From positions 13,404,464-13,468,463 of the forward strand of contig NC_043011.1 of NCBI RefSeq assembly GCF_006345805.1: a DNA stretch of 64,000 nucleotides. Reading direction: 5' to 3'. This DNA comes from Octopus sinensis (Eukaryota). Shown here piece by piece: positions 1-64,000 of the stretch. The notes below the pieces were generated by a model, which ran no database searches, was not told the origin of the DNA, and worked only from the letters and a program-made list of their open reading frames with translations. Every line of letters begins with the position of its first letter. The first letter of the stretch is position 1. A program made the translations under genes and the position numbers.

Positions 1-231
1 ATACGGGACTACGGAAACGATATCACTCGCCACAACTGTATAGGGTTTTTCTTTTCTTTTTCTGTTATGACGAGGCATTACCGTTTTTCGGAAGGTGGTT
101 CCCAGAATTCGTGGATCACAATAATTTAACTTAGCATTACTTTCGCAACCAAGCTGTACATAAAATTCGCTGTGGACCTCTGGTGGTTCATGTATTGTCG
201 GTGGCTGTTATGGGTATTATGTATGTATTTC

Positions 232-383
232 TTTACTGCCCACAAGGGGCTAAACATAGAGGGGACAAACAAGGACAGACGAAGGGATTGGGTCGATTAT
301 ATCGCCTCCCCCAGTGCGAAACTGGTACTTTATTCATCGACCCCGAAAGGATGAAAGGCAAAGTTGACCTCGGCGGAATTTGT
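232..383 (-). mobile_element. SINE family A, partial
   Basis: Matches 63123-63265. Confidence 0.8.
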
Positions 384-696
384 GGCGTTCCCATTGCTGT
401 GGAACCATAACAGTTATTTAAAATTGTCTTTGTTTACATTTCTAGCTGTTATTGGAATATATGGCACTTGTTTTGGAGAATTTGCCTACTTCCTCGTCAG
501 ACCATTGTGTTTGCTAGTTCATTTCAAGACAGTGACAATATTCTAAAGTTACTGTGTCCTCTCCCCTAATTTAGACATTTTTTTATGACCAAACTGTGGA
601 TTTACAAACTCATTTTGATAAAACATGACGAATCAAAACTATTAACTCTCAGTTAGTAGTTTTCTTTGGTCTTCTGATACAATAAGACAAGTTAGA

Positions 697-1102
697 GATC
701 TTTTCGGTTTGAACGGCAGTTTTTTAAAATAATTTCCACGTAACTAAACACTTTTAAATTTCGTATACTGGTAGAATGTGTTTATAAAACATACTTTTTC
801 TCTTGGCTTTATTGAGAAGATTCTATAGTTTGTAAGATATTTGTTGTTTTTTTTCTCTTCAATTTCTGCAATTTCAAACAATCAATGACGTCTATTGAGG
901 TGAAAACATTCTGTGCCGTATGAATATGTCCCTCGTTTAAGAAACATATTGGGTTTATTTACGTTTCTGGAGAAAAAGAGATACCCTTCCCCCAACCCTA
1001 AAACAGATTGAAATGCAATAGATCGATACTAGAGTCATAATTATGGGTGACAATTTCATATGACACCGCTTGAAAAAACTGCCATTCCAACCGAAAAGAT
1101 CC
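697..1102. mobile_element. About 410-bp TIR element, copy 1
   Basis: TIR GATCTTTTCGGTTTGAACGGCAGTTTTT mirrored at the right end; near-identical copies at 52864 and 54169. Confidence 0.8.
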
Positions 1103-2526
1103 CAAGTTAGTGATCCGAATTCGACTTGTACAAGCAAACTTGCACGATGATGAACATCGCGAATATTTGTTTTCGAGCAATTATTTTACAACTGAATCTA
1201 TTTTGTACCACTTATGGAATGAATGTGACAAATGAACAATATCTATTTTATAGTGGTACTGGTGGCTCAAATAGTACTTGTTCCTCTGGGCATAATTGCT
1301 ATAACTGTTTGAACTTGTGACAGTTTTTAAAGAATACTTATTGCATTTGCCTTTTACATTTCTTGCTATTTCAGATGAATTTCTAAATATTTTAAAATCC
1401 TTTATATTGTGATAATGTCACTTTAGATGTAGATAGTATGCAAATTTCATAAGTAACATTTTGGAAAGTTACCCATTCTTAGAAAAACCTTGAATGCTGT
1501 AAAGTTGTTGCTGAAGACACTGAACAAGAATTTAGCTAATTTTAGCACTGCTAATATCACCACATTCTCTTGCTGTATAACATGCAATAACTATTTTTGA
1601 TTTTTGTAACAAATACAAATACTTTAAAAGACTAATTCGCATATGATTAGACTGTTAAATATAAGAAAGGAATTCTGTTTGCTTGTCATTTTTTTCCCGG
1701 TATTATTTAGCAAAATTCAACTCTGCTTACCTCAGTTTGCTTAATTCAAATAGACATCAGTCTATGAAAAGCTAACCTTTCATAGACTACTGGCTATTAA
1801 TCTTTAGCTAAATGCTTTGGAAAATTTGAAAGGATTAACTCCCCTATAATTATTACCATGCATTATTATTATTAATTGACATTGTGGTAATATAAACTTA
1901 GCTCTTGTTTGTAGTATTTCTCTCTTTTACTAACTACAATAGTATTTTAAATTCAAAAAAATGCTGATGCAATTTGATTTTAAAATTCTAGCATGAGTAA
2001 GAATTGATAGGGGTTTAGTTGTTAGGCCAAAGATGTTGGGTGGCTACTGTACAAAGACACATTTGTGTGGAAAGAAAAGATACAAAACAAAGGATTTACA
2101 GGTGATGTTTGATTCAGTATATGGAGAAAACGTCAGAAAAGGCAGCGAGGAAGTAGGTGCAGTGGGGCAATTTTTGCGAAGATGAACTCTAGCTGGTATG
2201 TTCAGAAGTAAAAGTTTTACAATAGGTGCAGAGGAAAGCCTAGAAGTGAGATTCTGAACATAGGAGTGCAGAGATCACGTGTATGACTTCTCAGTATCCT
2301 TTTAGATATTAATATGAGTGTAATAATTTAGATATGGGAGTGGTATTTTATAGGGAACTTCTGTACTCTAGAGAAAATTAGAAGTTAGTTCAGACCAAAT
2401 TCTTAGTTTCGAATGAAAAATTATATCAAAATAAATTTAGATGTAGTTTTGGTGATTCAGTTTTTTAGGTGAAGTCAGTGGAGAAAATCCTTGCAAGTAA
2501 AATTGTGAATTTTTTTTTTTTTTTAA

Positions 2527-2915
2527 AGGTACAGTAGTGGCTGTGTGTGGTAAGTAGCTTGCTTACCAACCACATGGTTCTGGATTCAGTCCCACTGTGT
2601 GGCACCTTGGGCAAGTGTCTTCTATAGCCTTGGGCCGACCAAAGCCTTGTGAGTGGATTTGGTAGACGGAAACTGAAAGAAGCCCGTCGTATATATGTAT
2701 ATATAAGTGTTTGTGTGTCTGTGTTTGTCCCCTCCAACATCGCTTGACAACCGATGGTGGTGTGTTTTCGTCCCCGTAACTTAGCGGTTCGGCAAACAAG
2801 ACCGATAGAATAAGTACAAGGCTTACAAAGAATAAGTCCTGGGGGTCGATTTCCTCAACTAAAGGCAGTGCTCTAGCATGGCCACAGTCAAATGACTGAA
2901 ACCAATAAAGGAGTA
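2527..2915 (+). mobile_element. SINE family B (tRNA-like head, internal CA/TA microsatellite)
   Basis: Box A TGGCTGTGTGG and box B GGTTC...CC-like motifs, CCTTGGGCAAG core; five more copies in the window. Confidence 0.85.
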
Positions 2916-5312
2916 ATGTTTGTTCTGGTGGCATAAGTCTGGTTGAATAAGCTATCAAGCAAGACTTGATATCTTTGTTAGAACTAAGTTTATAGGAAAT
3001 TTGACTCTATTAGTATTGAATCCACCCTGCCCAGTTAGTAAATATTTTGTTATCCTTGAAACTTATTTAAAATACATCCCCTACTGGATACAGAACAACC
3101 CCACCAAATTAGCATTTTCTGTATATACATGGTTATGTATATATGGTTCCAGCAAGGGAATGCAAGCAGAGAAACCATACCAATAATAGAATGTATGAGT
3201 GAGATGTTGTTCTCTTCGCCTGTTTTGCAGTGCAGTCGGTAACCAATTTCTTCATAACCCCTTGGCCGACTTGTACTGGCATCAAATGCAATGTGAGCCC
3301 CGCCTGGCACCTGTGCAGGTGGCACGTAAAAAGCACCCACTACACTCATGGAGTGGTTGGCGTTAGGAAGGGCATCCAGCTGTAGAAACATTGCCAAATT
3401 AGACTGGAGCCTGGTGCAGCCTTCTGGCTTCCCAGAACCCCGGTCGAACCGTCCAACCCATGCTAGCATGGAGAACGGACGTTAAACGACGATGATGATG
3501 ATGATGACATCCACACATTAGGTGCAGACTTGGCTGTGGTTAAAAGTTCACATTACATCTGATTTCAAATTCAGTTCCATTGTGTGACACTTTGAACAAG
3601 TGTCTTCTATAAAAAAATTTGTGTGAATGGATTTGGTAGATGGAAACTCAAAGAAGCCCATTATTAGTGTATTTCTAGTGTATATATTTAGTGTGTGTGC
3701 CATGTTAAAAGCACCCAGCATATTGTAAAGTAGTTGGTGTTAGAAAAGGCATCCAATCATAGGAACACAGCCAAATAGGACTGAAACCTGGTGCTGCTTT
3801 CTGGCTTGCCAACTTTGGTCAAACTGTCCAACCCATACCAGCATGGAGAGCAGATGTTAAAGGATGAGATACATATGTATGTATACATGTGTATGTATAC
3901 ATATGTATATAATTTTAAACAATTTGGTTTAATCCCATGCAACTTAGTTTCATAGGTTCATTACAGGAACCTAGCTTGTTGGGCTCAGGTGGGTGAATGG
4001 AGAGATATAGAAAGTTCAAGATAGCTACTGGAAACTGGGCAGCTATTGGTCAAGGTAGATCAAATGGTGTCATAGGAAATATTGAAATTTGAGCAGCATC
4101 AAATCCATTGAAATAGATTCCAAACTAGAATTTCTTGGACCATGTGGCTGAACAGGAAGGTGGTGGCATCTCACTGTCTGGTTAGTATGCAAAGGAATCT
4201 AAGTGATACCAAATCATTTTTCTTTATTAGTCTGGGATGATGTAGAAAGACTTGAATTTAAAGGGTGCTAAGTTATGCCCACTTCATAAAAATATATTTT
4301 TGTGGTAATCAAGTTTTTTATGGAATGTGATTATATGGCAGCTGCTAAGGAGCATATAGTTGATGATTTTGATTAGAATGTGCTAATTATGAGGCCTACT
4401 GTTCAAAATTAATACCTGAGATGTTATTTAACCATGAGCTGAGCAATACCAAAAATGCAAGATATATATTAACAAAGGAGTGGTACCATAAAAGCATGTG
4501 GAAAGTTGATCAGTGAGCATATCTGAAGTAGCTGGTGATATTTAGTGAGACATCAGAATGCGTGCTTGAGGAGAAAGCAGAGCTTTTGGCTTGTGCTCTG
4601 ATGTACTGATTCTTTTCATTTCCTGTGAACCACTGATAATTTATACTGTTTTCTTTTAATATACAATACTTAATGCTGTCATCACTAGCACTTTAGGTTT
4701 ACTGTTGCTTAGTGATGTAGCCACTAAACTGCTCGTTCTTAGATTAGTTTGCTTTATAAATGTATCTCAAGGTACTGCACTACAATTGCAGCAAGGTATT
4801 GTGTCACTTGCCAAGACATAACTTGCATTTTGTTGTATCAACATAGAAATAAGTTCCAGTTTGTAACACTTTCATAATCATTAGATATAAGTGTTGAGGT
4901 TTCATTCAAGAATTCTTCCAGAAGTCAGTATTTTCACTTGGATTGATAACCACAAAAATAAAATAAAATTTATACAACTGTTGTATACCTAAAAGCTGTT
5001 CTTCATCTTCATTCAGTTGGGATCATTTAGTTGCATGGCACCTTCATCACTTGTACCAAAGATGCAAATGAAATGCCTGTTCCAAATCTGTGTGTTAAGA
5101 AGCTTGCTTCTGAATTGTGTAGTTTTGTGTTGAGTCCAACAGTGCTGTACCTTGGGCAAGTGTCTTCTACTTCCAGGCCTTGTGGGTGGATTTGGTAAGC
5201 AGAAACTGAAAGAAGCTCATTGTATAATACGTGTATCCTTGATGTTTATTAGTTGTAAACAAGCACCACCCTCATATGAGCAATGTTGTTTGTTTCAAGT
5301 CTTTCAAAAATA

Positions 5313-6173
5313 CAGGGTACAGTGAATATTTTGTCTAAATTACACAAAGATGAAAATAACACTGACATCTCATTTTAACAGAAATATTTACCAAAATTAC
5401 ATATCTTGAAATACTAAAGAGTAAATTTATTCAATAAAATTTGTCTTCAGCTTCAGCCATGGCCTCCGGACAACTTCAGAATCTCCTGTTCTGGATGGTC
5501 TCCTTGTTTAAGTTGGTGAATGCTGCCATAATCCTTGCCTTCAGTTCACCTTTGGTGTTACGAGGAGTTTTGTTGGTCTCTTGCTCAGCTGTGCCCTACG
5601 CATAATAATCAAGGGGGTTGCAGTCTGGGGAGTTAGGTGGCCAGTTGTTAAGGGTGATGTGGTAGCAGAAATTTTTGACAGCCATAACTGGGTTCTCCTG
5701 CTTGTGTGGCATGGTGCAGAGTCCTGTTGCCAGACATAGGGTCTTCCAGCAGCCACCCTCTTGATCCAGGGCAGCAGTACCTCTTTTAGGCACTTGATGT
5801 AGGTCTGTGTTGAGTGTGAGGCCATGTGGGAAGATGAATGGAGGCATAACATCAACAACACTAGTGATCATTGCAAATACCATGATGTTGACTGGATGTT
5901 CGATTTTTATCATTTTCGATGTTTTGGGGACATGGCAAGCCAATGGTTGTTCTGTGTGTTCACTATCTGTTCATATTGGACCTTTTGGTATGAATACTGA
6001 GCAGTACCATGTCGTTTTCAAATTTCTGGCAGTGCATTGCATCATGGTGCTGTTCTCACAGATGGTGCCCAACTACACAGTATAGTAATACTGTGTAGTT
6101 GACAAAATCAAAAACAATGCACATGTGCCAAATTAAAAATATAAAAAGGTGATAATCGGCCCATTACACCCTG
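5313..6173 (-). mobile_element. Internally deleted Tc1/mariner-superfamily transposon, maT (DD37D) type
   Basis: Frameshifted ORFs give WQQDSAPCH...WPPNSPDCNPLDYY, with 37 residues between the second and third Asp after restoring a 1-nt deletion; ends TA-CAGGGT and ACCCTG-TA. Confidence 0.85.
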
Positions 6174-9023
6174 TATGTGTGGTCATAGGGAAATAAGTTT
6201 CTTAGAAACAGGTGAGGGTTGGCAGTAGAAAGGGCATCTGGCTAAGAGAAACTTCCTCAGTGAATTTGTCTGATACATGCAAGCATAGAGAAATGAATGT
6301 TAAAATGATGATAATGCATACATTGTGTGTGGACAAAATACATTATACAAAATGTAATAATTCTCTTCTCAACAAACTGTGCTAGTAATACAGGATAATT
6401 ATAAAAACAAGACAACTAATCCTATTCAGCTGACTGCCGAGAAAAGAACAAGGTACAGAGTACTCTGCATAACGGATCAAGTTACCTAGGAATAATGAGA
6501 TTAGAAAAGTATTTTAGGTAAGTGAAGAGCTTAGATGTGCAACCAGAAATATCAGTAGTAAATACTTAAATGAGAAAAGATATTAAACGTGGTAAAAAAA
6601 AAACTGGGTGGAAAACCAGAACCATGGATGTGAAGGTAATATATCATGCAGTCATGGCAGGAAAGGATGGCCTTAGTGATGACCACTTTATTTTTTTTTA
6701 TGTCTTTCAACTATCTTCTCATCATATCATCATCATCATCATTTAACGTCCGTTCTCCATGCTAGCATGGGTTGGACGGTTCAACTGGGGTCTGGGAAGC
6801 CCGAAGGCTGCACCAGGCCAGTCAGATCTGGCAGTGTTTCTACAGCTGGATGCCCTTCCTAACACCAACCACCCTGTGAGTGTAGTGGGTGCTTTTTACG
6901 TACCACCAACACAGGTGCCAGACGAGGCTGGCGAACGGCCATGCTCGGATGGTTCTTTTACATGCCACCGCATCTGATGCTTCTTAGGTCCAACTTTTCT
7001 CTCAAGGTACTTACACTCTGATGTAATTTGAGTTGAGTACAATGATAGATGTACCTTATACCAATGTTGCATCATCAGAGTTCTGAGTTCATCAGGAGTT
7101 GCAGCACCACTGTCCTGCTTCAGGGTCTTGATCATGGTTTTGGAGGAGGAAAACAGAAGCTCCAATCATGGCTGCACAAAAACCATGCGTTATGAATTTC
7201 ATACTCAATGTGTTGATAAATGGTTCAAATTTCAATGCACAATCTAGATAACAATACTTTATCTTGATGTTTAATTGATGATGGCAAGTATACACTTGTC
7301 ACCACCTAATGCATCTGTGTAATTGTGACAAATGTGACACTGGTTATAAATCGTAATCAGCAAGTGGCAATGGTGGTGATTATTCAATCTGCTTCATGCA
7401 ACAGCCAGTCATTGAATTCGTCTGTGTACTTCGTCAGTGTCAGCAATGACACTGGGCAATCCTGTAACCAGAATCTGTCTATTTTAATCAAGTCTGCTAT
7501 TGAGCCAAATTTCTTAATTTTCACAAATCCATTTACTTTTCAATAATCCACACCAAATGTTTAACTTATTGCTATTGTCTGGCCTTCATTTGATCATAGG
7601 TTAGTTACAGTAATAACGATATAATTGTCTTTAGCTGTTGGCTGTGCAGCACACTGCTAGTAATTTTTCTTTTCTCTCTTCTTTCAGTGCTAGATGTAGG
7701 GCAGAATAGTATGAGATTAATCTGATTGTCTTTCCATTAATGAAGGATTTTCATGCCATGCTTTTTGAATTCCTTGTTCAAATAAAGGACTCTGCAAAAT
7801 TGTTTTCACATGATGTAATTTTAGTTTCATAATTTTACACTTAATTTTTCCATGCTTATGTGGGTCGGTTATAGGTCACCATCTTCTGTTTTAACATCTA
7901 CATCTCCATGCTCACATGGATAGGATGGAATTTTGCTGAGGTGAATTTTCTATACTGTCAGTTGTTCTTCCTGTTGCCAACGCTCTCTTGTTTTCAAGCA
8001 AGATAATACTTTCCCATGACCAGGCATGTTTTTCATGGAAGATTGGAAACTGACATCACTTGTATGAGGGTGACACTAATTTGCCACTGTCACATAGTGC
8101 CAAGGCAAGGAGACAGTAAAACAAACACGCATGCACGCATGCTTCCTCTCTCTCTCTTTCTCTCTCTCTCTCAGCTTCTTTCAGTTCCTGTCTACCTGGG
8201 GTTAAAAAAAGCAACTTGCCCACAACTGAATCTGAAGATATATAGTTGGGAACCAAACTTTTTACCATACACCTATGGCTGTGCCTAGATATAATTGTTC
8301 GTTTTGTTTTTTTGAGTAGTCCAGCAATGGTGAAGTTTTATGGACCATTCTCAATATTTCATTACTTATTGACAGTGTAATGTATGGAAATTCTGAAAAC
8401 AAATCTATGATAATATAAACCACATTTTATCATTAAATGGTTTGGTCCACTATAGTTAATAGTATTCATTGCCATGGTGCAGAATTTTTTTTTTTTTTAA
8501 CCATTCTTTGTCATATCAGCAACATAACATGACTATTGCATCTATTTTTTTTTCCTCGGCAGCAGCATCTGCAACTCATTTGTTTCAATTAAACCATGCT
8601 CAAATACCCTTCATACAACTCAATTGAATTTTTATTTTGTAAAATTTTTGGAATAATTACCCATGAAAATTGAACTGCAGATTAATAAATTCCTGTGTAA
8701 TGACGTCACATTTTATTCAATTTTTCTCTTTGATGTTTATCATCAGTATTTAGCTTTTTGTCCTATCATTTAATGAATTAATAAAAAGCCATATTGATAT
8801 CAGATTTCAAGGCTAAATCAGTTTTTTCTCGCATTCTATTGACTTTTAACAATTTAATGTTTTGACTCTAGATAGACTGATTATGATTTACATCAAACTT
8901 GTAGTCAGGACCAGTCAGCAGTCTTGAGGATGCCAAATGTTGCAATCATTGAGATCTCTTATGTACTGGTTGATCTTTATTTGAGAATGTTTATTAGGGA
9001 TTTCTTTAATGATTAATTCAAAG

Positions 9024-9515
9024 TAATTAGAAATATTGAATTTCTAAATGTTTCAGAGAGACATGAGCGGTGGTGGAGCGATAGAGTGGTTGTATAAAGT
9101 CAACATAACGTGACAGTCCCGTAAAGGGAATTATACCACCACTATTTAGCCCTAGGAAGCATTGACGCTTTCTGTCGGCTTTGACACATTTCCTGTGTCC
9201 TTATATTCGTAAAGGGGAGGCAAGCACCCCCACCAGCTAGAACTAGCAACCTGAAGACATGCATGTTTCTGGGTCTTGCCCGTCATCAGTCCAGGGTAGC
9301 AAGTCCTGCTAGTTGAGATACCTGCCAGAAACATGCATGTCTTCAGGCTGCTAGTCCTAGCTGGTGGGGGTGCTTGCCCCCCCTTTGCAAATATAAGGAC
9401 ACAGGAAATGTGTCAAAGCCGACAGGAAGCGTTGATGCTTCCTAGGGCTAAATAGCGATGGTGTAATTCCCTTTACAGGACTGTCACGTTATGTTGACAG
9501 TATACAGCCACTCTA
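9024..9515. mobile_element. Foldback element with two 191-bp inverted arms
   Basis: 9082-9272 is the near-perfect reverse complement of 9325-9515, 52-nt spacer. Confidence 0.85.
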
Positions 9516-10129
9516 ACTCAAAGTAACTATAGAAGAATTGATTAAATTTATATAATCCTTCTATTTGTGAATATCGCCATGCATGTACATCCAATGTTTT
9601 AGATGAGTGTGCCAATGTACATTTAACTCTTTATTCATCTAACAGCCCCACTCTAAACACCAACTGCTGACACATCTCTTGTGCTAAAATTTCATTTCAC
9701 TTATTGTTTCAGTGCTAAGTTACTTTCCATTAAATTACAAAACAATACACTAACTATTCTGTTGAAATGATTGCCAATACTTAATATGCATTTTTGGAAT
9801 TGGTAATTTTTTTTTACCAAATGTACTAATATAACTAAAATGATTAACCTTGTGCAAAAAGTTGAATTTTTCTTTGATACTGTAAACCATAATGTTTTTA
9901 ACTGATTATTCTTTATTCATCACTAAAATGATATCTGGGTGATATTGTCATCGTGATGATATTGCCCAGACATGCCTGACAATGATTCATTCTAAACAAG
10001 ATTTGATTAACAAGATATGCACTAGGAATTCCAAATGACATTTTGTACTTATAAAGCCCAATAAGTTTATGTATCATCAGTAATTTTTAATTTTTCTGTA
10101 AAATTGGGATTTTTTACTGTACCATTTAT

Positions 10130-10320
10130 GGAATAGTCAGACACATCTAGGCATTGGGTGGCTATCTTCTTCAGCCTGTTTGATAGTGAGCTTAAAATGG
10201 AACAGATGTGAACTCTGCCATTTGGTTTCCAAATAGTGACAGATGGCACAGCCCTAATTCTGTGATTAATTGGTTCTAATGTGCCGTTCACTACTTTACG
10301 ATCCAACTCTTTTACCAATT
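10130..10320 (-). mobile_element. Decayed Ty3/Gypsy RT N-terminal fragment
   Basis: VKELDRKVVNGTLEPI...AVPSVTIWKPNGRVHIC resembles the gypsy motif ELDRL...IEPV...APIVVVKKPNGKVRIC; a further piece KLDIRKAFYQIP at about 25720-25800. Confidence 0.5.
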
Positions 10321-11061
10321 TGGTTTTAAAAATGTTGGTGAAATGACCTTTTGATAAATCAGTTTTTCACCGAGGTGTCTATATTTTTTGGCCAGTGTTT
10401 TTAAAGTAAAGGGCCAGTTTTTTTTCAGTGGCTGAAAATACTTTGGAATAATTAACACATAAAGCGATTTAAAAAAATTAATTTTAATATTTAAGCCTTT
10501 AGTGTTTGCATTATTCTGCCCAAATTAATGCTTTTCATCCACATTGTTTTGAACTAATCATACATTATCTTGTAGCTATGAGATTTTGATGAGGTAGCTA
10601 TTAATTTTTAAAACAATATTGTAGGGTTGGTCTGAGAGACCAGATCTGGCCAGTTTGAACATAGAACAGGCAGAATACTTATGGCTGGTTTAATTGCTAA
10701 TGGGTTAAATCTTAAATTATCAACATTTATTAACCATATCCGTATTCCAGAGCACAGGTGTCACTGACATTTTAAATGCTTTCATTCAATTCCTTCAAAA
10801 TAGATTTGAAACCTTTTCACAATGGCTTCTAAATTTTGTGGTTGGTTATTTACAATTTGACAGTCTTTTTTTTTTCTTTTTTTTCTTTTTAGAATGCCTT
10901 TATTGCAATTAGCATTTAATTTTTTCAAAATCTATTCTAATGGTGAAGATCAGATTATTTTATATCTTTTCAAATCTAAAGTTTTAGTGGTACCAGCAAT
11001 GAATTTAATCAATGTATTATCGATTTATACATGTAGATAAGTTTTAATTTCTTCAAACAAA

Positions 11062-12354
11062 TCTGTATATATAAAAGGCAGGATGTGTGTACATGAATGT
11101 AGTTTATGCAAATCCACAAATTAGCACACCTGTCGCTCAAATTTTAGGAGGACCTTTGTCATAATCCTAGCTGTATTTTCGTCAAGTTATTTTTCCCCAA
11201 GGCACCAGTGAATGGTGGTAAAAATAACTTCTAACAAATTTCAAGCCAGAGAAATACACCATTTGCAAATATGAGTTAAGTCCCCTTCTAGCAATGAGAG
11301 ATTTTTTTTTTTGTCTTGTTAGTGACTGAGAGGCAAAAACACAGATTGGGGTTTTGTGTGAACGAACATGTATGCGTACAAAACACAGGTATGCAGTGTG
11401 TGCTGCCCGAGACACGCTTTTTCGCAAACAATCAACTATTATTTTGTAAACAATGTTTCGAAACTGTTTGTGTTTTCAAAAGGAGAGATCTGACTCTTAC
11501 ATTTCTGTGGGTGAAGGTAGGTCTCTCTATTCCTCTTACAAAACTTACGTCTTGGTGCCAAATTTGCTTGGTATTACTTGGTAGGGGGGTGGGGCAGGGG
11601 CAAGGGCGTACAAAAAAACGTATGCAATAGGCGTATGTACGTATATGTTTGTGTGTTGCCCATATATATATATATATTTAGTTGTGATCTGAACATAACC
11701 GCTTCTCACACAGAGGATCGGGGGGACCTTTTGGGCATTCTATTTTCCTTGCTGGAAGGGTTCCCAACCCATGGGCAAAGTGGGGTTACATGATGGGGGT
11801 GGTGTTTTCAAAAGGGTTGGCATATGGAACCTGATCACCTCTGCCGATCAAACTCCCAACCCATGTGCTCCCGTCGCGACACTGATTCTGCAGAGCTGGG
11901 TTGGGTATGAAAACCAACTTTAAAGTATAAATATTGATGTTTTTGAATCAGCAATGTTGTGTTCGGTTAAGTCCTATTTGGAGTGAAAAATCAATAACCT
12001 GATTCCTTATTGGGTTTTCTATTTAATCGGGATAAAAAGAAAATTGATAAACTGATTCTTTATAGCAGTTTTGATATATTTTGTTCAAACTTGATGCCAG
12101 CATTACTTAGGGCTCATGGGATCTTTGAATGCTCCAAGTTCTCAAAAAACGAAAAAAAAAAAATCGATAAACCGATTCCTTATGGGATCTCCCAATCTAA
12201 TTGTCAGCAGCTCATTTTCAGCTGAAAGTTTACCAATTTCAATGGATTTCGCTCAAATTTGACGTTGTTGTTACTTAGTTTGGTTTGAAATAAAGAGCTT
12301 GATTAGTTTAATAATCCTAACTTAATCTCGAGCAAAGCTGGGCTATACTGCTAG
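11062..12354 (+). mobile_element. Probable non-autonomous Helitron
   Basis: Begins TC(TGTATATATAAAA) after an A, ends CTAG before a T, with a degenerate subterminal hairpin (ctcgagcaaagctggg); internal repeats of AAAATCGATAAACCGATTCCTTAT. Confidence 0.6.
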
Positions 12355-12500
12355 TCTTTAATATACATTGTCATCTTTAATATTTAATTCATATTCCCAC
12401 CTAGTTGAATACAATTTCCCCCCCCCCCAGTTTTAGCAAATTTGAAATTACTATGATTGACATTTGCTAATTTTTTTCATGTGGATTACATTTTTCAAGG

Positions 12501-12546
<46 letters not shown>

Positions 12547-12806
12547 CTTGTATAACATTTTAGTCTTCCATTGGTTATGTGAAAGCACTATTTGGTGTAG
12601 CAACATCAGAATAAAATTGGATGTGACAATGTTTTGAGAGTAATTTGTCCAGAGGTTAGCATTCACACTTTGAGTATGATAGCCAGCAAAAAAAAAAGTA
12701 TAGTACTGATGCATACAAGTTTGTCTATTCTTTATGAAATGGGATGTTGGTGGAGTTCATTTAGCAGTACTGCATTTATAGATATACACATGACAAATTG
12801 GGTGGG

Positions 12807-13286
12807 ACTCACTCTCACTTACTCACCCTCGCTCACTCGCTCGGCCACACACTCACCTGCTTGCCCACACACTCTCACTCACTCGCTCGGCCACTCACTC
12901 GCTCGCCCACTCACTCGCTCACCCACTCACTCGCTCGCCCACTCACTCGCTCACCCACACGCTCTCTCGCCCACTCGCTCTCTCGCCCACACGCTCTCTC
13001 GCCCACACGCTCTCTCGCCCACACGCTCTCTCGCCCACACGCTCTCTCGCCCACACGCTCTCTCGCCCACACGCTCTCTCGCCCACACGCTCTCTCGCCC
13101 ACACGCTCTCTCGCCCACACGCTCGCTCGCTTGCTCTCACTCACTCACTCGCTCACCCACACTCGCTCACCCACACTCGCTCACTCACTCGCTCACCCAC
13201 ACTCGCTCACTCACTCGCTCACCCACACTCGCTCACTCGCTCACCCACACTCGCTCACTCACTCACTCACCCACACTCGCTCACCC
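12807..13286. repeat. C-rich compound tetranucleotide repeat with a 16-bp minisatellite core
   Basis: CACT/CGCT/CCCA 4-mers; core unit GCTCTCTCGCCCACAC tandem from about 12960 to 13120. Confidence 0.95.
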
Positions 13287-13794
13287 AGTGGATCAGCTCC
13301 CTTAATGCTACCAGTATGGAAATTTAGTGAATTAGAGATGAATAGGCAAACTTAAATATTGGCTTTTCTGTTTTTTCCGACTTCCATAGGCTTAGACAAA
13401 AGTGAGAAACACTTTGTTCCCTTTATTGATTCTAACGCTTATTTCTCACAACTTTTATTTCAGTGTTTAATGGGTAGTGCCTGTTGTAAAGGTCTAACTG
13501 CAGTTAAGGTGCATCTATTTTACTTGATGTTTTGTTTAACAGATTAAAAAATAACCTCAACATTTTAACCCTTTCATTGCAAATTGCTTTTTCAAAAGCA
13601 TAATGACTGTAACATTCTAGGAAATGGTCTCTAAAGAAACAAGAAATACTAACATTGCATGTTTTGATTTTGATGCTAGATGTCACATTGTTTTATCATT
13701 TGTAAAAGGTTAAATAATCTATTAAAATTTCACAATATGAGTGATAGTTGCACAGATAGCAAAGAATTGCGTTATATGTTTGGTAAAATAGTTG

Positions 13795-14116
13795 AAAGCA
13801 CATGGCTTAGTGGTTAGAGCGTCGAGCTTATGATTGTGAGTTCGAATTCCGGACCGGGCTGCGTGTTGTGTTCTTGAGCAAGACACTTTATTTCACGTTG
13901 CTCCAGTTCACTCAGCTGTAGAAATGAGTTGCGACGTCACAGGTGCCAAGCTGTATCGGCCCCTTTGCCTTTCCCTTGGATAACACTGGTGGCGTGGAGA
14001 GGGGAGGCCGGTATGCATGGGCGACTGCTGGTTTTTCCATAAACAATCTTGCCCAGACTTGTGCCTGGGAGGGTAACTTTCTAGGTGCAATCCCATGGTC
14101 AGTCATGACCGAAGGA
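13795..14116 (+). mobile_element. SINE family D (tRNA-like head GCACATGGCTTAGTGGTTAGAGC)
   Basis: Box A TGGCTTAGTGG, box B GTTCGAATTCC; inverted copy at 15027-15362; related head at about 24787. Confidence 0.85.
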
Positions 14117-15026
14117 GTTGAAATTATGCTAGTTTTTAGCTTTAAATGATAGACCTATAAGTTCAAACTCTGCTATAGCTTCAGAAATAATAATAAAGAA
14201 ATTTGATTTTTAACATAGGTACAATTTGATATTCCCAGTTTTAATATTTGTCTGGTTACTTGTTTTTATCTACTCTAGAGATGCAAATTGAGAATGTATG
14301 TAAATCCAAGGGAGCTAATCTGGCTGTCATGCTTTTTTTTTTTTTTTTTTTTTTTTTTTTTGTAAAAAGCTACTTTTTTTCCCCTTTTATTAGAAAATTT
14401 TCAATTATGCTCTAAGTTTTGGAAAAGATACAATCTGAATTTTTTTTCAAAACTTTTTATACTATTATATCACTGAAGTATTTAAACTTCGATGAAACTA
14501 TGCTGACATCTTTAGTTATAGAATATTTTGATCATTTTGGCAGTGACGCTAGAAAAGTACTGAATTTTTTGTTAGCAATAACTTATCAGAACAAGTGTTT
14601 CGATACTAACTGTAATATATGCGCATTGAAAGGGTTGAAACCTTAGTTTGTTTATATTGTTTGAAAAATAACCTCTTTTAAGATCTGTTTGAATTGTAGA
14701 AAAAAAAGTTCTTGAGTACGTTGACTCTGTTTTTGTTTATCCTTAGTTTAACTTTAATCAAGTAGGAAAGACTACGATCACAGGTGTTCCATCTGTGACC
14801 ATCCCATCTCCCCCACCATGTATACTATATCTGAGCTTACATTACCCAATATCCTTATTGAAGGAGTAAGATTTGGTTGCTATTTTTTGAGCAACTACAT
14901 TGATGTGCCTTCATCTGTATTGTTGAAGTAATTATTAAAGGTTTTCTGTTATACTTAATTTCTCATCACCGCAATCACGAATCTGTCAGCTACATTTTGT
15001 CACATTTTTGTTTTTGTATTTTATCT

Positions 15027-15362
15027 GAGACCCCCTTCGGTCACGACACAGACCATGGGCTTGCACCTAGAAAGTCACCCTCCCAGGCACAAGTCCGGGT
15101 AAGGTTGTTTATGGAAGACCAGCAGTCACCCATGTATACCTGCCTCCACTCTCCATGCCACCAGTGTTATCCAAGGGAAAGGCAAAGGGGCTGATACAGC
15201 TTGGCACCTGTGACATCACAACTCATCTCTACAGCTGAGTGAACTGGAGCAACGTGAAATAAAGTGTCTTGCTCAAGAACACAACACGAAGCCCGGTCCG
15301 GGATTCGAGCTCACAACCTCACGATCATAAGCTCGACGCTCTAACCACTAAGCCATGTGCCT
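15027..15362 (-). mobile_element. SINE family D, inverted copy
   Basis: Reverse complement of 13795-14116. Confidence 0.85.
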
Positions 15363-16074
15363 TCACTTTGTATTTTATAGATTACATCAAAAGTATTTTT
15401 TATTCACGTAAGTCACTATCATTTAGTGAATGGCAAACCAGGTACAGTGCTGAGCAAAATGGCTTGTATTAAGTTTCAACCTTTCATGTTTTCAGTTCAA
15501 TGCCTTTAGTTGTTGAATTTGCCTTTCATAATTCCAGGTCAATGGAATAAGTTGAGTAGTCAATAGAATTGACTCTTTTCTTCTATGCATTTGGCCTTGT
15601 GCTAATGTTAAATTATGTCAATGGTAAACTCTTGACAAATTGAATTCAGTTCCCATTTATAAAGCTGATGTCATAAGAGTTAACAAACTTTTGAAAGAGC
15701 TAGGAATAACACTTTTTTTGGAATTTATTCACTCTTGACAAAGACTTGAATGCCAAAACTTCATTTCAATTTACATTGATGAAACCTATAATTATCGAGA
15801 CCTTGTTAGCCTTGAGAAACGGCATGAACTCAATTTCTCTGATATCTTTGTGTGCATGTGTGTGTGCATGCATGTGGTCATTATTTAAATAAACTTTTGA
15901 TTGTGAGATTTCAGTTCTTAGTTTCAGCATTTAAAATGCTTCCTCTCTACTTACTCTCTATCGTTAAATGGGAAATTCTTATTTAGGAAAGATTGATAAA
16001 TTTAATTTCAAGAATGATTTGCTCTTTAAAAAGTTATAGAATTATTTCCTTTAGTTAGCAATTGCCATATGGAA

Positions 16075-16340
16075 GGAATTACAACCGTGTTTCGTGGTCT
16101 GCTACCACAACAGCTCCTTTATAGGATCCAGTTAGCTCAAGACCTCGTCAGGAGGAACCACGTCCGGTTTCGGCCCCTACTCCTCTACAATTTTGACGTG
16201 GCGGGGCCTATTCTTTCAGAGGTGTCTTCAGCTCTGGTGTTGGGTGCATGTCTTCTTTCTTCTGTTCCCTGGCCTCTTCGATGTATCGTCAGCCGGTGAC
16301 TGTTCCAGAATTGGTCTATAAAGATGTTAGTTGGCACTGT
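16075..16340 (-). mobile_element. Possible Penelope-like element terminal fragment
   Basis: GC-richer island with CTGANGA...GAAAC motifs typical of Penelope terminal repeats; no RT or GIY-YIG coding sequence confirmed. Confidence 0.4.
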
Positions 16341-16784
16341 GGGTATTTCACAGCTTCATTAGAAATGGCCACCAAATATTAAATTGTTATTGTGTATGTA
16401 CACAAACAGTTTGAGTATGTGTTGGTAGCATGGGTGTCTCTCTCACACATACTTTTACCACCTTTTCCCACAGCACAACATTATTTACAACACAGGAATC
16501 TGTAGTTAGCACTTTATAAAAGATTAGGGCTTTTGTGTGTTTTGAAAACATGTTCTTTTGGCACTGGCAATTATTTCTTTGCTTGATACAAAAGCTACTG
16601 ATTAGGCCATATGTGATTTTAGTTATAGATGTGTGTGTGTGTGTGTGTATTTTATAAAGACCAACTAAGTAAATTATGTAGTAAGCTATGAAATTCTTAC
16701 ATTCTCTTGATTTCCTGTTATTCAAACTGCCATGTGGTTCCAGTAGACAAAATGGAAAGGGTGTTGCTCTGGAGGTAGAGGCCA

Positions 16785-16922
16785 TGGGTTATGGTCTCAC
16801 TTGTTCTGCTGGGTCTTCTCACGCACAGCATACTTCCAAAGGTCTCGGTCACTAGTCATTGCCTTGGTGAGACCTAATGTTCGAAGGTCGTGCTTCACCA
16901 CCTTGTCCCAGGTTTTCCTGGG
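16785..16922 (-). mobile_element. RTE-like LINE ORF2 3' end fragment
   Basis: PRKTWDKVVKHDLRTLGL...DRDLWKYAVREKT, homologous to about 40190-40300. Confidence 0.75.
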
Positions 16923-18314
16923 TCAAAAATACAAAGTTATATTAATACATAAACAATGAAAATAAACTTGTGTAATATAGAGAAATAAGAATTTGGGAAA
17001 TACTTTACTTGCTGCAACATGTAGCCTGTTGCTTTTTGTTGAGAATGTTTAGAATTTCAAGAACTTTGCCTGGATATTCTTTAAATTATAGCTTTGAAGT
17101 TTTTTATGTTATTACTTGAACATTTTGTAATGTTATTTGTAATTGTGTACCAAGTATATCTTGTTGGTGTACATCCAGTTGCTTTTCTATTTGTCTCGGG
17201 TTTTTACTGTTTTTTATATTCTGTAAAATTGTAGTGTCTGTAATGTTATTTTGATCATTATAAATGTATTTGACTTGGTATTCTGTTTTGATTTCTATTT
17301 TTCTGTCTTTAATCAAGTTTTAATCTAGTTTGAGATAATTTTCTTCAGTTTTTACATATTTTCTTAAGGTCTTTAGATCTTTTTGTTGACTTTTTTTAGT
17401 TAATGAAACATTCTTGCATATGTTCTAATTGGGTTTGATTCTCCAGTCATTTAACAGTTCCTCTCTGTTTACCATCATAAGCAATTGTACTTGTGTTTCT
17501 AAAAATCCCTTCAAGAGGAGTTCATATGCATTTTTTTTTTTTTTTTTGCTTATCAAGAAATGTATGTATTGTTTCTAAAACCTGATTTAAATTTCTTCTA
17601 ATCATCAATGACAAACAACAATTACCATTCTCCACTAAGTCATGAAAATCTATGCAAAGAAAATTCATAAAATATGTCAACAGCCACAAGGAAATTACTG
17701 TTTGAAAAACAAGCAGAAAATGTTTTCATTGACTTGGAAAAATTTCTAAATCTGAGCTAAACTGTCTTGGACATGAACAGTACTCGGAAGTTATAATTGA
17801 AAATGTATTCAAACTATTTTAGCTTTGAAACCGGTTTTATTTCTTCCTACATATAATTAATATTTTACTTTATGAAGTTAGTTTAAATTCACAATTATTT
17901 TAGAATTTAATTGAAATACAGTGTATTTCAATCAGAAATATCGTAATGATAGGGTTAACTTAGCTTTATCACTGTAAGAGGTGGGCAGATAAAATTTCAA
18001 GTATATTATTTAGATTAAAACAACTTTTGAATTTCACTTATGGTTCTTATTTTAGTTTGCATATATGGATAAAGTAACTAATTATCTTTTGTAAAGAAAA
18101 ACTGCAAAACTAGTCTTTAATTTCATTTTACAACTTAAAATAAAAAAAAAGTTTTTCGCTGCTGGTCTCTTTATAGACCCTTGTTTTGGGTCCTTGTTGA
18201 GTGTATAGAATATATTAGATTTGGAACTTATTCCTGTGTAACTTATGTAATTGTTAGGAGTTTTTGCTCTTGACTCGCGAAGCAATTTTTCTCCCCAATA
18301 CTTTTATTGCATAA

Positions 18315-19640
18315 CACTAGTCAATGCATATTTTCTGGCACAAGGTTTATCAATGGCTTTTGGCTAATTTTAGGATGCTGAATCAAATCTGGCATTAGAT
18401 TTTATCTATCACATCAGATTTTTGAGATATATATATCCATTTAGCTTTGCTAGGATCAGCTATTTAATGCTCATAAAGGAAGAATTAAACGTACATAGAT
18501 ATAATTTTTAATAGACTTTTTTTTTTAATCTAATAACTCAAAGCACAAAGTTGTATGAGTAAATGCACATTAGCATGTAAGAATTAAGTTTGATGATAAC
18601 AAGATATGAATGCAAAACCTCTATTCATTGAGGTCATTCATTCCAATCATCTTATTACTACAAGAACTTCCTCGTTTTGTTTTTGATGATCTCTTGTGCC
18701 TAGCTTCTGGAATGTCTCATCAGCTCCAACAGTAAGTTGCCATCATATTTGAGTCCCATCGGCTTTGGGAGCATTCTTCCAATATGTTTGTCTTGATGAA
18801 AGCATTCTCCTTCACTCATATCACTCACGTTCCCTGGAAACTCACCCAAGTGATTGTGTAAGCAGTGCAATTTAAATGGTCATTCTATATCCAAGTGCTT
18901 GCAATCTCAAGAGCAGCTCCTCCACAAACTCATGAAAGTTGCCAGCCTTCCTATTCCCAAGGAAATTCTGCACCATACCAGAGAAGACATTCCAAGCTCT
19001 AGCCTCTGCCATACTCATTGTTAAAACAAACTGTGCATCCCTGAGCAGTGTTCTTATTTGAGGTCCAGCAAATATTCCTGCTTTCTTCTTGTTATTGAGA
19101 AAGGTACATATATATCTGATGCAGTCTCCACTAGGGCTTTCAATTGCTTCATCACACCATTTCAACACGGGTTTTGCAAAGTTTTTGGGGAGCCCAGGTT
19201 TTGTCCTGGTCTCCAAGTGTTACTTTAAAGCAAGATACACAATCTTGACAAAGTTATTAATGTTGTGACTTTGAGCCTCTGGAGTGAAGTTTCCACAGAT
19301 GTAACAGAAGATATCTGAGTCATTACAGCACATCCTTCTTTTTGATGTTGTATCCATTACTATATTACAATGACCCAGTTCACACCTGAAAAGAAAGGGA
19401 AGGATTTTAAAGCAAAACTCAACTTGAACATTATTCAAGATTAGCATGACAATCCAGCCAAAATTCCCACAAATAGTGGTGTAAAGTTAACTCCAGGTAA
19501 ATAAAGGTATATGTTGATGGCACAAAAATGTGATGTGATTGAGTAAATCTGAAGTCAGTTTTAAAATCGGCACCAAAAAATTAGTCTAAAACAGCTCTAA
19601 TATTTTATGCCAGAACATGGTTTTATTTTGTTGACCAGTG
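18315..19640 (-). mobile_element. Internally deleted Chapaev3-like (CMC/CACTA superfamily) DNA transposon
   Basis: Termini CACTAGTCAA / TTGACCAGTG flanked by TAA on both sides; decayed ORF with FCYICG, LGDQDKTWAPQKLCK, GIFAGPQI, FLGNRKA and LHNHL motifs. Confidence 0.78.
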
Positions 19641-22579
19641 TAATCAATAAATACACTGTTACCAAAAGTCATGTTAACTTGTCTGGCAACTTTACAATGA
19701 GACTTACTTAGATTATGAGTTTTATTTAATTACTATAATTTGCCAAAGCTGAACGCTTAGATTAGTGGCAATTCCCTTTCAGATTTTGTTTAAATCTTCC
19801 ATTGTCAAACATGTGAATTCAATTTTTATTAAAATTTTCAAGCATTCCTTTTTTTTTTCCCCCCCCATTTACTTTTTTGCTTAGTTCTTTTTCATTTTAT
19901 AATTTGGTTTAAATTCTTTTAAATTGTGTTGCAATGTTCAAGACTTTAATGAGTCAACTTTAGTTTATTTATGAAACTAATACTCAAATGTTGATTTAGT
20001 TTGTCAGTTTTGGAATTTGGTTTCCTTTTCATAATATTCCTTTCCTTTCAGGCTGTGCATTATTAAATCTTTCAGCTGTTTTTTTTTGTTTTTCCTTTTA
20101 ATGTTATCAATGTTACTTTTGAAATATAATTTTGTTATAGCCCCCCCCCCTTTTTTTTTTCAGCAGAAAAAAAACATCTAATGTTACTGAAAATATTGAG
20201 CAAATACATTAAGCCAAACTAATCTTTCAGATGGGGGACTTATTCTGCTTTTATCATTTGAAGTCAATTAAATACCAATTCACCAGCTTTGGTTCATTTA
20301 ATTTGATAAATAAATAAAATCTTGAAACTATGATTGGCTTAAGGAATAAAATAAATTCTTGTTGGTGATGGCATTATTCAACTGGTTTGGTCAAGTTCTC
20401 TCTTTCAGTTGGAGACAGACATAACTCAAATGTTTCCATTTTTTTTATATATATATATATTTTTTTTTTTTTAATACAATTGACAAATATGTTTTGCTGT
20501 TTATTTCTGAGAGTGATTATCCAGATTAAATGTTTAACTTAAAGTTGTCTGAAGCTATTTCCAGTATTATTCCAAAGTCTCTGATTATTCATTTTCAGTT
20601 TCCTAGGAATTTTATTCTCAGTGACCTTTCTGTAGCAACAGGTTTTATGGAGATATTTTTAGCTGCTAAGAGTAAAATATAGTTAGTTGAAACACTGACA
20701 CGTATTATGTAATACACCTTTTACAACAAAGGTATAAAAATACAGCTGCACGTGTATAACTTGCTAAAGTAGACTGTAGTAGTTGTTGGTGTACTATTTG
20801 TATTAGTGATTATTAAAGTGAAAACAGATAATTTGAAGGGAACTATTGAAAGCTTTTTACACCTATCCAGTTAATCTATAGACACTTTAAAAGATCATTA
20901 GTTACCATCCTATGAAGATCAAGTAGTCGAGTGCAGGTTTTGGAATTTGAATACCTTAATGCCCTGATAGTGAGTTTTGTCTGGATTTGCTGTATGTTGT
21001 CCATTTTTCTCTGCTCCTTTATTGTTATTTTGAAAGTAAGATGTCACTTAATGAAATACAATGTACATATTTTGTTCTTTTTCTACAGATAATTTCAATA
21101 ATTTTTATTAATCTTAATTTATATTTTCTCAGATGGCTCAACTTCTTGCCCAACCAGGTGCTGGGGAATTGCAGAGAATTCATTCCTCTCCCTTTGGATT
21201 GGTTAGTATTTATATAATCATCATCATCATCGGCTGTCTTATATATTGAATAAAAATTCTCCTTCACACTATTTTTATTTTTTGCATAAAGTAATTAATA
21301 ACGAAACCTTCGAATGGACAGGTTTCTGGTCTTAATTGTAAAGATGTAAACTTTATTAAATTTACTTTCTGTAAGCTACCATATATGTTACTGTATTTCT
21401 ATAATGGCATGGATTTTGGAGTACATCATATTTTTATGCAACTTGGGTTTGAATCTTGTTTTTGGGGTCCTTTCGGACTTGAATTCTAACCTTAGTCTGG
21501 TGCTCCCTGCAATCAACCACTGTTACCTTTTTACTCCATGTTATTGTATGGATAATGTTTAAACCATTGCAATCATCTCTGTTCTCTACATGAGCATCTC
21601 CTTCTACCCTCCATTTTTTCTCATTTCATTTGTTTTCATAAAATTAACTCGTAAATTAACATTTCATATTCAATACAGAAACTTCAGTTAGTTCTCTCTA
21701 TTCACTTTAATTTCTTCATATTGACTGCTCGTTTCATTGGTATATACCATTCTTTCTCAATCCATTTCTAAGCGGAACTACTTAACCACTGTCACTGGTA
21801 TGTGATAGTGTGTGTGCCTAATTACACTATTGTTTGCTTTCCACATCTTATTAGAAGGTAACGACTTGTATCTTTTCTTTTTGTAAACTTAATTGCTTTA
21901 GGCATCATCATAAAATTGATCTCTACAGTTGGTCACTCTTAGCTACACTCCACTGAGTTCTTGATTTGTCTGATTTTTCTAGAAAAAAAATAAAGCTTTT
22001 TGTTTTATGCTGCTACCATGTAAAAAACTCAACCAGTGCACTCTGTAAAGTTGATGGCATTAGGAAAGGCATCAAGCTGTAGAAAGCATGCCAAAATAGA
22101 CTGGAGCCTGGTGCAACCCTCTGGTTTGCCAGCTCCCGTCAAACTGTCCCACCCATGCCAGTATGGAAACGGACATTAAATGATGATAATGCTATTATCA
22201 ACAGAATATTAAACTACTTACACTGTTTCTCTAGGTTATATGAACCTGACCATTCTACTTTCTATCTAGCTACTTCGGTATCTAGGTATCGTTAAGCTGG
22301 TTGGATATGGTTTCTGTCGAGCTGGTTGGGTATTGTTTCTGTCTGAAACTACTGTGTTACTATGAACACAATAATGCATATTAATATCTTCAAATTTAAA
22401 TTATTTCCTTTTCTAGATACCAATTTGCACAAAACATGACTTAAACGTGTAGGCAAAAGCAAAGAACATTCCTGTTGTATGTAACTGATTGAAACTAATT
22501 ATACTAGAAAAGCATTTTAGAGATGGGAATATACAAACTATCAACACTCACAACTAAGTACTCTTTCTGCTTTACAGAT

Positions 22580-23133
22580 TTTAGTTATTAAAACTGACCA
22601 TTGCAAAAAATAATGATGATAATAATAAAACATTATCTGCTTGGCAGCAGATGTTAACATAGCTTCAGTTTTATACCAGAAATTACATTCCTAACTGGGA
22701 AATTACAAGTATGTAATAGAAGTGTGAAAATCTGAGTTTAGCACACTTAGACATGCGAACATTTATAGAAGTCAAAACTTACAAATCAGATGTGCCCTGA
22801 CAGGCATATTCATGTGTGAAAGTATGTGAATAAATGACTGCATAATTGTTTGAATTAACATGAAAGAATTTTTTATATTTGAAAGTAGCTCTTGGTGAGA
22901 AGTTAGAAAATAAAGCCAGAACATCCATAGATATTCTTTTGTTATACAAGGAGGAAATTATACAAATATTCTCTGCTGTCTTTGTAATGCTAAGAAAACT
23001 GCTTTGACTTTAGTTATTAAAACTGACCATTGCAAAAAATAATGATGATAATAATAAAACATTATCTGCTTGGCAGCAGATGTTAACATAACTTCAGTTT
23101 TATACCAGAAATTACATTCCTAATTGGGAAATT
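22580..23133 (+). repeat. About 125-bp direct duplication (22580-22704 and 23009-23133)
   Basis: Near-identical copies 429 bp apart. Confidence 0.9.
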
Positions 23134-23469
23134 TTCAACATCATGGAGGGACAGAGTATAATTGATATTTTAAAATTTTAATTTCTTGGACTTGAACATT
23201 ATAACCATCTGGAATTTCATTGTCTTTCCCCATTGACCCCTAACCATATTTCACTCTTCTACATAAGTCGGTCAAACCCCGGGAAACTCTATCAATCACT
23301 TTGTAACCTGCTGATCTAATGGTTAAAATGTTGTAAATTCATCTTAGTATATGAATTGCTGTCAATCTTGCTATCCAGGACTTTATGTTGTAAAGGTAAG
23401 ACACAATATGATCCTAATTTATTAATGGTATATTTTGCCATGAAAGAATTATTTTTTTTTCTTTTTCAG

Positions 23470-23614
23470 CCTGGTTCTGGTACTCAGACAAATGTTGGTC
23501 TTTCACAACAACTTCAGGCAGCTTGTGCCAGATCACAACTGGAACACATGGTTGCTTTGGATATTGATTCTGAGCCTTGTCATGTGCGTATGAGTGGAAT
23601 TGTCTGTACTATAG
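23470..23614 (+). CDS. Pyk: Pyruvate kinase gene 1, exon A (first recognisable coding exon, 145 bp)
   Basis: tttttcAG acceptor, GTatgt donor; encodes [10 protein letters not shown]...[10 protein letters not shown], the PK N-terminal 'IxCTIGP' motif; phase 1 end joins exon B. Confidence 0.95.
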
Positions 23615-23658
23615 GTATGTTTCTTTTCAATTAATTTGGTTGATGACAATTACTAGTA

Positions 23659-24365
23659 TTTGTTAGTATAATAATAATGAAATTATTGTATACAGTGCTC
23701 AGGTGCACCACAACTTGTCAGAAAGTGTGTATAAAGTGTATGCAGTAATGTACAAATGTCTGGAAAGCGAACAATGTATGAGTCAGATACATGCCTGTGT
23801 GTGTGTGTATGGAGGAGAGAAAATCAGGTGTAGTGTTGCCGAATCTCAGAAAGCATGGAAGTTTTGAAGGATGCAGTGCTCCGACAACTAACAACTGATG
23901 CTGGCAGTCTGTTCCATGCTTCGGCAACTCACAGCGTGAAAAAATGTTTCCTAAAGTCATGGGAGCTGTGCTGTTTTCTGACTTTGTAAATATGTCCACG
24001 GGTGTTAGACGGGTGGAGTTTGAAAAGGTGCTCAGAGTTATTGTTTGTAAGATGGTTAATAATTTTATGGGTGTCTGCCAAATCAGCTGCCAGACGTCGG
24101 AGTTTCAATGTGTCCATGCCCAGGGAAGCATGTTTGCATCAGATGTCAGTAATATGCTTTGAATTGTCAACAGAATTGCTTTAGCCATTGCTTGCAAACA
24201 TGTCAGAATAATTGCAATGGGTTGATGCACGTCACTATGGAATTGTTGTTGAGCAGTGTAGCAATGGTTTCACTTGATCCAGTGTTTATAGTGGAGGGTG
24301 GTAAATCTTTAAACTTTGATTTTAGAATTCTGTTAAATGGCTCATTTCTTTGGTGCAATTAGAGA
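23659..24365 (-). mobile_element. CR1-like LINE 3' fragment
   Basis: LRRLAADL...RGHIYKVRK...RKHFF, the CR1 ORF2 C-terminal motifs; (ATT)n tail; same tail recurs near 31460-31510 and 46375-46420. Confidence 0.85.
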
Positions 24366-24690
24366 TAATCATCATCATTGTTCGACCGTGGTCGAGACAA
24401 TGGAATTTACCATGCTACACCAGACTTCACGGTCCATCATAGCATTATGGAGGTCCTGTTGCTGGATGCCTGTATCCCTGGAGATTACATCAGGGTAGGA
24501 GAGTGTGTGCCTTCTGGTATCGCAAGCAGATGGCTTCCAGAGGAGAAGAGTAGAAATTGCCTTGTTTTCAGCTCTACAACAATGTCTAGCAAACTGGACC
24601 CTCCTACCTTTCACAAGAGATGACACAGGTGGTGGTTCCCCCCCCCCTTTACCCCTGAAGAGATAATAGCAATGGTTTAGTATACTGATA
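24366..24690 (-). mobile_element. RTE-like LINE 3' fragment with (GAT)n tail
   Basis: ...LSYPDVISRDTG...AMMDREVW ORF2 end; second copy on + at about 35110-35240. Confidence 0.7.
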
Positions 24691-25264
24691 AACTCCTGGG
24701 GCTGTTCCTTGAATATAGAAATAGTGGAAACTTGGGAAAACACTGAAATTCCATGATGGTTTTCATCGTGTCTGAGAGTTGTGGAAGGTGCATGGCTTAG
24801 TGGTTAGGGTATTTGGCTCATCATAAGGTTGTGAGTTTGATTCCCTGCTGTGCAGTGTGCCTTTGAATACGACAGTTTATTTCCTGTTGCTCCAGTTCAG
24901 TCAGCTGGTAAAAAGGAGCAGTACCTGTGTTTCAAAGGGCCAGCCTTATCACATTGTGTCACACTGAATCTTCCTCAGAAATACGTTAAAGGTGTCTGTG
25001 GAGTGCTCAGCCATTTGCACATTAATTTCACTAGCAAGCTGTTCTATTGATTAGATCAACTGGAACCCTCATCATAACCGATGCCTTACAATTAAGAGAA
25101 AGGCACCAGATTTGTAAGTTTATATATGAAAACTATCATGAGATGTTGACTGTGCATTTTGATCATCAATAGGTAATCATATGCATTTCATGGAGATCAG
25201 ACAAATTGATTAAAGACAAATTGATTGGGGCAAGTGAAATTGGAATCGAAATTGAACCAATCCT

Positions 25265-25653
25265 ATGACTGGCACCCAGCAGTTGCCAATGCCACTGGAC
25301 TGACTCCTGTGCAGGTGGCAAGTAAAGAAACACCGTTTCGACCCTGTGCTTGAGGAGACCTATTGAGTAGAGTACACCAACATCAAAAATCAATGGAAAT
25401 TGTAGTTGTGATCCCTGTGCCGGTGGCACGTAAAAAACACCAATCCGATTGTGGCCATTGCCAGCCTCACCTGGCATGTAAAAAGCACCCACTACACTCA
25501 TAGTGGTTGGCATTAGGAAGGGCATCCAGCTGTAGAAACACTGCCATATCAGACTGGAGCCTGGTGCAGCCTTCTGGCTCCCCAGATCCCGGTCGAACTG
25601 TCCAACCCATGCTAGCATGGAGAACGGACGTTAAACGATGATGATGATGATGA
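25265..25653 (+). mobile_element. Retroposon family C with (GAT)n tail (longest copy)
   Basis: Internal GGCACCTGTGCCGGTGGCACGTAAAAAGC repeats, ends GGACGTTAAACGATGATGAT; other copies at about 3300-3508, 6725-6975 (-), 22025-22192, 40312-40520, 46945-47193, 52091-52338 (-), 52391-52485 and 63465-63755. Confidence 0.85.
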
Positions 25654-28031
25654 TCCCTGAAGCATTAAAATCTTTTCACTGCATCTCTCTAATTAAACGG
25701 TAATCTCAAATACATGCAAATGAAATTTTTTTGTTTATTGTGAAAGGGATTTGGTAGAAAGCTTTCCTAATATCAAGTTTAGGAATTATTTTATTTGATG
25801 GAGAAAGAAAATTGGATATTTGTTGTTCACAGTAGTCCTTATGTGAAAAATGGATTTCAGGGCTCTGTGGAGCAGAGAGAACTAGTTGCTGTGATGGCGA
25901 AATAATTCTAAGAACATGTCTTTTCATTAAAATTAATTTTACCAAATTTAGTTGTTTAACTTGTCAGCACACTGGATCAGAGGCATTCCAGCTGAGATAA
26001 TTCTGTTTTTATAAATCTAACTCTGCATTGTTCAGTATATCCCTATATGATTGCTATTGTGATTTGAGGAAAATTTGGTCATTTCTAAATGGTCAAGTGA
26101 CTATGTAGTGGATGTCATATTGACTTGCAGATTTAGTCTGTAAAGGATAGTAGATTTGTGATTGGATTCTGTTTCTTCAGTAATTGTTGCTATGGTTACA
26201 GGATGGACTGTTGTGATTTCTCGACTCTGTGATTGAGCTAAACAACAATTCAAAGATCAGTGAAACAATTGTCTGACTGAGGAAGGTTGTCCAATTACAA
26301 TAGACTTGGAAGTTGAATTGTACTAAGTTTCCGAAAGACACACCTAAGAAATATCTGCTGGAATTATAGGCATCACTTGAAGTTGAATGTAACGAGTATC
26401 TATTCAAATGCCTTGCTAGTTCATTATGAAAGATATATTGTTGTGGTTACTTAGGAAATATATTGTTGACCCTTAATGAAACAAAGAGAACATGTTACTT
26501 TTCTACCAATACTACTTTTGCATTTAGTCTGTTAATTATACTTTCATGCTTTTCAGCTAAATTTTAGCATAACAGATGTTCTGGTGAAGTGTTCCTGCTG
26601 TTACCATCCCATCTTTTATTTCATGCATGTTACATCTAGGACATTATGCTATGTGGAAGTTTTTTTAAAGTAGGACAGGATTTGAAGGGAATTTCGATGT
26701 TATTTCTATTAGTCAAACAAACGCTAGGTGATTGAGGCAGGCTACTTTGATGGGATGAGACCCAGTTTGAAGGGTGTAGATTTTTTTTTATAACTTAGTT
26801 TCGTTTTTCTCTAAGGTGGGAAATCTTGTGTTCAAGATGAGCTCAGCTTTTCTTTATCTAATCAAATTGTCAGTATGGGTTGAGAGTTTTAGAAAAAGGT
26901 TCTGATACATGACATTAGGAATATTTTTGGAATATTTAGTGTTAGAATCTGATGTTTGGAGATTTTGCATCTTTCAATAGATATTGATCAAGCTGTTCCA
27001 AATGCTGAAAAGATAAGTAGGTCACTGGAGGAATAAGGGAGCTTCAGCTCATATACATTCTCTAGTAGTAGGTAGGACTTGCATGGCAAGATCATATTTG
27101 GGTCATTTAGCAGTAATGTGTCTATTAAATGTAGTTCACCTTAGGTGAGCCAGTTGCAGATTTTGGCTCCAATATTGAATGGACTTAACCACTATGATAG
27201 TGATTCACTTTTGTTGACCAGTCTTAGTGTGTTCTACTATAGATTTCCAGCATGACTTTATCTTCTGGGTCGACTTAAATATGAACAATTTTGCAATGAT
27301 AAAAAAAAAACTGAGATTACAGGAAAACACCAATTATATTAAGTAGAACCATGAACATCCAGATTGAGTTTATAACTCTAGTGTTGTTTGATTGAATCAT
27401 AAAGTTTCTGAAGCTGAACTTTAATAATGCGATGAACCATGGGTAAATAGTTATTGCTTGATATGTGCTGGAATGAGCAGTGTGGCTGGAGATGGGAAAT
27501 ATCTTATGGGTGCAGTTTGCAAACAAAATACAAATAGTTTAATAGTTTTGTTACATAGTGAGTTGGGAAAGTTTGGGCAATTAAAAAAATTCTCACTAAG
27601 AATGCTTAAAATGTTAAAAAAAAACAACAAATTCAATTCTACGTCTTAAACATGTTTTGTTAAATACATTCACTACATTTTCTATATCTCCCAAAAAACT
27701 TCAATTGATGTTAGTTCTCTCTTATTTTCAGATTTTTAAGCCCTCCTTGAGGGAATTTTTGTCTGATAATTGAAGTTTTACATCTTACTATAATAAAAAT
27801 GAGATCCTACTATAACAGTAATGATTAGTTGTGAGGCAGTTAACTGAATCAACCAACTGTGCCAACCATTTTAAGTGCTGGCTGTGAAGTTTTGTCATAT
27901 GTTGCAAACTAGCAAGCATATTGGTTAGAGAGATGTTTTGACTTTTAGCAATCTACTGTTCAGTTCTGTTTATTTTATTCAATAGGTTTTGCTGAATAAC
28001 TTGATTGGCTTCTTTGAAAAGCTTTGTAGTA

Positions 28032-28243
28032 CAGTAATCCCTCGACTACGGCAGGTGTTACATTCCAAAACCCCTGCAATAGGTAAAAATCCACAAAGTA
28101 GAAACAGTACTGTACTGTAGATTTTAAAAAAATTATTTTTATAATTTGTATATATTTTATTATAAATGTAAAACGCTACAGAGGAGTCTATGCTTAAATA
28201 ATAAACCGTGAAAGGTGAACCACAATATAGCAAGGGATTACTG
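28032..28243. mobile_element. pogo/Tigger-like MITE
   Basis: TA-CAGTAATCCCTCG...CAAGGGATTACTG-TA inverted termini with TA duplication. Confidence 0.8.
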
Positions 28244-28272
28244 TAAAAGACTTGAGCTTAGACTGTCTTTAA

Positions 28273-28619
28273 CCCTTTTGTTACTGTATTTGTCATATAT
28301 TGTGTTTCAATTAATTTTTAAAATAATGAAGAATTTAGTAAAATAACTTTATTTGGAACAAATTAACATTAAATTTTGATACGTATTAACTTAGATAAAT
28401 TTAATCCTTTGGACTGGCTAAACCAGTCATATCGAGCCCTAAGATTCTACTGGTTTTCTGTTTAAACTGGCCAAATCTAGCTTATCACACCTACCCTACA
28501 AGTTTATTCTAAAAATAAACAATCACATAATCAAAATCTCAAAGTTAAAAGATATATAATTCATTCAAAGCAATGTGAATCAAGTATTACCTTTCACAGA
28601 GTAATTTGAATACTAAAGG
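28273..28619. mobile_element. TTAA-flanked non-autonomous element (piggyBac-like)
   Basis: TTAA-CCCTTT...AAAGG-TTAA; related pieces at about 10490-10710, 37508-37727, 41300-41505 and 62640-62835. Confidence 0.55.
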
Positions 28620-29203
28620 TTAAAACAGCAAGTTTGAAAGATAGAACCAGGGGAAATTTTGGGTGGGTTGGTAGTTGGTATCAAAAGCTTGGTATAAATT
28701 AGTTTGCTAAATCTGTTCATTGTCTTAAAAAAAAAATGATGCTAATCCTAGATTAATTGATCAAGCAGAAGTATTTATCTGCCGATACAAGTAAATGCAT
28801 GAATTTTCATTTGCTGCATTTGGGAGGGAAAATGGAATACAGTTGGCTGTAAAATATTTACCTTAGAAACAGCATACACATTATCAACTTCTTTTTTTTT
28901 TTTTTTTTTTTTTTTTATTAGGCTTTTCATCATTAGCAGTATGTACCTCTAATGTTAAGAATAACCCTGAAATTTTTCAAATTTGACTTCGAATTTCTAG
29001 TGATGATTAATCTGATGTACCATTGCTTTTCGGCTTGTTAAGTTCCTCATTTCTTACATTGTTGAAAATGTTATAAAGAGCTACTTAGACTCTACATAAC
29101 TCACACATGTTGTAACAATCGCCAATGGATCTTATTGGAGTAGTATGTAGCAGACACAGGTGGGAAAAAATCTAGGATTTCTCTTGCAAGTGAAGCCTTA
29201 AAT

Positions 29204-29482
29204 CAGTGGTTCCCAAACTTTTTCAGGCTGCTGCCCCTTTGGCACCTAGGCTGCATTCCAAGTGCTTCCTCCACTCACCACCACAAACATAGACCACTTT
29301 CTGTAGCAGATTCAAAACCACTGTATTTCATAAATAAAAATTGAACCTAATTAACCCATTATTCATTTTCGTTTACATCCTTCGCCACTTTTGACAATCC
29401 CATTATCACCCCACTTTCTTCAATGCTCCCCTTGGATCTTTCCCCTGCAAAGGGGCAGTACTGCCCACCTTGGGAACCACTG
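29204..29482. mobile_element. hAT-type MITE
   Basis: TIR CAGTGGTTCCCAA; 8-bp flanks CCTTAAAT / CTTTAAAT (one mismatch). Confidence 0.85.
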
Positions 29483-29567
29483 CTTTAAATGTTGGGTAGA
29501 TAACAAAAAAATGAATCTTAAAATTTATAATAGTATATGCATATTACACATTTTATTTCACTTTCAG

Positions 29568-29659
29568 GCCCAGCTTGCAAAGATGTTGATTCTCTAAAGA
29601 AGATGATGATTGAAGGAATGGATGTTGCCAGACTTAATTTTTCTCATGGATCATATGAA
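29568..29659 (+). CDS. Pyk: PK gene 1, exon B (92 bp)
   Basis: tttcAG / GTaaat; encodes (G)PACKDVDSLKKMMIEGMDVARLNFSHGSYE with the PK motif RLNFSHG. Confidence 0.97.
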
Positions 29660-30132
29660 GTAAATATCGGTTCTGTTTTTAACCTTTTAAATATTCATTT
29701 CAATGATAAAATTATTGCGATAATTTTAATCACACATGCAGGGTGTTTCAAATGTTTTGAGTCTGATAACGAAATAAAAATAGGTATTTTCTTTTCCTGC
29801 TGTTGTGTCCTTAAATATTTTAGTCTTACTTTTTTAACATCCCTTGTAAAACCTATTTCTTATTTTATTTTTAAGCAAATATATAAAATAATTTTAAGTT
29901 TTTACAAGTTAGAACTTTTATATTATGAATCTAATTTTTAGTCTGTAAAATAGTGGTTAACTCCTAATGTGTTTTGCTCTTTATTTTTTTATTTTTCTAA
30001 ACATAAGAATATTGGAAAGGTATCTTCATGTTTCCCTTTATATCTGTTAATTTCACCATAAATACGCTAATATGTAAAACAATTACATTTCATGGAAAGA
30101 TATATTTTACTGTTAAAAATTGTTTGTTTCAG

Positions 30133-30252
30133 TACCATGGTGAAACTATTAAGAATGTGAGAGAAGCTACCCAGAAGTTTGATAAACCGAAGATAATTGC
30201 TGTTGCACTGGATACAAAAGGACCCGAGATAAGAACAGGCCTTCTCAAGGGT
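30133..30252 (+). CDS. Pyk: PK gene 1, exon C (120 bp)
   Basis: tttcAG / GTaagt; YHGETIKNVRE...ALDTKGPEIRTGLLKG with the PK motif DTKGPEIR. Confidence 0.97.
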
Positions 30253-32099
30253 GTAAGTTGAGTTTAAAATTATTGAGAACACGAGAAATGTAAACCATTT
30301 TCCAGCTGAATTTGTAGGACTGATAAGGCTTCATTTACAAAAATTAAAAATGAGTAGCTTATGTGAAAATGTGCAATGTTGATTTGGTGTGACAATTAAT
30401 TTCTTGGTTTATTGTAGGCGGTTAACAACCGAGAGATTGAGCAAATGAAAGCAATTAATGTTGCATTATTTTGGTATCTGTTTTTGCAGACTTTTGAGAC
30501 TCAATAAGATCCTCAAAGTCTGATCTTCATGACCTTTTCAGTCATGCACATAAGATCCTTTTTAGATGTAGTACATGGACTACACTATTCACTGTGACCA
30601 TTTTTTCCTTTAAAATGGTTGTGATTTGATGGGATTTGGTTACTATTCGTAACAAGTCTAGTGATCCCTAATACTCTTTTACTGGCTCATTTGCTTTACT
30701 GTAGGATGTGGTCGTGACCATAGCAGGACAGTTGAGTGGATTTGATTGTAGTGCAATGGTTCTTTTGCCCCCATCATCATTGGTGTGCATATCAACACAG
30801 CTTTTAGGATGTTTAATTTTGTTTGATCATTTTGCTGGCATGGGTTGATAATTTTGTTATTGTGTTTGTCTGAAAAGACATAATATACATGCAGGTATCA
30901 CAATCAATCATTCTATTTAGGCTGCAGAGTATTGTGAAACAACAAGGGAATTTCTGTGGTTGTTCTATCTGCTAGAAATAGCAACCAAATTTCCATCAAA
31001 TCATGCTTGTCTTTGAAAAGGACACATTGCATAACATGGGCCTAGGTACCCTACACATGAAAAAAAGCAATGATGACAATGCTCTTGATCGTAAAGCTGC
31101 TTGATCAGGGCTAACTTGGGGCTAAACAACAATCTTAAGACTTCCAAACAGCATTATTGAGGAAACTTCAGTGTGCACAATACATTCTGATGATACAAAA
31201 ATAGCTCTTCCCTTAACCCTTCCACAGACATTAAATTCTGGATACATGGCTGAAATATACACCACACCACGCATTAATTTTATATATACACATTAGCAAA
31301 TTGCTAAATCATCCAATTATTTGGATGACAAAAACATAAATGCTAATGGTGAAGCGAGTCCAGAAGGGGCCAAAGGCAAGCTGGCTTAACTGATGAGGCA
31401 ACAGGAAATTGCTGAAACTGATGCATCAGTATTAAGCATTCTTGATTGGCATTTTTCGGATGATTATTATAATAATAATAATAATGAAATTATTGTATAC
31501 AGTGCTCTTGTCAAACTGGAGGATACCCCTGCTCCAGATCGATTTGCTGTCTTGCAGACTTTGACATATTTTCTGTTATTTGTTCTGTACCAGCCGCATT
31601 GTGGTTTCTGCAATTAGAGAGGATGGGGAACTTAGTTTTCTTTCTTTCTTTCTTCTTGTTCCATCTTTTTGCATCAGCCTTCATGTTTTTCTTATTTTCT
31701 CCCTGTCCAGTGCCCTAATTTTTTAAAATATATTTAACACATAAACTGAGCCTGACATGGTGTGTTTTATAAATATGCCTATTTAAGGTTACATAAAAGC
31801 ATGAAACTATCAGTAGCTCTTATGATAGCATGCTCTTAAGGTAGTGAGTGGCTATAACTACATGCCCTACTGGGTATGTAGTTATAGCCTAAATCTGAAT
31901 TGACATTTACTGCATTAGGTAGCTATTATATTAAGAATTTTGCATATACCATAATTAATTCTCTAATATTTTGAAAAAAAAGAACGAAAAAAAAAAACTA
32001 TCTAACAACGTTATTTCCAGTTTAGCATAGTTGGAAAATCTAGGATTCTGCCTTTTCCATCAGGAATGTGAGCAGGTAGTTTTGATTTATTTTAATTTT

Positions 32100-32460
32100 T
32101 TTTTTTTTCAATTCAATTCAATTTTTATTGGCTCAAAAAGCAAAAGCCATGTAGGGGTACAGGGAGTTATGTACAGGGAGGGTGGTCATACAAAGAGTTC
32201 AGGCCATTTCTGGTCAAGAGAGACTTTGAACCGAGCGGTCGTCGGCATCTTCACTATCTCGTCCGGCAGCTTATTCCACGAATCCACAACCCGGACGGAG
32301 AAAGCCCCTCTCCTTCGATTGAGATGAAATCGTTGTAGATAGACCTTTGCGGAGTGACCCCGCAGCCCATGCTCTGGAGCAGGAGTGAAGAACAGCTCTT
32401 TCGAGAGGTTACACTTTCCACTTATGATGTTTGAATGTCCCTTGATTAAGTTCCTTATCA
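32100..32460 (-). mobile_element. CR1-like LINE 3' fragment (second family)
   Basis: LRGHSAKVYLQRFHLNRRRGAFSVRVVDSWNKLP motif; (TTGAA)n/poly-A tail. Confidence 0.85.
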
Positions 32461-32609
32461 CTTGATGAATACTTAAATTTCTCAGATATTTTCAGAATAT
32501 TAGTTGTAAATATTGACTATAGATAATGAAAGTATATACAGTTTTGTTTTTCATTGATGATTGTTTTGATGTTTTTGAATACTTATTAATGACTTAAAAT
32601 TGTTTTCAG

Positions 32610-32796
32610 GGTCCCTCAGCTGAAGTGTCTTTGAAAACGGGAGCAAAAATAAAGATTACAACAAATGAGAGTGCTATGGAGGCTTGTGATGAAAATACTT
32701 TGTATGTTGATTACAAAAACATTACCAAAGTCATGAAAGTAGGATCTCGAATGTACATTGATGATGGCTTAATTTCTGTTATTGTTAAAAACATGG
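32610..32796 (+). CDS. Pyk: PK gene 1, exon D (187 bp, B domain)
   Basis: ttttcAG / GTaata; GPSAEVSLKTG...YVDYKNITK...YIDDGLISVIVKNM. Confidence 0.96.
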
Positions 32797-33504
32797 GTAA
32801 TATTTTTATTTGATTTTTATATTCTATCATATTTAGAAATCCAAGAATCTGTAGTACTCTTAAAAACAAAACGTTATTTTGATGTTTCTTATATAAGTGC
32901 CATAAAACTTGAAAGATTTATTTGTCAGTGCTTCTAATCTTCATAAACACATTGGATTGATTTGTGTTAGAATATATTGATCAAAAATAAAGCTGTGATA
33001 GAGAAAAGAGACGAATGATATATAATGGGAAATGGTTGTGGAAGAGTTTGGTTAATTGAAGGTGAAATAAATTAGCATTTATCAGCATTGAAAGAAAATG
33101 GCTTTTTTTTATATCTAAAGTGAGAAGAATAGAAAGATGGAAATACTATGAGTGTAATTATAAAAAAAAGAATGCAAAACATTAATAAAAAACAAATGTT
33201 TTTAACATCAGCATATAAATATTGATGGGTAATTATTCTCGTAGAATACTTTGAAGTATTTTATTTTCATAAGTTTCTCTGAAGTTCACTGGTTTAAGAT
33301 CAATGAACCTTTAACTTGATTTTGGTTCCTTTGTTCTGGTCCACTGGAGGATTTTATATTTACCAGGGTCTCACTATGCTATTGACCATTAACTGCTTTT
33401 ACAGCTGGTTATTCCTTATCAGTTCAAAATAGGAACAGCACTTATTTCCAGCTTGATAACATTAAACAAAGTATATTTTTTTTTAATTTGCATTTGTTTT
33501 TCCT

Positions 33505-34347
33505 CAGTCAGGCAACTGCAAAAGAAGTATTTAGTTAAGAACAAACTGTTGTACTTGGCATTTGTTGATCTAGAGAAAACCTTTGACAGGGTACCCCACT
33601 CTGTGATATAGTGGTCCTTGAGAAAGCTAGGGATAGATGAATGGCTTGTGAAAGCTCTATAGTACAGGAATGCTGGTAGTAAGTTAAGAGTTGGCCATGG
33701 GTACACTAAGGAATTTAATGTACAGGTCAGTGTTCACCAAGGGTCAGTTCTCAGCCCCCTCCTATTCATCTTCCTCTAGGCCATAACAGAGGAATTTAAG
33801 ATTGGAAGCCCATGGCAACGCCTATATTGCTGATCTTGCCCTTGTAGCTGAATTTGTAACAGAATTAGAAAAGAAATTCCAGATGTGGAAACAGAACTTG
33901 CAATCTAAGCATCTTAGTAAACTTAGCAAAAAATAAGGTCCTAGTGAGCAAAAATCAGAGAGGACCTTTCACCCATCAGGTAAATGGCCTGGCTTGGTAT
34001 ATAGGAAGGGTGTACGCAGAAATTCCTTTTGGTATACCCAGTGCAAGCCGTGGACACGCAAAAGGTGCAGTGGAATAGTTGGAAGATTAACGGAGAAAGT
34101 GTTCATACTTGGAAGACGTATGGGAGACATAAAGACCACAGATACACGGGAAACTGATATCCTTAAATATCCCGGTGACTTTCTGGAAGTTTTAGATAAT
34201 TTTTGCTACCCAGGTAACCTAGCAGTGGAGGAGGTTGTACAGAAAATGTAATTGATAGAATAAAAATAGGATGAAAAAAGTTCAGAGAGCTTTTACCAAA
34301 AGTCTTCCTCTCCAAGTGAAGGGAAGGGAAGGTTGTATGATGCATGT
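33505..34347 (+). mobile_element. RTE-like LINE reverse transcriptase fragment
   Basis: LYLAFVDLEKTFDRVP...VHQGSVLSPLLF RT motifs with stops and frameshifts. Confidence 0.85.
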
Positions 34348-34382
34348 AGGCCCTGGTTAAACTTGGTATCTTTAAATTGTAG

Positions 34383-34525
34383 GTTCTGACTATATGGATT
34401 GTGAAATTGAAAATGGTGGTGACCTTGGTAGTAAGAAAGGCTGCAATTTACCTGGAGTTCCTGTTGATTTGCCTGCTGTATCAGAAAAAGATAAACAAGA
34501 TTTGCTATTCGGTGTAGAACAAGAC
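34383..34525 (+). CDS. Pyk: PK gene 1, exon E (143 bp)
   Basis: ttgtAG / GTatgt; [47 protein letters not shown]. Confidence 0.96.
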
Positions 34526-34633
34526 GTATGTAATTTTTTTTTTTTTTTTTTTTTCTTCCAGAGTTTAATATTGAATATTGGTTTATTTTACAAAATCTTG
34601 ACACTTTCTCAATTTAATTCGTTTGTTATTTAG

Positions 34634-34761
34634 GTTGATATGGTGTTTGCTTCTTTTATAAGAAGTGCTGATGGTGTTCGAGAAATCAGAAAAATTCTTG
34701 GAGAGAAAGGAAAAGACATTAAAATTTTTGTGAAAATTGAAAACCACCAAGGCGTGAAAAA
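34634..34761 (+). CDS. Pyk: PK gene 1, exon F (128 bp)
   Basis: atttAG / GTaatt; [10 protein letters not shown]...[14 protein letters not shown], containing the catalytic K and E of the PK active-site signature (KIEN). Confidence 0.96.
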
Positions 34762-34840
34762 GTAATTATTTCAAATTAAATTTTTTGCTTCCCCATCAGT
34801 TTGTTGAACATCTTTGACAATTTTATTTCTTCTGTTTCAG

Positions 34841-34991
34841 CTTTGATGAAATTTTGAAGGAAACTGATGGGGTCATGGTTGCGCGTGGTGATTTGGGTAT
34901 TGAGATTCCTCCTGAAAAAGTGTTTTTAGCCCAGAAGATGATGATAGCTAAATGCAACAAAGCTGGTAAACCTGTTATTTGTGCCACTCAG
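34841..34991 (+). CDS. Pyk: PK gene 1, exon G (151 bp)
   Basis: tttcAG / GTatgt; [27 protein letters not shown]...KPVICATQ. Confidence 0.98.
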
Positions 34992-35708
34992 GTATGTATG
35001 TACATAATTGTTTGGTGTCTTTCATTATATAACCACTAAAATTGTTTTGTTTGCAGATCAAAAGTCATCAGTTCAGAATGTTCCATAGACATTAAATGTA
35101 ATATTTCACTGTCCTACCCTGATGTAATCTCCAGGATACAGGCATTCAGAAACAGGACCTCCGTAATGCTATGATGGACCATGAAGTCTAGCGTAACATA
35201 GTAAATTCCATTGTCTCGACCATGGTCGAACAATGATGATGAATATTTCAGCCTATTGGGATAGAAAATAAATACTAGTTGCAATTAACGGTTCATTTAA
35301 CTCCAGGAAGCTCTTAAAATTATCTTCAATTTAGAAAACTCATTCAGCCAGCTTTATCAATCTTATTTACTTTTAGCTTTAGTCTCTTTTGTTTATTTCT
35401 CTTAATGCAGACAATTCTATAATTATCTGATAATTCTTAAATCAAATGTTTTACCTGACATTTGTCAGCCTTTCAATTTAGTTTCAGTAAATTTTTGTTT
35501 TCTTGCTCACATCTATATATTTTCTTGGACATTAGCTGTTAACTATTTAAACTTAATTTGTCACAAGTTATCACACCAAGTGTAGTTTTATAGGCTTTGA
35601 AAATTCCATATCTGTTATTTATTTTGCTATCAAAACGAATTGTATTGTTGATACATTTAATTTGTACTGAATATATGCCTTTCAGTTCCAGTATCAATTA
35701 TATCCTTC

Positions 35709-35893
35709 GCAAATATAAGGACACAGGAAATGTGTCAAAGCCGACAGGAAGCGTCGATGCTTCCTAAGGCTATATAGGAGTGATGTAATTCCCTTTACGG
35801 GACTGTCACGTTATGTTGACAGTATACAACCACTATCGCTCCACCACCACTCATGTCTCTTTGAGACATTTAGAAATTCAATATTTCTAATTA
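35709..35893. mobile_element. Single-arm fragment of the same foldback element
   Basis: Matches 9390-9515 and continues as the reverse complement of 9024-9082. Confidence 0.8.
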
Positions 35894-36196
35894 TAATATT
35901 GTTTCAAGGAAATACTTTAGGTTGTTATTGCCAGGAATTAACCAAAGCTTTGTGAATGAAATTTGTTTGACGGAAGCTGCCTGTTGAAGAGATCCGTCTC
36001 TATTCTTACCTGGTTTAACACTGCCAGTTAGCCCTTGTATTCAGGTCTTTCACAAAGTTCACTCTGTAGCAAGCATTCAGGCAGATCTGTGTATGCATCC
36101 AAGTTAGAAAAGCTTATATATAAAGTAAATATTTTTTTTTTTTTTCGTTATTGAGGTTGCTTACATTTCACAGAGATGATCAATTTATTTTATCAG

Positions 36197-36349
36197 ATGT
36201 TGGAAAGTATGGTGAAGAAACCACGTCCAACTCGAGCTGAAGCTGGTGATGTTGCAAATGCTGTTCTGGATGGTGCAGACTGTGTTATGTTGTCAGGAGA
36301 AACTGCCAAAGGCTCCTATCCTTTGGATGCTGTTCGTATGATGGCTAAA
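36197..36349 (+). CDS. Pyk: PK gene 1, exon H (153 bp)
   Basis: tatcAG / GTaggt; [15 protein letters not shown]...[15 protein letters not shown]...MMAK. Confidence 0.98.
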
Positions 36350-37507
36350 GTAGGTGTTGATTGATAATGTTCAAAGCTATTTTATGATTTGTTATTAGTA
36401 TTTTTGTTGATTAGTATTTTTACAATTTTAATAAATTTGCCAAATTTTGTACGTTTAAAAAAATTTTTTTTTTTAACCATGTTAGGTGATAGACATAATC
36501 TGTTTCCTAGTTAAACATAACCTTTGTTTTAGCAGCTGTCTTTGTTGCAAACATTTGGGCTAGGTCAGAGAGTAACTTCCTCCCTTAAAGCTACGCTTTT
36601 GGGCACAAGCACAAGCAGGGCTGTTATAGGGTGCTAACCTGGCTGTGTAGTTAAGAAGTTGACTTTAAAACCACATGATTTGGGGTTTGCTCTAACTGTA
36701 TGGACACTGTTGGCAGGTGTCCATTGCTGTAGCCACACATTGACTAATAGCTTGTGAGTGAAATTTAGTAGGTAGAAACTGGAAAAAACCCCATTATGTA
36801 TGTGTTTGTGTTACTGTGTATTTCCTTTATCTTGATAAGTACATGCTTATTCTAAAGAAAACACTACCCTTCATACATATGGTATTATTTGTTTGCAATC
36901 TTATGTGGAAGCATGCCTGGGCTGTTTATTGTTTGGTTAGACCGTGGTTAATGTTACCTTACTTGGGTGACAGTCGGTGATAGTTCAAGCATCAAGCCAT
37001 AGAAAATTCTGCCTCCATGTAGTCTCATGTGACTTGTGCAAGCATGGGAAAAGAAATGTTGAAATGCTAATGATGAAAATGAGTTTATCAAAATTGGTTA
37101 ACATTGTAAATTGTGGTCACTGTAGACGTTATCCATAGCCTGTTTATTCATTCAAAATCTTTGCTGCTGTCATCTAGGATGTAGTAAGCACTGCTAAGGC
37201 TATGGTTCATGGAGGTCTATCAAGACAAACTTAACAACGGTCACTTGCTCCACAATGGATGCCTTATTTAATTTTTGTATTTCAAATTTCTCTCCCCTGC
37301 TATAATGAAGCTTAATATTATTTTGTCTCTCTACATCTACTTAGTCATTCAGTAAATTCTTTCCTCATTGTCTACATGTGTTTTGGTTCAGGCATAATTG
37401 TTTAGCTGACGAATTCAAGTTATAATAACATTCGTCTGGCTTGAGTTCACCAAGCAATGCTTTGAGCATCCTATTCTTGGGGGAAGAAATACTGCAAACA
37501 AGATTAA

Positions 37508-37727
37508 CCCTTTCGTTACCAACCCGACTGAAACTGGCTCTGGCTCTGAATACAAATGTCTTGTTTTCATAGATTTTGAATTAAAATCTTCCACGAAACC
37601 TTAGTCACAACTTATGTTCCTAACACTAGCTTAATGATAACTAAGTTATTTTACTAAATTCTTTGTCATATTTAAAATAATTGAAGGAAACACAGAGCAT
37701 CTCAAAATAAATACAGTAACAAAAGGG
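37508..37727. mobile_element. TTAA-flanked non-autonomous element, relative of 28273-28619 in opposite orientation
   Basis: TTAA-CCCTTT start; ends AAATACAGTAACAAAAGGG, the reverse complement of the start of the 28273 copy. Confidence 0.55.
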
Positions 37728-38376
37728 TTGAAGATAAGGACTTCTGGGCTGAGTTTGATGGCAAACAATGGCTGATGGAGTACTTTTGGAAGGAAGAACC
37801 CTCCATGTTGAGAAACAGTGAGCTGCTATGAAAACATTCCTGAAAGGAGAGGCTAGGAATGAGTTTGAGAGAAAGGTGGCCAAATGGATAGAGGAGAGTA
37901 TTTCTATTTTATAGAAAGAAGTGAAGAAGATTATGTTGGCAATAGTCAGGCTGAAAAAGAATAAAATCTGGCCAGTGCTAGACTTTTAGGAGCTGGAGGA
38001 GTGCATATCATGTCATACAGGCCGTGAGCCGGGAGCTATGATCGTTGGTATATCTGCAGTTCCACTTAACCTTTCTCTTGGTTTAAACTATCACCTGCCC
38101 CTTGGGTATCTTTTAATGGTTCACACTACTGCAAACATTCAGAGCAGGTTTCTAGTCTGAGAATAACTTCATATTATGATGCACTGCTTTTTTTTCCTTT
38201 GACATGTTCCTCAGTCTCAGATTTGTTCCTTTTTAAATATAGACTTAATGTACATTAAAATTTTCATTATAGAAAACCTTAGCAGTGTAACTGTATTATT
38301 CTCAGTTATGTAAATTTAAAGAATTTTTATCTTCCAATATGATTAATACTGTTGTTGTTCTATGTATTTTTCAAAG

Positions 38377-38543
38377 ATTGCTCGTGAAGCTGAATCTGCT
38401 GTGTTTCATAGTCAACTGTTTGAAGAACTCAGACGTCAGACACCAACTCCAACAGATGCTACCCACACCGTTGCAATTGCAGCTGTTGAAGCTTCATTCA
38501 AGTGTCATGCTGCTGCTATCATTGTTATTACAACAACTGGAAG
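38377..38543 (+). CDS. Pyk: PK gene 1, exon I (167 bp; equivalent of vertebrate PKM exon 9/10)
   Basis: tttttcaaAG / GTcagt; [11 protein letters not shown]...[11 protein letters not shown]. Confidence 0.95.
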
Positions 38544-38689
38544 GTCAGTAATATCAAAAAGTTTTGTAGCTTTGAATGATGAATGAAAATATATTGGCTC
38601 TCTCTCTTTCTCTCTCCCCACTCCACCTTCGGCGTAGGTTACACATTAGTGACTTCAAACTACAGGCACAAAGGATTCTAAGAAGCAAG

Positions 38690-40520
38690 CCAATTTGGAA
38701 AAGGATTATCCGGAAGCTTCAGTCTCTTTTGAAGAGACATCCTAACTGAAGCATTTAATGAGGAGGAGGAGGAGTTACTGATTTGTAACATCGAGGATAA
38801 CTGGATGTTCCTACAAGACAACTTACTGAAAGCCACAGACCAAGTTTGTGGTTAGCCCCAACCAAACCTAGGGTGACGTGGTGATGGAACTGTGGTTGAC
38901 AGGAACATTAAAGCAAAGAAACATGCTTGGAAGGACTGTTAGTGTGGCAGTAGCAAGAAGGCAGCTAGAAGGGAATCTAGAAAGGGTGGTGAGCTGGCAG
39001 AATCGTTAGCACGCTGTGCGAAATGATTAGCAGTATTTCGTCTGCTGCTACGTTCTGGATTCAAATTCCACCAAGGTCGATTTTGCCTTCCATCCTTTTG
39101 GGATCGATTAAATAATTACCAGTTACGCACTGGGGCGATATGATCGACTTAATCCCTTTCTCTATCCTTGTTTGTCCCCTCTGTTTAGCCCCTTGTGGGC
39201 AATAAAGAAATAAGGGAATCTAGGAGGCAGGTATACTTAGCTAGGGGTGAAGCAGAAAGGAAGAAGTTTGCCATGTTCTGTGGAGTGAGGACCAGCAATT
39301 TCAAGTGTTTTGGTTTGCAAGATAGTGTGCCAGGGAAACTTGTGATGTTGGAGAGAAGTATTTGCATGGATGATGATTCATTTGCAGTTAGTAGAACTTC
39401 CAAGCCTCTTTCTTTGCAGAGTCACTATGAAAGGCTGCTAAATGTGGTGAACTCATGGGAGAAGGAGAATCTGAATAGAAGTAGCATGGTAGATAAGGCC
39501 ATGAAGGATATGAAGACCAGGAAAGCTCCCAGTCCATCAGGCAGTGTGGGTTATGGTCTAGTCACCCATATAGTTAATTGAGTTGTACACGAGGGAATCA
39601 TCCCAATGACTGTAGCAGCACCATAGTTGATTGGTACAAAGGTAAAGGTGACACTTTAGACAGACATAAATACAGAGGATCAGGTGATGAAAGTGATTGA
39701 GAGGGTCATAGCCCAACTAACTTGGAAAAGGTGCAATAAACACTATAAACATACAGAAGATTGATTCTATCAAATGCCAGAAGCGACACCTAGAAGTAGT
39801 TGAAAGCTTCTGTTGTCTAGGTGACCAAGTCTGCTGTGGAGGTAGATGCGCCAAGAATGTAGCTGCTAGAATAAGAATAGGCTGGGCAAAGTTCAGAGAG
39901 CTTCTACCTTTGTTGGTAGCAAAGGACCTCTTCCTCAGAATGAAAGGCAGATTGTATGATGTTTGAGTGAGAACAGCCATGTTATATGGCAGTGAAAGTG
40001 GAGCCGTGACTGCAGAGACATGTGAAGGCTTGAAAGAACCGAAGTTAGCATGCTTCGCTGGATGTGCAACGTCAGTGTGCATGTACGAGAGAGAAAAATT
40101 GGGCATAAGAGACAGCTGTGCTGGTATGGTCAAGTACAGTTGTGTAAAGATGTGCCAATCTCTATGGAGGAAACTTGTGATAGAGGTAGACCCAGGAAGA
40201 CGTAGGATAAGGTGGTGAAGCATGATCTTTGAATGTTGGGCCTTATGCAGGTGATGATAAATGGAGAACTTTGATGTGTTGTGCTTAAGACATGTCAAGC
40301 CATGTGAAATCAGTCACGGCCAATGCCGGTGTAATGCAACAGGCACCTGTACTGGTGGCACATAAGGGCACCTGTGCCAGTGGCACGTATGAAGCACCCA
40401 TTAAACTCTGTGTTCGGAAGGGCATCCAGCTGTAGAAGCGGGTACAGCTCTCTGGTTTACCAGTTCCAGTTAAACCATCTAACCCATGCCAACATGGAAA
40501 GCAGATGCTAACTGATAATG
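38690..40520 (+). mobile_element. Decayed RTE-like LINE running into its 3' UTR, interrupted by a SINE
   Basis: RTAMLYGSE motif, ORF2 end (CCCAGGAAGAC...), continuous into family C sequence and GAT tail; shares sequence with 33505-34347. Confidence 0.75.
38985..39214 (+). mobile_element. SINE family A inserted into the RTE fragment
   Basis: Matches 55277-55510. Confidence 0.82.
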
Positions 40521-40562
<42 letters not shown>

Positions 40563-41632
40563 GGAGTATGTCACAAACCTTTGCTCTTTACTTTTTCAGT
40601 CTATAGACTGTGGCCATGCTGGGGCACTGTTTTGAATTTTTAACTGAATGAATAGACCACAGTACTTTTTTTTTTTTTTTCAAACCTTGGTGCTTATTCT
40701 ATCAGTCTCTTTTGCTAAAAATAGGCAATTCTCTCACAAGTCATATCCTGTCCTTAAAAACACAAGGACTACATTAGACAATGGTGTTCTAGATAGGTTT
40801 CCTGAGAAGATGGATGATTACAGGTCTGTTAAATGTGGACTGAACAACAACAGACAATGTATGTTCTTTTAAAACCATCTTAACTAATCTCAAATATCGT
40901 TCTTAAATTCTCCGACAGATAAAATCTAATCTGTAAACTGAGGAGTTTCCTTGAAAAGAAATTAGTTTTTACAGGCTTTGAGAATAATGAGGAAGTGATT
41001 AACATCAAAATTTGAAACTTGTTAAATATTTTTCTACTGCTTAGCTTCAAAACCTTGCAGGTATTTATTTGCATCTACTTGTATTTTCTCAGCAAACTGC
41101 AGAACATACTTTCCTTTCAAATGACCTGTTTTGCTGATAGTTCTAAAATCTAGTCTTTGGTGATGGTAAATAGACTTTTGTTTACTGCCCTACTCATCTA
41201 TAGAAAACTGAAGTCATGGCTTTTCTTTTAATTAGAAACAATTACCAGATTATTTTGATCATTTCGTTTTTTCCTTTGCATGAGAAAACTTTAGTGTTCA
41301 AATTATTCTGCCAAATGCAATGCTTATGTATTCACATTTTGAATTTATCATGCATTATCCCATAGTTTTGGGATTTTGATGTTGTGAATGTTTATTTTTA
41401 GAATTACATTGTAGGGTAGGTGTGAGAGGCCATATCTAGCCAGTTTGAACACAAAACAGGTAGAACATTTGGGCTGGATCTGGCTGGTTTAAATGCTAAA
41501 GGGTTAATGACTGTTAAAATCTGAAAGATCTAATTTAGTAAACTAAATAAAATTTTCAGATTTAACTATTGCAAATAAAATGTTACCTATTACATTGCTT
41601 CTACCCTTGTATTGCTGCTATATATATATATA

Positions 41633-42013
41633 TACTCTTTTACTTGTTTCAGTCATTTGACTGCGGCCATGCTGGAGCACCGCCTTTAGTCGAGCAAATC
41701 GACCCAAGGACTTATTCTTTGTAAGCCCAGTACTTATTCTATCGGTCTCTTTTGCCGAACCGCTAAGTGACGGGGACGTAAACACACCAGCATCTGTTGT
41801 CAAGCAATGCTAGGGGAACAAACACGGACACACAAACATATACGCACACGCACAGGCTTCTTTCAGTTTCCGTCTACCAAATCCACTCACAAGGCATTGG
41901 TCAGCCCGGGACTATAGCAGAAGACACTTGCCCAAGATGCCACGCAGTGGGACTGAACCCGGAACCATGTGGTTGGTAAGCAAGCTACTTACCACACAGC
42001 CACTCCTACGCCT
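41633..42013 (-). mobile_element. SINE family B
   Basis: Near-identical to the other family B copies. Confidence 0.88.
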
Positions 42014-42111
42014 ATATATATTTATGAACTGCAATAACTTTTCATTCAAATGTGTCTTGAAAATCAGTAGCAGTTGTAAGTTTTGTTATATATTTTTTTT
42101 GCATTTTTTAG

Positions 42112-42230
42112 GTCAGCTCATCTTATTTCTGCCTATCGTCCACGTTGTCCAATCCTGGCTGTTACTAGAACTGCACAGGTTGCTCGCCAGGCTCACATGT
42201 ATAGAGGGATTATTCCAATTTATTATGAAG
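42112..42230 (+). CDS. Pyk: PK gene 1, exon J (119 bp)
   Basis: tttttAG / GTaagt; [19 protein letters not shown]...[15 protein letters not shown]; ends in phase 1. Confidence 0.96.
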
Positions 42231-43952
42231 GTAAGTTAACCCTCAGTTGAATGCTTAAACTATGCAAGATACACATATAATTTTGTTTATTCTTAGAGAT
42301 TCTACTACTTTTAGAACCCACTAACACAATGAACTTATTGTTAAAATGCATGTGAACAAAGCACTGCGTCTTGTTAAACAGGGAAAATACCAAAGTAATT
42401 AAGAAAAAAATATTAATTAATGGCAAATAGGTTTATGAATACATTTGTAGTGTAGATATTTTCCCCATTAAGATGATTGCTTTTAGAAGCCAGTAAAAGC
42501 AAACTAATTTGTTATAAAGTCATTAGATCTGACAAAATGGTTACCTTAGATATGAGTTTAGAAGTTTCAAGCTTAATTAAATTTGTTGGTGATATCGATT
42601 TTTCTATTATACAAGCAAGACTTGCCCACCATGGAAGGCTGAAAACCTGAGTTCACTCAATTTGTTATTGAATCCTCAGTCTGCCTAATATAGAATGTTT
42701 AGTTGGAACTTGGTATTTTATTAGCTTGTCTGAACTTGGAATATTGGTTGGTTTATGAAGGAAGATTTGAATATCAAATTGCATTAAAGGCACTTTTTTT
42801 TATTAGTGCCTATCATGAACTTTTTTGTATTGCAACATGGATCAGTACCTTGGGTATGTGATGAAACTTGAATAACACTAGGCTGGTGAAACGAATTGAT
42901 GAGCTTCAATAAAGTTTCATATTGGTAAAGGGGATGATGGAAATGGCTAGTAAATGTGGAAAGAATCTTGAACAAGTAAAAGTTAACCAATTTGTTGTAG
43001 GAATTACTCCATAATTTTAGCATTTCTCTTGAGTTGTGATATTAGTTGAAGGGTTACTATATATTTAGAATTTAATTTCTTTACAAAATTACAATTCATT
43101 TCCATTCTTAAGTGAACATGAAAAATTCCTTTTCACCACAAGGTTTGAAGTTTGGTTTCATTTAATGTTCTGGTTGAATCAATTGTTAACAAGTTCAGTA
43201 AACTAAATTTTGATCATTGTAGAATGTTGCTACATTCAAAAGAAAAGTTATTACTTTCATTACATTAAATCAGTTTCTAATACATCCAAATATATGTTTA
43301 TCTTTTTCCACGGTAATTCTTTAGGAATTTGAGAAAATATTATTTAAATACTATTAGCTGTGTATCATTTGATTTGAGAGTTTGTAATATATTTGTTTCA
43401 CATTGTTTTTTCTTTTTAACATTTTCAATAAATGATTTCAGTTTAAAAAATGTTTAAGTTATATATTTTTATTTTGTAGAATATTATTAGTAAGGGGATA
43501 TTCCATTTCTCCTACATGTTCCTGGTAAAATTTCTATTCTAAAAGCAAATTATAATTTCTTCATTTAGTTTCATTCCAACAATTGTCATCACTGTTATTA
43601 TAGTTAAGATTATTATTTTCATTCTTAATTTATCTTGCATAAAATTTTAAGTTCAATTTCAAAAGGTCCAGATTTTTAAAAAATAAGTTTGCTTTAAAAT
43701 CTTGAAAATATAAAGAAAAGTGATGAATTACAAAAACCTAATGAAACATTATATATATCATATTGTTTCAACTACTTAAACAGTTGTTTAGCATCACCCT
43801 TTGTGTGCTGCCCATTATTTTCTTTTCCTTATGCCTGTGTGATGTTTTATACATATTTGCATGAATTTGATTATTTTATGAAATAAATACACTTAATGCA
43901 TTTACTTGTAAGCATTTCTAGGTCTTATGCTCTGTTTAAATTTCCTACACAG

Positions 43953-44161
43953 AGAAAAGAGACAGTCAATGGACTGAGGATGTTGATAAACGCATTCAGA
44001 GAGCTCTGGAAGCTGGGCATGACCATGGGTTTATCTTCAAGGGAGTTCCTCTAGTGATTGTGACTGGTTGGAAATCTGGTTCAGGCTTCACTAACACGCT
44101 GAGACTTATCAATGCACCCGGCAGAGATGAAATGACTCCTATTATGGCCAGTCACTTTTGA
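43953..44161 (+). CDS. Pyk: PK gene 1, proximal terminal exon K (209 bp incl. TGA)
   Basis: ctacacAG acceptor, phase 1; (E)KRDSQWTEDVDKRI...VIVTGWKSGSGFTNTLRLINAPGRDEMTPIMASHF*; exons A-K sum to 1614 nt = 538 codons with no internal stop. Confidence 0.95.
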
Positions 44162-45133
44162 ACGATGTGATTTTGATGATGCTGGGTTGCCAGTTCTTTA
44201 GAGACTTACTCTAAACTCCTGTTTCAATTTAGTGACCTTTTTTTCTTATATAGAATAACAGATGTCTACCCTGTCTTAAATAGGGACTTACTTTGTAGTA
44301 AATACAATCATGTACTTATCCTTTCCATGAAAAGTGTGACTATAAAATTAAGTGATTTTAGTAATACCTTTTGACTACTTCTGCAGCAACATCTAAAATA
44401 TTAAGTATAATAATACTTGGAGCTTTCGTTTCTCAATTTTTCATTTCTTTCTATGCTAATCCCGATGGTGATTTCATTGTTTTTACTTTCAAGATGAAGG
44501 TTTACATAAATTTCTGTACAAGAAACTTTCATTGCTAAGAATTTTTGAAAAGAAATAATCATGTCTAATAGAAAAAAATAACGATCTGAAGCAAAATAAC
44601 ACAGTTGTTAACATGAATAACTTGTTCTAATATAACATTAGTTCAACTTCCAAAATTATTTTGTATTTAAAGCTGTTTAAAGACTCAAAATCTACAATGT
44701 GTTATACTCCTGCAAGTATTTCATTTGTTTGATTCATTTGTTTTTTGTTTTTTTTTTTTTTTCAACTGGGACCAGAATTTATAAAATTTCAAAATGCAGT
44801 TTTGAAATTTTGAGCTACATGGTTCCTTTGTAATTTTGTAAACTAAAAAATATTTCATATTTTAGTTGATACTCATTGAATACGACAAATATAACCCAAT
44901 ATATTTGGCAAATCTAATGTAAAATATCTTAGTTATAGAATTTATTGTAGTACGTTTCCTGAATATGAAGTATAAGTTGAGCTAATTATTTCATATATTT
45001 AAAACTCATGAATAGATTTTTCTTTCAAAAGTCTTGTAGGAATACTTTCTATTTGTTTTAGTTTTTAATTTTGATGTTTTAGGACATTTTTTCTTTGTTT
45101 TATGAAATCTTCATTTTTGAGATACAATATTTC

Positions 45134-45186
45134 AATAAATTGTAGATTTGTTTGTGTCTAAAATGGTTTGTTAAATTGTTAATAAA
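45134..45186 (+). terminator. Candidate poly(A) signals for the exon-K isoform
   Basis: AATAAA at 45134-45139 and 45181-45186, about 1 kb after the stop; hexamers are common in AT-rich DNA. Confidence 0.35.
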
Positions 45187-45845
45187 TGTGTGCAAATACT
45201 TTTTTAGTCGTCCTTGTCATTTATCCCTTATTTATTTTGTTTTTTTTTTTCTCTTTGAAACTGACAATTTTAATCCCATTTTAAAATCTACCTCCTTCTG
45301 CTTGGAAGTGCTTTTGGCTAACATTTAACTTTGGTTAACTAATTGGTTACTGGTCTTTTTCCTGCAATGTCTACCCAGAAAGCTTTAATTTTCTGCTGTC
45401 TCTAACATTCCTTTTCCCAACCTATTCTTCATCTATTTAGGTCAGTAAAAGAGAAATTAAATTTTAACAATTTGAAATGTTTCTTTAATTTTTGTAAATA
45501 TAGTGGACTGGAAAAATGCATCAACAAATGGTTGCAAGCATAACTGAGATTAAATTCTCTTCACAACAATATGGTAACGGGTTTGATCCCACTTTGCTGC
45601 ACCATGGGCAAGTGTCTGAGGGAAATTTCTGGAGAAAAAAACTATGCAGATGCCTGTTATGTGTATATTTTTTATTTGTCTTTTGGAAATTCTTTGATGT
45701 TTTACTTTGTAAGGGGAGGTAAGTTTCTTAGTGGGAATGGATGGTGGCGCTATTAGGACCTCAATTATTTGTTACATAAAATGAATGCTAAACTTAGAAT
45801 TAAGCTTGATATAAATTGTCTGTTGGTGTTTCCTCAACATAGTTA

Positions 45846-45846
<1 letters not shown>

Positions 45847-45912
<66 letters not shown>
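45847..45912. repeat. (TA)n microsatellite
   Basis: Pure TA run; others near 40526-40561, 46883-46920 and 52340-52390. Confidence 0.95.
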
Positions 45913-45918
<6 letters not shown>

Positions 45919-46880
45919 TGTGTGGATAATACATTTGAAATTCATTAACAAATGTTACTTATGATGTACATTGTACAAAAGCTGAGATTTATAGAATTAA
46001 TTAAAAAACAAATTAATTGAAATATATACACAAGTATTTGTATTTCAAAATTCACTAATACACCTATGACATTCTTATTTATTGACTTTCAATGAGTAAG
46101 AAAGTAGTGTGGGATTATTAAATCTTATGACAATTTGAAGCTTCAGGTGTGAAATTCTGGCTTTTTATGTTAGTAAATGGAGTTCTTTTAAAAAAGGAAT
46201 TCGAGAACGGTAAATTATTTCATGTTTACCTGTTGGTTAATATAATTCTCTACTTTATATTTCTTGAAGACGAGGAAATATTCTTTCTTTATTGCTTTTG
46301 AAACTAAAAATTAACATTCTCAAATTAAAATTGTTGCTTGAATCTAATACTTTATATGCACTTTCTGACAAGTTGTGGTGCACCTGAGCACTGTATACAA
46401 TAATTTCATTATTAATATTAATATATTTTTAAAATTTCTAATGTATGCAATTTCTGGTGCTCCACGTGTATGGCTACCATTATTAGTGTTGTATTCCATG
46501 AGAAAAACCGGTTTAAGTAATGAAAACAATGCAGCAGGTTCTGCTTGTTGCCTCATCTTTTTGATTCCATTATACTTCATAAGACCAGATATCTTTTGCT
46601 GTTCTGGGTTTTGGATCTATACCTAACCTATTGTAAGGATCTCTTGGTAAGTCATTTCACTCATTCATCATTGTTTTACATTTGTCTATCATTTTTACTT
46701 TCATGGTGATCCTTCTTTGATAGTAGTACACATGGACACAGTGGCAAAATGTTTCTTAAATTGTTTTTTTTTAATGGCATTGGTCTTTCAAGATGTATTA
46801 TTTATAGGTTATTTTTTAAAAATATATGCATATCTGATGTTTTAGGTATATTTAATAAACATTAATTTTTAATTATCTTC

Positions 46881-46911
<31 letters not shown>

Positions 46912-49749
46912 ATATATATATGATGTATTGTTGGTTACCAACGTCGCTTCACTGGCACCTGTGCCGGTGGGCACGTGTAAAAAGATTCAAGCAAGGTCAT
47001 TGCCAGTGCAGGCGGCTCGTAAAAATCACCCACTACACTCTCGGAGTGGTTGGCATTAGGAAGGGCATCCAGCTGTAGAAACTCTGCCAGATCAAGACTG
47101 GAGCCTGGTGCAGCCATCTGGTTGCCAGCCCTCAGTCAAAACCGTCCAACCCATGCTAGCATGGAAAGCAGACGTTAAACGATGATGATGATGTTATTGA
47201 AAATGTCTCTAACTGAGCTTTTGCTGTTGCTTGTAGACTCTTGTTGGAGCTAGGCACTTTCTTAAAGTATGAGTGAACTAATATTTCATCTTGTAACATA
47301 CACAATATTGTTTTAAAGAACTTTAACTATACAAGTACCATTTTAGTATATTCAATTAGGTACTTTCTATGATAATAAACTAGGCTGAATTCATTGAAAA
47401 GGTGTTTGGAACATGTTAAGTGAGGATCTAGAATAAGGTAATCCACACAGGTGTGTATATAAATACACATGTGCAGGTGTGTGTGTACATATATAGTAGT
47501 AATAATAATAATTGTTGATGTTAAATAAGCAGAAAAGTAAGTTAATGTAAAATTGGGAAATGGCATTTTCAGAATTGTTCAAGCTATAACACTGAAAACA
47601 CGGTGACTTTGATAGAAAATAGTTTCATTAGTGGTGGTTTGTTCTTTGCCTCTTCATTTGAGAACTGAAAGGGCTTTACATTTTAATGAAAGTGGTGTGA
47701 AGTAGAAAGGCTGGACAAGTTATTGAGAATGTTTGTTTTTAAAATTACATGTATTTTATTTATATATTTTTAAAGTAGTAAATAAGTGATGATGCTAATA
47801 CTTTTTAGGGTGAATTTAATTGTAGTCTTTGCTTACCTCCATTCTGTATGTAGTTAATAAACTTTTGTTTTTGTTTGATACAGACACAATATTACAAAAA
47901 TTCGAAAACTGAGCCTTTCAAAAGAATTTAGCTTTGGTGGTTATTGTACCAAAAACTCTTCTGAAGTTATTTTTATTTACTCTTCTTCAAAGTGCAGTTG
48001 AATAGCAATTTTAACTTTTCTCCTTATTAGGTACATATATGAAGAACAAATGAAATAGTTAAGAATAATATTTGTAGTCAGACTAACCTATTACTTTTGT
48101 TTCATAATCAAGATATGTGAATTTCAAAGGAAAAGTTCACCTAGTACAATACTAAGTGGCTGTCTCTATAGAACCATACTCCTTGGTAGCTTTTTTTTTC
48201 CTGTTAACACTTGGTTCAGTCTCTAGTAAAAGCTCAGAATTTATTCTTTCAAGGGCATTTACTAATTGGATTTTGCATAAACAGTTGGTTGTCATCCAAT
48301 CAGTAGACTTATTGAAGTGTTGCATTATTTTCTTATGAGAAAACTGGTTTACTTGGATCTTTTCTATTTTTTTCTAGTCTTGTTCTTGTTGGTTTTTATA
48401 TTTATCTTTCAGTGGTTTTTGGAGAACTACTTCAGGTAGTTTACTTCTGCATATAATTCACTTAAGATTTGTGTGTGTGTGTGTATGTATACATGTATAT
48501 ATTATATGCAAGCATATTTATGAGTAAGCAGCTTTCTACTTGGCACGAATGAAACTAAAAGTGGTTCTAAGAAGAAAAAATAAAATTATGAACAGAAATT
48601 CCAAAGGGTGTAGTAGAGAAATAGATTGATATGCATATAATTTGGTATGGACTTTTTACAGGAAGAATCCCTTTTTATAAAGATCTAATTTGTCTAAGAC
48701 TGATGTATCGTTAGGTTGTTATTCTCCTGTTCCTCTTATGTCACTATTTTGCTGCTTGAGCTGACATGTGTATTATGTTACCATGTAAAATTTTTTATGT
48801 AGTACTTTCCACCTTTTTAATGTTTTAATTTATTTTGTCAATATACTTCAACAAATGATTAACCTTGATATATTTAAATATAAGTTATATCAAATTAGAG
48901 AAGAAAAAAAAATGACTTTATTTTGTTCCTTGATGATTTTGAAGACCTTATGTTACCTTCTACAAAGACAGCTTCTTTACAGTATTGGACAGGGTTACTG
49001 CCATTGACTATAAAATTGACCACTTATATACTGTCTTAAGATTAATGATTGTTAATCAAAATTTTAAGATAGGAAAATGAATTCTTCTAATACATATGAA
49101 ATGACATTTAATTCCTGAAAAGTATAATCTTAATTTTCATGCTTAGATGGTTTTAAGTTAACATTTGTACTCTCAATGACAGACTAAAAAAAATTGTTAT
49201 AAGGTGAAAATCATTGGACAAAGCAATCTTCTGTAATCAATAAGTGTTGCTGTTAGTTTTTTGTTTTATTTGAGCAAAGAAAAGCATTAACATGTACTGT
49301 ATAGAATATGGTCTATCTCAATCAGTCTTACTGCTCTGATATGTAAAATTTATTAAGTTGTTACATGCCTTTTTTTTTTTTCTTATAAAACTTGACTACA
49401 GCAATTTTTAATTTTTAATTTGGTGCCTTATAAAGCAATGTCTTTTAATCACTGATTGTAGTTATGTTAAGCTCAATAAATTTGTTTATAGACTTCTGTA
49501 GCAAAATCGTATTTACATTAGGTAAAAAAAAAAAAAAAAAATGGAAAATCATATCAAAAGATTTTAGTTTTTATTCAACATTTAGTAAACAAATTTTGTG
49601 TTAAAAAAAAATTACTAAAGTAGAATCTATTTATATGGATTCTGAAGAATTTGTGAAATGACATTGTGACAGAATTAAAATGAATTAAGAATGTATTTCC
49701 AAAGATCTAATTATTTTTAAAATTAAAAATTTGATTTTTATTATTGTAG

Positions 49750-49985
49750 AGGCTGCTGCAGATGATCCTATGGTGGATTTGGATAGGAGGATTTATCGTG
49801 GAATAGGAATTGGCTTACAATTAAAGACAATAAAGAAAGGCGATCATTTGGTGATCATGAGTGGTGTTCGTCATAACAATGAATGTAATGACACTGTAAG
49901 GGTTCTAGCATGTCCAGCTATTTCTGGAGAGATGCCTCCTATTGCTGGTTTTAAGCCCCTACCAAAAAATACACTTGGATTTTAA
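49750..49985 (+). CDS. Pyk: Probable alternative terminal exon K2 of PK gene 1 (236 bp incl. TAA)
   Basis: tttgatttttattattgtAG acceptor, phase 1 like exon K; open to TAA; (E)AAADDPMVDLDRRI...KKGDHLVIMSGVRHNNECNDTVRVLACP... aligns gap-free with exon K over 56 aa (17 identities); AATAAA at 50051 and 50104. Confidence 0.78.
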
Positions 49986-50050
49986 ATAGATAGAGGAAAT
50001 GATTTTAAAATGTCTAATTTATTGCTAATTTTTTTCATTTATTTAAAATC

Positions 50051-50109
50051 AATAAACAATATTTATATATCAGGTTGTATTTTTCTGCCAAAGTATGTTT
50101 AGAAATAAA
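50051..50109 (+). terminator. Candidate poly(A) signals for the exon-K2 isoform
   Basis: AATAAA at 50051-50056 and 50104-50109, 65-125 nt after the TAA. Confidence 0.4.
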
Positions 50110-50359
50110 GTATCTTAAATAAAATTATTGGATTTTTTTTTTCTTCCATTTTTGAAAAATCCACCTACTAAAAACTACATGATTCTTGGATAGTTTTAAA
50201 AAAAATTTATAAATTACATTGTCTATAGAAACTAAAAGAATATAAAATTGTACATAACATGTTTATTTGATTTTTAGTTTTCTCAAAGCAAATATTTATT
50301 TCTGACAAATAGCTAGCTATATATATATATATATATATACATACATACATACATACATA

Positions 50360-50637
50360 CGAGGTCTGATCAATAAATATCCAAACTGTTGCCATAGTAA
50401 CAAAGTTAAAGCAAGCAAAGTGAAGCACAGATTGACCTTGAAATCTGCTGTGCTTGCATATTAAGTTTTAACATTCGAGCTCACTTCTGCTGTAAACAGC
50501 AGAAGTGAGCAAGAATGTTAAAACTTAGTGCACACGCACAGCAGGGTTCAAGGTCAATCTGTACCAAGCAGCCTCACTCTGCATGCTTTAGCTTCATTAC
50601 TATGGCAACAGTCCGGATACTTATTGATCAGACCATG
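50360..50637. mobile_element. Fully palindromic mariner-type MITE
   Basis: TIR CGAGGTCTGATCAATAAATATCC...GTTGCCATAGTAA mirrored at the right end; symmetry continues to the centre ...GCTCACTTCTGCTG-TAAA-CAGCAGAAGTGAGC... Confidence 0.8.
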
Positions 50638-51217
50638 TGTGTGTATGTGTAATATGATTGAAGGAAATGGAAGATGCATTTGGCACCTTTATTCAGTATG
50701 ACAATCGTTCCGACTCCTCCTGCAACTGTCTGTTATGGGTAGGATTTTGTGCATCTAATAGTGTAGCATCTGCCTATGCAGTTTGTCATATCAGGTACAT
50801 AAAGAAGGGGATGTCATGCTAGACATACTGAGATGTCCTAGGCATGTTGTTCAAGCCTGCTTTATCTTGGTTTTATATATATATATATATATATATATCA
50901 GGAGCGTGCACTCTCAAGTATGCGTTGCATGCCGTGTGATTTTTTTTTATCCATATGATCGGAAAATTAGATAAAATAGTTACTTTGTTTCAAAGAAAAT
51001 CCGTCCAATTGTTTTCGAAATATTTTGTCTCCCCTTCTCATCTCTCAGTAACTCGTACTTCTGCTTTGAGAAGTCATGCTTTGAGAAGACCCACATGACA
51101 GACACTCCCTCTCTGTCTCAGTTTGTCCTTCCTTCCTTCCTCTCTCTCTCTCTCTTAGTGACTTGTTTAAAAAACATGCTAAGAGGTTAGGGCATTTGAA
51201 ATTATATATATATAATA

Positions 51218-51870
51218 AGGTATCAAAAAGTTCCGAGACTAGTTCTGTAGCATCCCAACAGATGGCAGCCTATGATTGTGTGTCTAGTGAGAAATTGTAA
51301 AAAATTTTTGTCATGGACAGGAAGTTGGAACAAGGAGCTAATGTGAAATTTTGCATTAAATTTGGAGAGTCTGCTACATTGAGCATGCTTTGGCAAGCTT
51401 ACAGCAATGAGGCAATGAGTCATACACAATGTTTCAAGTGGCACAGGCTCTTCAGAAGCAGAACATCTCTGGAAGACAATTAATGATCTGGAAGGCCTGT
51501 CATGAAGGTCACCTAGGAATGTGGAGAAAATTCATCAGCTTTTGTATGAGGGTTGTTGGAAGACGATCAACATTTAGAAGTGTCTGAGGAAGGACATTTG
51601 GCAAAAACAACTGGATCTGTGGAGTGTGAAGAATTGGATTCTTCACAACAACAATGCATCCTGTTACCAAGCTCTCCTCACTTGAGTTTCTCACCAAAAA
51701 CATGGTATTGCTTCCACACCTGCAGACTTCCATCTCTTTCCCCAAGATGAAAATGCAGCTCAAAGGTTGCATTTTTAACACCTTTGTCGAATTCTAGGCT
51801 GGATTCAAAAAGTGGCAAGAAATGCTGGGTCCAGTATATTGCAGCACAAGGTGACTATTTTGAAGGTTAT
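51218..51870 (+). mobile_element. Decayed, internally deleted mariner transposon
   Basis: Reads MDRKLEQGANVKFCIKFGESA...CFKWHRLFRS...SGRP (mariner HTH region) and a decayed C-terminus (FKKWQE...; plus frame). Confidence 0.75.
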
Positions 51871-51880
51871 TAAACATAAG

Positions 51881-52337
51881 TACTCTCTTTTACTTGTTTC
51901 AGTCATTTGACTGCGGCCATGCTGGAGCACTGCCTTTAATTGAGCAACTCGACCCCAGGACTTATACTTTGTAAGCCCAGTACTTATTCTATCGGTCTCT
52001 TTTGCCGAACAGTTAAGCGACGGGGACATAAACACACCAGCATCGGTTGTCAAGCAATGCTAGGGAGACAAACACACACACACATACATACATCATCATC
52101 GTTTAACGTCCGTTTTCCGCGCTAGCACGGGTTGGACGGTTCGACCGGGGTCTGGGGAGCCAGGGGCTGCTCCAGGCTGATCTGGCAGTGTTTCTACAGC
52201 TGGATTCCCTTCCTAACGCCAACCACTCTGCGAGTGTAGTGGGTGCTTTTTACGTGCCACCTGCACAGGTGCCAGAGGGATCTGGTATCGGTCACGATCG
52301 GTTGGTGCTTTTTATGTGCCACCGGCACAGAAGCCAG

Positions 52338-52392
<55 letters not shown>

Positions 52393-52484
52393 AAGGGCAT
52401 TACCAGATAAGACTGGCTACCCAGATACCCGGTCGAACCGTCCAACCCATGCAAGCATGGAGAACGGACGTTAAATGATGATGA

Positions 52485-52523
<39 letters not shown>

Positions 52524-52695
52524 CACACATTCAACGGGCTTTTTTCAGTTTCCGTCTACCAAATCCACTCACAAGGCTTTGGTCAGCCTGAGGCTATAGC
52601 AGAAGACACTTGCCCAAGGTGCCATGCAGTGGGACTGAACCTGGAACCATGTGGTTGGTAAGCAAGCTACTTACCACACAGCCACTCCTGCACCT
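51881..52695 (-). mobile_element. SINE family B split by nested family C insertions
   Basis: Tail half about 51881-52090, head half about 52530-52695; family C copies and (TA)n between them. Confidence 0.82.
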
Positions 52696-52863
52696 AAGTA
52701 GTCCAAGAACTTTTTTGATATATATTGTGTGAGCATTATTTAATCAGTTTGACTCAGCTCTGTGCAACTTAGTTTTGTAGGCTTGTATAACAAACAGAAC
52801 TTGTTAGATAGCCATATTGAGATGCCTGATGAGTTACATTTGTTCTATGAGCCTATGGATCTC

Positions 52864-53280
52864 GGATCTTTTCAGTTTGAACGGTAGTTTTTAACATAAT
52901 TTCTAGGTAACTAAAAAATTTTAAACTGTGTATACTGGTAGAATATGTTTATAAAACATATTTTTCTCTTGGCTTTATTGTGAAAATTCTATAGTTTGTA
53001 AGATATTTGTTTTTTTTTTTCTTCAATTCCTGCAATTTCAACCAATTACTGACGTCTATTGGGGTAAAATAAACATTGTGCCGTATGAATATGTCCCTCG
53101 TTTAAGAAACAGATTGGGTTTATTTACATTTGTGAAGAAAAAAAGATACCTTCCCCCACACCCCTAACCCTAACCCTAAAACAGATTGAAATGCAATAGA
53201 TCGATACTAGGGTCATAATTATGGGTGACAATTTCATATGACACCGCTAGAAAAAATTGCTGTTCAAACCAAAAAGATCC
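52864..53280. mobile_element. About 410-bp TIR element, copy 2, with internal (CCCTAA)3
   Basis: Same TIR and body as 697-1102; CCCTAA x3 at 53162-53179. Confidence 0.8.
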
Positions 53281-53526
53281 TGAATCTTTAAGTTGCTTGG
53301 GGCTGAGTCAGACTTATTGAATAATATACGTAATTCCTACCAAATGTGTTGAGTGCCACTTTCTTTCATTTGTCCACTCATGAGTAAGCGGACATTTTAA
53401 ACATTAAAATGAATTTTGTGGCAGTTACTAAACTAATGCAAACAGATGTTTAGTAATATCTTCATTCAATGCCACACTGTATCTCAGATATAAATCTGTA
53501 CAATATCTGACTTGACTCTTGTATAT

Positions 53527-53910
53527 TACTCTTTTACTTGTTTCAGTCATTTGACTGCGGCCATGCTGGAGCACCGCCTTTAGTCGAGCAAATCGACCCC
53601 GGGACTTATTCTTTGCAAGCCCAGTACTTATTCTATCGGTTTCTTTTGCTGAACCGCTAAGTGATGGGGACGTAAACATACCAGCATCGGTTGTCAAGCA
53701 ATGCTAGGGGGACAAACACAGACACACAAACACACACACATATATATATATACATATATACGACAGGCTTCTTTCAGTTTCCGTCTACCAAATCCACTCA
53801 CAAGGCATTGGTCGGCCTGGGGCTATAGCAGAAGACACTAGCCCAAGATGCCACACAATGGGACTGTGGTTGGTAAGCAAGCTACTTACCACACAGCCAC
53901 TCCTGCGCCT
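53527..53910 (-). mobile_element. SINE family B
   Basis: Near-identical to the other copies. Confidence 0.88.
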
Positions 53911-54168
53911 AATATGTGTATTATTTACATTTCAAATCCTAGATCTCTTACTGGAACCATTTTCTTCTTTTTTTTTTTTAATTTTTAAAAAATTTTATTC
54001 TTTAGTTTGCATAGAATATTGGTTAAATAAACGTCAGGTGTTTTTTTTTTTCCCTAGGCAAAAACTGTAGGAACTAAAAGATATTACTGGCTCCTCTTGA
54101 TGGGGACTTAAGCTTTTGTACTGATGCAATGGCTTTAGTCTGTATTTTGACCTGTCACAAGTGTTTTG

Positions 54169-54587
54169 GGATCTTTTCAGTTTGAACGGCAGTTTTTTCT
54201 AGTGGTGTCATATGAAATTGTCACCCATAATTATGACACTAGTATTGATCTATTGCATTTCAATCTGTTTTATGGATAGTTAGGGGTGGGGGAAGGGTTT
54301 CTTTTTTCTTCAGAAATGTAAATAAACCCAATCTATTTCTTAAATGAGGGACATATTCATACGGCACAGAATGTTTTTTTTTTACCTCAACAGATGTCAT
54401 TGATTGGTTGGAATTGCAGAAATTGAAGAAAAAAAACCAACAAATATCTTACAAGCTATAGAATTTTCTCAATAAAGCCAAAAGAAAAAGATGTTTTATA
54501 AACACATTCTACAAGTATACGAAGTTTAAAAGTGTTTAGTTATGTGGAAATTATTTTTAAAAACTGCCGTTCAAACCGAAAAGATCC
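54169..54587. mobile_element. About 410-bp TIR element, copy 3 (inverted relative to copy 2)
   Basis: Same TIR; body is the reverse complement of copies 1 and 2. Confidence 0.8.
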
Positions 54588-55276
54588 GTGTTTTGCCCTT
54601 TAGCTCATTTGCTTCACCTGAGTGGAACAACAAAGAGTAAATTATTAACCTTCATTTACAAAAATGTTTCTATCTGTACTTTTGTCAACCACCTTAAACT
54701 GATTTCAGCTGCCATAGCTATCTCCTTAGTTCCCTATGAAGTTATCTGGGTCCTAAACAAATCTTCTGCAAGAATATAGTGCAGTAATCATACTGGGAAA
54801 CTGTAACAATTAACTTTAATGGCGGAATGGCACTGCATCCCATTCTTTGAAAAGAGCCTCATCAACCACATTCTGGTATTTGGATTTCTTCAGTTAGTGA
54901 GAAATGTTAAGTCTGTCCTCTCAAGACACCATGAGTTTGGCCATGGTAATTGCTTTTGTGCTCTTAGACAAGCTGTACATGATGGAGTATTGGTATTACC
55001 ACCTCTTTTGGAAGGACGCGTCTTCCTTTCAGATCTGCTTTCATCCTTCAGTCATAGTCTTATAGAAAGTGTCTCTAAACTATTTTTGCTTTTTGAAGTT
55101 TTATTACCTTTCCTTAGGAATCTAATACCTTTGTGGGTGATGCCTATTGTTTGTTGGTCTTAATTCTCTGCAAGTCTTTTCACTTGGCAACTTTTCTAAG
55201 GACGTTACTGAATTTCCATTTGTATCCATCTTCTCCTGGTACCCTGGGGCATCCAGTTAAAATGTGTTCAGGGTAT

Positions 55277-55510
55277 GGCGGCGAGCTGGCAGAACCGTTA
55301 GCACGCCGGGCAAAATGCTTTGCGGTATTTCGTCTGCCGTTACGTTCTGAGTTCAAATTCCGCCGAGGTCGACTTTACCTTTCAGCCTTTCGGGGTCAAT
55401 AAATTAAGTACCAGTTACACACTGGGGGTCGATATAATCGACTTAATCCGTTTGTCTGTTCTTGTCCCCATCTGTGTTTAGCCCCTTGTGGGAGGTAAAG
55501 AAATAGGTAT
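55277..55510 (+). mobile_element. SINE family A (tRNA-like head GGCGGCGAGCTGGCAGAA...GAGTTCAAATTCC)
   Basis: Box A/B-like motifs; further copies at 232-383 (-), 38985-39214 (+), 58428-58622 (+) and 63120-63343 (-). Confidence 0.85.
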
Positions 55511-56359
55511 AAAATGTCACTCCACACTACTTACAGGATGGATCTTCTTTGCTCCAGATTTTACTGTATCAACTGTCTCTAGCAGATAAGCCCTGCCACC
55601 TTTATGTGGTGATCTTTCTCCAATGCCTCTCAAATACTGTACACAATGTTTCAAAAATGTGTCATAAATTTTCAAACCCCAAGAATCATTTAGTTGTAGA
55701 TTATAAAGCTGTCTTTGTGAAAGGTTATTATACAAACAACATAAGCGCAAATGTGTCCAGTTGGACAAGGATATGTACTTTCACAGTGCAAATCTGAAGT
55801 GACACTCCAAGAAGCTTTGAATTGTCCTTGTTAGTTTTAGAAATAAGATTTATGCCACCAGCTTTGGTTGAAAAAGTTGTATTACAAGCTGGTAGAATTA
55901 TTAGAGCACTAGAGAAAATACCAAACAGTGTTTGTTCCAACTCTATGTTCTGAGTTCAAATCCTACTAAAGTCAACTTTACCTTCATTTTTTTTTTTTTA
56001 ATTTTATTTTATTGACCTCAAAAACAATCAGGCATTGAGATCAATCATTTCAATTAATCCCCTCCCTCTAAATCGTTAGCATTGTGCCTAAATTAGAAAT
56101 CATTCATATCAAATCTGTTTGAGCAGAGCTATGGTTAAGGATCCCAGCTTTGAATACCATATCTTTTTAATTAGTACTACTTTCATATTTAAATGGATTT
56201 TTTTTTGTTGGTAGTTAAAATGTTAACACACTTATAGTAAAGTTCAAAATTGTAGAATTAAATTTAGTATCCTACTAAGTGGTCAGCACAGCAGTTTCAC
56301 AATGATACTTATATTAATTTATAATTTAAACATAGTCTGGTTTGAGTATAGTATTAAGT

Positions 56360-56365
56360 TTTATT
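56360..56365 (-). terminator. Candidate poly(A) signal of the PK paralog
   Basis: TTTATT on + (AATAAA on -) about 180 nt past the TAG. Confidence 0.35.
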
Positions 56366-56545
56366 TACATCAATCTTACTAGAGTTAGTAAATTAGCATA
56401 TTTGCTTGTTCCTCAAACAAGTATGCTAACTAAAGGAAGTTGGTCCCTTGAACTTATACATTCCAATATCATTTTAAGAAGAAATAGCTTTAATAATCAA
56501 TGAAATAAATTTTCTCTCGACAAGCTTTAAAGAAAAAAAAATTAT

Positions 56546-56745
56546 CTAATATGTCATCGGAAGCGGATCATTTTCACCGGGCACTGTAGCCACACACATC
56601 GTATCAGTGGAACCACTGCCTTCAGTCCAACCACGCACCAGCATAACTCGGTCTTTGACTTTCAAGAATCCTCTTTCCACTGCATTCTCAAAGGCTTTCT
56701 TGATTCCTAAGTTGTAATCTTTTTCCCAAAAACCAGTAACTGGGC
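56546..56745 (-). CDS. PK paralog, terminal exon K' (200 bp incl. TAG)
   Basis: ttttacctgcAG acceptor, phase 1; (S)PVTGFWEKDYNLGI...VRGWTEGSGSTDTMCVATVPGENDPLPMTY*; gap-free with exon K over 56 aa (16 identities). Confidence 0.92.
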
Positions 56746-57499
56746 CTGCAGGTAAAATGTTAAAAACGACTATTAGCGTGTCGGTTAATGAGGGGAAATG
56801 GTTTAATATTTAAGTTAATGGCGATATGAACAACCATGGAATTATGACCACAAACTGCAGAATGTGGACTAATGAAGTTTACTTTGCAACAACGGTTTGT
56901 AATCAGACTCACTATGCTACACTGAGAGTAAGTTTATTTTACCATAACTCCAAAATGGACGTTTTGGTAGATAGAAATGGAAAGAAGCCCATTGTGTGTG
57001 TGTATTTAAAGGTATGTGTATATGTATATTGGCTAATGGGATAATGTCCAGTGTAAATGTATAGGGTAATGGAATTATGGCCAATACTGTGACCTATATA
57101 CAGTGCTGGCCATAATTCAAGATGGCTTCTAATTTTTAGCCATCTTAAATTTGTCTTATATTCTATTACTCTCTCTCTCTCTCTCTAGATTCCTGATGAG
57201 TTGTTTGATCTACAAGCCTATGAAATATCAGTTTCCATGGAGCTGAGTTAGACTGTCATTAAATAATATATGTAACTCCTGCCAAATGTACTGAGTATCA
57301 CTTACTTTCATTTGTCAACTGTCATATATAAACGACAGGCTTCTTTCCAGTTTCTACCTAACAAATATATTCATAAAGGTTTGGTCTGCCTAGGGTTATA
57401 GTAAAAGGTACATGCCCAAAGTGGTGGTGCAGAGAGGAACTGAACCCAAAGCCAGATAGTTGTGGAGCAGAATTGTTAGCAACACACCTATGGCTGCAG

Positions 57500-57745
57500 T
57501 ATCTGTGCTAAAGGAATTATGACTAGTGTTTCAGTATGAGATTCTGCCCAACAATTCAACTTGTGGGTTAATAGAACTATGGCTAACATTCCAGAAACCG
57601 GGCTAATGGAACTATGGATAACATGACATTATGTAGGCTAACACTGCAGTATGATAGGCTAAAGGAACTATGGCCAACGTTGCAGTATGTGAGATAATGA
57701 AATAATGGTTGGTAGATCAGTATTTAGGTTAATGGAATTGTGGCT
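57500..57745. repeat. Degenerate tandem repeat, unit about 30-40 bp (GGCTAATGGAACTATGGCCAACATTGCAGTAT-like)
   Basis: Several diverged units; related units at about 57030-57090. Confidence 0.55.
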
Positions 57746-58098
57746 TGCACTTTTGTATCACCAAAGTCTGGGTGCTTGGATTTGTTTTATATCATTCATA
57801 GCAATAACATTTTATTTCCTTTCCAAATTCTCTTTGAATTTTCTTTAAATTTCCAATGTAAAAATATTTTTTTATACCAGATTGAGAAGTATAAACTGTT
57901 TACTGATCAATGTTATAAGAATTTTTGCATATGAAAAACATAGGACATTAAAAGATTAATCTCTGGGAAGCAGAATTGTTTACATTGATTTATAAAGTAA
58001 TTTAAAAAAGGATCGTTCAGAGGGACTATTTTCATAGAAGAAATACTCAATGACTGTAATATGATTTTAAGTTTCAAAATAAAATATAGATATCTTAC

Positions 58099-58217
58099 TT
58101 TGGTCAATGACTGGAAGAACTCCACGATAGAGATGGAGCTGCCTTGCTGTGATTGGTGACCTTGTGACTGCAATCACTATGCAACGTGGTCGATAACGAG
58201 AGATGAGAGCAGCAGAT
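58099..58217 (-). CDS. PK paralog, exon J' (119 bp)
   Basis: ttacAG / GTaaga; [39 protein letters not shown]; same size and phases as exon J. Confidence 0.94.
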
Positions 58218-58937
58218 CTGTAAATTGATATGTAAAATGTCCATGTAACATTACACTTAAATATTATCAATTGCTCAATTTAGTCATGTCAAAGATTATA
58301 ATCCACGAAATGAATTTTGTAATACATAGTTATATAATTTTTGTTGTAATTTAGTATAAAGAACTCTGTTTTCAATGCTATGTACAACAATGGAGCAATT
58401 AAGGTACTGAACTCATTGTTAATAATTAAAAAGTTTGGCAGAATAGTTAGTACACTGGGCTAAATGCTTAGTGGCATTTTGTCAGTCTTTAGGTCCCGTG
58501 TTCAAATTCTGCCAAGGTTGACTTTGCCTTTCATCCTTTCGGGGTTGATAGAACATGCACTGGGATTGATATAATTAATTTAATCTCTTCCCCGAAATTA
58601 CTGGCCTTGTGCCAAAATCTGAAACTTGCCACTAGGACTTCATTATTTGCTACTGTATCTTCATATGTTTTGTTTCAAATGCAAATGTTAAAAACTTATA
58701 ACATTTGTGTTGACTAATTTAATAAATTTTTTTTTGTAATTTTGTTTTAAATTTCTGCAAAAAATGGTGAAAAAAGTGTCAGTTTCTTCGGTTTTCCCTT
58801 AAAATGCAATTGTAAGCATACTCACATTTCACTACTTCATCAAATTTGTATGAACTTAAGACTGCTGATATCTGGTTGATGCAAATCATACATTCCTAAG
58901 TCCATTAAATCATTGCTAAATACAATATACATACATA

Positions 58938-59140
58938 TACTCTTTTACTTGTTTCAGTCATTTGACTGCGACCATGCTGGAGCACCGCCTTTAGTTGAAC
59001 AAATCGACCCCAGGACTTATTCTTTGTAAGCCCAGTACTTATTCTATCGGTCTCTTTTGCTGAACCGCTAAGTGACGGTGATGTAAACACACCAGCATCG
59101 GATGTCAAGCAATGCTAGGGGGACAAACACAGACACACAA

Positions 59141-59175
<35 letters not shown>

Positions 59176-59347
59176 CATATATACGACAGGCTTCTTTTAG
59201 TTTCCGTCTACCAAATCCACTCACAAGGCATTGGTCGGCCCGGGGCTATGGCAGAAGACACTTGCCCAAGATGCCATGCAGTGGGACTGAACCTGGAACC
59301 ATGTGGTTGGTAAGCAAGCTACTTACCACACAGCCACTCCTGCGCCT
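58938..59347 (-). mobile_element. SINE family B
   Basis: Near-identical to the other copies. Confidence 0.88.
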
Positions 59348-59562
59348 ATCAAGCCCAACACATATTCATTATATCAAACATTTATGCCAGTAAAGATATT
59401 GTTAAACAATTAAGTTTTCCTTGCAATCATTAGGTCACAGACTCAATGTTGCTGTGACACTCTGGGTAAGTTCTCTTCTGCCATAACCTTGGGCCTGGGG
59501 TGATGGACTGAACTTCTAACACAAAATGCAAGCTGTGTGATGCTGATTCTGTCTGGGGATTA

Positions 59563-59777
59563 TACTCTCTTTACTCTCTTTTACTTGTTTCAGTCCTTTG
59601 ACTGCGGCCATGCTGGAGCACCGCCTTTAATCGAGCAACTCGACCCCAGCACTTATTCTTTGTAAACCCAGTGCTTATTATATTGGTCTCTTTTGCTGAA
59701 CTGCTAAGTGACGGGGACATAAACACACCAGCATTGGTTGTCAAGCAATGCTAGGGAGACAAACACAGACACACAAA

Positions 59778-59815
<38 letters not shown>

Positions 59816-59981
59816 TTCGATGGGCTTCTTTCAGTTTCTGTCTACCAAATCCACTCTCAAGGGTTTGGTCGGCCCGAGGATATAGTAGAAGACACTTGCC
59901 CAAGATGTCACGCAGTGGGACTGAACCCGGAACCATGTGGTTGGTAAGCAAGCTACTTACCACACAGCCACTCCTGTGCCT
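59563..59981 (-). mobile_element. SINE family B
   Basis: Near-identical to the other copies. Confidence 0.88.
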
Positions 59982-60720
59982 ATTATATTGCAATTAAAGT
60001 GAGTACGGACTTGTAGGTGCATTACCACCCTTGACAGCGGGTAAACAAGCTGGCTATACAGAGAGAGGGCACTACACAACATTGAGGTTCAGCACGTGAC
60101 CTCATCTCTTCTTTTCTGCATGGACACGCAAGCTATGAGGACGCAACTTGACTGGCTCTATCTTAGGCTTCAGGCCAGCTAGCGGATAGGAACACAGTAC
60201 AGAAGACCATAGCCCTTACATGCCAACCATTCTGTTTGTCGTTCCATTATGTATGTATGAGGCTCAATAACGACCACCACCATCTAAAGACTGATCACCC
60301 ATTTACACGAGGTTGGAACATTTATTATGAACTTTTTTGATTTGCAATCCTTGTAATTGCAGGCCTCATTATGTAAAAGTGCAGAGTAAGTTTGTGGGGT
60401 TTGAAAGAATCACTTGCTTCATATGCTACAAACACTGAAACACTTAATAAAAAATACATAACTCATCTCAACTTCATTTGATTAGAAGACAAATTATTAA
60501 TTCCATTTCATATTAGAATGATAGAAGATATCTTCAAAGACTTTTATAGATCTTACTTTTGTAACCCATCCAACTTATTTGTGAATGGTGGAATGGTTAG
60601 TGTTGAATAAATTACTACTCTTTACATTCTGAGTTCAAATCTTGTGAAAATCAAATTTGCTTTTATTAACCCTTCCAGGGTTAATAAAATAAAGTACCAG
60701 AGTTGATTTAATCAACTACA

Positions 60721-60766
60721 CTATACCCTTTCCTACTATACCCTTTCCTACTATACCCTTCCTTTG
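60721..60766. repeat. 15-bp tandem repeat x3
   Basis: CTATACCCTTTCCTA repeated three times. Confidence 0.85.
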
Positions 60767-61089
60767 TACTAATGTTGAACTCATTAAACAGAAATAGAAA
60801 AAGGAAAAAAAAACAGCTATGGGCTTGGGAACATGGGGTGAAAGTACACCTAAAGTTCCTGGTGGGTACAAAATCAAAATTTGCACCCCTACTTACTTTT
60901 CTCAGGTTTAGAAAACAGTGCACAAAAAGTAGCTTGAAATTAGTTTTCTTCTCCAAAAAAATTTTTTAAATCAAAGAATAAAAATAAGTAAAAAACAAAC
61001 AATAAGACCTTGCTTGTAAAAAATTTTGACCCTGGGTTTGCACCCACTAAGCAAATTTTGTTTCCAAGCCAGTAGAAACAGTTACTTAC

Positions 61090-61256
61090 TTTCCTGAAGA
61101 AGTTACTACTACAATAGCTTTTGCTTCACAGCTGATTGCTCCCTTCACGGCTGCAAGAGCTGTGGCCTCCTCTTTGCTCAAACGAAAATCACTGATTGTG
61201 CTCAAATCTTTCATAAATTGGTAAGCGAACATAGCCCCTTCAGCTTCACGACAGAT
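61090..61256 (-). CDS. PK paralog, exon I' (167 bp)
   Basis: ttgcAG / GTaagt; ICREAEGAMFAYQF...ATALAAVKGAISCEAKAIVVVTSSGK; same size and phases as exon I. Confidence 0.93.
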
Positions 61257-61386
61257 CTGCAAAGCAATTCACAAAAAGTTAAACTAGAAATAATTATTAA
61301 AGACATTTTTTTTATTTGTCCCACATCAGTTTGAAACTTGTTTGATGTCATGATGAAAGTCCAGTTTTCAGAGTTTTTCATTAGAG

Positions 61387-61605
61387 CAGCATTTCCCAAC
61401 TGGGGTTCCACAATACATTCCTAGGGGTTCCCCGAGAAAGTGTGAGATAAGCTAATGCTAATTTCATGATCGTAATATTACTATACATGCACAACATATT
61501 ATTGATTAATGTAATATTATAATATTAAATAAATATATATCATCATCATCGTTTAGCATCCGCTTTCCAAGGGTTACGCTAGGGTAAAAAGGTTGAGAAA
61601 CACTG
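61387..61605. mobile_element. hAT-type MITE in a paralog intron
   Basis: Termini CAGCATTTCCCAAC / GTTGAGAAACACTG; 8-bp flanks CATTAGAG / CATTAAAG. Confidence 0.75.
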
Positions 61606-63119
61606 CATTAAAGTAAGGTGGTATGAAACTTTCCAAGAATATTTAGGGTAGATTTCCTGATGTGTTGATTTCACTAGGATGAATGCTTTTGATTAGGAAA
61701 ATATAGACAAATAGAACAGACCAAATAACAGAGATGTGTGGGAAAAAATTAAAATAGCAATTGAAATGTTAAAACAACGTAGAGTATAGTATTTCAAGCA
61801 AAATAATATTTGTGGAGTGAGAAATATGATTTTCTTATTTTCCAGTTATTTTCCTGTTATTCTGGCATTTTTATTTACATCATCATATTCTCAGTAGTAA
61901 CTTTCACCATGTACATTTTTCAACAATACCACCAATTTGAAAAATCAAATATTCATGTATACAGACCAAAATGTAATTATCACAAAGTTTAGTAAAATAC
62001 CTGCTGTCATTATTGACTGTTTGGCTATTCAAATACTCAAACAAAAAACAAAAACCATCTTGATATGTGAAGGACACAGATTGTTAAAACAGATCAACAC
62101 AGTCCATCTTACCTATATGTTAAATGATCTATAAACACTATCTCTCACACTTAGTTCAAACACAACAGCACATATACACACATAAATAACTGTAGCATTA
62201 ATAACTTCTTTAGTCTGATACAATGCACCAGGGTGTGTACTACTAGGGTTAATTGTCATAATCATTTTAAGTCCACCTTCCATGCTGGTATGAAGGCTTG
62301 TCATGGTCTGAATCCTTTCTCATTTGTACTCAGGCATTCATGCACGATAATATTACACACCCACTGGAGCATGCTAACTTTATTTTTTGGCTCACCATTC
62401 ATTACCTATTTTTTTTTACACACTGTTAGAAGTGCTAAGTCAAAACACAATTCTTTGTGGTTAATCAACAGTAAAATATGGAATTTATTAAAACCATCAC
62501 TAACATCTACTTTTTAGTTTGACTTCAGACGTTTTAAAACACAGAATTTTTAGAAAAGATTTGGAATCAAGATCACCTTATAATTTTGTTTCATTTTGAC
62601 TAAACATAAAGACTCTACATTTTAATGCTTTTGTTATCATATTTCTATTAAAACACTCTTTGTTCAATTTATGTTGAAAATAATAAAGAATTTAGTAAAA
62701 TAAAATGTTATCATTAAGTTAGTGTTTGGAACATAAATAAACATTAAATTTTGATGGAAGGTTTTAAAGCAAAATGTTTGTGTTATAGAACTCAAGAGTG
62801 GTGGCCTTGGGCAGGTTGACATCAAAAGGGTTAAGAGAGAATTGATCAATGTGATGTTTTTACTTTTCTTAAGAGCAATAGTTGTATGGATAAAGTGAAG
62901 TGTGAAAAGTTTACCTCTTACTTTTTGCCATGTACATGTAATCGCTGCAGTATTAATAGCTGTAAGCTAATCAGACACACAGCAAAAGAAGGAAAGATAA
63001 AGTGACTGAATGGTTCTGTCAACAACACAACTGCACTACCAGAGTAGACAGTTAAAATTCTTGCAAAGATTTTGAGGATATTTGCAACTACTGTTTGATA
63101 TAAATCTCTTATTTCTTTA

Positions 63120-63343
63120 TTGTCCACAAGGGGCTAAACATAGAGGGAACAAACAAGGACAGACAAAGGGATTAAGTCGAATACATCGACCCCAGTGCAC
63201 AACTGGTACTTAATTTATTGACCCCGTAAGGATGAAAGGCAAAGTCGACCTCGGCGGAATTTGAACTCAGAACATAATGGCAGACGAAATACCGCTAAGC
63301 ATTTCGCCCGGCATGCTAACGTTTCTGCCAGCTCACCGCCTTG
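63120..63343 (-). mobile_element. SINE family A
   Basis: Reverse complement of 55277-55510. Confidence 0.85.
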
Positions 63344-63854
63344 ATATATATCTCTTAGTATAGCCAAGAAGAAAGAGAAATTTGCCAAGTAGATTGTTCC
63401 TCTGGTGCTTATATTAGAGAAGGAATTAATGGAATACATGAGAGTTTTAGGTTGAGGGTTTTCTTTACCAGTGCCGCCTTGACTGGCTTCCATGCCGGTG
63501 GCATGTAAAAAGCACCAACCGATCGTGGCCGTTGCCAGCCTCACCTGGCACCTGTGCCGGTGGCACGTAAAAAGCACCCACTACACTCATGGAGTGGTTG
63601 ACATTAGGAAGGGCATCCAGCTGTAGAAACACTGCCAGATCAGACTGGAGCCTGGTGCAGCCTCCTGGCTTCCCAGATCTCAGTCGAACCGTCCAACCCA
63701 TGCTAGCATGGAAAATGGACGTTAAACGATGATGATGATGATGATGACGATGATGTTAGCTGCATTTAGAGTTTTCAAAGGAGTAGATTAGTAGTACAAT
63801 AAATTACTATCTTTTAAGCTATAAAATTATTGCAGTATAACCTTGTAGCCTTAC

Positions 63855-64000
63855 CTGCACTAAAGTTTTGATGCTTTGTATTACATATTTTCCTTTAGCA
63901 GTTTCAGATGACAACATAACACAATCAATGCCATCTAAGACAGAATTAGCGACATCTCCTGCTTCAGCACGGGTAGGTCGAGGATGTATGGTCATACTCT
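63855..64000 (-). CDS. PK paralog (gene 2), exon H' (runs off the window edge)
   Basis: Reverse strand reads (E)[48 protein letters not shown] then a GTaagg donor; homologous to exon H. Confidence 0.93.

Follow-up and report, generated by a model that had tools for sequence, protein, structure and literature searches.

Does the plus-strand pyruvate kinase (PK) gene at this octopus locus carry two alternative last exons, the choice of which would switch the C-terminal end of the enzyme? PK M1/M2 isoform switching is a textbook example of metabolic control by splicing, and to our knowledge switching of this type has so far been treated as a vertebrate invention built on an internal exon pair. 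The original prediction for the window (the whole stretch of 64,000 nucleotides that was analysed) was that the plus-strand gene, here gene 1, has a second and highly diverged terminal exon, K2, which lies 3' of its canonical terminal exon K and would share with it the upstream exon J.

Locus organisation and splice signals

The features of gene 1 that bear on this proposal are as follows.

42112..42230, plus strand: exon J of PK gene 1 (119 nt; product (R) plus 39 letters), the common upstream exon of K and K2
43953..44161, plus strand: exon K, the canonical terminal exon, entered in phase 1, with its TGA stop at 44159-44161
45134..45186, plus strand: the first AATAAA signals 3' of exon K, with hexamers at 45134 and 45181
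49728..49749, plus strand: K2 acceptor region, with the T-rich tract aatttgatttttattattgtag; the next AG upstream is 45 nt off
49750..49985, plus strand: exon K2, candidate alternative terminal exon, with 78 codons and a TAA stop at 49983-49985
50051..50123, plus strand: three AATAAA hexamers, candidate distal poly(A) signals, at 50051, 50104 and 50118

The sequence bears out the exon boundaries originally described: exon J ends in phase 1 (...TATTATGAAG/gtaagt, with the donor GTAAGT at 42231), K and K2 both begin AG/AG in the matching phase (cacag/AGAAAAG at 43953 and ttgtag/AGGCTGC at 49750), and the J-K and J-K2 junctions alike restore a GAG codon. The claims that K2 is open for 78 codons and has AATAAA nearby are also correct, the three hexamers lying 66-135 nt past the K2 stop where the strand average is one per 820 nt; in DNA of 19% GC, AATAAA and T-rich acceptor-like sites are commonplace. 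Among the window's 7482 AG sites, the K2 acceptor ranks within the highest 1.3% when scored with a position weight matrix (7.4 bits), and no other AG within 450 nt on either side scores as well; real acceptors score 5.2 +/- 5.5 bits (leave-one-out), and that of K, at 2.8 bits, is weaker than that of K2. Judged from the position of the signals, proximal polyadenylation after K likely takes place at about 45.15 kb, some 1 kb past the K stop. The locus thus has the layout of an alternative last exon, with one donor and two phase-compatible terminal exons, each with an acceptor, a stop and a poly(A) signal.

The vertebrate arrangement of a duplicated internal exon of 167 nt, encoding the C-alpha-1/C-alpha-2 region, has as its local counterpart a single exon.

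38377..38543, plus strand: exon I, 167 nt, single-copy homologue of vertebrate PKM exons 9/10

Neither tblastn nor a profile HMM found a second plus-strand copy of exon I, the only other match being exon I' in gene 2, which is encoded on the minus strand, and since exon I is single there is no M1/M2-type pair here. This diverged PK gene (56546-64000, minus strand) is the second in the window and lies tail to tail with gene 1.

56546..56745, minus strand: terminal exon K' of PK gene 2, with intron position and phase as in gene 1

K' is ruled out as the parent of K2 by their low identity, 15% in a MAFFT alignment (10/66) and 22% across the 36 residues aligned by tblastn, and K2, lying on the wrong strand for it, cannot be the terminal exon of gene 2.

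Homology of K2 to pyruvate kinase

By sequence comparison, K2 is a genuine homologue of the PK C-terminal exon. A local HMM of the PK C-domain, from whose construction K2 was left out, was run against all 3502 six-frame fragments of the window and matched K2 from the first residue past the AG with E=7.6e-7, a value that rules out a chance match, and the second-best match in the same scan had E=0.66. Joined to J, K2 aligns without gaps to PKM residues 437-531 and scores 67.2 bits against Pfam PF02887 (PK_C; cut-off 28) over profile positions 28-113, while K2 alone scores 15.5 bits (E=0.019), below the gathering score of 28, at the expected profile positions 69-113. K and K2 are identical at 20 of 56 residues by BLASTP (36%, one gap, pairwise E=1e-8) and at 21 of 68 by MAFFT (31%), so that the earlier figure of 17/56, about 30%, with no gaps, was slightly low but fair. 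The two exons do have the EMxPI tail motif that had been noted, as DEMTPI in K and GEMPPI in K2, and the motif is also found in gene-1-type K exons of relatives (P0153, P0161, P0162).

No further PK exon relics were found around K2, across 44.2-56.5 kb, by tblastn and a window-wide profile HMM, in agreement with the earlier statement that copies of upstream PK exons are absent between K and K2, and the profile HMM scan also ruled out hidden diverged copies of I or J 5' of K2. Because K2 is solitary in this way, gene 1 alone can supply the remaining domain. K2 could be expressed outside PK altogether, in a separate transcript starting in the K-K2 spacer or as a non-coding 3' exon, given that it contains an in-frame ATG at 49770 (a 71-residue ORF) and that an independent promoter is compatible with the tests made. 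However, the homology runs from the AG onward, so that residues before this ATG still align to PK, half an alpha/beta domain is unlikely to fold by itself, and the pattern of constraint is that of a PK C-domain; we give such a transcript very little credence.

Signs of constraint on K2

The only open frame of K2 is the PK frame (shuffle P=0.0036), with 4-7 stops in each of the other five, and its GC content, 40.3%, drops to 18.5% and 19.5% over the 200 nt on the two sides, the change coinciding with the AG at one end and the stop codon at the other. K and K2 are 44% identical in nucleotides, a Jukes-Cantor distance of about 1.0 substitution per site, and their dS of 1.9 is saturated; the dN/dS of about 0.46 rests on this saturated dS. 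The alignment of the two has only two gaps, both in frame, one of a single codon within the alignable core and one of 8 codons in the tail, which is unalignable. A related contig (L001) compared with the window introns, as neutral DNA of the locus, gives 101 indel events per 363 substitutions, and at that rate a neutral copy of K2 should have gained about 50 indels. The hallmarks of a pseudogene are not seen in K2, which has no stop or frameshift in 78 codons, has kept its acceptor and has not moved to the background GC content. We dropped K-K2 identity by codon position (49% at positions 1 and 2, 35% at position 3) as evidence of selection, since a neutral K2 compared with a frozen K would look similar; the arguments from indels, stops and GC content are free of this weakness. 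The sequence gives good support to the original suggestion of an old duplicate kept by selection, because synonymous sites are saturated, the frame is intact, the exon forms a GC island, and the phase-1 acceptor and the residues that define the fold are kept.

These observations bear on the idea that K2 is a non-functional and no longer spliced relic, either a duplicated terminal exon or the sole exon to survive from a third PK gene, since lost, between the two convergent genes. Such a reading draws on the position of K2, 4.5 kb past the likely poly(A) site of K, on its being the most diverged PK tail in all comparisons (a long branch, with dN of 0.8-0.9 to all the PK tails compared), and on its lack of near-invariant residues such as Trp482, Trp515, Gly518 and Gly520. 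A neutral copy at about one substitution per site should, however, hold tens of indels and several stops, and should have drifted to the surrounding 19% GC; K2 has done neither. Its acceptor falls precisely on the homologous boundary and outscores that of K, its lost residues are restricted to the effector site with the fold-defining ones retained, and a decayed gene would leave further exon relics, of which there are none. We regard a relic as unlikely, while noting that constraint on K2 may have been relaxed recently, or that loss of its use may be very recent.

Comparison with other animals and searches for K2 products

A parallel to the layout proposed here is found on a contig from another animal (L003; Logan SRR12548988), in which a phase-1 exon J (337-455) is followed by two terminal exons, Ka (1189-1412) and Kb (2954-3165), both on J's strand, intact and entered in phase 1 from AG acceptors, and each with its own stop. 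With dN of 0.43 and dS of 1.83 between them (dN/dS about 0.24), Ka and Kb are both under purifying selection. K2 lies at near-equal distance from K, Ka and Kb (27-32% identity), and Kb is therefore at most a possible orthologue of K2. Two contigs of relatives, L001 and L002, are 78-81% identical to the window in aligned blocks, gaps counted, with about 13% of ungapped non-exonic positions mismatched; the exon on L001 that is orthologous to K has 97% protein identity to it. L001 ends at window position 45797, and L004-L008 also stop short of the K2 position. Among the remaining contigs, L009 and L010 hold intron-poor PK genes with a single K, L011 and L012 have no K inside the retrieved flank, and L013-L016 are too short.

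Queried with J+K2, a word index of 5.8 billion protein clusters gave five matches, all of them exon-J ORFs running into the intron, and HMMER, run in full against 1.84 billion representatives, a library whose 50% clustering could mask isoforms, gave none that was K2-like among the best 150 of 361. The control search with J+K recovered only genomic exon-K ORFs of relatives, with no spliced product from this species, and the J+K2 negative from protein collections thus carries no weight. Exact look-ups of the two possible ORFs of K2 and a scan of JGI metagenomes with back-translated K2 gave no match, and none of 6875 candidates was significant when neighbouring contigs of relatives were sought with concatenated unique ORFs at most 2 kb from K2. 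A K2 orthologue in relatives was accordingly not recovered from the protein collections, look-ups or metagenome scan, the relatives' contigs ending before K2. The lack of a J-K2 protein product or K2 orthologue in the collections searched would fit a relic, with the J+K control equally devoid of a spliced product. We found no description of such a PK terminal-exon isoform in the literature; RNA-seq-based automated annotations may already list a J-K2 isoform.

The same comparisons bear on whether K2 came from another PK copy, by recent partial duplication of a diverged paralogue located elsewhere or by misplacement or collapse in the assembly, in which case its intact frame would reflect recency and not selection at this site. 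K2 is no closer to K (32 bits) than to several foreign PK tails (36-42 bits), and within its own genome the search for a parent covered the window. Against such an origin, K2 matches K in strand, phase and intron position and lies directly 3' of it, the EMxPI tail is common to K2 and the gene-1-type K exons of relatives, and no close parent was found among the best 150 of the 361 matches in 1.84 billion representatives. The flanks of K2 also have no second copy in the window, are extremely rich in AT and show no trace of a co-duplicated intron or UTR, and L003 has tandem terminal exons on one contig in another animal. An origin from elsewhere is, in our judgement, very improbable.

Predicted consequences for the protein

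K2 encodes helix C-alpha-5 and the final two strands, together with an effector loop of replaced sequence and a tail of 23 residues whose last two are GF. Exon K retains Trp482, Arg489 and the GWKSGSGFT loop (human PKM2 numbering); in K2, Trp482 is replaced by Pro and the loop WKSGSGFT by VRHNNECN. Of the 12 tail columns that are at least 90% conserved, K2 retains seven (Asp105, Asp107, Arg109, Val132, Gly134, Thr144 and Arg146), and the five that it has lost (Trp102, Trp135, Gly138, Gly140 and Thr142) are all in or beside the effector site. An AlphaFold model of I+J+K2 has a pLDDT of 78.5, compared with 82.7 for the I+J+K control, with the same per-block profile; the K2 helix (102-119) and the next strand are at 88-93 and the final strand at about 78. 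Foldseek matched the K2 model to the C-domains of PK chains with a TMq of 0.71 across 150 columns. As modelled, J+K2 is compatible with the PK C-domain fold, and the alignment behind the model, being shallow (12 rows) and mostly of canonical tails, speaks to compatibility and not to proof. In human M2PYK, fructose-1,6-bisphosphate (FBP) is contacted by Trp482 and Arg489, and in a bacterial PYK effector specificity has been re-targeted by changing a few residues of the effector loop (PMC10338316). With Trp482 and the effector loop replaced and the fold-defining residues kept, K2 probably alters allosteric control.

Discussion

We consider it fairly likely that K2 functions as an alternative last exon of gene 1, because this is the sole architecture that gives K2 a use and because the layout on L003 is parallel. 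In this respect the original prediction is supported, the only upstream PK exons on this strand being those of gene 1; the isoform switch that it also proposed stays at the level of a prediction. From the homology, the intact frame, the signals for splicing and polyadenylation, the marks of constraint and the L003 parallel, we infer splicing to K2, regulation of the choice and a kinetic effect in the following manner. K2 would descend from terminal exon K through a tandem duplication of old date. Read-through past the proximal poly(A) region of K would allow the J donor at 42230 to be joined to 49750 rather than to 43953, and the resulting transcripts would be polyadenylated about 70-140 nt past the K2 stop. 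The K2 isoform would be unchanged through ...IYYE and differ in its last 78 residues, keeping the C-domain fold with helix C-alpha-5 and strands C-beta-4 and C-beta-5. Given the changes of Trp482 to Pro and of WKSGSGFT to VRHNNECN, its activation by FBP would be lost or changed, and possibly its tetramer contacts too.

The proposed arrangement resembles vertebrate PKM, with its mutually exclusive exons 9/10, in having one PK gene with a duplicated and diverged coding exon, the choice of which shifts allosteric behaviour towards FBP and leaves the catalytic core untouched, an effect that is predicted here. The region swapped, C-alpha-5 with Trp482/Arg489 and loop 514-522, makes up the same FBP pocket that the M2 exon helps to form. 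In contrast to the internal 167-nt pair of PKM, it is the terminal exon that is duplicated here and the choice would be tied to a poly(A) site, and K and K2, whose alternative use is putative, are far more diverged (31-36% identity). The gene-1-like PK on L003 is alike in layout, with a phase-1 J followed by two homologous phase-1 terminal exons, and K2 and Kb have VD(L/V)DRRIY(R/K)GI in common. However, Ka and Kb, separated by only 1.5 kb, have 54-58% identity, and both keep the canonical GWKxGSGxTNT loop, so that the swap would be milder. The L/R forms of PKLR and paralogue isozymes likewise provide differently regulated tissue isozymes from one locus or a small family, and the window does hold a second PK paralogue; L and R, in contrast, vary at the N-terminus through alternative promoters, and the variation here would be at the C-terminus through 3' exon choice.

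A broader generalisation is that PK genes of the molluscan type have old, conserved tandem alternative last exons that swap the effector-binding half of the C-domain, as an independent, 3'-end-coupled counterpart of M1/M2. We put this forward as a possibility about which we are more doubtful than confident. If it is true, the distal exon here has lost every FBP-contacting loop residue, and the K2 isoform would be either unregulated by FBP or tuned to another ligand or partner by its remodelled loop and 23-residue tail. A second, independent route in an invertebrate, through a swap of the terminal exon that carries Trp482 and the effector loop, would represent convergent evolution of PK isoform switching and link the allostery of PK to the choice of poly(A) site, and at the molecular level it could underlie PK isozymes specific to particular tissues of these animals.

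Two pyruvate kinase genes in tail-to-tail orientation

The window has a GC content of 35%, and is AT-rich animal DNA dense in SINE-like repeats. All exons of gene 1, the plus-strand pyruvate kinase (PK) gene, have AG/GT boundaries and consistent phases. A second and much more diverged PK gene (gene 2), which was absent from the original prediction, lies tail to tail with gene 1 on the minus strand at 56546-64000, where it is cut by the end of the window. Exon by exon, the two genes are 65% (H), 36% (I), 61% (J) and 31% (K) identical, and the last intron has the same position and phase (phase 1) in both.

Exons of the two PK genes
Gene 1, plus strand
about 23470-23614, exon
about 29568-29659, exon
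about 30133-30252, exon
about 32610-32796, exon
about 34383-34525, exon
about 34634-34761, exon
about 34841-34991, exon
about 36197-36349, exon
about 38377-38543, exon I
about 42112-42230, exon J
about 43953-44161, exon K (canonical terminal exon)
Gene 2, minus strand
63998-63861, exon H'
61256-61090, exon I'
58217-58099, exon J'
56745-56546, exon K'

A SINE-like family of about 190 bp is present in at least seven copies of 79-89% identity, one of them in the spacer between exon K and the candidate exon K2, and a second repeat family is also dispersed through the window. ORFs that by eye resemble transposase or reverse-transcriptase remnants lie at 51313-51800, 5544-5970 (minus strand), 33393-34248 and 38576-40215, two of them within gene 1 introns; four pieces of these ORFs that were searched against Pfam gave no match. 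In the tandem repeat at 12600-13350, three plus-strand frames are open, giving repeated translations such as THSLAHSLARPL, and its stop-free stretches are the longest among those listed for the six frames.

Repeat copies
SINE-like family: 47003-47193, 63551-63740, 3310-3500, 25478-25649, 6724-6900, 52086-52269, 22024-22198
Second family: 51871-52000, 58926-59055, 41635-41750, 59572-59691, 53529-53644, 2799-2913

K2 is a homologue of the terminal exon

The original prediction described a second terminal exon, K2 (49750-49985), downstream of exon K, and this observation is confirmed. Exon J ends TAT GAA G/gtaagt, K begins cacag/AG AAA and K2 begins ttgtag/AG GCT; because J ends in G and both K and K2 begin with AG, a GAG codon is rebuilt at either junction and the frame is kept. 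K2 is open for 78 codons to a stop at 49983-49985. Its homology to K over 56 residues stands, and the ungapped count of 17/56 identities is reasonable if a little low: BLASTP of the pair gives 20/56 with one gap (E=1e-8), and global alignment gives 21/68. K2 was left out of a PK C-domain profile HMM with which all 3502 fragments from six-frame translation of the window were searched; this HMM ranked the six real I, J and K exons of the two genes first and K2 next at E=7.6e-7, followed by a fragment at E=0.66. Against Pfam PK_C, K2 by itself stays below threshold (15.5 bits) yet aligns where expected in the profile, and J+K2 reaches 67 bits; J+K2 also aligns without gaps to PKM chains in the PDB over residues 437-531. 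As predicted, K and K2 have the tail motif EMxPI in common, the K2 tail being longer and ending in Gly-Phe, and neither tblastn nor the HMM found a further PK exon relic in 44.2-56.5 kb. The match to the HMM begins with the first residue after the AG, and since this lies ahead of the first ATG, K2 is unlikely to be a free-standing small ORF.

Splice and polyadenylation signals are also in place. With a position weight matrix trained on the 14 acceptors of both genes, the K2 acceptor scores 7.4 bits (real sites 5.2 +/- 5.5, leave-one-out; K 2.8 bits), which places it among the highest-scoring 1.3% of AG sites. No AG within 450 nt scores better, and the next one upstream is 45 nt away. On this matrix of only 14 sites the proximal acceptor of K (43953) is weaker than the distal one of K2 (49750), as would be expected if both compete. 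The predicted AATAAA near K2 is present three times, 66-135 nt past the stop; the earliest past K are at 45134 and 45181. About 360 nt past the K2 stop is a 300-bp inverted repeat (50347-50648, arms 79% identical), which could be a foldback element.

Signs of selection on K2

The proposal that the K2 frame is under selection is supported by several independent sequence features: the open frame, GC content, gaps relative to the neutral indel rate, the acceptor and the AATAAA signals. Only the PK frame of K2 is open, with 4-7 stops in each of the other five, and when the bases of K2 are shuffled 77 codons stay open in 0.36% of trials. K2 is an island of 40.3% GC bounded by the AG and the stop, with 18.5% and 19.5% GC on its two sides, and the same contrast is found at confirmed exons of both genes. 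Nucleotide identity between K and K2 is 44%, and 35% at third positions, which are saturated (JC about 1.0, dS about 1.9). Their alignment has just two gaps, which both keep the frame: a single codon in the core, and 8 codons in the tail, a part that aligns unreliably. As a neutral yardstick we used L001, a contig of a related species (Logan SRR11869391) aligned to J-K and 1.6 kb further, which differs from the window by 363 mismatches and 101 indel events in non-exonic sequence and by 13 mismatches and no indels in exons. Scaled to about one substitution per site, this ratio predicts roughly 50 indels for a copy evolving neutrally. The contrast between codon positions was set aside as proof of selection, since a neutral K2 lineage against a frozen K gives similar values.

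A decayed relic would fit these data poorly, given that K2 lacks stops, has few indels, forms a GC island and retains its acceptor, although a very recent loss of K2 use may be compatible with them. We consider that K2 is probably an alternative last exon of gene 1. The isoform originally proposed is plausible, with strong single-sequence evidence of constraint and a parallel in another animal.

Tandem terminal exons in another lineage

This parallel is L003 (Logan SRR12548988), a 5.8-kb contig from another animal with the same architecture, in which an exon J 77% identical to that of the window is followed by two intact, full terminal-exon homologues.

Exons of L003
337-455, exon J, ends in phase 1
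1189-1412, Ka, phase 1, tatatag/AA CCC ... TAA
2954-3165, Kb, phase 1, ttttag/AT CCA ... TGA

Ka and Kb are 54-58% identical, and their dN of 0.43 and dS of 1.83 indicate that purifying selection has acted on each of them after the duplication. The end of Kb, ...ACAG/GTGAATGA, could double as a donor site. This layout raises the prior that PK genes of this kind use tandem terminal exons. K2 is unlikely to have come from misassembly or from an unseen paralogue whose last exon was recently imported: its position, strand and phase fit gene 1, its tail motif is common to K exons of the gene 1 type, no close parent is among the database matches listed, and L003 is a precedent on a single contig. 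K2 and Kb have VD(L/V)DRRIY(R/K)GI in common, and K2 is about equally distant (27-32%) from K, Ka and Kb, a pattern that suits both one old duplication and two independent ones, either of which may have given rise to the tandem exons.

Contigs of close relatives stop short of the K2 position. No K2-like tail or J-K2 product was found in two large protein collections (best 150 of 361 matches in one of them). This says little, because the J-K control search likewise returned nothing spliced from this species, but only genomic exon ORFs of relatives (P0153 at 97%, P0161 and P0162 at 77%). A 4.7-Mb contig (ENA ERZ25069865) has two exon-J-like segments in the same orientation at 1093-1473 and 9971-10405, separated by 9 kb, with no exon-I-like segment between them and no K-like exon in the next 10 kb; exon J may be duplicated here, or the segments may belong to two PK genes whose introns are very long.

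Predicted consequences for the enzyme

In an alignment of 12 C-domains, K2 retains all three columns of this region that are invariant in 12/12 (Asp105, Gly134 and Thr144) and four of nine nearly invariant ones (Asp107, Arg109, Val132 and Arg146), departing at Trp102, Trp135, Gly138, Gly140 and Thr142. By gapless alignment to PKM, the changed residues are Trp482, Trp515, Gly518, Gly520 and Thr522 of human PKM2, and the retained arginine is Arg489. In human M2PYK, the C1 phosphate of fructose-1,6-bisphosphate (FBP) is contacted by Trp482 and Arg489 of helix C-alpha-5, and a bacterial PYK takes on a different effector specificity when a few residues of its effector loop are replaced (PMC10338316). 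At these two residues and the loop, exon K has Trp, Arg and GWKSGSGFT, whereas K2 has Pro, Arg and GVRHNNECN; the gene 2 tail keeps Trp482 and GWTEGSGST, with Gly in place of Arg489. AlphaFold, from a shallow alignment of 12 rows, gave K2 a pLDDT of 88-93 in the helix and next strand, about 78 in the last strand and about 66 in the loop, with a disordered tail, a profile nearly the same as that of the K control, and Foldseek matched the model to PK C-domains. A K2 isoform would thus be predicted to have an unchanged catalytic core with FBP activation lost or altered, and contacts at the C-C interface possibly altered too.

We found no account in the literature of alternative C-terminal exons in invertebrate PK, and genome annotations based on RNA-seq may already list one. 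Gene 1 is not a member of the vertebrate PKM M1/M2 system: exon I (167 nt), the homologue of the M1/M2 exon, is single copy in the window, and the duplicated unit is instead the terminal exon. The likeness is in effect, as one gene with a duplicated exon would have a changed response to FBP. Because the duplicated unit is a terminal exon, the choice between K and K2 would be tied to read-through past the proximal poly(A) site.

Follow-up and report, generated by a model that had tools for sequence, protein, structure and literature searches.

Vertebrate PKM makes two forms of pyruvate kinase (PK), PKM1 and PKM2, and this pair is the textbook example of alternative splicing that resets an allosteric enzyme, which is relevant to cancer metabolism and to the contrast between muscle and proliferating tissue. 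PKM1 has a last exon identical to that of PKM2, and is not activated by fructose-1,6-bisphosphate (FBP). In the PKM2 structure, W482 and R489, which are located on helix C-alpha5, bind the C1 phosphate of FBP (PMC10338316). The backbone of G514, R516, G518, and F521 keeps the effector loop in place, together with stacking of W482, P517, R516, W515, and F521; both this loop and the last strand are found at the C-C interface (PMC4448766). Replacing the Arg in the PKM2 variant R489L gives a KD for FBP of 14 mM, compared to tens of nM for the other variants of the same study (PMC6636998). PK effector sites are also known to change their ligand through changes in the loop (PMC4448766). Here, we describe a PKM-like gene of Octopus sinensis with two homologous last coding exons, K and K2, which encode different versions of this part of the enzyme.

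The window, by which we mean the whole stretch of 64,000 nt that was analyzed, is AT-rich animal DNA and is placed on CM016873.1 in GCA_006345805.1. A tblastn search with human PKM2, for which an approximate sequence that is one residue too long was used as probe only, found a full PK exon set on the plus strand between 23.4 and 44.2 kb, an additional last exon with a weaker match at 49.8 kb, and, on the minus strand, the 3′ half of another PK gene, from 64.0 down to 56.5 kb. Exon boundaries were set by splice consensus and reading frame and then compared with a spliced transcript of O. bimaculoides (Logan contig L007), which matches each exon from A0 to K. As listed in Table 1, the coding exons of the PKM-like gene span 21133-44161 on the plus strand, and the second terminal coding exon, K2, lies 5.6 kb beyond K. 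The upstream exons join in frame to K and to K2 alike, using the same split Glu codon, and the two proteins have residues 1-491 in common and differ only in the last 69 (K) or 78 (K2) residues. Exon K encodes helix C-alpha5, a strand, the canonical effector loop TGWKSGSGFT, the last strand and a short tail, and K2 encodes a helix, a strand, the degenerate effector loop SGVRHNNECN, the last strand and the tail EMPPIAGFKPLPKNTLGF. No third copy of the terminal exon was found in a search of the interval between K and the paralog.

The interval 49750-49920, to which the original prediction referred, turned out to be the first 171 nt, the PK-homologous part, of the 236-nt exon K2. All five peptides quoted in that prediction were located in the proposed frames: SQWTEDVDKR (43964-43993) and TGWKSGSGFT (44063-44092) in K, DDPMVDLDRR (49761-49790) and SGVRHNNECN (49860-49889) in K2, all on the plus strand, and RGWTEGSGST (56606-56635) in K′, on the minus strand. 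Exon phase, joining and gene models also bore out that a single gene has K and K2 as its alternative endings, and that K′ belongs to a paralog.

Table 1. Features of the two PK genes in the window (slashes mark exon boundaries)
Feature	Position	Strand	Details
Alternative first coding exon, MGSACCKGLTAVK	13470..13508	+	Exact peptide match followed by gt donor; matches P0126 and P0130; N-terminus of RefSeq X1/X2
Alternative first coding exon, MANQ	15430..15441	+	N-terminus of isoform X3
Coding exon A0, MAQLLAQPGAGELQRIHSSPFGL	21133..21201	+	100% tblastn match to Argonauta P0002 N-terminus; mapped by L007; acceptor ttctcag/ATG, donor gttagt
Shared coding exons A-J, whole block	23470..42230	+	tblastn against PKM2, splice sites, in-frame joining, L007
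Exon A	23470-23614	+	
Exon B	29568-29659	+	
Exon C	30133-30252	+	
Exon D	32610-32796	+	
Exon E	34383-34525	+	
Exon F	34634-34761	+	
Exon G	34841-34991	+	
Exon H	36197-36349	+	
Exon I	38377-38543	+	Encodes the 432-437 phosphate loop, TTTGRS
Exon J	42112-42230	+	Ends in phase 1, ...TATGAAG/gtaagt
Terminal coding exon K	43953..44161	+	E492-F560 and TGA (44159-44161); acceptor cctacacag/AG, phase 1
Exon K 3′UTR	44162..45200	+	AATAAA at 45181-45186; L007 aligns to ~45200, poly(A) after AATAAA
Terminal coding exon K2	49750..49985	+	236 nt; E492-F569 and TAA (49983-49985); acceptor ttattattgtag/AG, phase as K
Three clustered AATAAA	50051..50123 (50051, 50104, 50118)	+	66-133 nt past the K2 stop
K′, last coding exon and TAG of separate PK paralog	56546..56745	-	Acceptor cctgcag/GC, phase 1; loop RGWTEGSGST
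Paralog upstream exons J′ ~58228-58118, I′ ~61262-61089, H′ ~63998-63852	58118..63998	-	tblastn with PKM2 and P0139

Several other features of the locus were observed. The peptide encoded by A0, MAQLLAQPG.G.LQRIHSSPFG, is near-invariant in all cephalopod PK sequences seen, and its R-x-x-S-S could be a phosphorylation site, comparable to the N-terminal control of L-type PK. The MGSACCKGLTAVK first exon is kept in O. bimaculoides as MGSACCKSLTAVK; its Gly2 together with Cys5/Cys6 fits N-myristoylation plus palmitoylation, so that a membrane anchor is possible for some PK isoforms. In the annotation, this N-terminus occurs both with the K ending and with the K2 ending. In O. vulgaris, the 1482-aa model CAI9736291.1 fuses a cytoplasmic aconitase to the PKM-like PK, therefore aconitase is probably the upstream neighbor of the gene; aconitase-coding sequence was not found within the window. 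A foldback element of ~300 nt is located at 50346-50651, 360 nt downstream of K2, and consists of nested inverted repeats of 81 nt and 67 nt with 81-87% complementarity, preceded by (TA)n and (CATA)n. It is present at the orthologous site in O. bimaculoides as well, and looks like a MITE. Repeats encoding VYQIHSQG[FI]GRP occur on both strands at ~2630-2680, 41872-41913, 52554-52595, 53774-53824, 59206-59247, and 59840-59940, thus flanking and inside the PK genes, and are probably an interspersed transposable element family.

The existence of the K2 exon is already contained in RefSeq models, and the exon as such is not new. The rebuilt 569-aa protein with J joined to K2 is exactly XP_029646191.1 ('pyruvate kinase PKM isoform X4 [Octopus sinensis]'), and the rebuilt 560-aa protein ending in K is exactly WET32014.1 ('pyruvate kinase [Octopus sinensis]'). 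Among the RefSeq models of O. sinensis, which are predictions, the K2 ending is present in X1, X3, and X4, and the K ending in X2. K2 also terminates CAI9736291.1, a model from O. vulgaris, and GAB1605874.1, a model from Argonauta hians. In the genomic sequence of Argonauta (L001), J is followed by K 2 kb on, by K2 5 kb further, and then by the tail-to-tail paralog, with acceptors and phase identical to those of the window.

Could K2 nevertheless be a decaying duplicate or an annotation artefact that does not give a functional enzyme? Its fast evolution would be in line with this, since amino acid identity to Argonauta is 52% for K2 versus 93% for K (and 83% for K′), and so would the absence of relatives of K2 alone in two word-based searches and of an annotated K2 isoform in O. 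bimaculoides. Transcript sequences speak against it. A metatranscriptome of another cephalopod (spA) contains both a K-type protein, P0004 (562 aa), and its K2-type partner, P0152 (571 aa). The contig encoding P0152 (L006) has an uninterrupted open reading frame across the J/K2 junction (GAA G/CT) and ends in poly(A) after an AATAAA ~130 nt past the stop, and because of these two features we consider it a mature mRNA. In a fourth cephalopod (spD), the K2 exon (P0136) was found on RNA contigs, preceded by an intron-type acceptor (ttcttccag/CT). Both P0152 and P0136 have the K2 of the window as best match (E = 1e-12 and 1e-11, respectively) and do not match K. Splicing from J to K2 is documented by a spliced and polyadenylated mRNA in one species, and is predicted by gene models in O. 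sinensis, O. vulgaris, and Argonauta. For the junction of J with K, there are the transcript L007 from O. bimaculoides and WET32014.1, a record of the cDNA type. A look-up of contigs with the exact 569-aa K2 isoform returned no transcript on record, and the same look-up with the isoform X1 protein returned only the source genome.

The K2 exon has also been maintained as coding sequence. Its length is equal in all four species, frame and phase are kept, and none of the copies contains a frameshift or stop, while only 1.4% of random 78-codon windows in the neighboring non-coding DNA are free of stops. The proportion of nonsynonymous changes was lower than that of synonymous changes (pN < pS) in each of the six species pairs (Fisher p 9e-3 to 1e-9). 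Between O. sinensis and Argonauta, dN/dS was 0.32 for K2, 0.11 for K, 0.08 for K′, and 0.03 for J. The dN of K2 was 0.34 and that of K 0.03, so K2 evolves ~10 times faster at the protein level and is therefore under weaker constraint. In the part of the protein that is shared by the isoforms, identity to Octopus is 93% for Argonauta and 86-90% for the species from which P0003, P0004/P0152, and P0136/P0139 derive. Judged by this identity, the latter are cephalopods further from Octopus than Argonauta; that they are decapodiform is a guess.

The missing O. bimaculoides annotation has a simple cause. A run of 577 N in this genome (L008 47295-47871) corresponds to window positions 49523-50135, and lies exactly over K2 and its flanks, which explains why no K2 isoform is annotated. 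The run is bounded by homopolymer tracts, and is either an assembly gap or masking in the stored copy. As to the searches, the K2 peptide alone gave no candidates in a word-indexed protein search, and an alignment of two K2 sequences gave two candidates, neither of which was significant. Because the Argonauta K2 exists, these nulls reflect the sensitivity limit of word searches. An exhaustive profile search resulted in three short matches, of which P0136 is a true K2 ortholog and the other two are ordinary molluscan K-type fragments. A metagenome scan with the K2 peptide of P0152 yielded only PK C-termini of soil bacteria (45-48% over 40 aa), and no cephalopod sequences.

Taken together, the O. 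sinensis PKM-like gene has in K2 a true alternative last coding exon: K and K2 use a common donor and phase, each has its own stop and its own polyadenylation signal, and the layout is the same in Argonauta. That K2 is an artefact or a decaying copy is largely refuted, and we regard it as highly improbable.

Two observations on neighboring sequences may be added. In the comparison of exon K with its Argonauta counterpart (L001 19450-19656), dS was 0.29, compared to 0.75 for J, 1.06 for K2, and 1.23 for K′. This low value hints at constraint at the RNA level, for example on elements for the choice of splicing or polyadenylation, or on editing-site structure. In another set of Logan RNA contigs, from one cephalopod (L003-L005), a spliced mRNA contig of the paralog continues through the K2 exon in antisense, so that transcription of the convergent PK genes overlaps in this species. 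K2 is located ~700 nt past the paralog stop in these contigs, and the distance between the stops of K2 and K′ in O. sinensis is 6.5 kb.

K and K2 are homologous, tandem-duplicated exons that encode the same structural elements. They can be aligned without gaps and are 36% identical over 56 aa (pairwise E = 1e-8), a similarity that is not due to chance. The Pfam domain PK_C (PF02887) was found at 427-543 in both isoforms, with 114.2 bits for K and 99.1 bits for K2, and the PK domain (PF00224) scored 506.5 and 506.6 bits, respectively, so that both domains are above the gathering score. In an identity matrix based on ~60 columns, in which the K2 branches are very long, the identity of K2 to cephalopod K did not exceed that to the last exons of other lophotrochozoans. 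AlphaFold2 (AF2) models of both isoforms, built from the same 48-sequence alignment, have the same fold and the same helix-strand-loop-strand order, with mean pLDDT values of 87.0 (K) and 85.8 (K2), and the helix and both strands are present in K2. The modeling against PKM2 that the original prediction had proposed confirmed the fold of K2 (TM 0.95). The models of the two isoforms differ at a single place. In the K model, residues 529-540 form a 12-residue coil between strands 524-528 and 541-545, and the K2 model has an extended beta-hairpin (524-533 and 536-545) in its place. This modeled difference is no more than suggestive, as the confidence at the tip is low in both models (pLDDT ~54).

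The residues that line the FBP pocket of PKM2 were then compared (Table 2). Gapless alignment with PDB PKM2 chains, in which octopus numbering is offset by +16, equates Pro498 of K2 with W482, Arg505, the second Arg of DRR, with R489, and S529-N538 with T513-T522. The phosphate loop at 432-437 is encoded by the single-copy exon I, and is therefore common to both isoforms; its sequence, TTTGRS, is also that of PKL. Combined with this loop, W498, R505, and TGWKSGSGFT give the K isoform a full human-type FBP site by residues, in which only R516K and P517S are changed. The alignment to PKM2 thus upheld the claim that K retains the pocket residues encoded by the last exon, namely W482, R489, and the loop. 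The human segment had been quoted as DAWAEDVDLR, which was incorrect, as the actual sequence is ...QEAWAEDVDLR.

Table 2. Residues at the FBP-pocket positions of PKM2. K, O. sinensis; K2, O. sinensis/Argonauta/spA (P0152)/spD (P0136, P0139); K′, O. sinensis/Argonauta/spD
PKM2	K	K2	K′
W482	W	P/P/W/Y	W/W/W
R489	R	R/R/R/Q	G/G/S
T513	T	S/G/S/S	R
G514	G	G/S/G/G	G
W515	W	V/V/Y/F	W
R516	K	R/Q/Q/Q	T
P517	S	H/H/P/P	E/K/E
G518	G	N/T/T/S	G
S519	S	N/N/H/H	S
G520	G	E/E/G/K	G
F521	F	C/G/F/F	S
T522	T	N/N/N/N	T

In K2 of O. sinensis, W482 is replaced by P, W515 by V, P517 by H, G518 by N, G520 by E, and F521 by C, and R489, G514, and R516 are kept. The isoform has thereby lost Trp482, both loop glycines (G518 and G520) and four of the five loop-stacking residues, so the original prediction was correct on the loss of the Trp and the replacement of the loop. 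The motifs [TS]GW..G.G and W...R are retained by nearly all of 120 animal PK relatives, with the K2 forms of cephalopods as some of the rare exceptions. Five cephalopod sequences have an identical K loop, TGWKSGSGFTNT, whereas each of the four K2 orthologs has a loop of its own. Since P0152 keeps W482, R489, G520, and F521, the loss of the site is graded and lineage-specific, and judging from these residues it may be complete only in octopods. The presence of KKGD in K2 and FKGV in K, which had been pointed out before, is real, but the difference is incidental, as other K2 orthologs read KKSA, NTGD, and KRND.

Based on these residues, the K form is predicted to be an FBP-responsive enzyme, with the proviso that the residues are necessary but insufficient for FBP activation, because vertebrate PKM1 carries the identical last exon and is not activated. 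For K2 of octopods, the best reading is a loss of canonical FBP binding and activation, and on balance we lean towards it, because the stacking residues and both glycines are gone, and the loop drifts between species. The earlier expectation of an FBP-insensitive K2 is thus supported in its direction by the contrast between an invariant K loop and a variable K2 loop, while it stays a prediction from sequence. Retention of Arg489 in three of the four species and of the common 432-437 loop makes residual binding of FBP, or of another phosphorylated ligand, possible. Both an enzyme locked in the active state, comparable to PKM1, and a low-affinity form may be what K2 encodes, as either is compatible with its sequence.

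A different interpretation would be that K2 re-tunes rather than loses control, with the TTTGRS loop and Arg489 binding a different phosphorylated ligand, such as a sugar monophosphate, AMP or another bisphosphate, in the way that bacterial and trypanosomatid PKs use the same site. Changes in the loop are known to alter the effector ligand of PKs (PMC4448766), exon I keeps TTTGRS, R489 is kept in the K2 of three of the four species, and all four K2 loops contain a His and have [RQ] at 516, with an invariant Asn at 522. However, a new specific pocket is expected to be conserved, and the K2 loop is poorly conserved, with NNEC, TNEG, THGF, and SHKF at 518-521, and with a His that is at 517 in the two octopods but at 519 in spA and spD. 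Such variability is expected of a lost ligand site rather than of a new one. We therefore consider a change of ligand unlikely, and the suggestion in the original prediction that K2 might bind another effector is the less likely of its two alternatives, as no new conserved loop motif is present.

The main effect of K2 could also lie elsewhere, in tetramer stability through the C-C interface, or in partner binding or localization through the longer tail (LPPI.G.K.L...), in which case the altered loop would be a by-product. The C-C interface is indeed where the last strand and the loop are found (PMC4448766), and the existence of N-terminal variants is a hint of localization control. Furthermore, few parts of K2 are as well conserved across the four species as the tail motif [ML]PP[IL].G.K.L, which is similar to PPI[TV]GISS, the tail in other molluscs. 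Yet K has a tail as well, in a short form (TPIMASHF), the model confidence of the K2 tail is moderate (pLDDT 61-75), and K and K2 differ most strongly and most consistently in the residues that line the effector pocket. This explanation seems quite unlikely to us, and the loss of the canonical FBP response in octopod K2 is the reading that we follow below.

The third last exon, K′, ends the neighboring convergent paralog, and is not an additional ending of the PKM-like gene. The window holds the last four exons of this gene, which runs off the window end, and the tail-to-tail arrangement is kept in Argonauta and O. bimaculoides. With a dN/dS of 0.08 for K′, the paralog is, by this estimate, under strong constraint. 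K′ keeps W482 and the G-x-G loop, and Arg489 is replaced in all three species (by Gly, Gly, and Ser), in agreement with what had been noted for the octopus exon. The absence of Arg489, together with the KD of 14 mM of PKM2 R489L (PMC6636998), predicts very weak FBP binding by the K′ pocket. In the one species for which the paralog is available at full length (P0139/P0140, from the cephalopod loci L003-L005), active-site and metal-site residues are non-canonical compared to PKM2, with N75V, S77A, H78Y, T114I, K115A, D296N, and E300N, whereas R73, R120, K270, and E272 are kept. It has a Pfam PK score of 324 bits, versus 506 for the main gene. The paralog may therefore have altered or weak catalysis, and may differ in far more than its regulation.

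These results can be combined in the following model. K2 arose by tandem duplication of the terminal exon K. Exon J, ending in phase 1, would be spliced to either the proximal K or the distal K2, with splicing coupled to polyadenylation. Use of the K acceptor and the poly(A) site near 45.2 kb would give the canonical enzyme, and skipping of K would give the K2 enzyme, with its own stop and poly(A) signals. The exchanged residues comprise helix C-alpha5, the last two strands, the effector loop, and the C-terminal tail, and thus the half of the FBP pocket for which the last exon codes. With TTTGRS and Arg489 retained and the other pocket residues gone, K2 would show no canonical FBP binding or response. 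The choice of terminal exon would then provide an isoform that is effector-independent or differently set. The structural part of this explanation is close to certain, and the explanation as a whole, an alternative last exon combined with loss of the canonical FBP response, we judge to be probable.

A broader view is that coleoids have independently evolved a switch like PKM1/PKM2 by means of the terminal exon, with an FBP-responsive K and an FBP-blind K2 in different tissues or states. We put this at slightly below an even chance. An N-terminal variant that is acylated and possibly targeted to the membrane, and a paralog with altered metal ligands, may add further layers to such a switch. If true, this independent exchange, which affects the opposite half of the pocket, would represent a clear instance of convergence in gene architecture, and a natural loop-swap experiment on the coupling of FBP binding to tetramer activation. 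It could also underlie tissue-specific PK isozymes in cephalopods, with their extreme burst-muscle and hypoxia physiology. Guderley, Storey, and Hochachka are said to have published kinetic papers on octopus and squid PK isozymes in the 1970s. Our literature searches on octopus and cephalopod PK isozymes, O. sinensis PK, and alternative splicing of mollusc PK returned nothing relevant and no description of K2, and the regulatory reading of K2 appears to be unpublished.

How does this locus relate to described systems? The trypanosomatid PKs that are activated by F26BP, and the bacterial PKs that respond to AMP or sugar monophosphates, use the same C-domain pocket with a changed loop and a different effector response (PMC4448766), but these are whole-gene orthologs with conserved and characterized loops, whereas the K2 loop is isoform-specific and poorly conserved. 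The pocket of the FBP-activated enzymes PKM2, PKL/R, and yeast Cdc19 is reproduced by exons K and I together (TTTGRS, W482, R489, and G514-T522); compared to these enzymes, K2 lacks W482, W515, P517, G518, G520, and F521, and K′ lacks R489. As in alternative last exons in general, there is a common upstream donor, and a proximal exon with a poly(A) site is skipped to reach the distal one. However, most alternative last exons are unrelated in sequence, whereas K and K2 are homologous duplicates encoding the same structural elements. The closest parallel is vertebrate PKM1/PKM2 (exons 9/10), where one PK gene likewise contains two duplicated exons of equal phase, one of which is used per mRNA, and where the products differ only in ~56-78 residues of the C-domain at the FBP pocket and C-C interface. 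The FBP site is retained in one vertebrate form and goes unused in the other, and the octopus counterpart of this difference is predicted from the residues. The two systems exchange opposite parts of the site: vertebrate PKM swaps ~381-435, with K433 and the 432-437 loop, which corresponds to the single-copy exon I of the octopus, whereas the octopus swaps ~476-531 and the tail, with W482, R489, and the 513-522 loop. Finally, the vertebrate exons are internal cassettes, whereas those of the octopus are terminal and have separate stops and poly(A) sites. The two arrangements are of independent origin.
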